Below, one piece after another: positions 1-40,374 of a stretch of DNA of 40,374 bases. Positions within the stretch are counted from its first letter, which is position 1, and each line of letters starts with the position of its first letter. Source of the DNA: Promethearchaeota archaeon (GTDB taxonomy: Archaea; Asgardarchaeota; Lokiarchaeia; Sigyniarchaeales; SOKP01). The stretch is from contig JABCSY010000030.1 of assembly GCA_018238625.1 (NCBI GenBank), forward strand, positions 1 through 40,374. The letters are read 5' to 3'. The notes below the pieces were generated by a model, which ran no database searches, was not told where the DNA came from, and was given only the letters and a program-made list of their open reading frames with translations. A program made the position numbers and the translations under genes.

Positions 1-39
1 TAGTTTAACTTTAAAATACGATTCACCATTCACTGCTTC

Positions 40-2004
40 TTAATATTTATGTGTTCCGCGGCAATATGGATATTCAGAACAACCCCAGAATCTCCCGAAT
101 TCCCCTTCGCGCAGGACCATTTTTGAACCGCATCTCGGGCAGCTCGGGATATTATTTACAATTGGATCCGTATCAATTTCCTTGTGGGACAGGTTTTCAA
201 AACGTTGTCTGAAGAGAGTGGAAGTTTTTTTGGCTGCGCTGGATGCTGGAAAATCTTCAAGGACTTTTTGTAATAAGGCGCTTCCTTGTTCGGAAAAGGA
301 TATAGCGTTTTTAGTGTTGCCTTCCCTGATGAAAAATTTTGCTTTTTCGAGGTAAAAATTTCCTGTTTCGAAAAGAATTTCGGGGTCTTCCGGGTTTTTA
401 GAGATTTTTATCAGCAGTGCTTCTTCCTGTGTGTCTATTTCATTTTTTGAAAATGTTTTTTCTGATGAGTCTTTGCCGGTTTCTATTATTTTGAATTCTT
501 TTCTGCCGAGCAAAACATCGATGCCTTTTTTGTTCAGAAAGATTACAGGGTGTTCGACCCCGCTTAATTTCAAAAATCCTTCAGAAATGAGCCGTTGAAG
601 AATTTCCATGGTTTTTTCCTGTGATTCTTTAATTGTGCTATAGGTTTTTAATTTATCAAAACCGTTTTGTTCGATAACCATTGCCTTCGATCCGGTTAGT
701 ATCTGGGCGATTCTTATTTTTATAAGGGGTTGTGGTATTTCTTTTACGCATCTCAACAGGTTTTCTGCCAGTTTTGCTTCCTGGATAGTATATCCGGCTT
801 CTTTAAAAGTTGGTTCATCTTCAAGTATTTCCCGGCCGATACAAATATCACATCCGGGGCAGAGGTCTTTTTCATATTTCTCGCCGAAGTATTCGAGCAG
901 CATTTTTCTCCTGCAGCGGTGAGATGTAGCATATTGGATAATTTGGTGAAGTTTTTTTACTTCGTGATTTCTCTGGATCTCCATTTTTTCCCAGGGAATG
1001 TTAAGTTTATCAAAGGGCGTATTGAAATCCTTTATAAGTATGGAGCGTCCTCTAAAAGGAGATGAATATTTAATGAGATTTAGTTTATCCATGTTGTTTA
1101 AAGTGCGGGAGATCTGGTCAGATTTTAGGCCTGCTGATTTAATTAGATCTCGAAAGGAAAAAGAAAATGTGTTAGCATCTTTGTTTCCCCCCCCCATATC
1201 CATGATAGCCGAAGTAAGAGTTTTTTGTAGTTTGCTTTTTTGCCTTTTTAAAATTGTTTCAGGGGGTGTTCCAAATTTTACGCTGGCGACGTTATCAAAT
1301 CGGGAAAGAAGATCAATTGCGCCTGCTTTTTTCAGGATTCTCAGTGTGCTTGAGATACCCTGTTCACTAATTTCTATATTTAATGATTTTTTTATTTCTT
1401 CACGTGTTTTTGACACGGGATTTTCATCCTGGTTTATGAGATAGTTGTGTACCAGGTACACCTGCTGTTTTGTAGGATGGTTCTGCGCAATAAAATATTC
1501 CTGCAGTTTAATGTCAGATGGGGAGTAGAGAAGTATGCACCATGCTTTTTTACCATCTCTGCCGGCCCTGCCGGCTTCCTGGTAATAGCTTTCAATATTT
1601 CCGGGAATTATTCCTGCTAATTCCAAGGATTTCTTAATAGTTGGTCTTGTATTTAAGGATAAAATGGCTAGTTTAGTCCCCCTTTTTACGCCAAACAATT
1701 TTGTATTATTGATAAAGTAGATTGTCTCTTCAATAGGTTCGTTCTTTTCTATGTTATCAAGTTCGTATTGCTTAATAACATCAAAATTACGTTGTAATTC
1801 CGCTTCGTCTCCTTTTCCGACAATATCACTAAGACAAGCGGAAATGCTCGTAAATTGACAGTCATCTTGAAAATGTTCAGAATAACGATCGTTTAAAACT
1901 TTTTTTAATGAATACCAATCTGCCGCTAATCTAACGATCGTACCATCTAAATCGAACACAATTACTTTCTTATCTTTCAGTGGAAGTATTTTACTCTTAT
2001 CCAT
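40..2004 (-). CDS. Chimeric ORF: N-terminal HAD-like hydrolase fragment fused in frame to the C-terminal half of a RecQ helicase (motif VI, Zn-binding, RQC, C-terminal topoisomerase-type C4 zinc finger)
   Basis: HAD motif I (VIVFDLDGT) and motif II-like LSLNT are present, but there is no HAD C-terminal motif. Then IPGNIESYYQEAGRAGRDG (RecQ motif VI), CRR...CPGCDIC and CPRCG...FWGCSEYPYC follow. RecQ motifs I-V are absent. Junction about 1604-1614. Confidence 0.75.
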   Translation of the reverse strand: MDKSKILPLKDKKVIVFDLDGTIVRLAADWYSLKKVLNDRYSEHFQDDCQFTSISACLSDIVGKGDEAELQRNFDVIKQYELDNIEKNEPIEETIYFINNTKLFGVKRGTKLAILSLNTRPTIKKSLELAGIIPGNIESYYQEAGRAGRDGKKAWCILLYSPSDIKLQEYFIAQNHPTKQQVYLVHNYLINQDENPVSKTREEIKKSLNIEISEQGISSTLRILKKAGAIDLLSRFDNVASVKFGTPPETILKRQKSKLQKTLTSAIMDMGGGNKDANTFSFSFRDLIKSAGLKSDQISRTLNNMDKLNLIKYSSPFRGRSILIKDFNTPFDKLNIPWEKMEIQRNHEVKKLHQIIQYATSHRCRRKMLLEYFGEKYEKDLCPGCDICIGREILEDEPTFKEAGYTIQEAKLAENLLRCVKEIPQPLIKIRIAQILTGSKAMVIEQNGFDKLKTYSTIKESQEKTMEILQRLISEGFLKLSGVEHPVIFLNKKGIDVLLGRKEFKIIETGKDSSEKTFSKNEIDTQEEALLIKISKNPEDPEILFETGNFYLEKAKFFIREGNTKNAISFSEQGSALLQKVLEDFPASSAAKKTSTLFRQRFENLSHKEIDTDPIVNNIPSCPRCGSKMVLREGEFGRFWGCSEYPYCRGTHKY

Positions 2005-2086
2005 GTTTCATATTCAACAAGACTAATGAATAAATAAGATAATTTTACATAAAAAATAAGTTTTCGTTATAAATTTTCAAATCAAT

Positions 2087-3019
2087 TTATAAACGCGAAT
2101 AATACATCGCTCTGTACCCAATTTTGTGAAACGGACATTCCTTTATACAAATAGAACATCCCGTAGTTTCGTAAAAATATTCGATGCATTTTTCTCCATC
2201 AATTCTAGTTTTTATACCGTTTTCTTTGATAATTGGTTCGTAGTAAATCGCGTTCACGGGGCACATTTGAACGCATCTTTTGCATTTCTTACAATACTCG
2301 TCTATCTCAAAATTTTCTTGAGAAACGTCAGGAAGAGGGGTTGCGTTCACAGAAATCATGGATAATCTCTGCCTTGGACCGAATTTTTTAGTGATTAAAA
2401 TACCTTGAGTTCCAATTTTCCCCAATCCTGCTTTTACTGCCATCGCGGGTAAAAGAATTGGACCACCAAGTGGATGGCACGCAATTGCTCTATAACCTTT
2501 AGATCTAATAAAATCTGCTAATTTGTTTGTCGCCTCACCTAACTCTGCGTATATGTTTAAAGATTCTAACCCTGCTGGAGGTTCAGGAGCCTGATCTATA
2601 GCTTCGTAATCCATTTCCATTCCTAAAACAATTCCATTCTCGTATAGAAATTCGATTCCGCCTACATAATCGTTCTTAAAAATAAAATTTTCGTCCACAG
2701 GCGCAAATCCTACAAGATCAATTCCTAAAATCTTCGCTTGCTCGATAACTTCTTCCCAAAATTCTTTAGGTGCGGATTGAGGTTTGTCAGGTAGGTTTTT
2801 CATTTCTCTTTTGTAATCCGTTTTTGCTCTTTGAACAGTTTTGAAGAGTTTCGGAACTACTATTTTAGCTTTGTCAGATAATTGGCCCTTAAATTCTCTT
2901 ATATCAAATTTATTCAGTTCTATTAGCCGTGATTTCAATCCTTTGGATTTTTTTAACAATTCTAACACCGAAAAATTAATTAGTTGCTTTAATCCACTCA
3001 GTTTTATAAAGATTATCAT
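2087..3019 (-). CDS. Reductive dehalogenase / epoxyqueuosine reductase (QueG)-like cobalamin, 2x[4Fe-4S] protein
   Basis: AVKAGLGKIG...LITKKFGPRQRL motif, CKKCKRCVQMCP and C...GCSICIKECPF ferredoxin motifs. No Tat signal seen. Confidence 0.8.
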   Translation of the reverse strand: MIIFIKLSGLKQLINFSVLELLKKSKGLKSRLIELNKFDIREFKGQLSDKAKIVVPKLFKTVQRAKTDYKREMKNLPDKPQSAPKEFWEEVIEQAKILGIDLVGFAPVDENFIFKNDYVGGIEFLYENGIVLGMEMDYEAIDQAPEPPAGLESLNIYAELGEATNKLADFIRSKGYRAIACHPLGGPILLPAMAVKAGLGKIGTQGILITKKFGPRQRLSMISVNATPLPDVSQENFEIDEYCKKCKRCVQMCPVNAIYYEPIIKENGIKTRIDGEKCIEYFYETTGCSICIKECPFHKIGYRAMYYSRL

Positions 3020-3126
3020 TTTACAGCTGAAGAAATAACCTTATTATATCTTCCATATTCTAATTGGATTTTATTTGCTAAATAAACAATCTAAGCATTA
3101 AATTGTGAAATTGAAAAATAGAAAAT

Positions 3127-3148
3127 AAAAAATGGAGTAAAAACTCCA
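3127..3148 (-). terminator. Hairpin plus T-tract, terminator-like
   Basis: Minus strand reads TGGAGT-TTTT-ACTCCA followed by TTTTTT. Confidence 0.55.
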
Positions 3149-3345
3149 GAACACACTCCCACCAAAATACAACCACACCATCTCACTTCTTAACTTCGCA
3201 AAACATACAACATTAACAAACATGCATCGCATCCCACTCATGTAAACTCAATTCACACTAAGCTTGAACTTTGAGCCCCTTTTTCAAATGTCACACACCA
3301 GCGCTGTTGAGAGTAGCGGACAAAACACAACTGCTTCTTTCCTTT
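3127..3345 (-). ncRNA. Putative GU-rich small transcript (ncRNA, or a 47-aa ORF at 3098-3241)
   Basis: Abrupt strand-skewed CA-rich (plus) / GT-rich (minus) block. TATA-like TATAAATA at about 3373-3366 on the minus strand and a terminator-like hairpin at its 3' end. Confidence 0.35.
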
Positions 3346-3397
3346 GTATTATTTATGACAAAATTATTTATAGAATAACTTTATTTATAAGGTAGAA

Positions 3398-5845
3398 GTG
3401 GTCTATTTTATGATGAATATAAAAATGAAAAATATTTTTGCTTTTTTAATGCTATTTCTGATAATTTTTTCAATTTCTAATCAAAATAATATGAAAAATT
3501 GTATTGAACCTGCTCAAGAGGATTTGAAAATTAGAACATTTAATTTAAAATCTGCAGGATTTTGGAATAACTTTACATTTATCCATATTACTAATTTAAA
3601 TTGGACAATTGCTAATGAAACTGATTGGTGTTCTGGATCAGGTACTTGGGATAATCCCTATTTAATTGAAAACATGATAATTAATGCAAGTGATTCTCCA
3701 ATAGGTTCTGGTATTTTTATTGAAAATTCCATTAATGTGTATTTTACAATTAGAAATGTTACAATATTTGAAACCACTAATGGAATTAAGTTAGAAAATA
3801 CGAATAATGGGGCTTTAATTAATAATAGGCTATTAGATAACTTAGACTCGGGAATTAGCTTGGTTAATTGCGTTAATAATACAATTTCAAAAAATGAATT
3901 AATTAATAACGGGGGACAGGGAATTAATTTATTCTCAAATTGTATTAATAATAAAATCCTTGGAAATATAGCAAAAAATGATGGTACAAATTTCCAAGAT
4001 ACTGGAATATATCTTAATAGTTATTGCGATAACAATGAAATTATGGAAAATATAGTATCTGATAATGATGTTAATGGAATATTTCTTAATAATTTTTGTG
4101 AAGGAAACTTGATATATAATAATACAGTTAAAAATACAATTACAAATCAGCAAGATTATGGTATAAGATTTGATGATAGTGATCAGAACAATGTCTCACT
4201 AAATGTAATTGAAGATCTTGATCATTATGGAATAAGGCTGGTTTCCTCTGAGAAAATTATTATATCAAATAATAAAATAATAAATTCCAATCGTGGAATA
4301 TCTTTGTTGATAACTCGTCAAATTGAAATTATTAGCAATACAATTTCAGGTGGTTCTACAGCAATTTTTATGAGTGCGGGTGATGTGGGAAAAATATATG
4401 GAAATTTTATAAATGAAACGGGAAGCTATGCAATAAGATTATTTATAAATTGCGATGACAATGAGTTTCACGATAACATTATTAAAGATAATAATAATGG
4501 GGTACAACTTGATGATCCCTCTGATATGAATAATAATTTTTATAAAAATTCCTTTATTTCAAATATAGTTCACGCTATTGATAACGGAACGGCAACTTTT
4601 TGGAATAATACAATGATTGGGAATTATTGGGATAATTACGCGGGATTGGATGCTAATGATGATCTAATAGGAGATATATGTCATATTATTCCCGGATCTG
4701 CCAACAGTAATGATTCATTACCGATATGGGATGATGGAGATGACTTACTTCCAGAGATTGTCATAAATTCACCTACAAATGGCTCAATATTCGCATTACC
4801 GCCCGAGTTTATAATTAATTTTTCTGATGTTAATTTTGATAAGCTCTGGGTAACCGTTAATTATTCAAATATCGAATATGGATTTATCGCGAGTCCCGGT
4901 AATAATGTACTAATTGACATGCCCTTTTCAATATGGAATTTATTACCTGAAGGCCATTTTCTAGTTAAAATCTATGTGAATGATACTGCTGGTAATGTCA
5001 ATTATGTTGAAGTAACTCTCATTAAGGAGCTCCCTCCAGAACTACCCTCCCTCAATGTAACTTTTATCATTGTTATTAGTATTATCGTAATATCGGTAAT
5101 TACAATTGCTGGAATTGTAATAAGAGGATTGCCAAAAAAGGATAAAATAAAAAAATCACGAAAACTAGATGAAGAGCAGTTATCAAAAGCGCAATATTTT
5201 AAAGATGTAACAAGCATTCTTACAATTTTAGCCATACATAATAAATCAGGCTTATGTCTATCTAAAATTGCCGCTCATGGCGGTACTGGATTGGATGAAC
5301 ATTTATTCACTGGCTTTATATCTGCTATGGGAAGTTTTAAAAATGAACTTGCTAAACAGATGGGTCTACCAGTTCGGGATGGAGGTGGAGATAATGTTAT
5401 TGAGTACAATGAATTTACTATTACCCTCATGGATGGTGAATATCTTAGATTAGGTTTAGTTTCTCATAAAAATCTTGGAGATTTAATAAAAGAACAGTGT
5501 GGACAGGTTTTAAGGGCTTATGAAATTAAGCATATTGATGATTTAAAAAACTTTGACGGCGAAATCCAAGTTTTCAATGATTTTGAGGAAAAAATTGAAA
5601 CCGGACTTGACATGAATCTGAATAAAAAATCTATCATTAATGTAAAACAATTAAATAAATATGATGCTCCTGAATCATTTATAACCATTTTAAACGATCT
5701 TAATTCAAGATCTGATGGGTTTTATCCTGCAGAAATCGCTTTAACCCTCGTGCAAGAAATGAATATTTCAGATCAAGAAGCTAATTTCATGGTCTATGAA
5801 GCCTATAAAAATCAATTATTTTTACCAATAAAATTAGAAAAATAA
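3398..5845 (+). CDS. Single-pass membrane protein: extracellular right-handed beta-helix (NosD-like) + Ig-like domain, TM helix, cytoplasmic longin-like domain
   Basis: N-terminal hydrophobic signal, GSGTWDNPYLIEN, many N-x-I-x-x-N/GI-x-L repeats, GNYWDNY, NDTAGN, TM at about 5057-5122, then ILAIHNKSGLCL...LFTGFISAM...IEY pattern typical of longin-like folds. Confidence 0.8.
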   Translation: MVYFMMNIKMKNIFAFLMLFLIIFSISNQNNMKNCIEPAQEDLKIRTFNLKSAGFWNNFTFIHITNLNWTIANETDWCSGSGTWDNPYLIENMIINASDSPIGSGIFIENSINVYFTIRNVTIFETTNGIKLENTNNGALINNRLLDNLDSGISLVNCVNNTISKNELINNGGQGINLFSNCINNKILGNIAKNDGTNFQDTGIYLNSYCDNNEIMENIVSDNDVNGIFLNNFCEGNLIYNNTVKNTITNQQDYGIRFDDSDQNNVSLNVIEDLDHYGIRLVSSEKIIISNNKIINSNRGISLLITRQIEIISNTISGGSTAIFMSAGDVGKIYGNFINETGSYAIRLFINCDDNEFHDNIIKDNNNGVQLDDPSDMNNNFYKNSFISNIVHAIDNGTATFWNNTMIGNYWDNYAGLDANDDLIGDICHIIPGSANSNDSLPIWDDGDDLLPEIVINSPTNGSIFALPPEFIINFSDVNFDKLWVTVNYSNIEYGFIASPGNNVLIDMPFSIWNLLPEGHFLVKIYVNDTAGNVNYVEVTLIKELPPELPSLNVTFIIVISIIVISVITIAGIVIRGLPKKDKIKKSRKLDEEQLSKAQYFKDVTSILTILAIHNKSGLCLSKIAAHGGTGLDEHLFTGFISAMGSFKNELAKQMGLPVRDGGGDNVIEYNEFTITLMDGEYLRLGLVSHKNLGDLIKEQCGQVLRAYEIKHIDDLKNFDGEIQVFNDFEEKIETGLDMNLNKKSIINVKQLNKYDAPESFITILNDLNSRSDGFYPAEIALTLVQEMNISDQEANFMVYEAYKNQLFLPIKLEK

Positions 5846-5936
5846 ATCTCTTAAGGTAACTCAGGATCATTCATACTGGCGTTTGACTTATGAAGTGTGT
5901 TAAAAAAGTAGAGATAAATAAATTAATAAAAATGAA

Positions 5937-6007
5937 CTAATCCATCGCGTATTTTTTAGTCCAAGAGGCTGCTTTAGCTTGAAACTTTTTCAAAGCCCTG
6001 AAATATT
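5937..6007 (-). repeat. Orphan duplicate of the E2 last exon (YFRALKKFQAKAASWTKKYAMD*)
   Basis: 71-nt direct repeat of 7601-7671; 58/71 identical, and all 13 differences are synonymous. Confidence 0.95.
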
Positions 6008-6009
6008 AA

Positions 6010-7509
6010 ATGAAAAAAAAAAGGTTGTGGATACAAAAATCAAAGGAGTATGGAAATTTAAATGTTATTTATGATATATGTGATATAATTATAAATCTTG
6101 ATAGAAAGAGTGATATCATCATAAATAATCGTAATCTTATTCATCAAGAAAATGAATTATTAAACAAACCTTGGGAAATTGTTGATTATTACTTTGATAA
6201 TATAGGTTTTTGTAGAAAATCATCTGATAGTTCAATAATTAGACATAATTACATCCCAATAAAATTTTTATCTAATAATATGAAATTAAAATGTAAGTAT
6301 TGTGGTCATGAGTTAACAAATAATGATATTTCCGGATTATATAAAGCAAAAAGACTTCAACTTTGGGAAGTGGATCAAAATAAAAATCCAAATGATATTA
6401 CAATCTATCTTATCAATTGGAGAAAAAATCAAGATGATAAGTATTTGAAATTTCCTGGTCTTTTTTATCCTGGGATGACAAGGAAAACTGCTAAAGAACG
6501 TGTATATGGAAATGGTGGTCATTTTTACAAGGCGTTTAGTAATCCAAAAACGGCGATTGAGTACACAATCAGAAAATACGGGCTTAATCCAAAAAAAGCT
6601 CAAAAATTATTTAAAGTAGAAGTTCTTCAAATTGTTGAAGATCAAGGCACTCAGAAAGCTACTCAAGAATTAGCTAATACAATAGAGAGCTTTTGGATTG
6701 GGTTTTTTCATTCACAATTTTATGAATTTGGAAGAAATATTGAACCAGGGGGTTCTATTGTGCGTAAATCCATAATTCTTCCTTTTGATTCTTTAGATAA
6801 AGCCTTACATGAAGCATGCATGCTTCCACGAATTGGTGCTATTAGTCGAAAGCCTTATGTTTATGATAAATTAGGAATGAGAGAGACGCAAAATCGTATA
6901 CTTGATAATAGTATTGAATTCTGGTATGGATTTACATTAGCTAGATTTGAAAATGTTATTAGGTTTAAAAGATTTAACATAATTCAAAATTTATTTGAAC
7001 TGGGATACAAGACAGCATATATTTCCAATGAAATTAATGCTGATAGACATGATATTATTAGATGGATTGAGGAAGACATTTATATTAATAAATATTTAGG
7101 ACTTTCCTATAAAGAAATTCGAATCGCTTTATTAAGTGATAAAATCAAGAAATATGTTTCAGAAGGACAAATAACTCCCGAGTTACTTTTGAATGTCCTT
7201 CCTGGATTCAAAAATTCTGATGCTATTAAACATTTTATTCGACAGCGTTTAGGTGGTTGGAATAATTTGATTGCTAACTATGCTTTAAAAGAGGATTATT
7301 GGTTAAAAGCAAAGAACTTATTTAAACAAAGAAAAAATGAGATAGAGTTAGGGAGGTCTTCTGATTATACTGCGGTAGAATTTGCTCAGGCTCTTGGTTC
7401 CAACACGATTCATACATCAGCAGCTATAAAATTTTTAAAAAGAAAATTAGACACAGATATGAATTGGTTAGAGATTAAGAGCTTACTATCAAAAAAAAAA
7501 ATAGATTAA
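6010..7509 (+). CDS. Free-standing GIY-YIG family (homing-type) endonuclease with a long C-terminal putative DNA-binding region
   Basis: TIY...FYPGMT...ER...H...FKVEVLQ...ANTIESFWI...S...GRNIEPGG (about 6400-6753) follows the GIY-YIG motif order (Y, Y-x-G, R, H, E, N..GG). A CKYC motif lies upstream. The true start may be downstream (e.g. ATG 6280). Confidence 0.75.
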   Translation: MKKKRLWIQKSKEYGNLNVIYDICDIIINLDRKSDIIINNRNLIHQENELLNKPWEIVDYYFDNIGFCRKSSDSSIIRHNYIPIKFLSNNMKLKCKYCGHELTNNDISGLYKAKRLQLWEVDQNKNPNDITIYLINWRKNQDDKYLKFPGLFYPGMTRKTAKERVYGNGGHFYKAFSNPKTAIEYTIRKYGLNPKKAQKLFKVEVLQIVEDQGTQKATQELANTIESFWIGFFHSQFYEFGRNIEPGGSIVRKSIILPFDSLDKALHEACMLPRIGAISRKPYVYDKLGMRETQNRILDNSIEFWYGFTLARFENVIRFKRFNIIQNLFELGYKTAYISNEINADRHDIIRWIEEDIYINKYLGLSYKEIRIALLSDKIKKYVSEGQITPELLLNVLPGFKNSDAIKHFIRQRLGGWNNLIANYALKEDYWLKAKNLFKQRKNEIELGRSSDYTAVEFAQALGSNTIHTSAAIKFLKRKLDTDMNWLEIKSLLSKKKID

Positions 7510-7600
7510 TATCCATTATATCAATGTTTTTTTTAACTAAGAATTATATATAAAACGAGTTATTCTGTAAAAAATAAGATAAAAAAAATATTATTTAGAC

Positions 7601-8209
7601 CTAATCCATAGCGTACTTTTTCGTCCATGAAGCAGCCTTAGCTTGGAACTTCTTAAGCGCCCTGAAGTATTGTTTTCTAGTTTATTAGGCATTTCCTAAT
7701 AAATCTCCAGCCTCATGGTTAAGAGGGTCTCCAGGGTTAAAGAAGGGAGGCTCTACATGCTTGCAGTTGAGGAATGAAACATTTCTCAATATCATGCCCT
7801 TTAGAGCCTCTATTATATTAGTTAGAGTCTTGGACGGTGTCCACCCACTAGCTCCAGTGCTAGCATCTACCTTCCCTACTAAATCGGGGTTAATTAAATC
7901 TAAACAAATATTAAGCTTTCCGGGAGGTATGGATGAATCTATGTTTGGATGCCACATGAGGGTTACCGCGTAAGCATTTCTCCGAAATAGATTAACCATC
8001 TAATTCAATGGAGGTGCAAACGGGTAATTTTCCGGGAACTTAATTTCGAAAATAAACTTTCCTTTATAATAAGGCGTTCCATCTTTTCCGATGATTGTAA
8101 GCCGGAGATGATCGATACTACGACCCCATGGTTCGATGATTATGTTACTGTCGTCTTTGTACGATTCGATGGCTTCAGTATAATCAGTTTCTTCTCTCAT
8201 AATACTCAC
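7601..8209 (-). CDS. Ubiquitin-conjugating enzyme E2, four exons (8209-8008, 7977-7791, 7760-7705, 7674-7601), 172 aa after splicing
   Basis: GTPY..G.F...I.FPENYPFAPP, WHPNI, catalytic NICLDLI, GWTPS..L, DPLN.EA and A..WTKKYA are all in one frame. The ORF track splits it only because of in-frame stops inside 30-nt hairpin inserts. Confidence 0.9.
7675..7704 (-). other. Putative BHB mRNA intron 3 (30 nt, contains in-frame TAA TAA)
   Basis: CTGG-AG^A-TTTATTAGG-AAATG-CCTAATAAA-CTAG-AA^A. Excision gives NHEAGEQYFRALKK. Confidence 0.85.
7761..7790 (-). other. Putative relaxed-BHB mRNA intron 2 (30 nt, no stop codon)
   Basis: GCA(T)G-AT^A-TTGAGAAATG-TTT-CATTCCTCAA-CTGC-AA^G, closed by a perfect 9-bp exon-exon helix GAGGCTCTA/TAGAGCCTC. 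Excision gives LKGMMHVEPP. Exact boundaries are less certain. Confidence 0.7.
7978..8007 (-). other. Putative BHB mRNA intron 1 (30 nt, contains in-frame TAG)
   Basis: CTCC-AT^T-GAATTAGAT-GGTTA-ATCTATTTC-GGAG-AA^A. Excision gives PPYAYAVTLMWHPNI, restoring canonical E2 PP-x5-T-x2-WHPNI spacing. Confidence 0.85.
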
Positions 8210-8653
8210 TTTTCTTTTAAAATATTAAAACAATGTTAAATATCTAGTTAGGGTTTTCTTTAAAAAATATTGTGTAAATTTCGATTTTTGTTGTAAATCG
8301 GATAAATTGCAAAATATAGCAAGATTCAAAAGTTTTGTTTTTACAGATTAGAAAAATCCCTCTATTCGCATTATATCTGTTAAAAATCGCAAAAATTTTA
8401 TTTATTTCTCATATTGAAATAGAGGTTTTAATAATTTTTATGATCAATAGAATTATATTTTCTTAAAAATGGGAGTTCCGAAGACTTTTCGTTTTTTTAT
8501 TATGATGATCGAAAATAATTCGTTAGATTTATTATATATGATTTTTATATTTAAATTGTATCTATTTAATTAGATCAATTTACTAATAAATATACTGATA
8601 AAAATTAGAATTGAATTTTATTCGGATAAATTAAAAATTATAAATAAAAAAAG

Positions 8654-9979
8654 GTGAAGATTATTTATAAAAAACTTGTAGTTTTAACCGAAAAAGTTGA
8701 GGATTTAGAAATTAAGGAGAGTACCAAACCGGATAAGAATCCATTTGAAATGGCAAAAATGCAATTTGACATAGTTGCTGAAAAGATGGGTTTAGACGAA
8801 AACATTAGCAAGTACCTTAAAAGGATAGAGCGTTCGTTAATTGTTTCGATTCCAATTATTATGGATAATGGAGATCTTGAGGTTTTTGAGGGATATAGAG
8901 TGCACCACTCTACAGTTCGAGGTCCTGGGAAAGGCGGGTTACGTTATTCTGAAGGTGTTTTTCTTGACGAAGTTAAAGCTCTTGCGATGTGGATGACTTG
9001 GAAAAATAGTCTGCTAAATCTTCCTTTAGGGGGGGCAAAAGGTGGTGTGTGTGTTGATCCTAGTAAACTTTCAAAAAAAGAACTTGAAAGATTAACTCGA
9101 AGATTTACCGCTGAAATAATTAATGTAATAGGTCCTGATATCGATATACCTGCTCCAGATATTAACACAAATCCCCAAATTATGGCATGGATCATGGATG
9201 TATATTCAATGCAAAAGGGAAAGTCAGTTCCAGGGGTAGTTACTGGAAAGCCGATCGAGATTGGAGGGTCTGTTGGAAGAGAGACAGCAACAGGAAGAGG
9301 GTTATACTTTATACTTCAAGCAATATGCGAAAAACTAGATTTAGATTTGAAATCCTTAAAAATTGTAATTCAAGGATTTGGAAATGTTGGAGGAAACATT
9401 GCTAAAATATTATATGAAGAGGGAGTTAAAGTAATAGCAGTTTCAGACATTAGTGGTGGCTTATTTGACGAACAAGGATTGAACATAAAAGAATTACTAG
9501 AATGGAGAGATAAAAATGGCTTATTAAAAGATTTTTATGAAAGGGATTATTTTTTTGTCAGTAATAAAGATCTTTTAGAAATTAAGTGCGATGTTTTAAT
9601 TCCTGCTTCGATAGAAAATCAAATAACTGAATCTAATGCATATAATTTAGATTGTAAGGTTATATTGGAAGGTGCTAATGGTCCAACAACCCCGGAAGCA
9701 GATGAGATTCTGGAAAGAAGAGAAATAATCGTCGTACCAGATATTCTAGCTAATGCTGGTGGAGTTTGTGTTTCTTATTTTGAATATGTTCAAGATCTTC
9801 AAAGCTATTTTTGGAAATTGGATCGGATTAACCAAGAATTAAGAAATATTATGATTGAGGCATTTGAAGAAGTTTACAAGATATCTAATGAGAAAAAAGT
9901 GACTTTAAGGATAGCAGCATATATGATTGCAATATCAAGGTTAAAAAAAGCTATTGAACTAAGAGGAATTTTTCCATAA
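8654..9979 (+). CDS. gdhA: Glutamate dehydrogenase (Glu/Leu/Phe/Val dehydrogenase family)
   Basis: RGPGKGGLRY, GGAKGG, DIPAPD, TGKP...GGS.GR..ATG, GFGNVG, EGANGP, PDILANAGGV. Confidence 0.95.
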   Translation: MKIIYKKLVVLTEKVEDLEIKESTKPDKNPFEMAKMQFDIVAEKMGLDENISKYLKRIERSLIVSIPIIMDNGDLEVFEGYRVHHSTVRGPGKGGLRYSEGVFLDEVKALAMWMTWKNSLLNLPLGGAKGGVCVDPSKLSKKELERLTRRFTAEIINVIGPDIDIPAPDINTNPQIMAWIMDVYSMQKGKSVPGVVTGKPIEIGGSVGRETATGRGLYFILQAICEKLDLDLKSLKIVIQGFGNVGGNIAKILYEEGVKVIAVSDISGGLFDEQGLNIKELLEWRDKNGLLKDFYERDYFFVSNKDLLEIKCDVLIPASIENQITESNAYNLDCKVILEGANGPTTPEADEILERREIIVVPDILANAGGVCVSYFEYVQDLQSYFWKLDRINQELRNIMIEAFEEVYKISNEKKVTLRIAAYMIAISRLKKAIELRGIFP

Positions 9980-10024
9980 TAACCTAAATATAATATTTAA
10001 TAATAAAAAGGATAAAATTCCTCT

Positions 10025-10912
10025 CTATTTTTCTATTTTAAAGCAAATTTTATGATTCTTTTTAAAAATATCAATAAAACTTAATACTTTTATATCCGGG
10101 TTAATTCCCTCAATACTTTTAATTTTTTCATTGATAAATCTCCATAGATTTTTCTCATCAAGAGCAATAAGTTTTAAAATTAGATTATGTTCTCCTGCTG
10201 AAGTGGTTACAAGCTGAACTTCATCAAATTGTGTTAATTTTTGGGCTATATCATTCAATTTCAAAGGGTCAATGAAAAGGTGTACAAAAGCTATGGTGTT
10301 ATAGCCTACTTTCAATGGATCAACAATTGTATCAACTTTTTCTATAATTCCTTCATTTAACATATTCTGTACGCGATTATGTATTGTACTTGCCGCTAAA
10401 CTCACTCTCTCACTTATCTCTTTATATGAAATTTTATAATTCTCTTGTAAAATGTTAAGAATCATTTTATCCTTATCGTCTAGGACAATCTTAATATCAT
10501 TCTTTTTTACTTTTTTAAACTCAATTTTATGCCGTTCAATCCCATACAATACAGCTCTTTTTAGAACTTTTGCATTAAGTTCTCCTTTGAATAAATGATC
10601 TTGAAATCCTTTTTTGAGAGAATTTAATGCAATTTCTTTGTCGTCTAAACCTGTTAAAACTATAATTGGAATTTTTAAAGCGTATTCTAGCATACTTTCA
10701 ATAGTAGATTCAATATCACTATCTGGAAGTGTTAAATCTAATAAAATTATATCAAAATCTTTGTCTTTAAGGCGATTAATACCGTCAGAAAGGCGTGAAA
10801 ACGATTCTAAATCGTAAGATAAATCTGAAGATTTTTTTAATAGTTCTTGTATAAGACGTACATCTACGGTATTATCTTCAATCAATAAAATGTCTATTTT
10901 ATCATTTTCCAT
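10025..10912 (-). CDS. Response regulator: receiver domain fused to an Lrp/AsnC transcription factor
   Basis: ILLIEDN...ILLDLTLPD...IIVLTG...K receiver, then LDDKDKMIL..LQ...ISY.EIS..V.LA.STIHNRV..M...GII HTH and a C-terminal RAM-like domain. Confidence 0.9.
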   Translation of the reverse strand: MENDKIDILLIEDNTVDVRLIQELLKKSSDLSYDLESFSRLSDGINRLKDKDFDIILLDLTLPDSDIESTIESMLEYALKIPIIVLTGLDDKEIALNSLKKGFQDHLFKGELNAKVLKRAVLYGIERHKIEFKKVKKNDIKIVLDDKDKMILNILQENYKISYKEISERVSLAASTIHNRVQNMLNEGIIEKVDTIVDPLKVGYNTIAFVHLFIDPLKLNDIAQKLTQFDEVQLVTTSAGEHNLILKLIALDEKNLWRFINEKIKSIEGINPDIKVLSFIDIFKKNHKICFKIEK

Positions 10913-11087
10913 TTAAATTCTCCTCATAACATTTGGTATTAAAAATTTTGAATTAATAAACACTAAAAATAAATAAATCTTTTAATTGAATAATATTCAT
11001 TTTAAATGCATATTTATAGTTTAATAATTCTTACAAATTATTATTTTTCGAAATTTTTACATTATTAAAAATAATTTTTCAAATAAA

Positions 11088-12158
11088 ATGAGATTCAAAT
11101 TTAGAGAAGACATAGCTAAGATCTTTATTGTTTTGGTTTTAGTTATAATTTCATTTTTAATAATTTTTTATTTTGAACTAGTACTTAAAACAACCATCCT
11201 AATTTCATATTTTTTCTATTTTCCTTCAATTTTGGCGATTTTATGGTGGAGGAAAAAGGGTTTGATTGTACCTATATTTTTATCTACGGTTTTAATAGTT
11301 GTTCATTTGATTGTAAGGCAAGGTTATTTTATTCCAGAGACTTTTAACGATATTATTAGTTCCATATCGTTAATTTTTATTGGATTTGTTGTATTGTACC
11401 TATCTGATCAACTATCAATGAGGGAATTAGAATTAAAAAATATTATTAAGGATTTAGAACGTTCTAACGAGGATCTGCAGCAATTCGCTTATGTTTCATC
11501 TCATGATTTGCAAGAACCTTTACGGGCAATACTAAGTTTTTCTCAACTTCTTGAAGATGAATATCACGATAAGTTAGATAAAGATGGTAAAGATTTTCTT
11601 TCCTTTATTGCTGATGGCGCAATAAGAATGAATACACTTATAAAAGATTTGTTAACATACTCACGAATTACCACGCATGCTAAACCACCCAACTGGAATA
11701 ACCTTGAGGATATACTAAAGGATGCTTTATTTAATCTGACTGAATCAATAAAAGAAAGTAGCGCAATTATTACTTATGATAAACTTCCAACATTAAAAGT
11801 AGACAGAACTCAAATGTTACAATTATTTCAAAATTTTATTAGCAATGCGATTAAATTCCGAAGAGAGGAAACACCTAAAATCCACGTAGGAGTAAAAAAA
11901 ATTGATATGGGATGGCTTTTTTCGATAAAAGACAATGGGATTGGAATTGAATCAAAATATTTCAATCGTATCTATAATATTTTTTATCGTTTACATACCA
12001 AAGAAGAGTATCCTGGTTCTGGGATTGGATTACCAATATGTAGAAAAATAGTTCAAAGATATGGCGGACAAATATGGGTAGAATCAGAACTAGGTAAAGG
12101 ATCTACTTTCTTCTTTACTATTGCTATAGAAACTACTAAAAAAAAATTAAAAGAGTAA
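11088..12158 (+). CDS. Membrane-bound sensor histidine kinase
   Basis: Four N-terminal hydrophobic segments, H-box FAYVSSHDLQEPLR, N-box NFISNAIKF, DNGIGI, GSGIGL, GSTFFF. Confidence 0.95.
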   Translation: MRFKFREDIAKIFIVLVLVIISFLIIFYFELVLKTTILISYFFYFPSILAILWWRKKGLIVPIFLSTVLIVVHLIVRQGYFIPETFNDIISSISLIFIGFVVLYLSDQLSMRELELKNIIKDLERSNEDLQQFAYVSSHDLQEPLRAILSFSQLLEDEYHDKLDKDGKDFLSFIADGAIRMNTLIKDLLTYSRITTHAKPPNWNNLEDILKDALFNLTESIKESSAIITYDKLPTLKVDRTQMLQLFQNFISNAIKFRREETPKIHVGVKKIDMGWLFSIKDNGIGIESKYFNRIYNIFYRLHTKEEYPGSGIGLPICRKIVQRYGGQIWVESELGKGSTFFFTIAIETTKKKLKE

Positions 12159-12182
12159 ATATTTTTATGGTAGGTATAAATA

Positions 12183-12611
12183 TTGAATAAGTTCAGGATT
12201 TTAATTGTTGAAGATAATCCCGCAGATATACGTCTTACGGAAGTAGCTATTCAAAAAAGTGAAATAGATTGTGCTTTGGATGTAGTAAAAGACGGTGTTG
12301 AAGCAATAAATTTTTTGAAAAAACTTGGGAAATATTCTAAAGTTAATCTCCCTGATTTGATTCTTTTAGATTTAAATTTACCTAGGAAGAATGGTCTTGA
12401 TGCATTGAAGGAAATTAAGGAAGACGAAGATTTAAAACGAATTCCTGTAGTAGTTTTAACCATATCAAGTAATGAAGAAGATTTAATTAAAGCTTATAAT
12501 TTGCATGCGAATAGTTACATAAATAAACCGTTAGACGTTAGGGAATTTTATACTATTGTGGAATTTATCTGTCTTTATTGGTTTAAAGTCGTTAAACTTG
12601 CCAAATTTTAG
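12183..12611 (+). CDS. Single-domain response regulator (Rcp1-like)
   Basis: ILIVEDNPAD, PDLILLDLNLP, IPVVVLT.S, ANSYINKP. Confidence 0.92.
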   Translation: MNKFRILIVEDNPADIRLTEVAIQKSEIDCALDVVKDGVEAINFLKKLGKYSKVNLPDLILLDLNLPRKNGLDALKEIKEDEDLKRIPVVVLTISSNEEDLIKAYNLHANSYINKPLDVREFYTIVEFICLYWFKVVKLAKF

Positions 12612-12680
12612 CAAAAAACTTGAATAGGTAAAGGTATGTAAATATATTTAAAAATAAATAAGAAAAAAAAAGGGGCTATT

Positions 12681-12911
12681 CTAGTGTTTAACAACTTGAA
12701 TAAGTTTTTCAATAGTTCTTAAATAGTTTTTATTTTCTAATTTAGGTTGATTATAATTTTCAATTGGATTACAGTTCCACGGTCGAGATACACGATCATC
12801 GTTCCAAATAACTCCATGATAAATCGTATTTTTATCACATGAATGATAAATTTTTCTACCGAGCGAATATTCAACTCCACATCCAGGGCATTTTACCATT
12901 AAAATCACCAA
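12681..12911 (-). CDS. Small hypothetical protein with CPGC zinc-ribbon-like N-terminus
   Basis: MVKCPGCG...HSC; isolated ORF in an AT-rich spacer. Confidence 0.5.
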   Translation of the reverse strand: MVILMVKCPGCGVEYSLGRKIYHSCDKNTIYHGVIWNDDRVSRPWNCNPIENYNQPKLENKNYLRTIEKLIQVVKH

Positions 12912-13206
12912 TCCTATTTTAGTTTTTTATATGAATATTATTCAATTCGAATAAAAGATTATTATTCTGTAGTTTTAGTTCCTACAATATATTATATATA
13001 ATTTATCTTATATAAATCCATCGAAGGTTATTCAGTCTGAACTTATAATGCCGAATATTCTTCGGTTATGGGTGATAATTGTGAAACACGTTCAATTAGG
13101 TTTAGACAAAAAACTCAAAATTTGGATAAAAAAGTTATAGAACGCTTTTAAAATCGTAAAAATTATATGATTATTAAAATTAAAAAATATATTGATATTT
13201 TTTTGT

Positions 13207-13359
13207 CCCCCCATAGCTCAGTTGGTTTAGAGCGCGCGGCTGTAGATAAATATCGCATACTAAGGTTTTTGCCTATGAAGTATTGTCAGCCGATACCGTG
13301 AGGTCCCCGGCTCAAACTCCCTTTCTGTTTTAGGAAGGATGAGATTCCGGGTGGGGGGA
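13207..13359 (+). tRNA. tRNA-Tyr(GTA) with two introns (about 13246-13294 in the anticodon loop; 13317-13345 at 59/60 in the T-loop)
   Basis: Acceptor CCCCCCA/TGGGGGG + A73 (archaeal C1:G72 Tyr identity), D-arm GCTC/GAGC, anticodon stem CGCGG/CCGTG with GTA at 13242-13244, T-stem CCCGG/CCGGG. Strict BHB CTCA-AA^C...TGAG-AT^T for the T-loop intron. CCA is not encoded. Confidence 0.9.
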
Positions 13360-13381
13360 CTAAAAAGATTTAAATTACACT

Positions 13382-15340
13382 CTATTTGAGTTTCTTCACC
13401 TTTCTTTTGATGATAACTATTAAAAGGCCTATAAGATGCGCGCTAAGAAGTAAAAAAATACTTATATCGTATCCTTGAATAGCTTGTTCGGCACTTTGAA
13501 GAATTAAGTCCAACGAGAGGTCGTATTCTGCGTTTAATTGGACTAAAACGTAATTATTGTATAAAAGACTTACTTTACCAGGGTTTGTGGATAGGTTAAG
13601 AGATAATTCGGTTGTGCCATTAATCCAAATATCTTGGCTATAAATCTCATATCCTGATACATTGTAGACGGCTAGAGGAACTTGTTGCGAATACGCATAA
13701 TCGTTTAAGGGCATGTTAATATCTACAATTGTTAGATTTAAGATCTTCGTTGCTGCATTGTAATTATGCTCCGAGAAAGAATATTTTGGTAGATAGAGGT
13801 TATCAAACCACGGGAAAAAGAACCAATCTAACGATTGCCCTATTACGGTTTCGAATGCTTGCTGCATATCTGATAAAACCACGAGCTTAAATTGGTAGCT
13901 TTCAAAATAATGCCTTAATCCAGCGATGAAATTTGAATGCCCTATAGTTTGGCGCAATTTTTCGAAGATAAGAGGTGCTTTAATATACGCAATATACCAA
14001 TAATCAGTATTAGTATCTATACATTCGTAAATAGTTTGGTTGATCTTTGAACCCTTCATCATTTCTACGAAGTAAGCTCTAACTTCTTGGATATAAGGTA
14101 TACTTTGGAAGTGTTCCCAATCTCCGTAATAATATTCACCATAATAATCAGTCGACCAACACGTAATACCTTCGTCTAAAAAGCCCACATCGATTTCGTC
14201 GTTTCCTACTAAGTTATACCACCATTGGTGGCCTAATTCATGGGCAATAATCAATTCTAAGTAATGTCGCTTATATGAGAGGGGGGCATTCCAATTATCC
14301 ATAGATTCGGTAATATAAACTTGATTTGGATATTCCATACCCCCGTACCAAGTATATTCTTCTACAACATTAAGGGTTGGATAAGGATAAGTTCCAAAAG
14401 TGTTATTATAGAGAAAAAGTGCTTGTTCGGAGTAATTTAAGGCAAAATTTGTCCATATATAGCCAGATTTAGGAAGATAATAGACTGAGAGGTTTACTCC
14501 ATTTGAAATCTTCGATTCTACTTGAAAGAATCGAGAAGCTGAAAAGGTGACCTCTCGAACGGGATAAATGGGGTTAAATCGATAGAAGGTCGTTGAACCT
14601 TTGTTTATTCTTTCTTCTAATTTTCCAGTTGCCGCGATTACCATTTCGCTGGGCACTTCAATAGAAAGGTTATAGTAAGCCATGTCAAAGTAAAAGGGAT
14701 CGCCGATATCTAAATAGGGATCGATGTTCCAACCGTCGTCATTGTCGTAAACACAAGGTATGGGATAAAAACTTCCAAATTTGTAAATGCGCGATTGATT
14801 TAGATCGCTTCCGTGAGAATTTGCCCTGTCAATTGGTCCATCTGGGAGAGTGGCGTTAAATTTAACGTTAAATTGTACCCTCTTTTGAGGTTCTAACTTT
14901 TCCGAAATATTTACCCACATTATCTGCTGATTTGAGTAGACTTCAAAGGGAAACGTTATACTGAGGTTGTTTACATCAGTTACATTGACGATTTCTATAA
15001 TCCCAGATCTATTTTCGTATTCCATTCCTGATAAATAGAGGTGAAAAGGAATTCTTGTAAAATTAATATCATCGTTATTGTAGAAATCAACCGTTAAATT
15101 GCCGTCGATAAACGAGTTTGCTTCGTCCAATACGACCGATAAATTGTAGCGAGAGAAATTCCCTATAGGTTGGGCTAATTTCGGTGTAATGGCTAAAGGG
15201 GGAGAAAAATTATTAAATGATTCGCACCCACTTTCATCTCCAGAGATATAGTTCGTTATGGAAAAATTGAAATTAACGCAGCTAAAAACAAACAAAACGA
15301 CGAGTACTGCTCCATAAAATTTATGATGAATTTCTTTCAT
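13382..15340 (-). CDS. Secreted/surface-anchored M1-family metallopeptidase
   Basis: Signal peptide, GGMEY, HELGHQWW...DEG zinc motif, C-terminal AIQGYD + TM + basic tail (PGF/Loki-CTERM-like). Confidence 0.9.
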   Translation of the reverse strand: MKEIHHKFYGAVLVVLFVFSCVNFNFSITNYISGDESGCESFNNFSPPLAITPKLAQPIGNFSRYNLSVVLDEANSFIDGNLTVDFYNNDDINFTRIPFHLYLSGMEYENRSGIIEIVNVTDVNNLSITFPFEVYSNQQIMWVNISEKLEPQKRVQFNVKFNATLPDGPIDRANSHGSDLNQSRIYKFGSFYPIPCVYDNDDGWNIDPYLDIGDPFYFDMAYYNLSIEVPSEMVIAATGKLEERINKGSTTFYRFNPIYPVREVTFSASRFFQVESKISNGVNLSVYYLPKSGYIWTNFALNYSEQALFLYNNTFGTYPYPTLNVVEEYTWYGGMEYPNQVYITESMDNWNAPLSYKRHYLELIIAHELGHQWWYNLVGNDEIDVGFLDEGITCWSTDYYGEYYYGDWEHFQSIPYIQEVRAYFVEMMKGSKINQTIYECIDTNTDYWYIAYIKAPLIFEKLRQTIGHSNFIAGLRHYFESYQFKLVVLSDMQQAFETVIGQSLDWFFFPWFDNLYLPKYSFSEHNYNAATKILNLTIVDINMPLNDYAYSQQVPLAVYNVSGYEIYSQDIWINGTTELSLNLSTNPGKVSLLYNNYVLVQLNAEYDLSLDLILQSAEQAIQGYDISIFLLLSAHLIGLLIVIIKRKVKKLK

Positions 15341-15486
15341 TTTTAATTGAATAATTATTGTTTGAGATTTTCTAGGAAATGTATATTGATAAATGTTTTG
15401 AGTATGATTCGATTAACTTGATAAAATTCTTATTTTGATCAGCATTATTTTTCAATATTAATAGTTTGATTTTTAGATTGAGAACA

Positions 15487-16404
15487 ATGAAAAAGAAAAG
15501 AACAGCTGTTGTTGGTGCTGGTTGGTTTGGTCGGGCACATATCAGAAATTTTAACGATCTTTCTGAGCTTGTTGGTATATGTGATACTAACGAAACTAAG
15601 TTAAAGCAAATAGCAGAACAATACGAGGGAATTAACACTTATAAAGATGTGGACGATCTAATAAAAAACGAAGAGATTGACGCCGTGAGCATTGTAACCC
15701 AACCAAAACATATTCCAAAAATTGCTAAAAAATTTGCTGAAGCTGGAATAGATATATTGATGGAAAAACCGATGGCGTTGAATTTGGAAGAATTAATTAG
15801 TTTTAAAGAATACGACGACATTCGAATAATGCCTGGTTTTATCGAGTTGTTTAATCCCGCTTTTGCTAAATTATTAAACCACGTTAACGATATAGGAGAG
15901 ATAATTTCAATTGCGTCAAAACGCATTGGGTTGTACCCTAAAAGAGATTGGGACATGGGCGTTATTTTAGATTTATCCATTCACGATATTTATCTACAAG
16001 AAAAAATTTTAGGTAAAAATAAGATAGTAAATGCATATGGCGTGAAAAAATGTTATAAAGATAGCGTTCATGCCGATGCGGCTTTTATAATATTAGATTT
16101 CGGTAAGGCAATAGGCCAGATAGAGTCAAATTGGCTAACGCCTTCTAAGTTTAGAAGAATGTATGTTAACGGTGAATTTGGGGGCATTTCTATTGATTTC
16201 ATTACTCAACAGATAAACATCCGAACGGGCATCGATCTGCAGGGAGAATGGCCAGTTACAAAAGATACTTCGTTCACTCCTTTGAAAGGGGACGAACCAT
16301 TGAAGAGAGAAATTAATAATTTCCTTTACGATAAAGAGCTAGAAGTAACTCTGGATGACGGTATAAGAGCCTTAGAAATTGCTTTAAAAATCGTAAATTC
16401 TTAA
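15487..16404 (+). CDS. Gfo/Idh/MocA family oxidoreductase
   Basis: AVVGAGWFG, EKP, LDLSIHD. The ATG at 15487 is preferred over the ORF-track start at 15466. Confidence 0.9.
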   Translation: MKKKRTAVVGAGWFGRAHIRNFNDLSELVGICDTNETKLKQIAEQYEGINTYKDVDDLIKNEEIDAVSIVTQPKHIPKIAKKFAEAGIDILMEKPMALNLEELISFKEYDDIRIMPGFIELFNPAFAKLLNHVNDIGEIISIASKRIGLYPKRDWDMGVILDLSIHDIYLQEKILGKNKIVNAYGVKKCYKDSVHADAAFIILDFGKAIGQIESNWLTPSKFRRMYVNGEFGGISIDFITQQINIRTGIDLQGEWPVTKDTSFTPLKGDEPLKREINNFLYDKELEVTLDDGIRALEIALKIVNS

Positions 16405-16439
16405 TTTTATTTATTATTTAAAATCATAAGGTAATAATA

Positions 16440-16868
16440 TTGAGCGAGCACAACAACAACGAAGAACAACACGAATTAGAAAAGATTCGGTTGAAAAAAA
16501 TGAAAGCTCTTATGGAAACTCAGAATCAGCAGAAACAGATGCATGAGAGGGTTCATTCCATAACTGAAAAGGTCGTTTATGTATTGAGGGCTGTTTTAGC
16601 ACCAGATGCTTTTTCTTATTTAGAAAAAATAAAAACTAGCGAACCAATGGTATATCAAGCAATTTACAACGAGTTAATTAGTTCAGATGTAGTAGCAAAT
16701 ATAGATTATTTAATTGCCATAATCAACCGTCAAGGTGGAATTCCAAGAAGGATTCCTTTGGATGCAATTATTCATTTAGTGCGGAAAATCAAAGGAATTA
16801 AAGGGAAAATCCAAGTTAAAAAAGGCGATGGTAAAATGATGGATTTAGGCTCTTTTTTGACAAAATAA
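16440..16868 (+). CDS. PDCD5/TFAR19-related DNA-binding protein
   Basis: ELEKIR.KKM..L, Q-rich linker, VLR.VL.PDA...L..IK...P pattern, basic C-terminus. Confidence 0.7.
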   Translation: MSEHNNNEEQHELEKIRLKKMKALMETQNQQKQMHERVHSITEKVVYVLRAVLAPDAFSYLEKIKTSEPMVYQAIYNELISSDVVANIDYLIAIINRQGGIPRRIPLDAIIHLVRKIKGIKGKIQVKKGDGKMMDLGSFLTK

Positions 16869-16943
16869 CGCCAAATCGTCTTAATTTTCGAATCTATTTT
16901 TAAATTACGATTTCTATATAAAATCAATAGATAATGAAAGAAA

Positions 16944-17498
16944 CTATTGTTCTCTGGCTGAAATTATTGCGATTACTTCCCACTCTCCATTATCAAATAG
17001 ATTTGCGTCAATATTAGAGAATTGAAAAGCAAAAGGTCGTTTAAAAATTTGTTCTACCATGGGGCTAAATGAACTTACAGCAAAAATTAAGAGTCTTTTC
17101 AAAACACTCTCAGTTTTGGTTTCAATGCTTAACGATTTCATTACTTTATTGATAGCCTCAATTTCCCCTAAGTTATAATGATATTGGTAAATAAGCTTAA
17201 AATCAACGGCAGTCGGAGCTTCTGCTCCAGAAAGCGTCAAACCTCTCTTTCTGAAAGGGAACATCGTAGTAAGGTAAAAATAGAAAATCTCCTCGTAATG
17301 GTCTTTTAGCAGATATGAAATTTTGGAACCTTCTTTGTATTTAGGCCAATAGTTAAGTAATAACTCTAAAAGCCGCGGGTAATTTTTGTATTTATTTTCG
17401 CTTTCTTTTTGTAAATGGTTTAGTAGCCTATTTTTAAGCGGCTTGAATTCGTTGTCTTTAGCTACCCTTTCTACGAATTTTGTAAATCTTTGACTCAT
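16944..17498 (-). CDS. Hypothetical protein
   Basis: 184-aa ORF with ATG start filling the gap between neighbours; no motif recognised. Confidence 0.7.
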   Translation of the reverse strand: MSQRFTKFVERVAKDNEFKPLKNRLLNHLQKESENKYKNYPRLLELLLNYWPKYKEGSKISYLLKDHYEEIFYFYLTTMFPFRKRGLTLSGAEAPTAVDFKLIYQYHYNLGEIEAINKVMKSLSIETKTESVLKRLLIFAVSSFSPMVEQIFKRPFAFQFSNIDANLFDNGEWEVIAIISAREQ

Positions 17499-17628
17499 TT
17501 TATAGTGATGGACTAATTTAGTATGAAATATTCTTAAATACCTTTATTTTTTTATATGTGACTCCGATAATATAATTTTTTGTATTATTTTTCAAAAACT
17601 TATAAAAAATGGATTGTAATTATTATTT

Positions 17629-18825
17629 ATGGTTAATAAGACAGCGCTTATTTATACCAATAAATATCAGAGTTACAATTTTGGACCACAGCATCCTCTG
17701 AGGCCTTTAAGGATTAAACTTACGTATAGCCTTATGGAGAAACTAAATCTTTTTAATAACGAAAGGTTAGAGGTCTTTGAACCAAGCCCCGCTACACAAA
17801 AAGAAATAGAAAGGGCTCACGACCCAGAGTATGTGGAAATAGTTAAGAAATTAAGCGAGAATCCTATGGATAGAAGCGTTCAACCATATCTCTATGGGTT
17901 AGAAACTGGAGATACGCCTGTTTTTAAAGGCATGTACGAGGCATCAGCGTTAGTGTGTGGAGCAAGTTTGCTAGCTGCAGATCTAGTTTGGCAAGACAAC
18001 GACATAAATATTGCTTTTAATCCAGCAGGTGGACTTCACCACGCACACAAAAAAAAGGCTTCGGGATTTTGTATTTTTAACGATATTGCCGTAGCTATTC
18101 ACCATCTTAAAAATTTGAAAAAGGATATTAGAATTGCGTATTTGGATATTGATTGTCACCATGGAGATGGTGTACAAGGGTTGTTTTACGACGATCCAAA
18201 TGTTTTAACGATCTCTTTTCACGAAAGTGGAAAGTTTTTATTCCCTGGTACTGGAGAGCCAAAAGAAGTCGGTGAAGGAGCAGGAAAGGGATTTTCTATT
18301 AACTTTCCTTTGTTGCCAGGTACTGATAATAGAATGTTTCGAAAATTATTTCGTTATTGTGTACCTAGGATTTTAGAGGCTTATGCCCCCGATGTTTTAT
18401 TAACTCAGTTAGGGGCAGATATGTACTTTAACGACCCCTTAACGCAAATGGGGCTTTCACTTTCGATTTATCGAGATATTGCTCAAACTCTCTACACATC
18501 TGCTCAGGATTATTGTCAGAACAAATGGATTGCGGTAGGAGGGGGTGGTTATTTAATGACTGCTGTACCTAGAGCTTGGACTTTATTTTTAGCGCGAATG
18601 TTAGATGTTGAACTAAAAAACGAATTGCCTGAAGAGTGGTTAAATCAAGTTAAGGAAGAAGTTCCACACGAAACTACACCCTACTTATTGTGGGATCGCG
18701 ACGATAAAGCGGAAGTACAACTGCTTTCTCATCCTGAAATTGCTAAAAAGATGATCGATTATAACAGAGAATTAAAAGCTCTTTGCGACGAAGAATTTGT
18801 TCCAAATCTTAAAAAAAAAAGTTAA
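17629..18825 (+). CDS. acuC: Histone deacetylase / AcuC-family Zn-dependent deacetylase
   Basis: HPLRP.R, GGLHHA, SGFCIFND, DIDCHHGDG, FPGTG, GAD, GGGGY. Confidence 0.9.
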   Translation: MVNKTALIYTNKYQSYNFGPQHPLRPLRIKLTYSLMEKLNLFNNERLEVFEPSPATQKEIERAHDPEYVEIVKKLSENPMDRSVQPYLYGLETGDTPVFKGMYEASALVCGASLLAADLVWQDNDINIAFNPAGGLHHAHKKKASGFCIFNDIAVAIHHLKNLKKDIRIAYLDIDCHHGDGVQGLFYDDPNVLTISFHESGKFLFPGTGEPKEVGEGAGKGFSINFPLLPGTDNRMFRKLFRYCVPRILEAYAPDVLLTQLGADMYFNDPLTQMGLSLSIYRDIAQTLYTSAQDYCQNKWIAVGGGGYLMTAVPRAWTLFLARMLDVELKNELPEEWLNQVKEEVPHETTPYLLWDRDDKAEVQLLSHPEIAKKMIDYNRELKALCDEEFVPNLKKKS

Positions 18826-19547
18826 TTTGTGTTGATATTATTTCTTTTAAGTATCCAGTTATCAATTAAGAAGCTTTGGGTGCTATCTTTTACTGAAATG
18901 TCGTAATCGGATCGAATAATTGATTTAGGAATCCACACTTCTTTATCTTCGTTAAACTGGATAAGCAAAGCTTTCTCGGTTTCGCCTTCAATAACGCCTT
19001 TTAATTGACTAACTTCACTTTCATTGCGTTCTACCGTTTCTGTCACAATTGGTAATGACTTTGAGCCATTTCCTTTATTTATTTGGCCAATCTCTTTAGG
19101 AACTGTTGTCTCTTTATTTATTGCGCCAAAGTTTAAAACCGTAGAAAACTCGATTTTTTCTTCCAATATATGCTTTAATAACAGCCTGAAAATTTCAATT
19201 TGGGCAAATTTTAACATCTTAGAATATTTACCGATATAAATTAATAACTTTTCCTTGGCGTCATCCTCCCATTTAAAAGAGATTTGAGTTTTTACGTCTT
19301 TGAAGTTATGAAAGCTCGACCACGAGGCCCTATTTCGATTTAGGACGTCTAAAATCATTACGATTTCGTCTAAATTGCATTTAATTGTCTTTCCTTCTCC
19401 TAAAGAAGGTTTTTCCCACGAACCATCGGGTTTTTTCTTGATGCACTTCAAAAAGATAAACGGTTCTGTTTTTGAAGAGCTTCTAAGCGTGAGCCCCGTC
19501 GATTGCCCAAAAAAACTTTGGCTATGTTTATCAACCATTTTTATCAC
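18822..19547 (-). CDS. Hypothetical protein, possibly nucleic-acid binding (C-terminal ETEKALLI...VWIPKS module)
   Basis: 241-aa ORF with two domains separated by a low-complexity linker; stop overlaps that of acuC. Confidence 0.7.
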   Translation of the reverse strand: MIKMVDKHSQSFFGQSTGLTLRSSSKTEPFIFLKCIKKKPDGSWEKPSLGEGKTIKCNLDEIVMILDVLNRNRASWSSFHNFKDVKTQISFKWEDDAKEKLLIYIGKYSKMLKFAQIEIFRLLLKHILEEKIEFSTVLNFGAINKETTVPKEIGQINKGNGSKSLPIVTETVERNESEVSQLKGVIEGETEKALLIQFNEDKEVWIPKSIIRSDYDISVKDSTQSFLIDNWILKRNNINTN

Positions 19548-19713
19548 ATTTATTTAGTAAACTCTGCTTTTTTATTGAATACAGTTTAATGAATTATTAA
19601 TATTCTAATTATATAAAGAAAAATTCGAGAGTGGATGCAAAATTCAGTGATGATTGGAATTTTAACTTAAACTTTAGATAAAAATTTAATAAATTACTTA
19701 AATTCATTACAAT

Positions 19714-20469
19714 ATGAGTAAAAACACCATTAAAGAACATTGGAATTTAATAGCATTAGAATATCAGAAGAAAAGAAAGTTATCATTTGATGATATTGAA
19801 TACGCTCTAGGTTATGCAAGGGAGTCTGAACTTAATCTGCTTGGGGATGTTGAAGAAAAAAGAATTGTAGAATTAGGATGTGGAGCCGCTGAAAACTCTA
19901 TTACTTTAGCAAAGAAAGGAGGTATTTGTACAGGAGTTGATATGTCTTTAGAACAATTGAAATATGCTAAAAATTTAATAATAGAAAATAAAGTTAAAAT
20001 TGAGTTAATAGAAGGTGATATAGAGAATTTAATAATGATCGATGATGATATATTTGATATTGCAATATCTATTTTCGCATTAGATTGGATGCAAGATTTG
20101 AATGCAGCATTTAAGGAAGCTTATAGAATTTTAAAACCGAATGGTATTTTCGTGTTTAGTATGCAACACCCGATTTACAACCTTCTTGGTGCAGAGGATC
20201 TTGATCTTAAGGAGCTTAAAATATCGGGAAGCTATTTTGAAAAAGAAGTGACATTTGTAGAGTCTACAGGAATAGATCTTAGAGTTCACGCATCAAAAAT
20301 TAGTGATATCATCAATGGATTAATCAGGATTGGCTTCAATATAGAAAACATACTTGAGCCTAAACCATTGGAAAGAGATGTCTTCCCTCGCGAGGAATGG
20401 TATCGAAAAGAAATAATGGAAATGGTTCCTTCAACCTTAATTTGTAAAGTATTAAAAGTTCCAAAATAG
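19714..20469 (+). CDS. Class I SAM-dependent methyltransferase
   Basis: IVELGCGAA, GVDMS, GDIE, FDIAIS, RILKPNG. Confidence 0.9.
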   Translation: MSKNTIKEHWNLIALEYQKKRKLSFDDIEYALGYARESELNLLGDVEEKRIVELGCGAAENSITLAKKGGICTGVDMSLEQLKYAKNLIIENKVKIELIEGDIENLIMIDDDIFDIAISIFALDWMQDLNAAFKEAYRILKPNGIFVFSMQHPIYNLLGAEDLDLKELKISGSYFEKEVTFVESTGIDLRVHASKISDIINGLIRIGFNIENILEPKPLERDVFPREEWYRKEIMEMVPSTLICKVLKVPK

Positions 20470-20571
20470 AGTAAAAAATAAGTTGCAAAAGTCAGTGAAA
20501 AAGGGTGAATTTATGATTTATTAATCGCTCTATAAAATAATTGAGTGTAAACCAAGAAATTATTTTAAAAT

Positions 20572-21117
20572 TTGATTAGTATGGCTAAGAAAGTAAAATT
20601 ATCTTTTTTCTTTGAAATAGAGTCTGAATTTAAGAAATTAATAGTGAAGGCACCTCTAAACGCGCATGTAAACGATATCGGTCCAATTATATCAAAGGAC
20701 ATAGCTATCCCCCCTGAGTACATACTATTAAAACCTAGTTCAAAAGCTAGACCTATTGGGTTGCTGCAAGAATTAGATTTGACTATTTCAGAATTGGTTG
20801 ATGAGCATGGAACCTCTTTTAACGTTTATAACTTGCTTAAAGAAAAAATCGAATTAGATTTTACCACTAAAACCGTCAATAAAAATCGTTGGAATACTAC
20901 ATTTTTAAAAGCTGATAGGGATCAAACCTTTAGGGACCTTTTGCCTGATTTAGTAGAATGGTCAGGATATCCCGTTACAGACGTGAGGTTTATTACTTTT
21001 ACAGATGATAAAAATATCGAACTCATTAAAGAAGATTTTGATTTGAAAATTCCTGAATTAGTGGCTAAATATCATTCTAATTTTGAGTTAGAAAGTATAT
21101 CATGGAATGGATGGTAA
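20572..21117 (+). CDS. Hypothetical protein, probably two tandem ubiquitin-like (beta-grasp) domains
   Basis: Two ~88-aa halves with matching pattern (KVKLSF/KIELDF; VKA/LKA; IPP/YPV; DLTISELVDEHG.SF/DLKIPELVAKYH.NF). Confidence 0.55.
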   Translation: MISMAKKVKLSFFFEIESEFKKLIVKAPLNAHVNDIGPIISKDIAIPPEYILLKPSSKARPIGLLQELDLTISELVDEHGTSFNVYNLLKEKIELDFTTKTVNKNRWNTTFLKADRDQTFRDLLPDLVEWSGYPVTDVRFITFTDDKNIELIKEDFDLKIPELVAKYHSNFELESISWNGW

Positions 21118-21258
21118 GAAACAAAAACTTAGAGGGACAAATTTAGGATCCACCCAAATTTGGTCTAAAAATTCAAAAATTCATAGTACTGTTAAATTAT
21201 ATTAGGGGTCTAAGAATCTTTTTAAGAAAAGAACATGTTTTTTGCTATTTAGAGCAAT

Positions 21259-22083
21259 ATGAATGAAATCTCACTGATTGGCACTCCAGCAGAATCTCAT
21301 TTCCATAAAGCGATCAAGTTGTTATTGTACAAGTATATTTATGAAAACGATAAGTCAGTAGTAAAAAGGTCCATTGAAAAATATTTAGGGAATCGCTTTG
21401 CCGACGTGTATTTTAAACTCGATACGGGAAGAGAAGTAGTAGTAGAAGTTCAAAATTCTAAAATTTCTGTAAAAGAAATTATCAAAAGAACGAAGGATTA
21501 TAATAAACAAGGTATCTACATTTTATGGGTGTTACATGGTGAAGGGAACTGCGTAGCATCGTCAAAATACCCCGTTGATACTAAATGTATAAAAATTAGC
21601 TTAGCAGAAAATTTCTTGCATCGAATGTATGGGGGTCGTGTCTATTACGTTAATTTGAACATTAGTAAAAATATGGCGTCTCTTAGAACGCCTTTCGCGC
21701 TTCATTTTTCTAAACCTATAAGTAAAAACAAACGTGGGTTTTTTAAAAACCGATATGATGGCTATTATTTTAAGGATTCAAATTTTGCAGAAATTCCTAG
21801 TTGGAACATACTGTGTACGGAATTTTCAGGTTACAAGATCGCTCGATTCTACGATAAAAATTTAAAAAATGTCTTGAAAAAGAGAATTGTAAATTTTTAT
21901 TATCTAAAGAATAAAAATCCACGGTATGACGAGAATAGATTGTTAAAGGCAATTTTAAAGTCTTTGAAAAAAAAGTATGGAAAACTCATGATTTATAGCG
22001 CTATAGTTGAATTGGTAAATGAGAAAAAGATAGTTTTTCGTCGAAAAATTATAAAAAAAATTCAAAATAAAATTATTTCGTAG
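21259..22083 (+). CDS. CoiA-like PD-(D/E)XK nuclease family protein
   Basis: ESHFHKAIK, E...RFADVY, VVEVQNS.IS, RT.DY...GIY.LWV. Confidence 0.8.
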   Translation: MNEISLIGTPAESHFHKAIKLLLYKYIYENDKSVVKRSIEKYLGNRFADVYFKLDTGREVVVEVQNSKISVKEIIKRTKDYNKQGIYILWVLHGEGNCVASSKYPVDTKCIKISLAENFLHRMYGGRVYYVNLNISKNMASLRTPFALHFSKPISKNKRGFFKNRYDGYYFKDSNFAEIPSWNILCTEFSGYKIARFYDKNLKNVLKKRIVNFYYLKNKNPRYDENRLLKAILKSLKKKYGKLMIYSAIVELVNEKKIVFRRKIIKKIQNKIIS

Positions 22084-22289
22084 ATAACTGTTTAATTTAC
22101 CATCATCCAACACGGGAATTGTGCTAATCTTAGAAGTTAGACAAAGAATATAATCTTCCTTGTAATAATTTCTTAAATTTCATCTAAATCTTCGAAAAGG
22201 CTCATTTTTAGTGTTTTAATCGCAGTATCTTTTAAGATTGACCTTTAATAATCTAATATTAGGCCATTTTCAATTTTCCCTTTTGTCAT
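22084..22289 (-). pseudogene. Possible decayed gene remnant
   Basis: Protein-like reading MTKGKIENGLILDY*RSILKDTAIKTLKMSLFEDLDEI*, plus a shifted frame YKEDYILCLTSKISTIPVLDDGKL. Confidence 0.3.
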
Positions 22290-22639
22290 GCGAAAAGATA
22301 GATATCTTTATATAGTTAAGTGATCAATATTTGACTATCAAAATAAAATTGGAAACCATGATCAAAAAATATATTCTTATACCTAAGAGTCGAAAGACTC
22401 AATACCTCAACCCTTATGACAAATTCGCGATTTCCGCGGGTCGGGAAAACCCTGTTATTAGATAAATACATCTCCTCTTTTTAAAATTTTGAACGTCCTG
22501 GTTTCCGATTTCCTTCTTTTTACTTAAGAATTTCTCTCGTTGGTCAATAGATTTAAAGATACGTTAAAACCTTAAGTAAAAAAATTATCAAGGTTCAATA
22601 TCGTAAAAAAATTTAATTAAAAAAAAAATTAGAAAAAGG

Positions 22640-23224
22640 TTACTCCTGTAAAAAACCTAACAGCTCTGAAAGCACTCCCTTCTCCGCTTCGGTAATACGT
22701 GGTTCGCGAGTGAGCAAATATTCTAAAGCAGGCGCCAACCCTTTGCTTTTATACGTGTAAGGATTTGTTAAATACGCCTTAACTTGCTCTCTAACGCCTT
22801 CTAAATCAAAAAGTTGCGTTAAAAACTTTACAGTGTTATGAACGAGTGTGTTATGAACGAAGTCAATATCGGTTAAATCGATTAAATCTTTTACTATAGG
22901 AACATCGGCTAAACTCGAGAAACCGACGAAAATTTTTAATATCTTCGTGAGCGTGCTCTTGGTGAGGTTGCGATGGGCGCTTTCGGGGAACTTAAAGCCG
23001 TATCGAAACGCTTCCACATCGTCCATAATAGCGGGTTCTTCAGCTTCTTTGCATTCAGGATACATGATTTCGCGAAGATCGTATATAGCGTGGAGAACTT
23101 CGATCCTCTCTACAAATTCGTGGTTATACAAAAACTTTTCTCTCTCCTCATTTGCGCCTCTCTCCTCTCCCAAAGAAATCTCGCTATCCAAAGGAATCCA
23201 ATCCAATTCTTCTTTATCTTTCAC
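22640..23224 (-). CDS. Acidic hypothetical protein, last gene of the giant-protein locus
   Basis: 194-aa ORF co-oriented with the upstream genes; internal 15-bp-period duplication (VHNTLVHNT, 22833-22860). Confidence 0.7.
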   Translation of the reverse strand: MKDKEELDWIPLDSEISLGEERGANEEREKFLYNHEFVERIEVLHAIYDLREIMYPECKEAEEPAIMDDVEAFRYGFKFPESAHRNLTKSTLTKILKIFVGFSSLADVPIVKDLIDLTDIDFVHNTLVHNTVKFLTQLFDLEGVREQVKAYLTNPYTYKSKGLAPALEYLLTREPRITEAEKGVLSELLGFLQE

Positions 23225-23369
23225 AATTTACCAACAATTTTTTTAGAATTTTTACTTCTTACTTGTGAATTTCATAGAAATTCATTCTTATTAACTTTCC
23301 TACCACTGCAATTTATTAATTTAAAAACGATATAAAAATAATTTTTGTTTCTTAAAATTTATTCAAATT

Positions 23370-26183
23370 TTACGGAGTATTTACGAGAGCGGAAAAAACT
23401 TTTAAAAACATTACTTTCTCACAGAATTTTCTCCATACTTCGATATCATTATACCTATGCACAGTTGCGAAGTTATCTTGTTTAAATGCGTTCATAATGG
23501 AATTAAAAACGGTTGCTAAATCGCTCTGAGCGTTTTTATCTGCCCATATAAGACCTGCGTAAAAATCATCTTTAGAGCAAGGTTGCACTTCATCACTCCG
23601 AAGGCTTGGATAGATGTTACCAATATCTATCGCGCCGCTAACCGCATCAAAGGCAAAAAGAAACTCGTTACCCTCCATTCCTTCTGTCTTAACGATGAAG
23701 GTTTGTTCATCTGCTAAGAACGCCCCTAAGAATAGTATAAAATCAAACTGATCTAAATTGTTGAAGTCAAGTTCGAAGTATCGCAAATTATCATTAGGCA
23801 TGTTTGTGTCTTGGCTCTGAGCGTCAACTTTAGGGAAATAAGCAAGTACGTTGGAGCTTTTGTAACCTATTCCTTCCCTCTTCAATGAATAACCGTAAAT
23901 CCGAACTTTTTGGTTCGGGCCCCCATAAGTCTTTGCCATGTAAGCAAAAAAGTTTGCAAGGTTTATTACGTGATCCATTCGCGATCTAAAAATGTAGTCG
24001 GGTTGGAGCCTCCAACCTTTATCTCCGGTCGCTAATAAATGTTTCGTAATCCTAAAGTCGGCAAATTGCTTAAAGAATTGATCGTAATTTGATGGATTTA
24101 AATTTATGGTCGCAAATATGTCGTAAAGCATTTCTAAAGTTAAACCCGAACTGGGATAAGCTCTTAAATAGGCTGCTAGTGGTTTTTTTAACGCTTGTAA
24201 GTTTAATCCAACAGAAACGCCTTTAGCGTTAATAAAATCCGAAAGACTTTCTCGAAACCTAACTGCCCAGTCTTCTGCTGGGTTCGCACCGTAATCTGTG
24301 GCAGCGAATAAGTATTTGTACAAACAGTTAAAAGACATTGTGCGGAATGAATTTATATGACGACTATCCATACCCAACCTAATTAGTTGCTCAATTATTT
24401 TGTTGTTAAACTGCGAATCTAAAACTTTAGAAAGCGCCCACCCTATTTGCGTGTAATCAGCTTCTCTTTTGTATTCTGCATAGAATTTGTTTAAAAAGAT
24501 ATCCAGCATGATATATTTGTTCCCCAGAGAGGCTATGACTATGTCTTTGTCGAATAAATCAGATAAAATCGAAGTTCTTTGATCGTAGCTAATAACTCTG
24601 GAAACTGGAACTTCACCCTTATTGTATGAGATAGTTTCTTCGTAGCCTACAAGCATGATGGCCGAAATGACTTCTTGTATCATGGAGTAAGGCGAAGCTT
24701 GAAATATCGGTTTGGTGTTAGATCTTCTCATAAACTTAAGAAAATTATCGTACGTTTGCCCCACAGATTTCACTCTATAAGAACCAGTAGATACCTTTTC
24801 GAAAGTTATAAACCCTAACTTAAATAATATGCTCCCTGAAAATCCCATGATCTCCTTTAACACTTCGTTTACTTTCACAATAAGCATAAGATCGTCGTTC
24901 TGGCTATCTACATTCAAGTCTATACCTGAAGAAAATTCTTTTCCTTTTATAAGTTCAAGAGATTTGTAATTTTTGAAAAATTCGTTCCCTATCGCATTTT
25001 TTAAAATCTTTAATAATGTTTTATAGTAGGTTTTGGTGTTTGCTATGTCTAAATTCTTTAAGTCGGCGTCGCTTGGAGATAACTTCGCTAAAACTTTTTG
25101 ATAATAATCGAACGAAAATTGCTCTCCGGTGGGCGCTAATTTACCTTCTAATTGAACCATACGATCGGAAAAGAAAATGTCGTTTCCCGTTATCTCAAAT
25201 TGTTCCAACTGATATAGAAAACTAAGTAAAGAGTTAATTCTAAAATAAAGGTCGTCTCGAATGTTTAAGCCTAAAAGAGGAGTTAAAGAATTTAGATTGT
25301 CTTTACTTCTTTCCTTAAACTTTAAATCGGGTAGATATTTCTCGTAACTTTTAGCGGTTGCGCTAATGGATAACACGGTATCTTGTAAAAAGAAAGTAAA
25401 TTGATTTCCTGAAGAAATACCAAAGGAAATATAGAATGATCTAATTGCTCTTTTTGAAACTTGCCCTACAAATGGCACGTACCATTCTTGTGTTCCCTCT
25501 TTTTTTCTGACTTCGAAACGAGTAGCATCACCATCTTCTACAATCTTTACCTTGCTAAAGAGATATTGTCCATTGGAATCGCACAAATAAATGTTATGAA
25601 GCGGAGTTTCAGTATCAAAATCGTAATATCCTTCGTAAACGCCCTTAGGTAATTTCGTACGTATAGTATCGACTTTCAAAATACCGTTCTTTATTTGACC
25701 AGAACTGCCTTTATAATGTACTATTACGTGAACAGAATCAAATTTATAATTAGCAGGGAGTTCTACCCATTGACTACCATCGTATATCTCAATACCAGAA
25801 GGAAGCATATTTACTGACAATTGTTTGGTTGTACCATCGATATCTTGCTTAAATAACATATTCACATGATCTTTAAAGGCTAAGTCAAATCCTCCATCTA
25901 TGCGGTCCCTTAGTAAAGTTTCTAATGTGTTTTTGCTCGTGAAAAATTGAACAACGGCTTGGTAAAATTGAGGTCTGATAACTTTAATCGATGTATAGAT
26001 TTCTTTAGCTAAATTTTCCATTTTGCTGGAAATTTTCTCCTCGTTATTGGCGAAATAGTCTTGAACTTTTCGCACGGCAGCGTCCAATAACCGTCTATAG
26101 TAGCGTTGAAATAATAACTTAAAACGCCCGAAAGATCGCTTACAACAAAAGATATAGAGCCCGATTCGGGATTGATCGAACAA
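23370..26183 (-). CDS. Large hypothetical protein, probably the out-of-frame C-terminal part of the giant protein (credible coding from about 26085)
   Basis: 937-aa ORF overlapping the giant ORF by 175 nt in the -1 frame; its first ~30 aa look like shadow sequence. Confidence 0.7.
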   Translation of the reverse strand: MFDQSRIGLYIFCCKRSFGRFKLLFQRYYRRLLDAAVRKVQDYFANNEEKISSKMENLAKEIYTSIKVIRPQFYQAVVQFFTSKNTLETLLRDRIDGGFDLAFKDHVNMLFKQDIDGTTKQLSVNMLPSGIEIYDGSQWVELPANYKFDSVHVIVHYKGSSGQIKNGILKVDTIRTKLPKGVYEGYYDFDTETPLHNIYLCDSNGQYLFSKVKIVEDGDATRFEVRKKEGTQEWYVPFVGQVSKRAIRSFYISFGISSGNQFTFFLQDTVLSISATAKSYEKYLPDLKFKERSKDNLNSLTPLLGLNIRDDLYFRINSLLSFLYQLEQFEITGNDIFFSDRMVQLEGKLAPTGEQFSFDYYQKVLAKLSPSDADLKNLDIANTKTYYKTLLKILKNAIGNEFFKNYKSLELIKGKEFSSGIDLNVDSQNDDLMLIVKVNEVLKEIMGFSGSILFKLGFITFEKVSTGSYRVKSVGQTYDNFLKFMRRSNTKPIFQASPYSMIQEVISAIMLVGYEETISYNKGEVPVSRVISYDQRTSILSDLFDKDIVIASLGNKYIMLDIFLNKFYAEYKREADYTQIGWALSKVLDSQFNNKIIEQLIRLGMDSRHINSFRTMSFNCLYKYLFAATDYGANPAEDWAVRFRESLSDFINAKGVSVGLNLQALKKPLAAYLRAYPSSGLTLEMLYDIFATINLNPSNYDQFFKQFADFRITKHLLATGDKGWRLQPDYIFRSRMDHVINLANFFAYMAKTYGGPNQKVRIYGYSLKREGIGYKSSNVLAYFPKVDAQSQDTNMPNDNLRYFELDFNNLDQFDFILFLGAFLADEQTFIVKTEGMEGNEFLFAFDAVSGAIDIGNIYPSLRSDEVQPCSKDDFYAGLIWADKNAQSDLATVFNSIMNAFKQDNFATVHRYNDIEVWRKFCEKVMFLKVFSALVNTP

Positions 26184-29100
26184 TTGTTAGTAAATTGACT
26201 ATATATTTGTGGACCGTGAAAATCTATGGAAATTGAAGTATTAACAGTAAATTGAGAAATGACTCCTGTTATATCTAAAAATTCTCCAACAAAAGTATAA
26301 TTATCTTGAGGTAATTGAGAAAAGTCAAAACTTGCTATAAATTGATCGGAGTCGTGGAACGAAGTTGACACGCCAATATCCATGAAAACTGGGCTGAAAC
26401 TGTCGTAAGAACCGTCGAGGTTAATTGGGGCGAGCAAAGTGATTAAAATAGTACCGTTTATAGCGTCAATAAAATAAGAGTGGTCGTACGAAGTCCCGTT
26501 TACCCTCACTTCCTCGATCGAACACAATTCTTCCCCAACCGGCAGGGAAGGGATATTTACCGTGAACTTATTGTCCACTATTACTACGTCTGAGCTTGGA
26601 GTAGAATAATATATAGTAATTCTCACTTGGTCTATTCTAGCCTCGGTGGTAACCAAGCCCGAAGAATTAACAAAAATATCAACCCCGAAATTGGGAATGT
26701 TAACATCGGCAACAGTCCAAGTAGTCTCCCAAAGGTCGGTGGGTCCTCCATAAAAATCGTATATGTCGTTATCTATCGAGTTCCAGTACCCACCCATAGC
26801 GTTATCGTAGTCCAATTGTCCTAAAGAGTTCCGTAAAAAGACAGAACCGTCCCAAATAGAATCAGCTAAGGTGCTATATCTATCCATCTCAACAAAGATA
26901 CCAAGAATAGTAGCCCCATCAGGAAGGTCAAACCCAAAGTTTGTCAACCTAAGCCAATCCGAACTAGTTTCTGTGGCGGTGTTAAAGGAGACGAAGGTCT
27001 CGTCGTCGTCTTGGTCGATAACTTTACTCGGATTAGTCCACTCTTCTTGACTTTTTGGCGATTCGGTATAATACACTTTAATTTGTAAGTGATCGATGCG
27101 AGCTTCTACCGGTACCGCATCGAAATATTTTACAAAGAGATCAATTCCGAAATCGGGACTGTTAATTTCAGCGTAATTCCACGAAGCCCCCCATAATTCG
27201 GAACTCCCGCCGTATAAATCGTAATTATCGTTTGTAGTGTCCCACCATAGACCGTTTGATAGGTTATTTCCAATTTGACCTGTGGTTTTTCTTAGGTATA
27301 TCTCCGCGTCTTTTATGGAGTCAGATACGGAAGAATCTCTGTCTATGCGAATTTCTATACCAGTTATTTCTGTCGCGTCCGGAATAGTAAACCCGAAGTC
27401 TGTTAATCGCAACCAATCCGATGTACTTTCCGTTATTGAACTGAAAGAGACATATGCATTATCGTTGTCTTGCGAAGTTGTCTTGCTTGGATCTTGCCAA
27501 GGCTCTCCCGATAGTGATACTGAATAATTTATTATAATGCGAATGTGATCGATAGATGCGAGAGCGGAAGTATCTGTATCTGCCACGATATCCACTCCAA
27601 AGAGTGAGCTTTCGATTTCAGCTATAGTCCACGATGTGCCCCATAGAAAGTCCGATCCGCCATAGACGGCGTAGTAATCGAAATCAGAATCGTTCCAATA
27701 AGAAGCGTTCGTTTTAATATCTCCTATTGGTCCTGTAGAATCTCGAAGTTGAATTGAATAATCCATAACTGAATTAGTAACGTTGGTACATTTGTCTATT
27801 TCAACCGTGATACCTTCTATAGTAGCCCCATTAGGAACGTCAAACCCAAAATTAGTAGCCCGTAAATAATCGGTTTCTGCGCTACCGCTTGCTCCGCTAC
27901 TTGGCGCAATTGCGAGCTGAAAGTAGGCGGCACCGTCTGAAACGGAACAACCAACTGTCGCGCTTCCAGATGAACCTTGAGACGCTAATTCTCTGCTACC
28001 AAAACACCCGCTCGCGTCGTTAGCTCCATTCGTGCCAGTTTGATGTTCGTCGACTTCTGACCATCCAGTTCCAGAAACATCGAATGTATATCCATCCCCT
28101 CCATCAAAGCTCAGTCCGTACAGCATTAAACAATCGTCAACTGTGGATGTTATTGCTGGAATAATATGACTACTCGAAACCGATGAAGATTGCTCAAAGT
28201 TGTAGACGTTAATTGGGTTAGTGTCGTCAGCCCCAGTTATCCTAAGATAGTACCCAACCCACTCGTCTTCTCCTGCCGAAGTAACGGTTTCAGTTGGTCC
28301 TTCCGTTCCATCCGCAATTCTCCAAAAAACAGCAATATGCGCGTCAGAAACGCCGTTACCAGAAGTACCAACGAAGTTCCAACCGACCTTATTATCCGAA
28401 AAAGCCGTAGCATCAGGAGCGTCGTTCATCGCGATGAGCAGTAATAAATCGCCTGATTCGACCCCAGATGGTTTAGCTAGCGTTATAGGGGCGGAAGGAT
28501 CGGTATCGCCTTGTTCTGTCCATAATTCTATTACTGGAATTCCACTACTGCCACCACTAACTACCATATCAGCCAAAGCGTAAGCGTCGTTTTGAGATTG
28601 AACGTTATTTAGATTTACCCAGTCAACGCTCCCGCTCCTATCTACTGAGGTTATCGTTTGTGGAGAGGAAGTTATTTCGTTACTAAAAGAACCAAGATAT
28701 CGATCTATATTAGTCGTAGCTTGAGGAGACATCCATCCCGAATCTGTTGGTCCCCCACCTGCAGTTCTATCCACGTTAGAGGTGGTCTGAGGCGAATTGG
28801 TGCTCGAACTCAATTGAGATTCGGTCAAGTTTAAAGTTAACAAGTAATCGTAATTTGCAGATAAATCCAAAGCGTAAACTAAAACACCGTGGGAGTTAAA
28901 CACTTTTACCACTGGAGGAATGTTGTTAACCACGAAGGGAATAGAGTGAGAGTTGTTGTAAGCGTTGTTATCGTTTACGAAGCTCATCCTTATGTTGTTG
29001 ATGGATTCGGTAATGTTTACTACTAAATCCGAGATTTCGACTATGTCGTTAAAAACTCGAGTAATTACGGTAATTACAACTTTTTTATCTGCTATGCGAA

Positions 29101-32100
29101 CGTCTCCTTGATACAACACTACAGATACGTTTATAAAAGCGAAATCAGTTCCAGAAATTGGGTATTTAGAAGAATCAAGCTTGATGTCAACGTCTATGAC
29201 GCCATCGTCGGTAAAATAGATGTGGTCTCCTTCCGATTCTACGTTATTGAGCTGGAAGGTCTCGTACCCAGTGCTTATCCACACGTAAGTGATATCGTTA
29301 TCTACAGGAATGACTTTTAGGTGTAAATCGACCATTCCGTCTTGATCTAACCCGTAGATTGAACCGCCCTCAAGGCCTTCAACAACGAAATTCTCGTGGT
29401 TGTTAAAGTCTTTTACCAGCCAATAATTGCCTTGGTATAGCGTAAAGCTATTAGATAAATCGTCGAAGCCAATAAACCTAATGGTGACGTTCTCGTCTCT
29501 TAGGTTAATCACGTCGAAATAAACATCTGCTAAAGATCCAATCGAATCGAAATCTCCGTATTTGACCCAGTCTGCGGTGGTCGGAGTTTCGTACCTGTAT
29601 TCTAGAGTCACCTTGTCAAAATCGGCATCTATTGAGCTAATACCCATGTTAATTACGTTATTTTCTACCTCGTCGTAAGTCGATCCTAGAACCAAAGAAT
29701 ACTCTCCTCCCGTAATTAGTTCCAGATCGGGACCTTTAACGTCTAAAATAGTCGTCTCGAGCGTATAATTGTACAAATAAAACGGTTCTCCGAAGCTATA
29801 AGACAAGTTAGCTTGGACAACGAAACTAATTTCGTAATTATCGGGCGATAAACCTTTGTTTGAAGCCCAATTTTGTAGCTCAACTAGATCAATTAACCAA
29901 TAATACGAATAAAGGTCGGTGTAGGAAACGCTTTTTAGGTAATCGATATCGTTAGAATAATTCACGTATAAGTTTAAAGAAGATATGTGCCACTCAAATC
30001 CGTCGATTGGAACGACTCCAAGGTTGGAATTGTGGTTTATTCTTCCGTCTTTGTCTAAATAAGTGTAATTTATCAAATCGTGGAAGTGTTCTATGGCAAA
30101 ATAAGTGTTGTAATACTCGTACACCACGTTTTCGTCTACATCTGTCGCTTTACAAACAAAGTACCAACTATTAGAATCAGGAAGGTCTCTCGAATTGAGT
30201 AAATACGAGTAATAAGCCGAATCGAAACTAAAACTGGCGAGGAAGTCCCAATCGGCTTCGGTTTGGGTTTGAAAATCGGGTTGGCTCCTCGATAGGTAAA
30301 ATTCCATCGATTCTACCTCGTTATCGGTTGCGTTTACCTCAAAATTGAGATAGCCACCTATTAATTCTCCTAGAGTAGTAATAAAAGTCCAACCACCTTG
30401 CCCGTCCTCTTTTGCAACTCCCAGAAAAATCGACACGGAGGGGTCTCCCATGTGAGCCTCGATCTCAGCATCTGTAAGGCTGATGTTAAACACAGATATC
30501 TCGTCTATAATCCCGGCAAAACACGAGTAATTAGCGCCTATAGTTAGAGCTCCGCCCGATTTCAGGTAACTTCCGCCGTTCCAAGGTTCACTTATTCCAC
30601 CAAGAGCGTCTCGACACCACATGTCCCCTATTAACACGTCGACATCGCTTTTGTTGTACCTAATCGCTATATAAGTCCATTGATTTAACGGGATGGCGTT
30701 ATCAAAGCCATAAGTCCCCACTGCTTCCGTAGTAGCGTTACTTAAATAAATTTGCACGAAGCCGCTCTCGTTTATCCCAATCTCTATGTTGCCCTCTTTT
30801 GCAAAGAATAGGTTTTTTATACCATTTTCGTTTTGATCAGAGGTCAAGCTCGTTGGGAAGAGCCAACCAGTTACAACAAATTTGTCGTTAGAAGCGCCTA
30901 ATGTAGAGTCTAGAACGTCTCCAAATTGCACGAAATCAAAATTTTGATATTCTGGATCTTGCGATTCTGGAGTAGTCGAATTAAACCTAATCTTCATTCC
31001 ATCTAAATCGGTCTGGGGCAAACTCAACCCAGACCACGTGTAGGTGTTCCATCCTGGGCTTGAAGACATATCCAATTGTTTTTCTCCTAACCAACTTCCA
31101 CAGTATACGTCTACCGTCGAATCTATCGTGGTTTCGTTTCCGTAAATCTTAATCGAAATTTCAGTTACGTTTCCGTCTTGAACGCTAAAGGTACTCATGT
31201 TTAACTCATCAACGATGTAGGACCCTTGAAACATGCTAGAAGTAAATATAAACCCGCTGTTAGTTTCTGGGGCGTTAGATTCTTCTACCTCCTCGTTAAG
31301 TAAACTATAATGATCAACTGGTGCAGATGCATTCCATTGAGAGACAATGTCTTCATTTGGAAGAACGATACTGCTGTTTACTTGTGAACCCGCCCCTGAT
31401 TCTGTGTAATACACTATCATCTCAATGTGGTCGATATAAGCGCTCCGAGCGGTTGAAGTGTCTTTATTATCGACTTGAAATTGGACTCCGAAGGTTCCAC
31501 TATTTATATCTGAAGCGTCTAAACTTGCACCCCAGTTATCTGTTGCCCCACCATAACCCATATATTGATCGCTGGTAGGCCAATACAACACCAGATCGGC
31601 TTTGCTGCTTCCTTGTGTTATCCCACCTAGCACCAAATTCACTGTTCTATCCCTAATTGAATCTGCCGCCGATGCACGTCTATCGATTCGCACGTGAATA
31701 CCGTCAATCGTTGCCGTTGTAGGAACATCAAACCCGAAGTTGGTTACTCGCAAGATATCGCTCCTTTTCCTCTTTGCAATAGAATTAGCGATTGCATACG
31801 TGTTATTTTGCGTTTTTGCGTTATCGGGACTTGTCCAATCGATACCACCATCTTGTACATTTTGCGCAGTTCCAGGGTCGTAATACCCTTCAGAACCTTC
31901 AACTTCACCTACGCCTTCATATTCGTAGGATACATTTGCATACATAGCATAAATCGTAGAGGTGACGTTTTCTTGAACGATTGGTTCTCCCTCTCCATCG
32001 AACTCCAAACCATAATCGTTTTTTCCATCTGTCCAATTCGTATTTCCTTCTAAGGTTCCTTCTAGGCTGTGAATCTCGTCGAAGGTGCTATATCCTAAAT

Positions 32101-35100
32101 TTTCGTCAAATTTTGCCCAGAAATCTAAAGAGCTGGGAGGGGTGTAACTACTGGTGTGAGCCTTTAATAAGTCGTATATGCTGAAGGGCCAATCTGGATA
32201 CAGGTCTTCGTTGACATCTAGGAAGTATCTCCCATTTTCTGCGTCAAATTCAAGTCCTGCGTATTCAACGTAGTTCATTGGGTTATAAAAACCGTCTTCT
32301 GCCCGAGATATTTTAACTAGCATGTTTTGCTCGATCGAGCCGTAAACTTTGTGTTTGTAATAAAAAGTTCCGTCTTTCTTTGTAGTAACAGTTTCTATTT
32401 TTTCGTACCTGTCGTTTTGTTCTACGAACAAATCTAGTTTTTCGGTAGGTAAAGGCTCTCTAATGCTGTTTACTAGCTTTCCATCGAACACGACCGTCCA
32501 AGAGCCGTCGTTTGGGTGTTCAAAAGTGTATACCGCGCCGTAATATTTTGAATCTAACACCTCTTCGAAAATATCGTTTGAGATTACCGTCAAATCGTCT
32601 TTAGCGATCGTTATCTCGTAAACTTCAGGAGTAGAGGTTCTAAAGGAAAAACCAGTGAGAATGGTGTAAGTAATTTTTGCTTCGTAAGTTCCCGGCATAA
32701 GGTTAAGCTCGTTTAAATTGACTTCGGTTATTAACTCGTGAGCTTCTAAAGGTCCGTTTAGGTGGGGAGAAAGCACGTTGTAGGACCTCTTTGCGTAAAA
32801 CCCTTCTATTGGGGGCACATTCTTTGGGATTAATTCCAGCCAAACCCGAGCGGCTTGCCCAAGCAACGGCGATATGTCGCATTTAATTACGAACTTACCG
32901 TTAATCGAAAGCTCTTCTAAGTCGTCTAAGCCCGGAAGGTAATCTAAGCTAGAAAAATCTATCGAGCTCGTAGACAACCTTTCTTCTTGGGAGATATATG
33001 CAAATCCGTACTCTGGGTTTTGAACCGAGTACATTGAGTTAACTCCGAAAGTTATCGGAAATATTACCAGAAAAACTAAAATTAAAAGAGCAGCTCTTTT
33101 GTTTTTGTCGTAAATAACCACTAAATTTTTCTTTGAAGTTCTAATTCCTCTTTCTTTTTGTTTTTGTCTTTTTAATTTGGATACTATCTTGCGAGTTATT
33201 TTTTTGCTCTTAAAAGTAAAGGCAAATATTATTAGCGTTAGCATCGCTGGAGCCGTAATAGTGCTGTAAGGGTCGAAAAAATAAGTCCAGATAAAAACTA
33301 CTCCCAACATTAGCGATAAAACCGTCAATATGGGGAACTTAAACTGGTGATAAAAGATAGTTATAGTTCCGTACCTGAGGCAACCTTTCGAGTTTAGCGG
33401 AATTTTATTGACGTTGATCCTAAGCCGTCTTTTTTTCATGCGATGAGATTGAAACGCGGCTAAAGGAGTGCAAGCAGCTGCCGCAACCATCCACTCGAGA
33501 CTAACGAAAAAAAACACGATGCCAAATAGTATAAGGGGCGATATAAACAAGTAAAAGAGCTTTCTAACTGAAAACACGTAGTTTTCGATGGAAAGGTATA
33601 AAAATATCAAGTAAACGAACACTTGCACGTAGAGAAAACCCGAAATAACTTCTACCGGAAAATTAAAAGTTTCAGGAGAAACAAAAGCCATTAACGATAT
33701 GAAAGTAATCCCAAAAATTGCTAAAAATTTTACCGCGTTAGGCACGATAGATTTTTTAAAAGCGTTCTTAACTCGAGTTTGTACCGCCACAGGTTCTTTA
33801 TTCGCTCGATATTTGCTATACGAACGTCTAACCGTCCTTCCTTTGCTTTTAACGCTTTTTAGAACGGTTCTGCAGGGTTTCTCTTTTCTTGCAAGCTTTC
33901 GAACCTTCTTTTTAAGAATCCTTTTGTTATTAACAATGCGTAAGGCATCTGAACCTCCCGAATAGCCGATACATTCTTTTATTTTATTACGGATCAAAAT
34001 CTGTTTGGTTGACAAGTTATAATCGTTAAAATAAGACTCAAAAACCGCTTTAATAGGTTGTAAATCGCTTTTAGTCAGGCGGGGAAGGCCGTTAGTATTT
34101 TTCGCGATCAAACCTTGTTTTAAGAAGTCCTGCTTTTTAGTTTCTTTTTCCTCTAAGTATTTTTCTAACAATTTATCGTCGTGTTCAATTCTACTCTTAG
34201 GATCGTTGTATGGCAATGGAATTTTACCAGAGTTTAACGGAAACTTTTTGTTTAGCTCGGAAATATTAAGCTTAGCTTGCGCGTCTTTTAACTCCGTTAT
34301 TGGTTGGTTTGAACGCTCGTAAAACTTGATTGTGGCGCTTTTTAAGGTTCTGGAAAATCTTCTATACTCTCTGTTTATTGCTACTCTCTCTTTTATCCCA
34401 GATTCAAAGACACTAGATCGATTTAAACGAGTTCTCGCCTTTTTTATCCTTTTTCTCTGTTTTTTAATGCGTTTCTGCGATCTTTTCTTGGAAGTTTCTT
34501 TAATCTTTGGACTTTTCTTTATTTTTGTTAAAGGCAATTTATCGTCTTTTGAAACGATAGTTCTTGGTTGATCTTCGGTTTTCTCATGGGTTAACTTTTG
34601 AACGATCTCTTCTGAAGGAACGGGTCCTTTGTCTTCAGCGCATTTATCTTCCTCGATTCTTTCTGTAGTCTCATAGTTATTGAACAGGTACGATATATAG
34701 CACACGTCTTGAACGACCTTTTTGCTTTTAACGCACGTAACTTTTTCTAGGTCTTTTTCGGGCGTGTCCTCGTATTCGGCGAAACTAAATTCAATTGGGC
34801 CATTATAGGTACCTCTATAATTGCAGCGAACGCAATCTTTCTTTGAGTTTTCCAAGTAGCGAATAATTTTGTCTAATTTGAACGAAATGTCTTTCCGAGC
34901 TTCTTGAACTTCTCTCTGAAGAGCTCTTTTGTATTTCTCTTCTGAAAGCAATTTTCCGTAATCTTGCTCGTACTTTTCTTTCGAAAAGCGCTTATGTTTT
35001 TGGTCTTTACCTTTTTCTTTTCCTATCATGTTTTTTTCTACTTCCTGTAGATTTTTAGTTAGGGTTAAACCGGTTTTTTTTTTAGATTGAGAATTGTTAA

Positions 35101-35707
35101 AATTATTTGATAAATCTCGAGTTCTTTGCTTTAATTTCTCGAGAAAATCTATCTGAACTTTATCGTAAGGTATTTTTTCCAAGTAGGTTTGGTGAATTTG
35201 CTTTATTTTTAAAAATTCGTTTCTATCTTTTGAAGATTTAACGTACGTAACGTATTGGTTTCTAAGAAACAACCTAAGAGACTTCGCTTCTTCAAAGCGT
35301 TTTTGGTGAGCTTTTTTTTCCCTCTCTCTGGCAGTTTTTTCGCGTAAATAATTAATTAAAGACAGTTGACTTTCTGTTAGCTTGCGACCTTTAATTTCGG
35401 CAAAATAGACGGTAACAACGCTCTCAACTTCCGTTATAGTTAGTTGTATTAGCGTAAGATCTACTTCGAGTTTAGCGAAACGGTCGCGGATAAGGTTTCT
35501 AAGCTCGAGCGTCCTATCGGGCGTTAATTCGCACGTTATAGACCTTTTATAATTCCTGTATTTTACGAAAGGCGAGTCGCTCGACCTAACTATAAGCTCA
35601 GCCGTAGAGCTACCGCATAGAACTTCCTTAAACAAACGATTGTTCGTAGCTACTCGAAATTCTTTAGTTAAACGATTGTTTCTAGCTATTCGAAATTCTT
35701 TAATCAA
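26009..35707 (-). CDS. Giant multi-pass membrane/surface protein: basic N-terminal region, about 6-7 TM helices, LamG-like domain, four copies of a ~150-aa beta-rich repeat, Ig-like stalk; 3' end apparently truncated
   Basis: 3232-aa ORF with AGGAG upstream. LamG motifs FDE..G, GLEFDG, NQWTYIAI.Y, F.G.IDEI.VFN.SL...EI. Repeat W.NP...LR.TNFGF.(V/I)P..ATI.GI...YGG...LWG...ID....YY occurs 4 times. Confidence 0.85.
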   Translation of the reverse strand: MIKEFRIARNNRLTKEFRVATNNRLFKEVLCGSSTAELIVRSSDSPFVKYRNYKRSITCELTPDRTLELRNLIRDRFAKLEVDLTLIQLTITEVESVVTVYFAEIKGRKLTESQLSLINYLREKTAREREKKAHQKRFEEAKSLRLFLRNQYVTYVKSSKDRNEFLKIKQIHQTYLEKIPYDKVQIDFLEKLKQRTRDLSNNFNNSQSKKKTGLTLTKNLQEVEKNMIGKEKGKDQKHKRFSKEKYEQDYGKLLSEEKYKRALQREVQEARKDISFKLDKIIRYLENSKKDCVRCNYRGTYNGPIEFSFAEYEDTPEKDLEKVTCVKSKKVVQDVCYISYLFNNYETTERIEEDKCAEDKGPVPSEEIVQKLTHEKTEDQPRTIVSKDDKLPLTKIKKSPKIKETSKKRSQKRIKKQRKRIKKARTRLNRSSVFESGIKERVAINREYRRFSRTLKSATIKFYERSNQPITELKDAQAKLNISELNKKFPLNSGKIPLPYNDPKSRIEHDDKLLEKYLEEKETKKQDFLKQGLIAKNTNGLPRLTKSDLQPIKAVFESYFNDYNLSTKQILIRNKIKECIGYSGGSDALRIVNNKRILKKKVRKLARKEKPCRTVLKSVKSKGRTVRRSYSKYRANKEPVAVQTRVKNAFKKSIVPNAVKFLAIFGITFISLMAFVSPETFNFPVEVISGFLYVQVFVYLIFLYLSIENYVFSVRKLFYLFISPLILFGIVFFFVSLEWMVAAAACTPLAAFQSHRMKKRRLRINVNKIPLNSKGCLRYGTITIFYHQFKFPILTVLSLMLGVVFIWTYFFDPYSTITAPAMLTLIIFAFTFKSKKITRKIVSKLKRQKQKERGIRTSKKNLVVIYDKNKRAALLILVFLVIFPITFGVNSMYSVQNPEYGFAYISQEERLSTSSIDFSSLDYLPGLDDLEELSINGKFVIKCDISPLLGQAARVWLELIPKNVPPIEGFYAKRSYNVLSPHLNGPLEAHELITEVNLNELNLMPGTYEAKITYTILTGFSFRTSTPEVYEITIAKDDLTVISNDIFEEVLDSKYYGAVYTFEHPNDGSWTVVFDGKLVNSIREPLPTEKLDLFVEQNDRYEKIETVTTKKDGTFYYKHKVYGSIEQNMLVKISRAEDGFYNPMNYVEYAGLEFDAENGRYFLDVNEDLYPDWPFSIYDLLKAHTSSYTPPSSLDFWAKFDENLGYSTFDEIHSLEGTLEGNTNWTDGKNDYGLEFDGEGEPIVQENVTSTIYAMYANVSYEYEGVGEVEGSEGYYDPGTAQNVQDGGIDWTSPDNAKTQNNTYAIANSIAKRKRSDILRVTNFGFDVPTTATIDGIHVRIDRRASAADSIRDRTVNLVLGGITQGSSKADLVLYWPTSDQYMGYGGATDNWGASLDASDINSGTFGVQFQVDNKDTSTARSAYIDHIEMIVYYTESGAGSQVNSSIVLPNEDIVSQWNASAPVDHYSLLNEEVEESNAPETNSGFIFTSSMFQGSYIVDELNMSTFSVQDGNVTEISIKIYGNETTIDSTVDVYCGSWLGEKQLDMSSSPGWNTYTWSGLSLPQTDLDGMKIRFNSTTPESQDPEYQNFDFVQFGDVLDSTLGASNDKFVVTGWLFPTSLTSDQNENGIKNLFFAKEGNIEIGINESGFVQIYLSNATTEAVGTYGFDNAIPLNQWTYIAIRYNKSDVDVLIGDMWCRDALGGISEPWNGGSYLKSGGALTIGANYSCFAGIIDEISVFNISLTDAEIEAHMGDPSVSIFLGVAKEDGQGGWTFITTLGELIGGYLNFEVNATDNEVESMEFYLSRSQPDFQTQTEADWDFLASFSFDSAYYSYLLNSRDLPDSNSWYFVCKATDVDENVVYEYYNTYFAIEHFHDLINYTYLDKDGRINHNSNLGVVPIDGFEWHISSLNLYVNYSNDIDYLKSVSYTDLYSYYWLIDLVELQNWASNKGLSPDNYEISFVVQANLSYSFGEPFYLYNYTLETTILDVKGPDLELITGGEYSLVLGSTYDEVENNVINMGISSIDADFDKVTLEYRYETPTTADWVKYGDFDSIGSLADVYFDVINLRDENVTIRFIGFDDLSNSFTLYQGNYWLVKDFNNHENFVVEGLEGGSIYGLDQDGMVDLHLKVIPVDNDITYVWISTGYETFQLNNVESEGDHIYFTDDGVIDVDIKLDSSKYPISGTDFAFINVSVVLYQGDVRIADKKVVITVITRVFNDIVEISDLVVNITESINNIRMSFVNDNNAYNNSHSIPFVVNNIPPVVKVFNSHGVLVYALDLSANYDYLLTLNLTESQLSSSTNSPQTTSNVDRTAGGGPTDSGWMSPQATTNIDRYLGSFSNEITSSPQTITSVDRSGSVDWVNLNNVQSQNDAYALADMVVSGGSSGIPVIELWTEQGDTDPSAPITLAKPSGVESGDLLLLIAMNDAPDATAFSDNKVGWNFVGTSGNGVSDAHIAVFWRIADGTEGPTETVTSAGEDEWVGYYLRITGADDTNPINVYNFEQSSSVSSSHIIPAITSTVDDCLMLYGLSFDGGDGYTFDVSGTGWSEVDEHQTGTNGANDASGCFGSRELASQGSSGSATVGCSVSDGAAYFQLAIAPSSGASGSAETDYLRATNFGFDVPNGATIEGITVEIDKCTNVTNSVMDYSIQLRDSTGPIGDIKTNASYWNDSDFDYYAVYGGSDFLWGTSWTIAEIESSLFGVDIVADTDTSALASIDHIRIIINYSVSLSGEPWQDPSKTTSQDNDNAYVSFSSITESTSDWLRLTDFGFTIPDATEITGIEIRIDRDSSVSDSIKDAEIYLRKTTGQIGNNLSNGLWWDTTNDNYDLYGGSSELWGASWNYAEINSPDFGIDLFVKYFDAVPVEARIDHLQIKVYYTESPKSQEEWTNPSKVIDQDDDETFVSFNTATETSSDWLRLTNFGFDLPDGATILGIFVEMDRYSTLADSIWDGSVFLRNSLGQLDYDNAMGGYWNSIDNDIYDFYGGPTDLWETTWTVADVNIPNFGVDIFVNSSGLVTTEARIDQVRITIYYSTPSSDVVIVDNKFTVNIPSLPVGEELCSIEEVRVNGTSYDHSYFIDAINGTILITLLAPINLDGSYDSFSPVFMDIGVSTSFHDSDQFIASFDFSQLPQDNYTFVGEFLDITGVISQFTVNTSISIDFHGPQIYSQFTNNCSINPESGSISFVVSDLSGVLSYYFNATIDGYWTLPCEKFKTISPITRRKFPAKWKI
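35634..35705. repeat. Two-copy 36-bp tandem repeat at the giant ORF start
   Basis: aaacgattgttcgtagctactcgaaattctttagtt / aaacgattgtttctagctattcgaaattctttaatc (31/36 identical); encodes KEFR(I/V)A.NNRL twice. Confidence 0.9.
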
Positions 35708-35722
35708 AACGCTCTCCTTTTT

Positions 35723-35926
35723 CTAAACTTTAAAGTTGTTTTTTTGCCTTTTTTCTTCGTCTATTAATATCTTTTCTATCTCTTCGGCGTACCGCGAGCG
35801 ATCCCGAGTGAGCTCCATCCTTCGAAATATAGACTCGAGCTGTCTCTGAGCTATAGGCCTCAAAGATTCGAACTTCACTTCTTGATGGTTTTTCCAGCAA
35901 TTTTCCGATCGCGTAGAAGTTGCCAT
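35723..35926 (-). CDS. Small charged hypothetical protein
   Basis: 67-aa ORF ending 15 nt before the giant ORF; operon-like position. Confidence 0.55.
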   Translation of the reverse strand: MATSTRSENCWKNHQEVKFESLRPIAQRQLESIFRRMELTRDRSRYAEEIEKILIDEEKRQKNNFKV

Positions 35927-36024
35927 TTTTTAGCACCGAGAGATTTTTAGTTAGTTTTTACTTTTTTACTATTTTTTTTAGTTTTTTCTTGAATTTTGGT
36001 TAATATAAATAAAAAAAAAATGAT

Positions 36025-37812
36025 TTAGGGTTTTTTTTCTTTTTTACGCTTAATTATTTGCATCGATATCACTGTACTAGCAACGGCAAAGATCGCGCAC
36101 AAGTCGAACCCTGGGATCGCGGGTTCGGGTAAATCCGGTGGCTCTTCTCCGAAATCTTGAGGGTCGTAGTAAATGGTAAGAGTAGGGTCGTGAACTAGTT
36201 TTTCGCCATTCCACAGGGGATAGTTTTGCGTTTCTATTTTATACAAGTCGTCTGCAATCGTAAAAGTCGGATCAGCTTCCGCAATCTCTTTAATCGTATA
36301 AATTAAGTTTGTGAAAGGGTCGCCAACATTGCCGGTTTGTTCGCTATCTGCCACAAGTAATTTATGTAAGCTCCCGCCAGCAGATTCCATCTCTGTATTT
36401 GTACCCAATTCGGGAAAATCGTATAGCGTGTAATTCTTCTTTGCAGGGTTTATCATGTTAATCTCCGCGACGGTAGACCCGTTCGATTCGAACGTAAAAA
36501 GATCGGAAGGCACGGTTAACTCGACTGGGTCGACCTCGTTGATATCAAAGGACGCAACGAAAAAGTTGTGGTGAGGGAGGCATAATCCCAATCCTTGAAC
36601 CGCGTTGTAAAAGCTCTCGTTACTGATCTTTGATAAACTTAGAGTAAAATCGAGGTCAGCTTGACTCTCAGAAAGGTTGTAATCGAACTGATAATTGAAA
36701 TCGCCAGGAGACATCAAATCGTACGTTGCGTTCGCTTTAGTATAATACTCCACCGATTCGTCTTCAATAATTAAGGCAGAAATCGGAAATTGCGGATATT
36801 CTATGTCCCAAGAAACAACGCTATCGCCAATTAAAGCGGGTGGTGTGAATTGGATAGTAGAAGCGATCTCGTTTACAGTTTTATCAAAAGGGAGGATTCG
36901 GTGTATAGTCTCATTAAATGGTGAAGGATGGGTATACTCGCGATACATCTGGAAATCCCAAGCCAAAGGTCTTAAAAAACCGCTAAACTCGTCGCTAGAG
37001 TATAGATCAAATCCGGACGTAGTAGGGTCAGAAGTCTCGCCCGCAGAATAGATAGCATCATTATCTAAATCTTTGTAAACAATATATTCGTAAAACATTT
37101 CAGCCCAAGCAATCTTATCTTTGTTTGCGGTTGTGTAGACTTGCATTACTAGAATTAACGGAATCGAAAATTCTAATTCTAAAAAATTATACGCGTTATA
37201 GACGGTCGGGTCGGCATCAACCGTCATGTTAAGTACTCCCGTATCGTTATAAGTTTCTGTCCACGAGTCTATGACGTCCCAAGTATTCGTGTCGTACTTA
37301 ACAAATTCGCTTTCAACGTCTTGATAATACTCTTCTACATACGAATAGTCCTTCTCCCATTGTTCATAGAAAGTTTCCATTTCTAACGTACCTTGTTTAA
37401 TAGCTGTCCAGATAAGATCAACGGCGTCTCCGTATTGAACGTCGACACGATACACGTCCAAACTCATGTTAAGATCGATATATCCCTTAATTGTTGTATT
37501 TGAGTAAAAACTATAGTTAGCGTCGTAATAAGTAGTCCTGATTTCTTTCGTCCAAGTGCTTGCTGATTCGTTATAGTAGTGGGAGTTAGTATTAAATACG
37601 TCTGAATAACTGTTCGAATAATTGAATATCTTTGATTCACCCGCCCATGACCGCGCTAAAGAATAGTCGTAGGTAACTTCTTCCCAACTAAAAGTGGGGG
37701 CGCTAGTCTTTGGGTTCGTAGTTGCTCGACCGAGCGAAGTTAATGGGCTTAAGCACGCCGTTAAAAACAAGCTCAACAATAGTACCGATTTATATTTCAT
37801 TTTTATTTTCAT
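36025..37812 (-). CDS. Secreted acidic surface protein with PGF/Loki-CTERM-type sorting signal
   Basis: Signal peptide, many N-x-S/T sequons, HDP motif, Pro-rich linker, AIPGFD + hydrophobic segment + KRKKEKK. Confidence 0.85.
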   Translation of the reverse strand: MKIKMKYKSVLLLSLFLTACLSPLTSLGRATTNPKTSAPTFSWEEVTYDYSLARSWAGESKIFNYSNSYSDVFNTNSHYYNESASTWTKEIRTTYYDANYSFYSNTTIKGYIDLNMSLDVYRVDVQYGDAVDLIWTAIKQGTLEMETFYEQWEKDYSYVEEYYQDVESEFVKYDTNTWDVIDSWTETYNDTGVLNMTVDADPTVYNAYNFLELEFSIPLILVMQVYTTANKDKIAWAEMFYEYIVYKDLDNDAIYSAGETSDPTTSGFDLYSSDEFSGFLRPLAWDFQMYREYTHPSPFNETIHRILPFDKTVNEIASTIQFTPPALIGDSVVSWDIEYPQFPISALIIEDESVEYYTKANATYDLMSPGDFNYQFDYNLSESQADLDFTLSLSKISNESFYNAVQGLGLCLPHHNFFVASFDINEVDPVELTVPSDLFTFESNGSTVAEINMINPAKKNYTLYDFPELGTNTEMESAGGSLHKLLVADSEQTGNVGDPFTNLIYTIKEIAEADPTFTIADDLYKIETQNYPLWNGEKLVHDPTLTIYYDPQDFGEEPPDLPEPAIPGFDLCAIFAVASTVISMQIIKRKKEKKP

Positions 37813-38038
37813 TATTATTTCGTCTTTTTTTTAATTCTTTTTTTTGTATATTGGTTCAGAACAGGTAATACACGGCTTATTCGAGCTATTTTTCGTTATC
37901 ATCGCCATATATTTCTATTCTAAATGACTCCACCTAAAACGCCTAAACCTTCGGTTATATGTAATACGTTTGCAATGTGGAGGCAAGAATTTTTGTTATT
38001 TTTTATTTTAACAACAATTCTTATTCTAGAAAAGGTAA

Positions 38039-38127
38039 TATTTAAAGGTTTTGCAAAAATATTCCGAAAAAAATCGGAGTCGTCAGATCCATTCCAAAAA
38101 ATATCGGAATTCCGAAAAGGCTCGGAA
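38039..38127 (-). promoter_or_regulatory. TATA-like box with three upstream palindromic operators TTCCGA-N6-TCGGAA
   Basis: TTTAAATA (minus, 38046-38039). Palindromes at 38062-38079 (TTCCGA..TCGGAG), 38092-38109 (TTCCAA..TCGGAA) and 38110-38127 (perfect). Confidence 0.65.
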
Positions 38128-38923
38128 TTGGATTTTCACTATTCTACACATTATAAATGGGCTGATCTTTGAAACCGTGTGCTATTTTTGACTAATGATA
38201 TTCAAATTGACAAATTTGTTATTAAAAAATTCAAATAGTTTAGGAGAAATTAGATTGAAAATGTTGTTAGGAATAACAGTACTGCACTCTTGAACGATGA
38301 CCATTTTTTTTAATCGCTAACTTTTTTTAGTATTTTTTTCGAAGAACTTTTTACAATTTTACTTAGAAAATTAAGATGGGGTGAGGTCTTTTTAAAGGTA
38401 TTGAAACATTTCAAAAAATGAACTCTTTTTATTAGGTAATAGAAATGAAAATTTTTTAGATATACAAAAAGATGAACAAATTTTAGGACGTAATCGTAAA
38501 AGAAAATTCTACCACAAACTACCCAAAAACTATCTTTCAAAACAAAGGAACTCTATCGTTTTTCATCGATTTTAATTGAAGTCTAAATGGAGAACTCTTA
38601 GAAGAATCGATTCTTTTGCGAACGGGTTTTAAATGTGCGAATCAAACTTTTCGATCAAATTTGGGTTTTTGCGATTGTTTAAGATTTTTTGAAGCTTTTT
38701 CCCCAGTTGTAATAAGAACAAGGTTTTTCCATGGTAGAAAAAGCGAAAGTCGACCTAATAAATTGCTAGACCGTTTTAGATTTGAGAATTTTTAACGATT
38801 ATTTTTGCTGCGAATTATAGAATTAAGTCGGATTTTAGTCGAAATAAAAAAGAAGAAATCAAAAATTAATAGTTTTTATCCGTAATTAAAAAACATTTTA
38901 ATCTTTTAACGACCTCCCAAGCA

Positions 38924-39055
38924 TATGAAATCCATGTAATTGAGGATGGAATTTCAATAGTAGAATTTCCAGATAAAACTACTACTATTGGTGGTTATCA
39001 ATTAATAATACCTGCTCTTCTTATTTTTACGTGTTCTAAAAAAGACTTAAATTAA
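38924..39055 (+). pseudogene. Possible 3' remnant of a CTERM-anchored surface-protein gene
   Basis: Startless frame YEIHVIEDGISIVEFPDKTTTIGGYQLIIPALLIFTCSKKDLN*; IGGY + hydrophobic + KK resembles a shortened sorting signal. Confidence 0.35.
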
Positions 39056-39071
39056 TGTATTTTATTATTTT

Positions 39072-39308
39072 ATTATCGTATTTGATAAGAGCAGTTTAGA
39101 AATTTTTATTAAGAGGATTGAAGATTTCAAGAATAAGTTAACAGACGAACCAAATACTAAAGGGAGCATTATAGATCCGATTTTACAGCGTTTGGATTGG
39201 GACCTTTATAATATTGAAGAAGTAATAAGGGAGAAAAAGACTTCCAGTGGAGGAAAAGTAGATTACGAATTAAGAACGAATGGTAAAAAAATATATATAA
39301 AAAGATGA
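39072..39308 (+). pseudogene. Truncated type I restriction enzyme HsdR N-terminal-like nuclease domain
   Basis: EPNTKGSIIDPILQRLDWD...EVIREK...GKVDYEL..NG, then a stop before the expected E-x-K catalytic motif; no ATG start. Confidence 0.65.
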
Positions 39309-39319
39309 GGTAAAAGATA

Positions 39320-40374
39320 ATGAAAATCCTTATTGTTGACGATAATAAAGAAAACCTCTATTTATTAGAACTTATGATAAAGAAACTTGGACACGAGGTG
39401 GTAATAGCTGAAAATGGTAAACAAGCTCTTGAAAAATTACATAGCGATAATTTTAAAATGATTATATCAGATATCTTAATGCCAATAATGGACGGATATC
39501 AACTTTGTCAAGCTGTAAGAAGTGAAAGAAAATTTAAAGATCTCTTGTTTATTTTTTACACTGCCACTTATATAGAAAAAGAAGACGAAGAGTTTGCTTT
39601 GGGGTTGGGAGCGGATTTATTCTTGAGAAAACCTCTTGACCCAAATAGATTTATTGAGGCTATTAAAAACTTAATTCAAGAAACGGAAATAAGCCAAGAT
39701 AAACCTAGCAAAAGCATTATTAAAAACGAAAAAGAGATATTGAAACTCTATAACGAACGTTTAATCCACAAGCTGGAAAAAAAAATATTGGACCTTGAAA
39801 AAGAATCCGTTAAACGCAAGAAATTGGAGAAGAATTTAAATGAACGCGTTAAGGAGCTTACATGTTTATATAACGCTTCAAAGTTAAGTGAACAATCCGA
39901 TATTTCAATGGAACAATTTTTTATCAAAACCTTGAAATATATTCTACCAGCTTGGCAATTTCCTAACGTAACTTGCGCAAGAATAATCTATAATGGACAA
40001 GAATTTAAAACTGAAAATTTTCGTGAAACAATATGGAAACAGAAAGTCGATATTAAGGAATATGGAAAATTAGTTGGATCTTTAGAAGTAAATTATTTGA
40101 AAGCTATGCCAAATTTTGATAAAGATCCATTCTTAAAGGAGAAAAGAAGACTAATTTATTCTATTGTCGAAATCGTAAAGCGATTAATCGAGCGCAAGAA
40201 TAACGAACAAAAGATAAAAGAATCCGAGGAAAAATATAGAAAAGCATACGATCGAGCAGAGTTCTATAAAGACGTATTCGCTCACGATATTAACAATATA
40301 TTACAAAGTATTTTATCTGGAATACAAATTAGCCAACTAATTGTCGAAAAACCTGAAAAACACGATAACTTAAA
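39320..40374 (+). CDS. Hybrid response regulator / histidine kinase (receiver, coiled coil, GAF-like segment, HisKA H-box); runs off the window end
   Basis: Missing from the ORF track because it has no stop. MKILIVDDN...IISDILMP.MDG...RKP, ERVKELTCLY...PAWQFP..TCARI, FYKDVFAHDINNILQ; GAGGT upstream. Confidence 0.9.
   Translation, partial: MKILIVDDNKENLYLLELMIKKLGHEVVIAENGKQALEKLHSDNFKMIISDILMPIMDGYQLCQAVRSERKFKDLLFIFYTATYIEKEDEEFALGLGADLFLRKPLDPNRFIEAIKNLIQETEISQDKPSKSIIKNEKEILKLYNERLIHKLEKKILDLEKESVKRKKLEKNLNERVKELTCLYNASKLSEQSDISMEQFFIKTLKYILPAWQFPNVTCARIIYNGQEFKTENFRETIWKQKVDIKEYGKLVGSLEVNYLKAMPNFDKDPFLKEKRRLIYSIVEIVKRLIERKNNEQKIKESEEKYRKAYDRAEFYKDVFAHDINNILQSILSGIQISQLIVEKPEKHDNL

What the first reader, a model, noticed from the sequence alone, without database searches (positions are those of the whole stretch)
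5937..7704. Homing-endonuclease cassette that replaces the E2 3' end with a recoded, intron-bearing copy
Seen: a GIY-YIG ORF lies between two copies of the E2 last exon (7601-7671 attached to the gene, 5937-6007 orphan). Both encode the same 22 residues plus stop but differ at 13 of 71 nt, all synonymous. Homology starts only 3 nt into exon 4, essentially at the intron-3 site. Established: free-standing phage homing endonucleases spread by cutting a neighbouring conserved gene and co-converting a resistant allele, and introns can supply that resistance (collaborative homing). Inference: the element cuts intronless E2 alleles near GEQY, brings its own recoded 3' exon plus intron as self-immunity, and leaves the recipient's original 3' end as an orphan. 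This could be a mechanism for intron gain in Asgard mRNA genes.
Basis: partly seen in the sequence, partly recalled or inferred. Interest (0 to 1): 0.92.

Follow-up and report, generated by a model that had tools for sequence, protein, structure and literature searches.

The report
Homing nuclease replaces E2 gene end
In an Asgard (Promethearchaeia) genome, a selfish nuclease gene sits in the tail of the ubiquitin-conjugating E2 gene, supplies its own copy of that tail and leaves the original beside it, in a gene also split by three tiny tRNA-type introns.

Summary
Windows 7601-7671 and 5937-6007 (minus strand) both encode the last 22 E2 residues plus stop. They differ at 13 of 71 nt, all synonymous. 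The 499-aa ORF between them (6010-7509) is a GIY-YIG nuclease by a transitive profile search, although no direct Pfam, PDB or Foldseek match was found (4, 39, 40, 56, 50, 62).

E2 is split by three 30-nt bulge-helix-bulge (BHB) introns. A second allele in the same assembly (contig C185) lacks two of them precisely, and its spliced protein is identical.

The orphan is the native end. It matches the nuclease-free, intronless allele of congener G060 at 64 of 68 nt and shares about 40 nt of its 3' flank. The attached copy has no relative closer than 55 of 68. From E2 nt 168 onward the gene looks imported, and all three introns lie in that tract.

The architecture matches the "mobile ORF" elements of fungal mitochondria (PMC3630166). 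It is therefore a new variant of a known kind, here in an archaeal chromosome and combined with BHB mRNA introns.

Intron-based self-immunity and intron gain driven by the nuclease remain inference. Of 13 intron-bearing genome loci, 10 have no such nuclease nearby.

The parts
5937..6007 (-). Orphan copy of the E2 3' end (E2 nt 440-507 plus stop): the displaced native terminus.
   Evidence: Same 22 residues plus stop as the attached copy. 64 of 68 nt match the G060 allele, 61 of 68 C185, 60 of 68 G098. Alignment to G060 starts at E2 nt 440.
5896..5936 (-). Native-type 3' flank (T-rich terminator region) still attached to the orphan.
   Evidence: About 40 nt after the stop align with the 3' flank of the nuclease-free G060 E2 (score 51, next best 37).
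6010..7509 (+). Free-standing GIY-YIG nuclease gene (499-aa frame). The true start may be TTG 6025 or further downstream.
   Evidence: ORF. Relatives start at the position of codon 6, and L115 has a stop in the N-terminal stretch. Residues 1-67 have pLDDT below 50. dN/dS is 0.21-0.26 against three relatives.
6235..6765 (+). Zn-ribbon plus GIY-YIG catalytic core (ORF residues 76-252).
   Evidence: Invariant C95, C98, Y133, Y153, G155, E226 and N243, with T157 and H171 nearly invariant. The profile finds 1019 proteins at E<=1e-3, and 10 of 10 sampled are Pfam PF01541. The domain model has pLDDT 81 and a beta-beta-alpha-alpha-beta-alpha order. ESM Atlas hits are GIY-YIG families at 0.93.
6766..7506 (+). 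All-helical C-terminal half, probably a DNA-binding array of HTH-like modules.
   Evidence: pLDDT is mostly above 85. Foldseek hits include the AraT HTH domain (prob 0.99, TM 0.60 on the target) and SelB, sigma and RcsB folds, none significant by E-value. Weak Pfam HTH_7 and HTH_40 hits occur in two members each.
7510..7600 (.). Spacer between the convergent nuclease gene and E2, holding the T-rich E2 3' flank carried by the element.
   Evidence: The flank is shared with C185, G098 and L115/L116 (score 66) and, more weakly, with nuclease-free congeners, so it is not specific to the element.
7601..7674 (-). E2 exon 4 (nt 437-507 plus stop), the element-borne replacement end.
   Evidence: No sampled allele is closer than 55 of 68.
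7675..7704 (-). Intron 3 (site E, after E2 nt 436), 30 nt with two in-frame TAA codons.
   Evidence: Absent from C185 and from all other sampled alleles. It has a 9-bp hairpin, a 4-bp helix CUGG/CUAG and a 3-nt bulge; the outer helix is poor (z -1.75, 14 of 200 shuffles fold as well).
7705..7760 (-). E2 exon 3 (nt 381-436).
7761..7790 (-). Intron 2 (site C, after nt 380), 30 nt, in frame and without a stop.
   Evidence: Insertion relative to 73 intronless alleles. It is 90% identical to the intron at the same site in L115/L116. G044 has an intron at the same site with a canonical central helix. The fold has z -3.07; in the window copy the central helix is not canonical.
7791..7977 (-). E2 exon 2 (nt 194-380), including the catalytic HPN...C region.
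7978..8007 (-). Intron 1 (site B, after nt 193), 30 nt with an in-frame TAG. Canonical hBHBh' motif.
   Evidence: 4-bp helix CUCC/GGAG between 3-nt bulges AUU and AAA, z -5.27, 0 of 200 shuffles fold as well. C185 lacks it exactly and reads PPYAYAV across the site. Introns occur at the same site in G009, G020 and G090.
8008..8200 (-). E2 exon 1 (nt 1-193). Nt 1-167 (8034-8200) are of the local, C185-like type.
   Evidence: 4 differences in 167 nt against 60 in 340 nt versus C185; best break after nt 167; 0 of 1000 permutations reach the statistic.

Best explanation
The window holds a homing-endonuclease element lodged in the 3' end of the E2 (ubiquitin-conjugating enzyme) gene of a Promethearchaeia (Lokiarchaeia-type) archaeon.

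The element spans about 6008-7674. It consists of one gene for a GIY-YIG nuclease (Zn-ribbon, catalytic core, helical DNA-binding half) and its own copy of the last 68-71 nt of E2 with the 3' flank.

Inferred mechanism: the nuclease cuts a nuclease-free E2 allele at or near nt 436-440. The upstream end invades an occupied allele and copies its E2 3' part, flank and nuclease gene. The other broken end is rejoined beyond the nuclease gene. E2 then reads on into the imported end and stays intact, while the recipient's own end from nt 440 is left as an orphan.

Gene conversion ran upstream to about nt 168 and brought in three 30-nt introns. These are BHB introns, removed from the mRNA by the tRNA-splicing endonuclease (two EndA paralogues) and the RtcB ligase, both encoded in the genome.

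Shown: the anatomy, the nuclease family, the native origin of the orphan, the mosaic ancestry, the BHB structure with covariation, and precise intron-free alleles. Inferred: the cut site, the repair route, and that an intron near the site (C, D or E) protects occupied alleles.
For: Repeat and ORF.

Nuclease family: the domain profile finds 1019 proteins at E<=1e-3 among 1.84 billion, and 10 of 10 sampled remote hits are Pfam GIY-YIG above cut-off, 7 of them with NUMOD3. ESM Atlas hits fall in GIY-YIG families at 0.93. Y, Y-x-G-x-T, E and N are conserved. dN/dS is 0.21-0.26.

Mobility: the ORF was found in 6 of 100 other genomes of the family, while E2 was found in 97 of 100. It lies next to the E2 3' end in the window, G002, L115/L116 and L117, and as a 26-codon remnant on C185.

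Orphan is native: 64 of 68 nt to nuclease-free G060 and a shared 3' flank, whereas the attached end is at most 55 of 68 to any allele. A second, decayed orphan lies in front of the G002 nuclease gene, about 220 nt from the HAD gene, where the native E2 end would be expected.

Conversion tract: 4 of 167 versus 60 of 340 differences to C185, with 0 amino-acid changes.

Introns: exact absence in C185. 73 of 83 full-length orthologues are uninterrupted. Intron lengths of 29-39 nt are not all multiples of 3. At site D, BHB pairing holds in 89.5% of cells, 7 of 16 pairs have changes on both sides, and 0 of 500 shuffles reach that. EndA x2 and RtcB are present.

DNA reality: contigs from runs of three studies cross the orphan-ORF joint with 0 mismatches.

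Precedent: fungal mitochondrial mobile ORFs have the same three parts (PMC3630166, passages read).
Against: No direct Pfam, PDB-profile or Foldseek match to GIY-YIG, so the assignment is transitive.

Only 2 of 4 distinct loci with an intact nuclease gene (the window, G002, L115/L116 counted as one, and L117) have an orphan. In those without one, the gene simply lies between E2 and the downstream gene.

L115 and L117 look like naive alleles around nt 425-460. If the cut is there, their protection must come from introns 50-60 nt away or from elsewhere.

The G002 orphan boundary is only bracketed to nt 437-454.

G036 has an orphan with no nuclease gene between it and E2.

Close relatives are all mutually mosaic in the E2 3' part, so no donor can be named.

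The contigs laid carry 30 letters of the orphan on one side of the joint, one short of the tool's 31-letter rule. A 49-nt stretch shared with a co-occurring intact allele leaves the link to the left flank ambiguous at k=31.

No RNA data are available.
Confidence: 0.68

Rival explanations
1. The nuclease gene is a long-standing neighbour of E2. The orphan came in separately, as the edge of a DNA segment that also carried the NosD-like gene (3398-5845), taken from a genome where that gene lies beside an E2 3' end. On this view the nuclease did not create the duplication.
For: In L115/L116, and formerly in C185, the order is Fe-S gene, nuclease gene, E2, with no orphan. Relative to those, the window's extra DNA is 3048-6007, that is the NosD-like gene plus the orphan. 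NosD-like genes lie within 3 kb of E2 in two congeners, G001 and G051.
Against: It does not explain the second orphan in G002, which lies directly in front of the nuclease gene and beside the native downstream HAD gene. It does not explain why the orphan ends 2 nt from the nuclease frame and 3 nt from an intron site. It does not explain why the E2 3' part, rather than the orphan, is the odd one out among congeners.
Confidence: 0.12
2. Assembly artefact: two co-occurring strains were joined across the shared exon-4 sequence, so the orphan is really the end of an intact E2 in another strain.
For: The assembly holds two alleles of the locus (C91 and C185) and has 7.6% contamination. Runs X1 and X2 also hold an intact allele whose exon 4 equals the orphan over 5959-6007, and the contigs break there.
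Against: The joint between the exon-4 fragment and the nuclease side (6007/6008) is not at a shared repeat. It stands in contigs of X1, X2 and X5, from three studies, with 0 mismatches. An independent orphan occurs in the G002 assembly. Whatever lies to the left of 5958, a truncated exon 4 abuts the nuclease gene.
Confidence: 0.05
3. The ORF is not an active homing nuclease. It is a domesticated DNA-binding protein or a decaying remnant, and the mosaic E2 3' end reflects ordinary homologous recombination between strains.
For: There is no direct family hit. The motif arginine is not conserved in the most distant relatives. Recombination mosaics are seen among all four close alleles, including nuclease-free ones.
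Against: The catalytic-type residues are invariant across 12-16 relatives, and the gene is under purifying selection. The distribution is sporadic with a remnant in C185. Duplications of the target-gene end occur only at nuclease-bearing E2 loci among the 17 loci of this ORF family examined.
Confidence: 0.1
4. The 30-nt inserts are not spliced, the window's E2 is a dead gene, and the working copy is the one on C185.
For: The inserts carry in-frame stops. A second copy exists in the assembly. There are no RNA data.
Against: There are 64 silent and 0 replacement differences to C185. BHB geometry puts the cuts exactly where intronless alleles are continuous. Covariation keeps the structure. In G002, G007, G009, G011, G015, G020 and G059 the interrupted gene is the only orthologue found.
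Confidence: 0.05

Closest known systems
Mobile ORF elements (mORFs) of fungal mitochondria: Allomyces macrogynus atp6; Glomus sp. atp6, atp9, cox2 and nad3; Rhizopus atp9; Mortierella cox2 (PMC3630166, passages read; the 1994 Allomyces paper only as cited there)
   Same: An endonuclease ORF travels with a foreign copy of the host gene's C-terminal coding end. That copy is joined in frame to the resident gene. The native end is left downstream and is closest to the allele of a near relative. In Glomus atp6 the native end differs from its relative only by synonymous changes. One case (atp9) has a GIY-YIG enzyme.
   Different: Here the host is an archaeal chromosome and the target is E2. The nuclease gene is on the opposite strand, convergent and not in phase with the host gene. 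The host gene also carries BHB introns rather than group I or II introns. The nuclease belongs to a lineage-restricted family with a Zn-ribbon and a long helical tail.
Free-standing GIY-YIG homing endonucleases of T4-like phages (Seg proteins) and I-TevI-type enzymes (properties recalled; the remote profile hits here carry PF01541, PF19835 SegE_GIY-YIG and NUMOD3)
   Same: A catalytic GIY-YIG core joined to a separate DNA-binding part. A gene that sits beside a conserved target gene rather than inside an intron. Spread with co-conversion of flanking markers.
   Different: No NUMOD3 was detected in this protein. The first tyrosine is 20 residues from the second rather than about 11 (the latter figure recalled). 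The Zn-ribbon is N-terminal. The host is an archaeon, not a phage.
Collaborative homing: the free-standing F-CphI and the ORF-less group I intron of cyanophage psbA (recalled; only search listings and the start of one abstract were seen)
   Same: A free-standing nuclease gene lies next to a gene whose intron has no nuclease gene of its own. The idea is that the intron interrupts the target site and moves along with the nuclease gene.
   Different: The introns here are BHB introns cut out by host enzymes, not ribozymes. There are several introns at different sites, most intron-bearing alleles lack the nuclease, and cleavage at an intron site is untested.
BHB introns in archaeal pre-mRNA (cbf5 of Crenarchaeota, PMC2738675, start of abstract seen) and the intron-rich tRNA genes of Asgard archaea (bioRxiv 10.64898/2026.10.13.758758 and PMC11291895, passages read)
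   Same: Two 3-nt bulges separated by a 4-bp helix, removal by EndA, and gain-and-loss polymorphism among relatives.
   Different: The gene is E2. Six insertion sites occur within 507 nt across one family, and up to three introns of 30 nt in one allele. Three text searches of the held library returned no listed title or abstract on BHB introns in Asgard protein-coding genes.
Integrative elements that insert into the 3' end of tRNA genes and carry a replacement end (recalled)
   Same: The target gene stays intact because the element brings a copy of the displaced end. The old end remains at the far side as a direct repeat.
   Different: There is no integrase in the 1.66-kb element, and the repeats differ at 13 of 71 positions with no identical core longer than about 11 nt. 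This was rejected as the mechanism.

Membership tests
GIY-YIG nuclease superfamily | Sequence match to the GIY-YIG catalytic domain model (Pfam PF01541 or relatives) | tested here: inconclusive
   There is no direct hit for the window protein or for the other 11 relatives in the alignment and none in PDB profile searches. Indirectly, a profile of residues 76-252 finds 1019 proteins at E<=1e-3, and 10 of 10 sampled (E 4e-10 to 1e-8) pass the PF01541 cut-off.
GIY-YIG nuclease superfamily | Conserved catalytic-type residues in order: Tyr (GIY), Tyr-x-Gly (YIG), Arg, His/Tyr, Glu, Asn (the list is recalled) | tested here: met
   Y133, Y153, G155, E226 and N243 are invariant, and T157 and H171 nearly invariant, in 12 relatives. 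The Arg (R164) is present in the E2-linked subfamily but not aligned in the two most distant members.
GIY-YIG nuclease superfamily | Three-stranded sheet flanked by helices (beta-beta-alpha-alpha-beta-alpha order) | tested here: inconclusive
   The domain model (pLDDT 81, pTM 0.78) has that order of elements. Foldseek against the PDB returned no GIY-YIG structure; its best hits are Zn-ribbons at E 0.36.
Homing endonuclease gene (free-standing) | Sporadic presence among close relatives, at one conserved genomic site | tested here: met
   Found in 6 of 100 other genomes of the family (1 of 31 in the same genus, at another locus there). It lies next to the E2 3' end in the window, G002, L115/L116 and L117, with a remnant in C185.
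Homing endonuclease gene (free-standing) | Co-conversion of flanking target-gene sequence | tested here: met
   The break after E2 nt 167 gives 4 of 167 versus 60 of 340 differences to C185, with 0 of 1000 permutations reaching the statistic. The nuclease-free relatives are also mosaic, so the link to the nuclease is an inference.
Homing endonuclease gene (free-standing) | Site-specific cleavage of alleles that lack the element, and resistance of alleles that carry it | not testable with these tools
   Needs protein and DNA substrates.
mORF-type element (endonuclease gene plus replacement gene end) | An inserted C-terminal coding segment in frame with the resident gene, with the native segment left downstream | tested here: met
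   Attached 7601-7674, orphan 5937-6007, nuclease gene between them.
mORF-type element (endonuclease gene plus replacement gene end) | The native segment groups with close relatives and the inserted one does not | tested here: met
   Orphan: 64, 61 and 60 of 68 to three congeneric alleles. Attached: at most 55 of 68 among 85 alleles compared. These are identity counts on 68 nt, not a tree.
BHB (tRNA-type) intron | [quoted passage not shown] | tested here: met
   Canonical at site B and site D. Site E lacks a good outer helix. The site C copy in the window lacks the central helix, whereas the G044 copy has it.
BHB (tRNA-type) intron | Cuts after the second bulge nucleotide give the uninterrupted reading frame | tested here: met
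   The predicted joins reproduce the intronless alleles (PPYAYAV, GMMHVEPP, AGEQYF). The cut position within the bulge is recalled.
BHB (tRNA-type) intron | Structure kept by compensatory change | tested here: met
   Site D, 7 sequences: 89.5% of cells paired against 20-42% when slid; 7 of 16 pairs changed on both sides, including 2 of 4 in the exon-intron helix; 0 of 500 shuffles reach that. The structure was drawn from these sequences, which favours it.
BHB (tRNA-type) intron | Splicing enzymes present, and spliced RNA observed | tested here: inconclusive
   Two EndA paralogues and one RtcB are encoded. No RNA run holds the locus, so splicing itself was not observed.
Collaborative homing (nuclease plus ORF-less intron) | The nuclease cuts the intron insertion site of intronless alleles, and the intron confers resistance | not testable with these tools
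   Only circumstantial. The orphan starts 3 nt from site E. All 5 nuclease-linked alleles (window, G002, L115/L116, L117, C185) have a site C or D intron. However, 10 of 13 intron-bearing genome loci have no such nuclease within about 3 kb.

The most novel reading that the evidence does not exclude
BHB mini-introns act as immunity inserts against a free-standing GIY-YIG homing nuclease, and they are carried into new E2 alleles by its conversion tracts. This would be collaborative homing with introns that the host's tRNA-splicing enzymes remove. It would give Asgard archaea a DNA-level drive that places and spreads introns in a protein-coding gene of eukaryotic type. The cluster of intron sites C, D, E and F within about 60 nt of the element boundary would then be the trace of an arms race over one long target site.
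Probability: 0.3. Interest if true: 0.9.

Novelty: new variant of a known kind. Interest (0 to 1): 0.72.

Why it matters
Three things come together here that have been described apart:

- a homing nuclease that keeps its target gene alive by bringing a spare gene end, known from fungal mitochondria;
- tRNA-type introns inside an mRNA, known for one gene of Crenarchaeota;
- a ubiquitin-system gene of the archaea closest to eukaryotes.

The locus is polymorphic in nature. Occupied, emptied and naive alleles occur in the same sediments, and six intron sites vary among about 90 relatives. How introns enter and leave a protein-coding gene in Asgard archaea therefore becomes a question that alleles, a cleavage assay and RNA data can answer.

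Practical consequences follow. Gene callers will split or truncate this E2, as in the frames listed, and gene trees of E2 will be mosaic.

Tried and rejected

Genome-wide search for BHB-interrupted reading frames in the window's genome. The strict motif with 80 open codons on each side gave 8 hits against 6 in a shifted-partner control. A looser version with 50 codons gave 137 against 155 and 156. There is no excess, but the scan also misses the E2 introns themselves (short exons, imperfect hairpin). It says little about how common mRNA introns are.

Intron copies elsewhere. Blastn-short of four intron sequences against the genome found only chance words of 11-20 nt, so the introns are not a repeat family.

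'H-type 3' flank as a scar of a lost nuclease gene'. This was dropped, because the flank also resembles those of nuclease-free congeners. G098 is therefore counted as nuclease-free, with a truncated Fe-S gene.

'Orphan boundaries lie 3 nt after intron sites in G036 too'. This was dropped, because the G036 orphan may extend upstream to about nt 343 with heavy decay.

A 13-nt repeat flanking the L115 nuclease gene (E 0.009) is in the wrong order for an orphan and was taken as chance.

Nuclease genes of this family near the nuclease-free, intron-bearing loci: hmmsearch of all frames of 80 aa or more within 3 kb gave nothing below E 0.25. Other nuclease families were not searched for there.

Site-specific integration was rejected, because the element has no recombinase gene and the repeats have no identical core.

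RNA evidence: no RNA holder was listed for the locus. Parts of the stretch without contig cover in X2 and X5 are not interpreted.

Supplementary files of papers were not opened; supplements of the Asgard tRNA-intron papers could list non-tRNA BHB sites that I could not see.

Full report
**1. What is in the sequence.**
On the minus strand, one reading frame runs from ATG 8200 to the stop at 7601. It matches the ubiquitin-conjugating enzyme family UQ_con (62 bits over the interrupted frame). The frame is broken by an in-frame TAG (8002-8000) and by TAA TAA (7687-7682).

On the plus strand, a 499-aa frame occupies 6010-7509. Immediately to its left, 5937-6007(-) repeats the last 22 codons and the stop of E2.

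The two copies differ at 13 of 71 positions. Twelve are third codon positions and one is a first-position Leu change. The peptides are identical.

**2. The interruptions are introns of the tRNA type.**
A second contig of the same assembly (C185, locus L002) carries another allele of the locus. It reads straight through at two of the three places, giving PPYAYAV and AGEQYF.

Aligning 90 E2 orthologue loci from genomes of the same family shows three 30-nt insertions in the window allele, after E2 nt 193, 380 and 436: 8007-7978, 7790-7761 and 7704-7675. The loci came, and E2 was found in 97 of the 100 other genomes searched.

Of 83 full-length loci, 73 are uninterrupted and 10 carry an insert. 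Three of 7 partial loci do as well.

Across the family the inserts fall at five sites (A at nt 163/171, B at 193, C at 380, D at 388, E at 436). A sixth site, F at about nt 480, is seen in metagenome contigs L115/L116; I placed that one by eye.

The lengths are 29-39 nt and not all are multiples of three, so read-through cannot explain them.

Site B folds into a textbook bulge-helix-bulge motif: a 4-bp helix between two 3-nt bulges, an intron hairpin and an outer helix (z = -5.3). At sites B, D and E, cutting after the second nucleotide of each bulge (position recalled) gives exactly the sequence of intronless alleles.

At site D, seven alleles keep the structure through compensatory change. 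89.5% of cells are paired, against 20-42% when the partner is slid. Seven of 16 pairs are changed on both sides, two of them in the helix that pairs exon with intron. None of 500 shuffles reaches this.

The copy of intron C in the window is less canonical. The genome encodes two EndA paralogues and RtcB.

The spliced window protein is identical to the spliced C185 protein over 169 residues, despite 64 nucleotide differences. The interrupted gene has therefore been kept under selection.

Splicing itself was not observed, because no RNA run holds the locus.

**3. The ORF is a GIY-YIG nuclease.**
Direct searches fail.

A profile of residues 76-252, built from 16 relatives, finds 1019 proteins at E<=1e-3 in 1.84 billion representatives. 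Ten sampled hits at E 4e-10 to 1e-8 are all Pfam GIY-YIG above cut-off, and seven of them have NUMOD3 motifs.

The residues expected of the family are invariant or nearly so. The domain model has the expected order of strands and helices. ESM Atlas neighbours are GIY-YIG families (a lead only).

A CxxC Zn-ribbon precedes the core, and a confidently modelled all-helical half with HTH-like matches follows it. dN/dS against three relatives is 0.21-0.26.

The N-terminal 67 residues are poorly modelled. Relatives start at codon 6, and one has a stop in this stretch. The ATG two bases from the orphan is therefore probably not the true start.

**4. Distribution.**
The family is confined, as far as the searches show, to Promethearchaeia or Promethearchaeota records.

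It was found in 6 of 100 other genomes of the family. The closer relatives (47-86% identity) all lie convergent to the E2 3' end: G002, L115/L116 and L117. C185 keeps only the last 26 codons.

Relatives at about 30% identity lie elsewhere, two of them beside a BacA/UppP gene.

The ancestral order across the family is E2, then an Fe-S protein and/or a HAD hydrolase on the same strand. The nuclease gene is an insertion between them.

**5. Which copy is native.**
The orphan matches the E2 of congener G060 at 64 of 68 nt, starting exactly at E2 nt 440. G060 has no nuclease gene at this locus and no introns. About 40 nt of 3' flank also align.

The attached copy matches no sampled allele better than 55 of 68.

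Against C185, the window's E2 has 4 differences in nt 1-167 and 60 in nt 168-507, all silent (break after nt 167; 0 of 1000 permutations). The upstream spacer and the neighbouring GDH gene are 97% identical.

All three introns lie in the diverged tract. The 13 silent differences are therefore ordinary divergence between alleles that were both functional. They are not special recoding and not decay.

Close relatives are mutually mosaic in this part of the gene, and no donor can be named.

**6. A second case.**
In G002, a different genus whose nuclease is 47% identical, a decayed copy of the E2 end lies directly in front of the nuclease gene. It is about 220 nt from the HAD gene, where the native E2 end would be expected. 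It is most like G002's own E2 (score 70-80 against a background of at most 54; shuffles at most 32). Its boundary is bracketed to nt 437-454.

Among 17 loci of the ORF family, only the window and G002 have flanking repeats.

G036 has an older orphan 2.8 kb downstream of an intact E2, with a beta-lactamase-family gene and a Zn-ribbon protein gene between them and no nuclease gene. I cannot explain it.

**7. Is the DNA real.**
Contigs of public runs from three studies (X1, X2, X5) start at 5978 and run into the nuclease gene with no mismatch. X1 continues to 7837.

They carry 30 letters of the orphan, one short of the tool's bridging rule. The stretch 5959-6007 is shared with a co-occurring intact allele, so the link to the left flank is ambiguous at that word length.

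The same runs hold the C185-type deletion joint (X1, X5) and intact alleles with an orphan-like exon 4 (X1, X2). Occupied, emptied and naive alleles therefore coexist.

**8. Mechanism.**
The anatomy is that of the mobile-ORF elements of fungal mitochondria: an endonuclease gene, a foreign gene end fused in frame, and the native end left behind and closest to a near relative (PMC3630166, passages read).

I therefore read the window as a homing event. A cut occurs in a naive E2 near nt 436-440. Repair copies from an occupied allele through the E2 3' part and the nuclease gene, with conversion reaching back to about nt 168. The other broken end is then captured, which preserves the recipient's end as the orphan. 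Once an orphan exists, it can serve as the downstream homology arm for further homing.

The cut site is inferred only from the orphan boundary.

**9. Introns and immunity.**
For the idea:
- The orphan begins 3 nt from intron E. The chance of falling within 3 nt of one of the three introns is roughly 4%.
- All five nuclease-linked alleles carry an intron at site C or D.
- Sites C, D, E and F cluster within about 60 nt of the boundary.

Against it:
- Intron E is unique to the window.
- L115 and L117 look naive around nt 425-460.
- 10 of 13 intron-bearing genome loci have no nuclease gene of this family within about 3 kb.
- Sites A and B are far from the element.

The safest statement is one-way. 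Conversion tracts of the element can carry introns into new alleles, as they did here. The introns also exist and move without it.

**10. What is new.**
Text searches of the held library returned no listed title or abstract on BHB introns in Asgard protein-coding genes. I opened only two of the listed papers, and both treat tRNA introns. I did not search for reports of an archaeal chromosomal element of the mORF type.

Known relatives of the parts are:
- cbf5 introns in Crenarchaeota (PMC2738675, start of abstract);
- intron-rich Asgard tRNA genes (passages);
- fungal mORFs;
- phage free-standing nucleases and collaborative homing (recalled; listings only).

I rate this a new variant of a known kind.

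Noticed in passing
window 1-3047 and G000:C185:22122-23567: The assembly holds two versions of the locus. C185 matches the window at 1609-3047 (92%) and 7429-8792 (82-97%) but lacks 3048-7428. The homology stops at 1609, inside a gene. The window's 654-aa frame (43-2004, minus strand) joins a HAD-like N-terminus to RecQ C-terminal domains (RecQ_Zn_bind, RQC, Top1 Zn-ribbon), which suggests a rearrangement or a join at that point.
   Followed up: partly
L059 (G036:C14) 7372-7503: An older, decayed copy of the E2 3' third (from about nt 384, perhaps from 343) lies 2.8 kb downstream of an intact, intronless E2. A beta-lactamase-family gene and a Zn-ribbon protein gene lie between them, and there is no nuclease gene.
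   Followed up: partly
L116 (Ga0209977_10002614) about 2630-2950: The E2 of this metagenome contig has an in-frame tandem duplication of about 105 nt (35 residues around the PPYAYAV site). It is absent from the otherwise matching contig L115. It could be an assembly artefact or a real duplication at intron site B.
   Followed up: no
L044/L045 (G090:C226 and C9 contig ends): In this congener, E2 is split over two contig ends that overlap around intron sites A and B. The allele has a 39-nt insert at site A and a 30-nt insert at site B. An Imm5-like immunity-protein gene lies in the 0.9-kb gap between E2 and the Fe-S gene.
   Followed up: partly
L052, L053, L054 (G007, G012, G015): The three nuclease-free genomes with a 32-nt site D intron all have the same 460-480-aa gene inserted between E2 and the HAD gene. 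It has a Cys-rich N-terminus and a weak MIT-domain hit at the C-terminus.
   Followed up: partly
L063 (G040:C13) 3001-5574; L010 (G044:C214) 772-3193: Distant members of the nuclease family (about 30% identity) lie directly beside a BacA/UppP gene in two genomes of different genera. This suggests that another branch of the family has another target. No flanking duplication was found there.
   Followed up: partly
representative proteins P0013, P0026, P0037: The Zn-ribbon plus GIY-YIG module also occurs near the C-terminus of very long proteins (1336-1795 aa). These may be fused forms or mis-called genes.
   Followed up: no
window 3398-5845: An 815-aa NosD/beta-helix protein with a signal-like N-terminus, a membrane segment and a roughly 200-aa cytoplasmic tail without a Pfam hit. 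The gene is absent from this position in C185 and L115/L116.
   Followed up: no

What the first reader, a model, noticed from the sequence alone, without database searches (positions are those of the whole stretch)
7675..8030. The introns share length and architecture but not sequence, and the flanking exons pair with each other
Seen: the three stems are unrelated in sequence, yet all inserts are 30 nt, end in AA, and have 3' ends complementary to the 4 exon nt before the 5' bulge. Exon-exon pairing closes each structure: TTACC..GCA/TGC..GGTAA (intron 1), GAGGCTCTA/TAGAGCCTC (intron 2), TGAGG/CTTCA and CTTAA/TTAAG (intron 3). Inference: this is selection on RNA structure with synonymous tuning of exons rather than copies of one MITE. 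Intron 2 has no stop, so such introns would be invisible in annotations and could be widespread. Introns 1 and 3 make E2 expression dependent on splicing.
Basis: partly seen in the sequence, partly recalled or inferred. Interest (0 to 1): 0.75.

Follow-up and report, generated by a model that had tools for sequence, protein, structure and literature searches.

The report
Mini-introns splitting an archaeal E2 gene
Three 30-base inserts break up the ubiquitin-conjugating enzyme gene of an Asgard archaeon, and at least two look like tRNA-type introns that must be cut out of the messenger RNA, which in archaea has so far been documented for only one other gene.

Summary
The minus-strand E2 (UBC) gene at 8200..7601 carries three 30-nt inserts at 7978-8007, 7761-7790 and 7675-7704. 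Most orthologues lack them.

I defined 22 such inserts (29-39 nt) at 7 sites in 17 loci from 16 genomes of one Promethearchaeia family.
- 20 of 22 fit the bulge-helix-bulge (BHB) register that tRNA introns of this genome use. Four exon bases pair with the four intron bases before a terminal dinucleotide, which is AA in 20 of 22.
- The stems covary.
- Removing the inserts restores a 169-codon frame, including for the 29-, 31- and 32-nt inserts.
- Exons downstream of shared inserts show dN/dS of about 0.07-0.14.
- The genome encodes two EndA paralogues and RtcB.

My reading is BHB pre-mRNA introns (confidence 0.8). The closest precedent is crenarchaeal cbf5.

Caveats:
- No RNA read covers a junction.
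- The outer helix is relaxed.
- Window intron 2 lacks the central helix (1 of 4 pairs). It is also the only insert with neither a stop nor a frameshift, so it may be retained as ten extra residues.
- Neither genome-wide scans nor 15.5 kb of alignment with relatives showed the class outside this gene, so "widespread" is not supported.

The parts
7601..8200 (-). E2 (ubiquitin-conjugating enzyme, UQ_con) gene. ATG at 8200, stop codon at 7603-7601. 600 nt in the genome, 510 nt once the three inserts are removed.
   Evidence: Pfam PF00179 on both ORF pieces. The genome search match 7604-8200 with 1 TAG and 2 TAA inside, 96% identity to the intronless orthologue. In-silico excision gives a 169-codon ORF.
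8008..8200 (-). Exon 1 (193 nt). Its bases 8013-8010 (CTCC) form the 5' strand of the central helix of intron 1. 8009-8008 (AT) are the first two bulge bases.
7978..8007 (-). Intron 1 (30 nt, phase 1, in-frame TAG). 9-bp stem with one mismatch, 5-nt loop, GGAG at 7983-7980 pairing with exon CTCC, terminal AA.
   Evidence: Absent from most orthologues. Homologous inserts sit at the same site in L064, L005, L067, L076 and L019, with 7 of 13 pairs changed on both sides. The minimum-energy fold contains the central helix and an exon-exon helix.
7791..7977 (-). Exon 2 (187 nt). Holds the HPN motif and the presumed catalytic Cys region.
7761..7790 (-). Insert 2 (30 nt, phase 2, no stop, length a multiple of 3). 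Stem of 8 of 9 pairs, ends in AA, but the central helix is only 1 of 4 (CATG against CTGC). It sits inside a 9-bp exon-exon helix. Either spliced non-canonically or retained, replacing one Met by 11 residues.
   Evidence: It is the only one of 22 inserts without a stop or frameshift, and the only one with fewer than 3 of 4 central pairs.
7705..7760 (-). Exon 3 (56 nt). 7710-7707 (CTGG) is the 5' strand of the central helix of intron 3.
7675..7704 (-). Intron 3 (30 nt, phase 1, in-frame TAA TAA). Perfect 9-bp stem, 5-nt loop, CTAG at 7680-7677 pairing with exon CTGG (one G-U pair), terminal AA.
   Evidence: This site is occupied only in the window.
7601..7674 (-). Exon 4 (71 nt plus stop codon), the conserved C-terminal helix of the E2.

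Best explanation
[quoted passage not shown] In the pre-mRNA, the last six exon bases and the insert fold into one hairpin. Four exon bases pair with the four intron bases that precede the terminal dinucleotide (the central helix). A 3-nt bulge (two exon bases and one intron base) separates this helix from a 9-10-bp intron stem. The 3' junction lies two bases past the central helix. I infer that the (alpha-beta)2-type tRNA splicing endonuclease cuts both sites and RtcB joins the exons. This gives a 169-residue E2 and probably a small circular intron. Without splicing, translation stops in intron 1. Insert 2 of the window has lost the central helix and carries no stop, so I rate it about even between non-canonical splicing and retention as a ten-residue insertion. 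Shown here: the anatomy, its conservation with covariation, frame restoration, purifying selection, and the presence of the enzyme genes. Inferred: the cutting, the joining and any regulation.
For: (1) Register. 20 of 22 inserts have 4 of 4 central-helix pairs (84 of 88 positions, against 24-52 in shifted registers). The inner stem has 136 of 154 pairs in register against 45-86 off register. 20 of 22 end in AA. Among the 8 inserts whose junction is unique at nucleotide level, 6 have 4 of 4. (2) The same register, with the anticodon stem as outer helix, is found at 5 of 17 ARAGORN intron-bearing tRNAs of this genome. (3) Covariation. At site B193 (6 sequences), 89.7% of cells pair against 30-56% when slid, 7 of 13 pairs changed on both sides, and 0 of 500 shuffles reached this. 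For the 32-nt family at E388 (4 sequences), 92.9% pair and 4 pairs changed on both sides. In the E388 central helix (9 sequences), 36 of 36 cells pair, and 2 of 4 pairs covary between exon codon bases and intron. (4) Excision by this rule restores a complete 169-codon ORF in 15 of 17 loci. L005 is cut by its contig end and is open for 140 codons. L073 is open for 141 codons. 21 of 22 inserts would otherwise break the frame: 20 carry stops and 10 have lengths of 29, 31 or 32 nt. Phases 1 and 2 split conserved codons. (5) Exons downstream of shared inserts are under purifying selection. For the window against L064, 36 of 68 synonymous and 15 of 244 non-synonymous sites differ, giving dN/dS 0.07. 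For L071-L072 it is 0.14, L069-L070 0.12 and L002-L068 0.08. Most other pairs are saturated at synonymous sites. (6) Machinery. There are two EndA paralogues of 200 and 201 aa at 35% identity, both with the N- and C-terminal domains, and one RtcB. Passages of PMC5829648 state that Asgard archaea have the (alpha-beta)2 EndA with the loop linked to relaxed specificity. (7) The inserts are present in DNA of public metagenome contigs, so they are not an assembly artefact.
Against: No RNA evidence: no transcript read or contig covers any junction. In all 22 inserts the outer (exon-exon) helix has only 0-2 consecutive pairs directly next to the 3' bulge. The motif is therefore relaxed (HBh'- or BHL-like), not the strict hBHBh'. 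In window intron 3 the 3' site lies in a 9-nt unpaired stretch. In 11 of 22 the unconstrained minimum-energy fold does not contain the central helix; forcing it costs at most 2.8 kcal/mol in 9 of these 11, lowers the energy by 0.9 kcal/mol in L019 B193, and costs 9.2 kcal/mol in window insert 2. Window insert 2 fails the register (1 of 4). For 5 inserts I chose the junction using the register or by analogy, which is partly circular for those. No second gene with this class was found, and why one gene should collect introns at 7 sites is unexplained.
Confidence: 0.8

Rival explanations
1. Only for window insert 2 (7761-7790): it is no longer an intron. It is a former BHB intron that lost its central helix and is now translated, giving an E2 with Met replaced by 11 residues at the end of the crossover helix.
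For: It is the only insert of 22 with neither a stop nor a frameshift, and the only one with 1 of 4 central pairs. The other insert at the same site (L073) has a perfect central helix (AATG/CATT) and an in-frame stop.
Against: The stem is still 8 of 9 pairs and the end is still AA. The exon-exon duplex around it is the strongest seen at that site (-16.3 kcal/mol, against a minimum of -11.8 in 27 intronless alleles). That would be odd for a mere coding insertion. Ten random codons at this base composition lack a stop about half the time (my estimate). No orthologue has such a peptide.
Confidence: 0.45
2. The interrupted alleles are dead genes. The inserts are neutral insertion scars in pseudogenes and nothing removes them.
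For: 20 of 22 inserts carry in-frame stops. The window's genome bin holds a second copy of the gene on another contig.
Against: Exons downstream of shared inserts keep dN/dS of about 0.07-0.14 while synonymous sites are near saturation. Every insert obeys one register and excises to an exact 169-codon frame. Stems covary. In the 14 other genomes with a complete gene on one contig (G014's is split across two contig ends) the interrupted locus was the only orthologue-level match listed.
Confidence: 0.04
3. The ribosome skips the inserts (programmed translational bypassing, as in phage T4 gene 60 or the yeast mitochondrial 'byp' elements; both recalled from memory).
For: Short inserts of 29-39 nt, each with a hairpin, often with a stop soon after the 5' junction.
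Against: 18 of 22 inserts split a codon (phase 1 or 2), and the conserved residue is recovered only by joining at the exact nucleotide. I saw no matched take-off and landing codons at the window's junctions (read). The 4-bp exon-intron pairing and its covariation have no role in bypassing.
Confidence: 0.03
4. The inserts arrive as DNA-level hairpin elements (REP- or IS200/IS605-like, where a 4-nt guide next to a hairpin pairs with the target; recalled from memory). This would explain the 4-nt complementarity, and splicing would be secondary or absent.
For: A single hairpin plus 4-nt complementarity to the flanking target. The genome has one Y1 transposase gene.
Against: No other copy of any insert in the genome. 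There is no excess of the architecture genome-wide. All 22 are on the sense strand in the register of tRNA introns. Purifying selection downstream still requires removal at the RNA level. This rival concerns arrival more than function.
Confidence: 0.05

Closest known systems
cbf5 pre-mRNA intron of Crenarchaeota (Watanabe 2002, recalled; Yokobori 2009, PMC2738675, abstract and passages read)
   Same: [quoted passage not shown] Attributed to a hetero-oligomeric splicing endonuclease with relaxed specificity. Shows lineage-specific presence and absence.
   Different: cbf5 has one intron at one site, in Desulfurococcales and Sulfolobales. Here the phylum differs (Asgard, Promethearchaeia), the gene differs (E2, a eukaryote-like protein), there are up to 3 inserts per gene and 7 sites in a 507-nt gene, and the build is stereotyped at 29-32 nt. 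Splicing of cbf5 was shown experimentally; here it is inferred.
Archaeal tRNA BHB introns, including the intron-rich tRNA genes of Asgard archaea (bioRxiv 10.64898/2026.10.13.758758, abstract and one passage; PMC11291895, passages)
   Same: The same register of central helix and bulges as in tRNA introns of this genome. The same presumed enzymes. Repeated gain at sites able to form the motif.
   Different: The host is an mRNA. The outer helix is made by exon-exon pairing in a coding sequence instead of a tRNA stem, and is weak. The inserts are longer (29-32 nt, against 19-23 nt for the five tRNA introns checked) and carry a long inner hairpin.
HAC1/XBP1 unconventional mRNA splicing (IRE1 plus tRNA ligase or RtcB; named in passages of PMC13149111)
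   Same: Spliceosome-independent removal of a short intron from an mRNA by a protein endonuclease, with RtcB-type ligation. Production of the protein depends on it.
   Different: IRE1 recognises stem-loops, not a BHB. No IRE1 was sought or found here. A regulatory role here is pure speculation.

Membership tests
Archaeal BHB intron (substrate of EndA) | Central 4-bp helix between the 5' exon and the 3' end of the intron | tested here: met
   4 of 4 pairs in 20 of 22 inserts, including window introns 1 and 3; 3 of 4 in L019 B193. NOT met by window insert 2 (1 of 4). Shifted registers give 0-2 of 22.
Archaeal BHB intron (substrate of EndA) | Two 3-nt bulges on opposite strands, with each junction after the second bulge base (register recalled from memory, then checked on tRNA introns of this genome) | tested here: inconclusive
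   The 5' bulge is 3 nt, flanked by the central and inner helices, in 21 of 22 (L005 A167 has a long 5' loop). The 3' junction is always 2 nt past the central helix. However, the helix that should close the 3' bulge is only 0-2 bp next to it. The register was validated on 5 of 17 tRNA introns.
Archaeal BHB intron (substrate of EndA) | Flanking helices h and h' (strict hBHBh') | tested here: not met
   The inner helix h' is present in all (136 of 154 pairs). The outer helix h is not contiguous. Exon-exon pairing exists but is displaced by loops. The motif is therefore relaxed (HBh'- or BHL-like), as described for cbf5 (PMC2738675 passages).
Archaeal BHB intron (substrate of EndA) | Structure conserved through compensatory changes | tested here: met
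   The sequences are related, so the shuffle counts are not probabilities.
Archaeal BHB intron (substrate of EndA) | Splicing endonuclease and RtcB ligase encoded by the genome | tested here: met
   Two EndA paralogues and one RtcB.
Archaeal BHB intron (substrate of EndA) | Spliced RNA, circular intron, or in-vitro cleavage observed | not testable with these tools
   The one RNA run that touches the locus does not reach any junction.
MITE / REP-like repeated hairpin element | Many similar copies in the genome, mostly intergenic | tested here: not met
   Each window insert hits only itself. Other matches are partial, 21 nt or shorter.
Programmed translational bypass element | Coding gap between whole codons, with matching take-off and landing codons | tested here: not met
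   18 of 22 inserts are in phase 1 or 2. No matching codons at the window junctions (read).

The most novel reading that the evidence does not exclude
These are an active class of about 30-nt mini-introns that repeatedly enter a messenger RNA in Asgard archaea. Entry would be by reversal of the EndA/RtcB reaction on a trans-formed BHB, followed by reverse transcription, or by a DNA hairpin-guided route. They persist because the exons evolve pairing around them. This would make production of a eukaryote-like ubiquitin E2 conditional on the tRNA-splicing machinery, and would be a living example of intron gain, loss and exonisation (insert 2) in protein genes of the closest archaeal relatives of eukaryotes.
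Probability: 0.2. Interest if true: 0.9.

Novelty: new member of a known kind. Interest (0 to 1): 0.78.

Why it matters
In the library I searched, cbf5 of Crenarchaeota is the only archaeal protein gene with an endonuclease-type intron. That case dates from 2002 and was still the only one cited in a 2025 reference list.

A second case would differ in several ways. It lies in Asgard archaea and in a eukaryote-signature gene. It has up to three introns per gene and seven sites across a family of genomes.

If confirmed:
- Protein-gene introns of the tRNA type would be shown to be neither a crenarchaeal oddity nor single events.
- There would be a natural series of present, absent, diverged and possibly exonised alleles for studying how such introns arrive, how exons adapt, and how they are lost.
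- Gene callers are shown to truncate or split such genes.
- A cheap experiment becomes available: recombinant EndA with an E2 transcript.

Tried and rejected
RNA evidence. The look-up of sequencing runs listed 24 runs, 2 of them RNA. I laid X20, X24, X1 and X4.
- X20 (RNA) laid two contigs, at 8131-8279 (9 differences, so a relative) and 8250-8300. Neither reaches a junction.
- X24 laid nothing.
- This says nothing for or against splicing.
- Two joints in X4 (7760 to 8070, and 8145 to 8237) are single low-depth contigs at under 95% likeness. I did not interpret them.

Genome-wide search for the class in G000.
- Architecture scan, lengths 26-35 nt: 4127 hits, against 4345 in reversed and 3329 in block-shuffled sequence.
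- ORF-rescue test: 35 hits, against 22-39 for shifted excisions. The eight longest candidates looked like adjacent separate genes by eye and were not followed up with family searches.
- Refined scan (lengths 29-32 nt, AA end, A at the first bulge base): 353 hits, against 368 reversed and 229 and 235 shuffled.
- These scans are crude and their sensitivity is unknown.

Other checks that led nowhere or were set aside.
- Rfam: nothing at gathering score in the whole window. There was one chance-level hit in 7400-8400.
- I considered and rejected inteins and self-splicing group I or II introns because the inserts are far too short. This is reasoning, not a test.
- MAFFT alignment A1 of all nine E388 inserts misregisters the stems of the 29- and 30-nt members. 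I therefore used it only for the central helix and used A3 for the stems.
- I built no tree, so the order and number of gains and losses are not established.
- Supplementary files of papers were not available. They may list predicted mRNA introns that I could not see.

Full report
**What is at the coordinates.** The minus strand of 7601-8200 encodes a ubiquitin-conjugating enzyme (E2). PF00179 matches the first ORF piece (E 5e-11) and the second (E 7.6e-4). The frame is interrupted by TAG after codon 66 and by TAA TAA near the end.

The genome (G000) is 4.29 Mb in 201 contigs with 32% G+C. ARAGORN finds 28 tRNA genes, 17 of them with predicted introns. Public contigs carrying close orthologues are mostly titled Promethearchaeota or Promethearchaeia, that is Asgard, formerly Lokiarchaeia. 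The runs that hold the locus are marine-sediment and cold-seep metagenomes.

**The inserts are real and are absent from most orthologues.**
- Searching 41 relatives with the 104-aa middle ORF gave a match in 39. Most orthologues matched over 243 nt where the window needs 273.
- DNA alignments show three extra 30-nt blocks in the window. Their coordinates are 7978-8007, 7761-7790 and 7675-7704. The exons are 193, 187, 56 and 74 nt.
- Alignment of the window with loci of five close relatives recovers the same three gaps.
- Contigs of two public DNA runs bridge all three inserts with 0-5 differences. One run may be the source sample, so this only rules out a private assembly error.

**The phenomenon is larger than the window.** I searched 154 genomes of the order with an intronless orthologue, and 149 had a match (the listing was cut, with 128 weaker rows not shown).
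- 17 loci in 16 genomes are interrupted. All belong to family f1, of which 135 genomes were searched including G000. They spread over seven genera.
- The orthologue rows listed for 15 genomes of the three other families are uninterrupted.
- After fetching these loci and aligning them to an intronless CDS, I defined 22 inserts at seven sites. Sites are named by the number of CDS bases before them.

| Site | Inserts |
|---|---|
| A167 | 1 |
| A169 | 2 |
| B193 | 6 (includes window intron 1) |
| C222 | 1 |
| D380 | 2 (includes window insert 2) |
| E388 | 9 |
| F436 | 1 (window intron 3) |

- Lengths are 30 nt (11 inserts), 32 (5), 31 (3), 29 (2) and 39 (1).
- The window's own genome bin has a second copy on contig C185, with one 29-nt insert at E388.

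**Anatomy.** All but one insert (the 39-nt L005 A167) share one build: one base, a 9-10-bp stem, a 3-7-nt loop (usually 5 nt), four bases, then a terminal dinucleotide that is AA in 20 of 22. The four bases pair with the four exon bases that lie two bases upstream of the 5' junction.
- This central helix has 4 of 4 pairs in 20 of 22 inserts, 3 of 4 in one, and 1 of 4 in window insert 2.
- Summed, that is 84 of 88 pairs, against 24-52 in shifted registers.
- This is the register of a bulge-helix-bulge motif as I recall it: helix, four pairs, a three-base bulge cut after its second base, on each strand.
- I checked that recall on this genome's own tRNA genes. 5 of 17 ARAGORN intron calls fit exactly this register within 4 nt, with the anticodon stem as outer helix.

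Caveats on junction placement:
- Only 8 of 22 junctions are unique at nucleotide level. Of those, 6 have 4 of 4 pairs.
- In the rest the junction can slide by 1-6 nt without changing the product.
- For L019 C222 and L074 I took the placement that fits the register.
- For L019 E388, L065 and L075 I re-placed the aligner's gap by protein match and by analogy.

**Evidence that the structure is selected.**
- At B193, six inserts from two genera keep 89.7% of cells paired, against 30-56% when the 3' partner is slid. 7 of 13 pairs changed on both sides, and no shuffle of 500 reached this.
- The four 32-nt inserts at E388 keep 92.9% paired, with 4 pairs changed on both sides.
- Across all nine E388 inserts the central helix is paired in 36 of 36 cells. 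Two of its four pairs covary between exon bases and intron bases. The exon bases are the third base of a His codon and the first base of the Val/Met/Ile codon.
- The sequences are related, so these counts overstate independence.
- The three window inserts have no similarity to each other and no other copy in the genome.

**Evidence that the inserts are removed.**
- 21 of 22 break the reading frame: 20 carry in-frame stops and 10 have lengths that are not multiples of three. 18 split a codon.
- Cutting them out at the register-defined bonds gives a complete 169-codon ORF in 15 of 17 loci. The other two are open as far as they can be read: L005 is cut by its contig end, and L073 is open for 141 codons.
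- Exons downstream of inserts shared by two genomes have diverged heavily at synonymous sites but little at non-synonymous ones. dN/dS is 0.07 for the window against L064, 0.14 for L071-L072, 0.12 for L069-L070 and 0.08 for L002-L068. Most other pairs are saturated.
- A gene that ended at the first insert would not show this pattern.

**Machinery.**
- The genome has two EndA paralogues (200 and 201 aa, 35% identical over 124 residues), each with the N- and C-terminal endonuclease domains.
- It has one RtcB.
- Passages of PMC5829648 state that Asgard archaea carry the (alpha-beta)2 enzyme with the loop associated with relaxed substrate choice.
- PMC2738675 links the cbf5 intron to such relaxed enzymes.
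- That these two proteins form the heterotetramer here is my inference.

**Where the fit is imperfect.**
- The exon-exon helix that should close the 3' bulge has only 0-2 consecutive pairs next to it in all 22 inserts.
In intron 3 nine bases are unpaired after the 3' site.
- The motif is therefore relaxed, not strict.
- Exon-exon pairing still seems to matter. Duplex energies between the 24 nt on either side are lower in intron-bearing alleles than in 27 distinct intronless alleles:

| Site | Intron-bearing alleles (kcal/mol) | Intronless alleles (kcal/mol) |
|---|---|---|
| E388 | -11.7 to -15.2 (9 of 9) | median -6.8, minimum -11.7 |
| D380 | -16.3 | minimum -11.8 |
| F436 | -10.1 | median -5.5 |
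| B193 | lower in 3 of 6 | median -3.2 |
| A169 | not lower | median -2.1 |

- This comparison is descriptive. It could equally mean that introns survive where pairing already existed.

**Window insert 2.** This is the odd one.
- Its central helix has 1 of 4 pairs. The exon CATG can instead pair with CATG at the start of the next exon.
- In the minimum-energy fold both junctions sit in an internal loop inside a 9-bp exon-exon helix.
- It is also the only insert of 22 with neither a stop nor a frameshift.
- The other insert at this site (L073) has a perfect central helix and a stop.
- I read this as a possible exonised intron, with about even odds against non-canonical splicing.

**Is the class widespread?** I found no sign of it.
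- Three scans of the genome show no excess over reversed or shuffled controls.
- About 15.5 kb of the window aligns at 85-93% identity with five relatives. In that stretch the only other extras of 9 nt or more are intergenic.
- The more distant E2 paralogue (about 43% identity) shows no interruptions in the rows listed.

**Literature.** I ran five full-text searches and read passages of eight papers and preprints.
- They turned up only the cbf5 pre-mRNA intron of Crenarchaeota as a protein-gene BHB intron.
- On Asgard introns they turned up work on tRNA genes only.
- A 2025 paper on archaeal splicing endonucleases still cites only the cbf5 papers for pre-mRNA (reference list).
- Subscription journals and supplements were not searchable.

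**Verdict.** Two of the three window inserts, and the family they belong to, are best explained as BHB-type pre-mRNA introns. The evidence is comparative, not direct. This is a new member of a kind known from one gene, with unusual multiplicity. How the introns arrive is open: the genome holds one RT-like ORF and one Y1 transposase, which decides nothing.

Noticed in passing
window 22416-22447 (context 22370-22480): A 32-nt insert with a hairpin (a CGCG stem with a 5-nt loop inside a GAC/GTC stem) ends in AA and is flanked by a direct repeat AACCCT. It is present in the window but absent from four relatives. It sits in a noncoding block whose flanks are identical or nearly identical (at most 1 difference in 78 aligned bases) in all four, while neighbouring genes are about 88% identical. 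It does not fit the BHB register on either strand, and there is no Rfam hit. The block may be an unknown small RNA gene.
   Followed up: partly
window 13317-13345: A 29-nt extra block relative to G020, next to 13-15-nt extras in relatives. It lies in the intergenic space just downstream of the 652-aa minus-strand ORF. It looks like ordinary intergenic indel variation.
   Followed up: no
G000 contig C185:23782-24317 (L002) against window 7601-8200: The genome bin holds two copies of this E2, with 100% protein identity after excision but different inserts (one 29-nt at E388 against three in the window). Relatives have one copy. The bin's contamination estimate is 7.59%, so two strains may be binned together.
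   Followed up: partly
window 3398-7509: In G020, G016 and G051 the block matching window 1608-3047 lies directly next to the E2 gene. The two ORFs in between in the window (815 aa with a repetitive N-rich part, and 499 aa with no clear family) have no match there. This may be an insertion.
   Followed up: no
G014 contigs C9 (L077) and C226 (L005): The E2 gene of G014 is split over two contig ends that overlap at residues 30-69, exactly where its two inserts lie. The assembly may have broken on a mixture of intron-bearing and intronless alleles.
   Followed up: no
window 7704, run X4 (table 7): Two contigs match from 7705 onwards and continue upstream with letters resembling relatives' exon 4 joined directly to exon 3. 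This suggests that DNA alleles without intron 3 coexist in that cold-seep sample.
   Followed up: no
G000 contigs C58:7294-7518 and C7:25627-25875: The second EndA paralogue (L080 ORF) seems to lack the His seen in the first at the aligned position. That would fit a structural beta subunit. This is judged by eye from the BLASTP alignment only.
   Followed up: partly

Follow-up and report, generated by a model that had tools for sequence, protein, structure and literature searches.

Introduction

BHB introns of archaea occur mainly in tRNA and rRNA, according to a 2021 review (PMC8598171). The cbf5 pre-mRNA intron is described for Desulfurococcales and Sulfolobales in the available part of the relevant report (PMC2738675), and in the accessible portion of a 2020 paper cbf5 is given as the sole BHB example in mRNA other than an intron in the 5'-UTR of Haloferax HVO_1309 (PMC7714728). 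In Thermoproteales 16S rRNA, as excerpts of one report have it, small hairpin BHB introns (<50 nt) are co-converted by a neighbouring intron-encoded endonuclease, Pog.S1213 (PMC4496867). Collaborative and trans homing by free-standing GIY-YIG and HNH endonucleases are known from T4-like phages (PMC2988022, in the part available). In the main text of a 2026 preprint on Asgard tRNA introns, the terms 'mRNA' and 'cbf5' occur 0 times (10.64898/2026.10.13.758758). In the open literature searched, we found no description of BHB introns within coding regions of Asgard archaea. To our knowledge, archaeal protein genes are treated as intron-free except for cbf5. In this study, we analysed an interrupted gene for a ubiquitin-conjugating enzyme (E2) in the window, which is the whole 40,374-nucleotide stretch of DNA under analysis, and compared it with related loci of the host family within Lokiarchaeia.

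Results

Layout of the E2 gene

The E2 reading frame lies on the minus strand and spans 8200 to 7601 with three 30-nt inserts, referred to below as introns 1 to 3. Their coordinates, lengths, stops (TAG; TAA TAA), and frame agree with the original prediction. The gene had been extended to 8209, and an in-frame GTG does exist there, but orthologues align from the ATG at 8200. The parts of the gene are as follows.

8008 to 8200, minus strand: E2 exon 1, placed by read-through with Pfam UQ_con and by orthologue alignment
7978 to 8007, minus strand: intron 1, 30 nt, with an in-frame TAG, CDS site 193
8010 to 8013 (exon) with 7980 to 7983 (intron), minus strand: central helix of intron 1, 4/4 Watson-Crick pairs
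7791 to 7977, minus strand: E2 exon 2, with HPN at 7943-7951 and the catalytic Cys codon at 7904-7906
7761 to 7790, minus strand: intron 2, 30 nt, in frame without a stop, 9/10 stem pairs, irregular central helix, CDS site 380
7705 to 7760, minus strand: E2 exon 3, 56 nt
7675 to 7704, minus strand: intron 3, 30 nt, with TAA TAA and a 9-bp perfect stem, CDS site 436
7707 to 7710 with 7677 to 7680, minus strand: central helix of intron 3, three Watson-Crick pairs and one G-U
7601 to 7674, minus strand: E2 exon 4, an incoming 3' end with the same protein as a displaced copy and only 81% DNA likeness to it

The product is a class I ubiquitin-conjugating enzyme (UBC fold) with UQ_con, the HPN motif, and the catalytic Cys all in one frame, and its PDB matches are Ubc1/UBE2D. 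The UQ_con Pfam score is 63 bits with the inserts vs 87 bits for an intronless orthologue. With the inserts taken out, the protein has 169 aa and is 96% identical to an intronless orthologue. The E2-related loci used for comparison numbered 125 and were mostly titled Promethearchaeota (Lokiarchaeia); among the best 80 of them, 75 are intact (510 nt, insert-free), one is clipped by a contig end, and four carry a single 30-nt insert. Alignment to the 75 intact orthologues gave clean 10-codon gaps at the three sites, as had been anticipated.

Cut register and hairpins of the E2 introns

The cut rule put forward originally, after the second bulge nucleotide on each side, removes 30 nt each time and restores E2 at the register of its orthologues. 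When 17 register shifts were tried per insert, the orthologue protein permitted no shift other than 0 for introns 1 and 2, and 0 or +1 for intron 3; the BHB rule selects shift 0 for each of the three. Four complementary nucleotides had been claimed for every insert. They are present as a 4-bp central helix in introns 1 and 3, but the strict register of intron 2 sets CATG against CTGC with 1/4 pairs, and a 4-bp helix there needs one bulged base. The BHB label was likewise correct in part: the inserts have sequence-level features of EndA introns, but they are not strict BHB motifs. Since the outer exon-exon helix is weak or absent, the motifs are of the relaxed HBh' type.

Letter shuffles matched the helix and stem together at a frequency of 3e-4 for intron 1 and in 0/20,000 cases for intron 3 (p < 5e-5); for intron 2, the shuffle chance of the stem alone is 2.5e-4. 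Introns 1 and 3 have stems of 8-9 pairs. The z-scores of the sense-strand fold vs shuffles were -2.67, -0.46, and -3.62 for introns 1, 2, and 3, respectively, so that intron 2 folds no better than shuffles; the antisense strand folds the hairpins equally well. Across 39 catalogued introns, the 4-bp central helix has 3-4/4 pairs in 38 and the outer exon helix is mostly absent. Lengths are 28-39 nt and the ends are mostly A/T...AA, and by this length and these ends group I, group II, and spliceosomal introns were rejected.

E2 introns in relatives

A search of 135 host-family genomes found an intact E2 orthologue in 98 and an interrupted one in 16; in most of the 16, the interrupted allele is the sole E2 orthologue. 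For comparison, 18 interrupted-E2 regions were retrieved. Not counting a spurious 13-nt gap caused by misalignment of one 5' end, 17 E2 alleles held 22 inserts at seven CDS sites (169, 171, 193, 222, 380, 388, and 436), and metagenomes add an eighth site at 478-480. The inserts of relatives are 29-32 nt long, with one of 39 nt. Given the lengths of 29, 31, and 32 nt, many of them break the frame, also at common sites (29, 30, and 32 nt at site 388; 30 and 31 nt at site 193). Insert boundaries occupy all three codon phases and obey the second-bulge-base rule. The protein register and the BHB register agree in 20/22 inserts; the other two are the 39-nt insert, with a 4/4 helix at the protein register, and one in an allele whose 5' part is misaligned.

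All three sites of the window gene recur. The site of intron 1 is also filled in L001, L021, L122, L128, and L129 (30-31 nt) and that of intron 3 in L374 and L376, where the helix is fully Watson-Crick. The site of intron 2 is filled in L124 and, by a metagenome pattern scan, in eight metagenome loci, five with the irregular helix and a fully paired stem and three with a regular helix and a stop (L370, L373, and L377 are near-identical, so not independent). Site-380 introns are stop-free in all five relatives with the irregular helix, and the retention of that helix in these five indicates that the irregularity of intron 2 is conserved and not decay.

At site 388, the central helix covaries across exon and intron in nine alleles (C-G 4, T-A 4, T-G 1; G-C 7, A-T 2). 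On the sense strand of the 39 introns, which include kin that are not independent, G-U pairs number 33 vs 3 for A-C. This excess points to selection at the RNA level, although the hairpins fold on either strand. The exons are also conserved. The window E2 and that of L001, both with intron 1, differ by dN 0.050 and dS 0.59, and the median pN/pS is 0.12 among intron-bearing E2 alleles vs 0.09 among intact ones. Relaxed selection on the exons, which the original prediction had named as the mark of a pseudogene, was not seen; dN/dS is ~0.1, indicating purifying selection.

The E2 insertion sites are only moderately above gene-average conservation (percentiles 0.36-0.99). Between inserts of different sites, similarity does not exceed that of hairpin-preserving shuffles (best score 13, null <= 13); as they are unrelated in sequence, each insert seems to originate where it lies. 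The sequence comparison lent no support to copying from one site to another or from introns of tRNA genes. A MITE or other DNA hairpin element was rejected, with no second genomic copy and no target-site duplication.

Introns in other protein genes

A motif-free comparison of 263 loci (1.08 Mb) revealed inserts in ubiquitin E1, NifU, and a PIG-P/DPM2-like membrane protein. Nearly every insert of 20-60 nt within coding sequence in this comparison was BHB-like; a 24-nt in-frame peptidase insert was not. Scans and orthologue checks counted at least 15 introns, distributed over nine gene families, in the window's bin: E2 (three, and one on contig C185), an Arf-like GTPase (three), uL11 (two), NifU, CobO, GH38 mannosidase, LeuRS, aIF2-gamma, and an alpha/beta hydrolase. 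This count is a lower bound because the scan overlooks irregular introns such as intron 2. uL11, the GTPase, CobO, GH38, NifU, and the hydrolase are single-copy in the bin; LeuRS and aIF2-gamma have intact second copies. When its three introns are removed, the GTPase is 99% identical and gapless over 203 aa to an intronless orthologue. The uL11 inserts of the bin measure 29 and 32 nt, and the uL11 N-domain is broken in 60/123 host-family genomes vs 0/25 other Lokiarchaeia. In 20 of these 60 that were examined by a greedy fit, one BHB insert restored 14 exactly, and six were restored partly. Many intron sites fall in signature motifs (P-loops, GxGxxG, CxxC, and metal sites; Pfam names were computed). 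The P-loops, CxxC motifs, and metal sites are taken here to have their usual family roles.

Confinement of the introns to E2 was ruled out by the inserts validated in other genes. Nor are the introns tied to eukaryotic-signature genes; going beyond the original prediction, the trait is family-wide and includes other protein genes. Early motif scans, too loose or too strict, gave no 30-nt excess. Of the 37 genome-scan candidates examined, only 8 could be validated, either through intact orthologues or through a second copy, so the BHB motif alone is unreliable. Candidates in Pth2, IleRS, uS15, and ThiS proved to be ordinary coding sequence, as did one in IscU by eye.

Several further observations concern these genes. 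A 30-nt stop-containing BHB intron lies in the nucleotide-binding GxGxxG motif of ubiquitin E1 (L026 and L028, ~6281-6317). Two more candidate introns are at C29 5631 (zinc-ribbon gene) and C135 5337 (oxidoreductase region). A small two-helix membrane protein (L149 1501-1800) is present in 141/154 genomes and weakly PIG-P/DPM2-like (E 0.011, below cut-off); by this likeness, it is a possible further eukaryotic-signature protein. In many family genomes, aIF2-gamma has an N-terminal helix-hairpin-helix extension of ~100 residues (L323; G000:C106 3365-4927).

Splicing enzymes, tRNA introns, and RNA runs

The genome encodes two EndA paralogues, located on C58 and C7, and RtcB. EndA alpha is nearest to the Aeropyrum pernix (alpha-beta)2 subunit and aligns a CSL-like loop lysine, K44; in the available part of a report on this loop, it confers cleavage of relaxed motifs (PMC6379350). 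Many tRNA introns of similar size and build occur in the host genome and its kin. A tRNA gene located ~400-500 bases upstream of E2 in many relatives (L001-L072) contains BHB introns of 23-30 nt that are patchy in distribution and lie at several positions.

Of five RNA or possible-RNA runs, four were compared; E2 was not covered by the two clear RNA runs that had data. The RNA runs covered only the glutamate dehydrogenase of relatives, and short pieces of E2 came from one run that is probably DNA; none of the four runs joined across an insert. This outcome is neither for nor against splicing, which we infer from the sequences. The best reading of the three inserts, supported at the sequence level, is that they are EndA-type mRNA introns. 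It draws on the junctions given by the cut rule, the frame-breaking inserts of kin, the purifying selection, the G-U excess, and the presence of an (alpha-beta)2-type EndA with RtcB.

The GIY-YIG neighbour gene and the duplicated E2 3' end

Two further features adjoin the E2 gene.

6010 to 7509, plus strand: gene for a predicted free-standing GIY-YIG endonuclease, 499 aa, convergent with E2
5934 to 6007, minus strand: displaced original E2 3' end, 22 codons, with the same protein as exon 4

The GIY-YIG gene is thereby enclosed by two E2 3' ends, of which the one in use (7601-7674) is recoded and the displaced one (5934-6007) is intronless-like, with 93-94% DNA likeness to intronless orthologues; the latter starts 2 bases from the endonuclease start codon. 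The GC content of the GIY-YIG gene is 29% vs 41% for E2. Its protein comprises a zinc ribbon, a GIY-YIG domain at about residues 125-250, and a helical C-terminal part. The motif IY..YxGxT..E..N is invariant in eight homologues, the best fold is the I-TevI catalytic domain (Z 8.1, rmsd 2.4, 83 aligned), and an atlas comparison gave 0.94 to GIY-YIG clusters. Pfam PF01541 is weak and found in 2/5 members of the nuclease family; a Foldseek search with the nuclease model returned no significant match.

GIY-YIG homologues are patchy (10/154 genomes) and lie between conserved genes. The closest occupies the same place in G133, beside an allele with an intron at site 388. E2 3'-end duplications like that of the window measure 37 bp in G133, 89 bp in L371, and 55 bp in L375. 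A GIY-YIG gene, whether whole, deleted, a remnant, or replaced by an HNH-like one, is found downstream in 6/8 of the metagenome site-380 loci, and a remnant follows the C185 E2 allele with its intron at 388. Among 138 E2 loci scanned, no GIY-YIG gene stood beside an intronless allele. For the PIG-P/DPM2-like gene (Pfam below cut-off), a GIY-YIG neighbour was present in 3/7 intron-bearing vs 0/23 intronless loci. A MoxR-type ATPase is a third, weaker case: in G025, it carries an intron of 29 nt and lies immediately downstream of a weak GIY-YIG homologue, and 5/5 congeners are without both.

A nuclease of the GIY-YIG family is absent downstream of 14/16 other intron-bearing E2 genome alleles (one with only 0.8 kb) and from the other eight intron-bearing genes of the bin. 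No introns were detected in the neighbours of four other close homologues (G031, G004, G032, and G105). Apparent 3'-end duplications are present in the intronless loci L023 and L074, with no nuclease between the copies.

The HNH-like replacement is a 603-aa ORF (L376 580-2391) that has two HNH-like Cys-rich repeats by eye and keeps the first 65 residues of the GIY-YIG protein; a Pfam search of it gave no HNH match. The double-HNH-like family occurs in 57/134 host-family genomes, often in several copies, and in 1/19 outside, and at 30 loci none of its genes lay beside a validated mRNA intron. Some HNH-like genes are, by eye, directly beside apparent tRNA genes (L387 2475, L388 2433, L391, L400, and L409), and two of those tRNA-like neighbours carry strong 30-nt BHB introns. 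Behind the intron-bearing E2 of L375, with its duplicated 3' end, a pair formed by an AAA ATPase and a DUF3226/TOPRIM gene (2952-4702) appears defence-like. In L139/L145 (G105) and L187 (G081), the same GIY-YIG domain is the C-terminal part of polymorphic-tip-like proteins of 1,300-1,600 aa.

The bin and the rest of the window

Contamination of the bin is 7.6%. A second E2 locus in it (G000:C185 21500-24908; L118) shares 86-92% identity with the window and bears another intron, of 29 nt, at site 388. This divergence implies that the bin mixes two populations, and the 15 introns may be split between them. Compared with the C185 allele, the window E2 is a mosaic, at 96% and then 79-83%. The match between C185 and the window begins at 1609, and the HAD gene of C185 is intact; before 1609, the GC content of the window is up to 39%, and in an ORF at 40-2004 the start of a HAD hydrolase is fused to C-terminal domains of RecQ. 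The first 1.6 kb of the window is probably either an insertion or the chimeric end of a contig. At 23370-35707, two giant ORFs of 937 and 3,232 aa overlap, neither with a Pfam match, and the first 750 residues of the longer one are odd and may be a frame or assembly fusion. A promoter scan stayed at chance level.

Discussion

The E2 introns are real and most likely spliced, and they are the tip of a family-wide trait. We are confident that E2 is a working four-exon gene spliced by EndA and RtcB, with like introns across the family, some of them probably spread by homing. Of the parts of this reading, the role of EndA is the firmest, and we hold it to be highly probable; removal of intron 2 is likely. 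In the pre-mRNA, each insert would form a small hairpin, and base pairing of its 3' foot with four nucleotides of the exon would create a relaxed BHB. Cleavage by the two-subunit EndA would follow the second nucleotide of every bulge, with RtcB ligating the exons, as for the host's tRNA introns. The same kind of ORF-less intron, 28-33 nt long, interrupts conserved motifs of many protein genes across the Lokiarchaeia family.

Free-standing homing endonucleases may have spread at least some of these introns, and for the GIY-YIG gene beside E2 we lean towards collaborative homing with the introns. The GIY-YIG protein would cut intronless E2 alleles near codons 126-130, where an intron would give immunity. 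Repair from the immune allele would then copy the intron, the new 3' end, and the nuclease together, and the nuclease might later decay while the intron stays. Loss of the nuclease after fixation would explain the intron alleles that have no nuclease neighbour. A wider reading, plausible yet a little short of probable, is that the family runs routine genome-wide pre-mRNA splicing with EndA and that the introns are immunity cassettes in an arms race with free-standing GIY-YIG and HNH nucleases, each arising anew at a cut site. Interrupted protein genes would then number dozens per population, with essential and eukaryotic-signature genes among them.

The introns could also be EndA-spliced but spread without nucleases, by rare origin followed by drift or ordinary recombination, with the GIY-YIG gene hitch-hiking at the E2 3' end. 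The absence of a nuclease neighbour from most intron-bearing alleles and genes suits this alternative, and the 2026 preprint did not find mobile elements to be a general route for tRNA introns in Asgard archaea (10.64898/2026.10.13.758758); the mosaic E2 shows recombination but not its cause. We consider it possible though rather less than probable, for at three genes the nuclease accompanies only intron-bearing alleles, its intact, deleted, remnant, and replaced states are those predicted by a homing cycle, and the introns sit in signature motifs (P-loops, GxGxxG, CxxC).

A different question is whether only introns 1 and 3 are spliced and intron 2 is partly or wholly retained, which would add ten residues to a surface loop, as an alternative product or an intron becoming coding. 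Intron 2 is in frame, stop-free, and in a loop position, pairs 1/4 bases of the strict helix with a fold z of -0.46, and shares its lack of stops with all five relatives that have the irregular helix. The same five keep that helix with a fully paired stem, however, four other loci have regular, stop-containing introns at site 380 (L124, L371/L375, and L372), and none of the 75 intact orthologues has an insertion there. Retention is unlikely on this evidence.

EndA-dependent removal of all three introns remains our preferred reading. The inserts might instead be bypassed or removed by ribosomal hopping, another RNase, or DNA excision in part of the population, and a position of the stops often near the 5' side of the hairpin, together with the lack of E2 coverage in the RNA runs, would allow for this. 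All three codon phases, the second-bulge-base rule, the covariation of the central helix between exon and intron, and the similar tRNA introns of the same genomes make such routes very improbable. That the inserts are MITE-like hairpins in pseudogenes, or assembly artefacts, is scarcely credible: the contamination, the second E2 allele, the intact second copies of aIF2-gamma and LeuRS, and the chimeric look of the first 1.6 kb would agree with it, but the inserts have no target duplication or other genomic copies, those of different sites are unrelated, the sites recur in independent assemblies with compensatory changes at a dN/dS of ~0.1, both E2 alleles are interrupted, and uL11 is single-copy.

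If the introns are spliced, it is possible for an archaeal cell to combine splicing with coupled translation on many mRNAs. Multi-exon Asgard genes bear on the setting in which eukaryotic introns originated, and the wider reading, if true, would add a third way of building multi-exon protein genes, catalysed by protein, in the organisms most closely related to eukaryotes. It would also fill a gap by explaining how archaeal BHB introns arrive, and the nuclease link makes their arrival and spread testable. On the practical side, gene callers truncate or miss uL11, E1, E2, small GTPases, aIF2-gamma, and LeuRS in these genomes, and the missed genes distort completeness, phylogenomic markers, and ESP counts.

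Compared with known systems, the E2 introns resemble that of cbf5, as far as the available parts of the cbf5 reports go, in being short, ORF-less, and within coding sequence, in their unconventional BHB, in a cut, predicted here, between the second and third bulge base, and in an (alpha-beta)2-type EndA. In those same parts, cbf5 appears as one ancient intron in one gene, whereas up to three introns per gene and at least 15 in nine families of one bin were found here; unlike cbf5, E2 alone has eight sites, the introns are patchy among close relatives, and the lineage is Asgard. The cbf5 gene of the host genome itself lies in a 350-aa open frame. From what the excerpts describe, the 16S rRNA introns of Thermoproteales are likewise ORF-less hairpins at conserved sites, and a separately encoded nuclease there cuts the intron-minus site and carries the intron along. 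Those introns are in rRNA with an intron-encoded LAGLIDADG enzyme, whereas here they are in mRNA, with a free-standing GIY-YIG (once HNH-like) gene at a duplicated 3' end. Phage homing, so far as the part available covers it, offers a likeness in a free-standing nuclease between conserved genes, a target in the neighbouring gene, and an ORF-less intron that would act as co-inherited immunity; the phage introns are self-splicing group I introns, in contrast to 30-nt archaeal introns on a cellular chromosome, for which nuclease and protein splicing are predicted. Asgard tRNA introns share the motif, size class, and predicted enzyme, with repeated gains and unrelated introns at different sites, but the papers on them treat tRNA only, focus on other Asgard classes, and leave the arrival route open. 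With cbf5 as the known coding-region precedent, what appears to be new here is the occurrence of multiple coding-region BHB introns in an Asgard family and their association with GIY-YIG genes.
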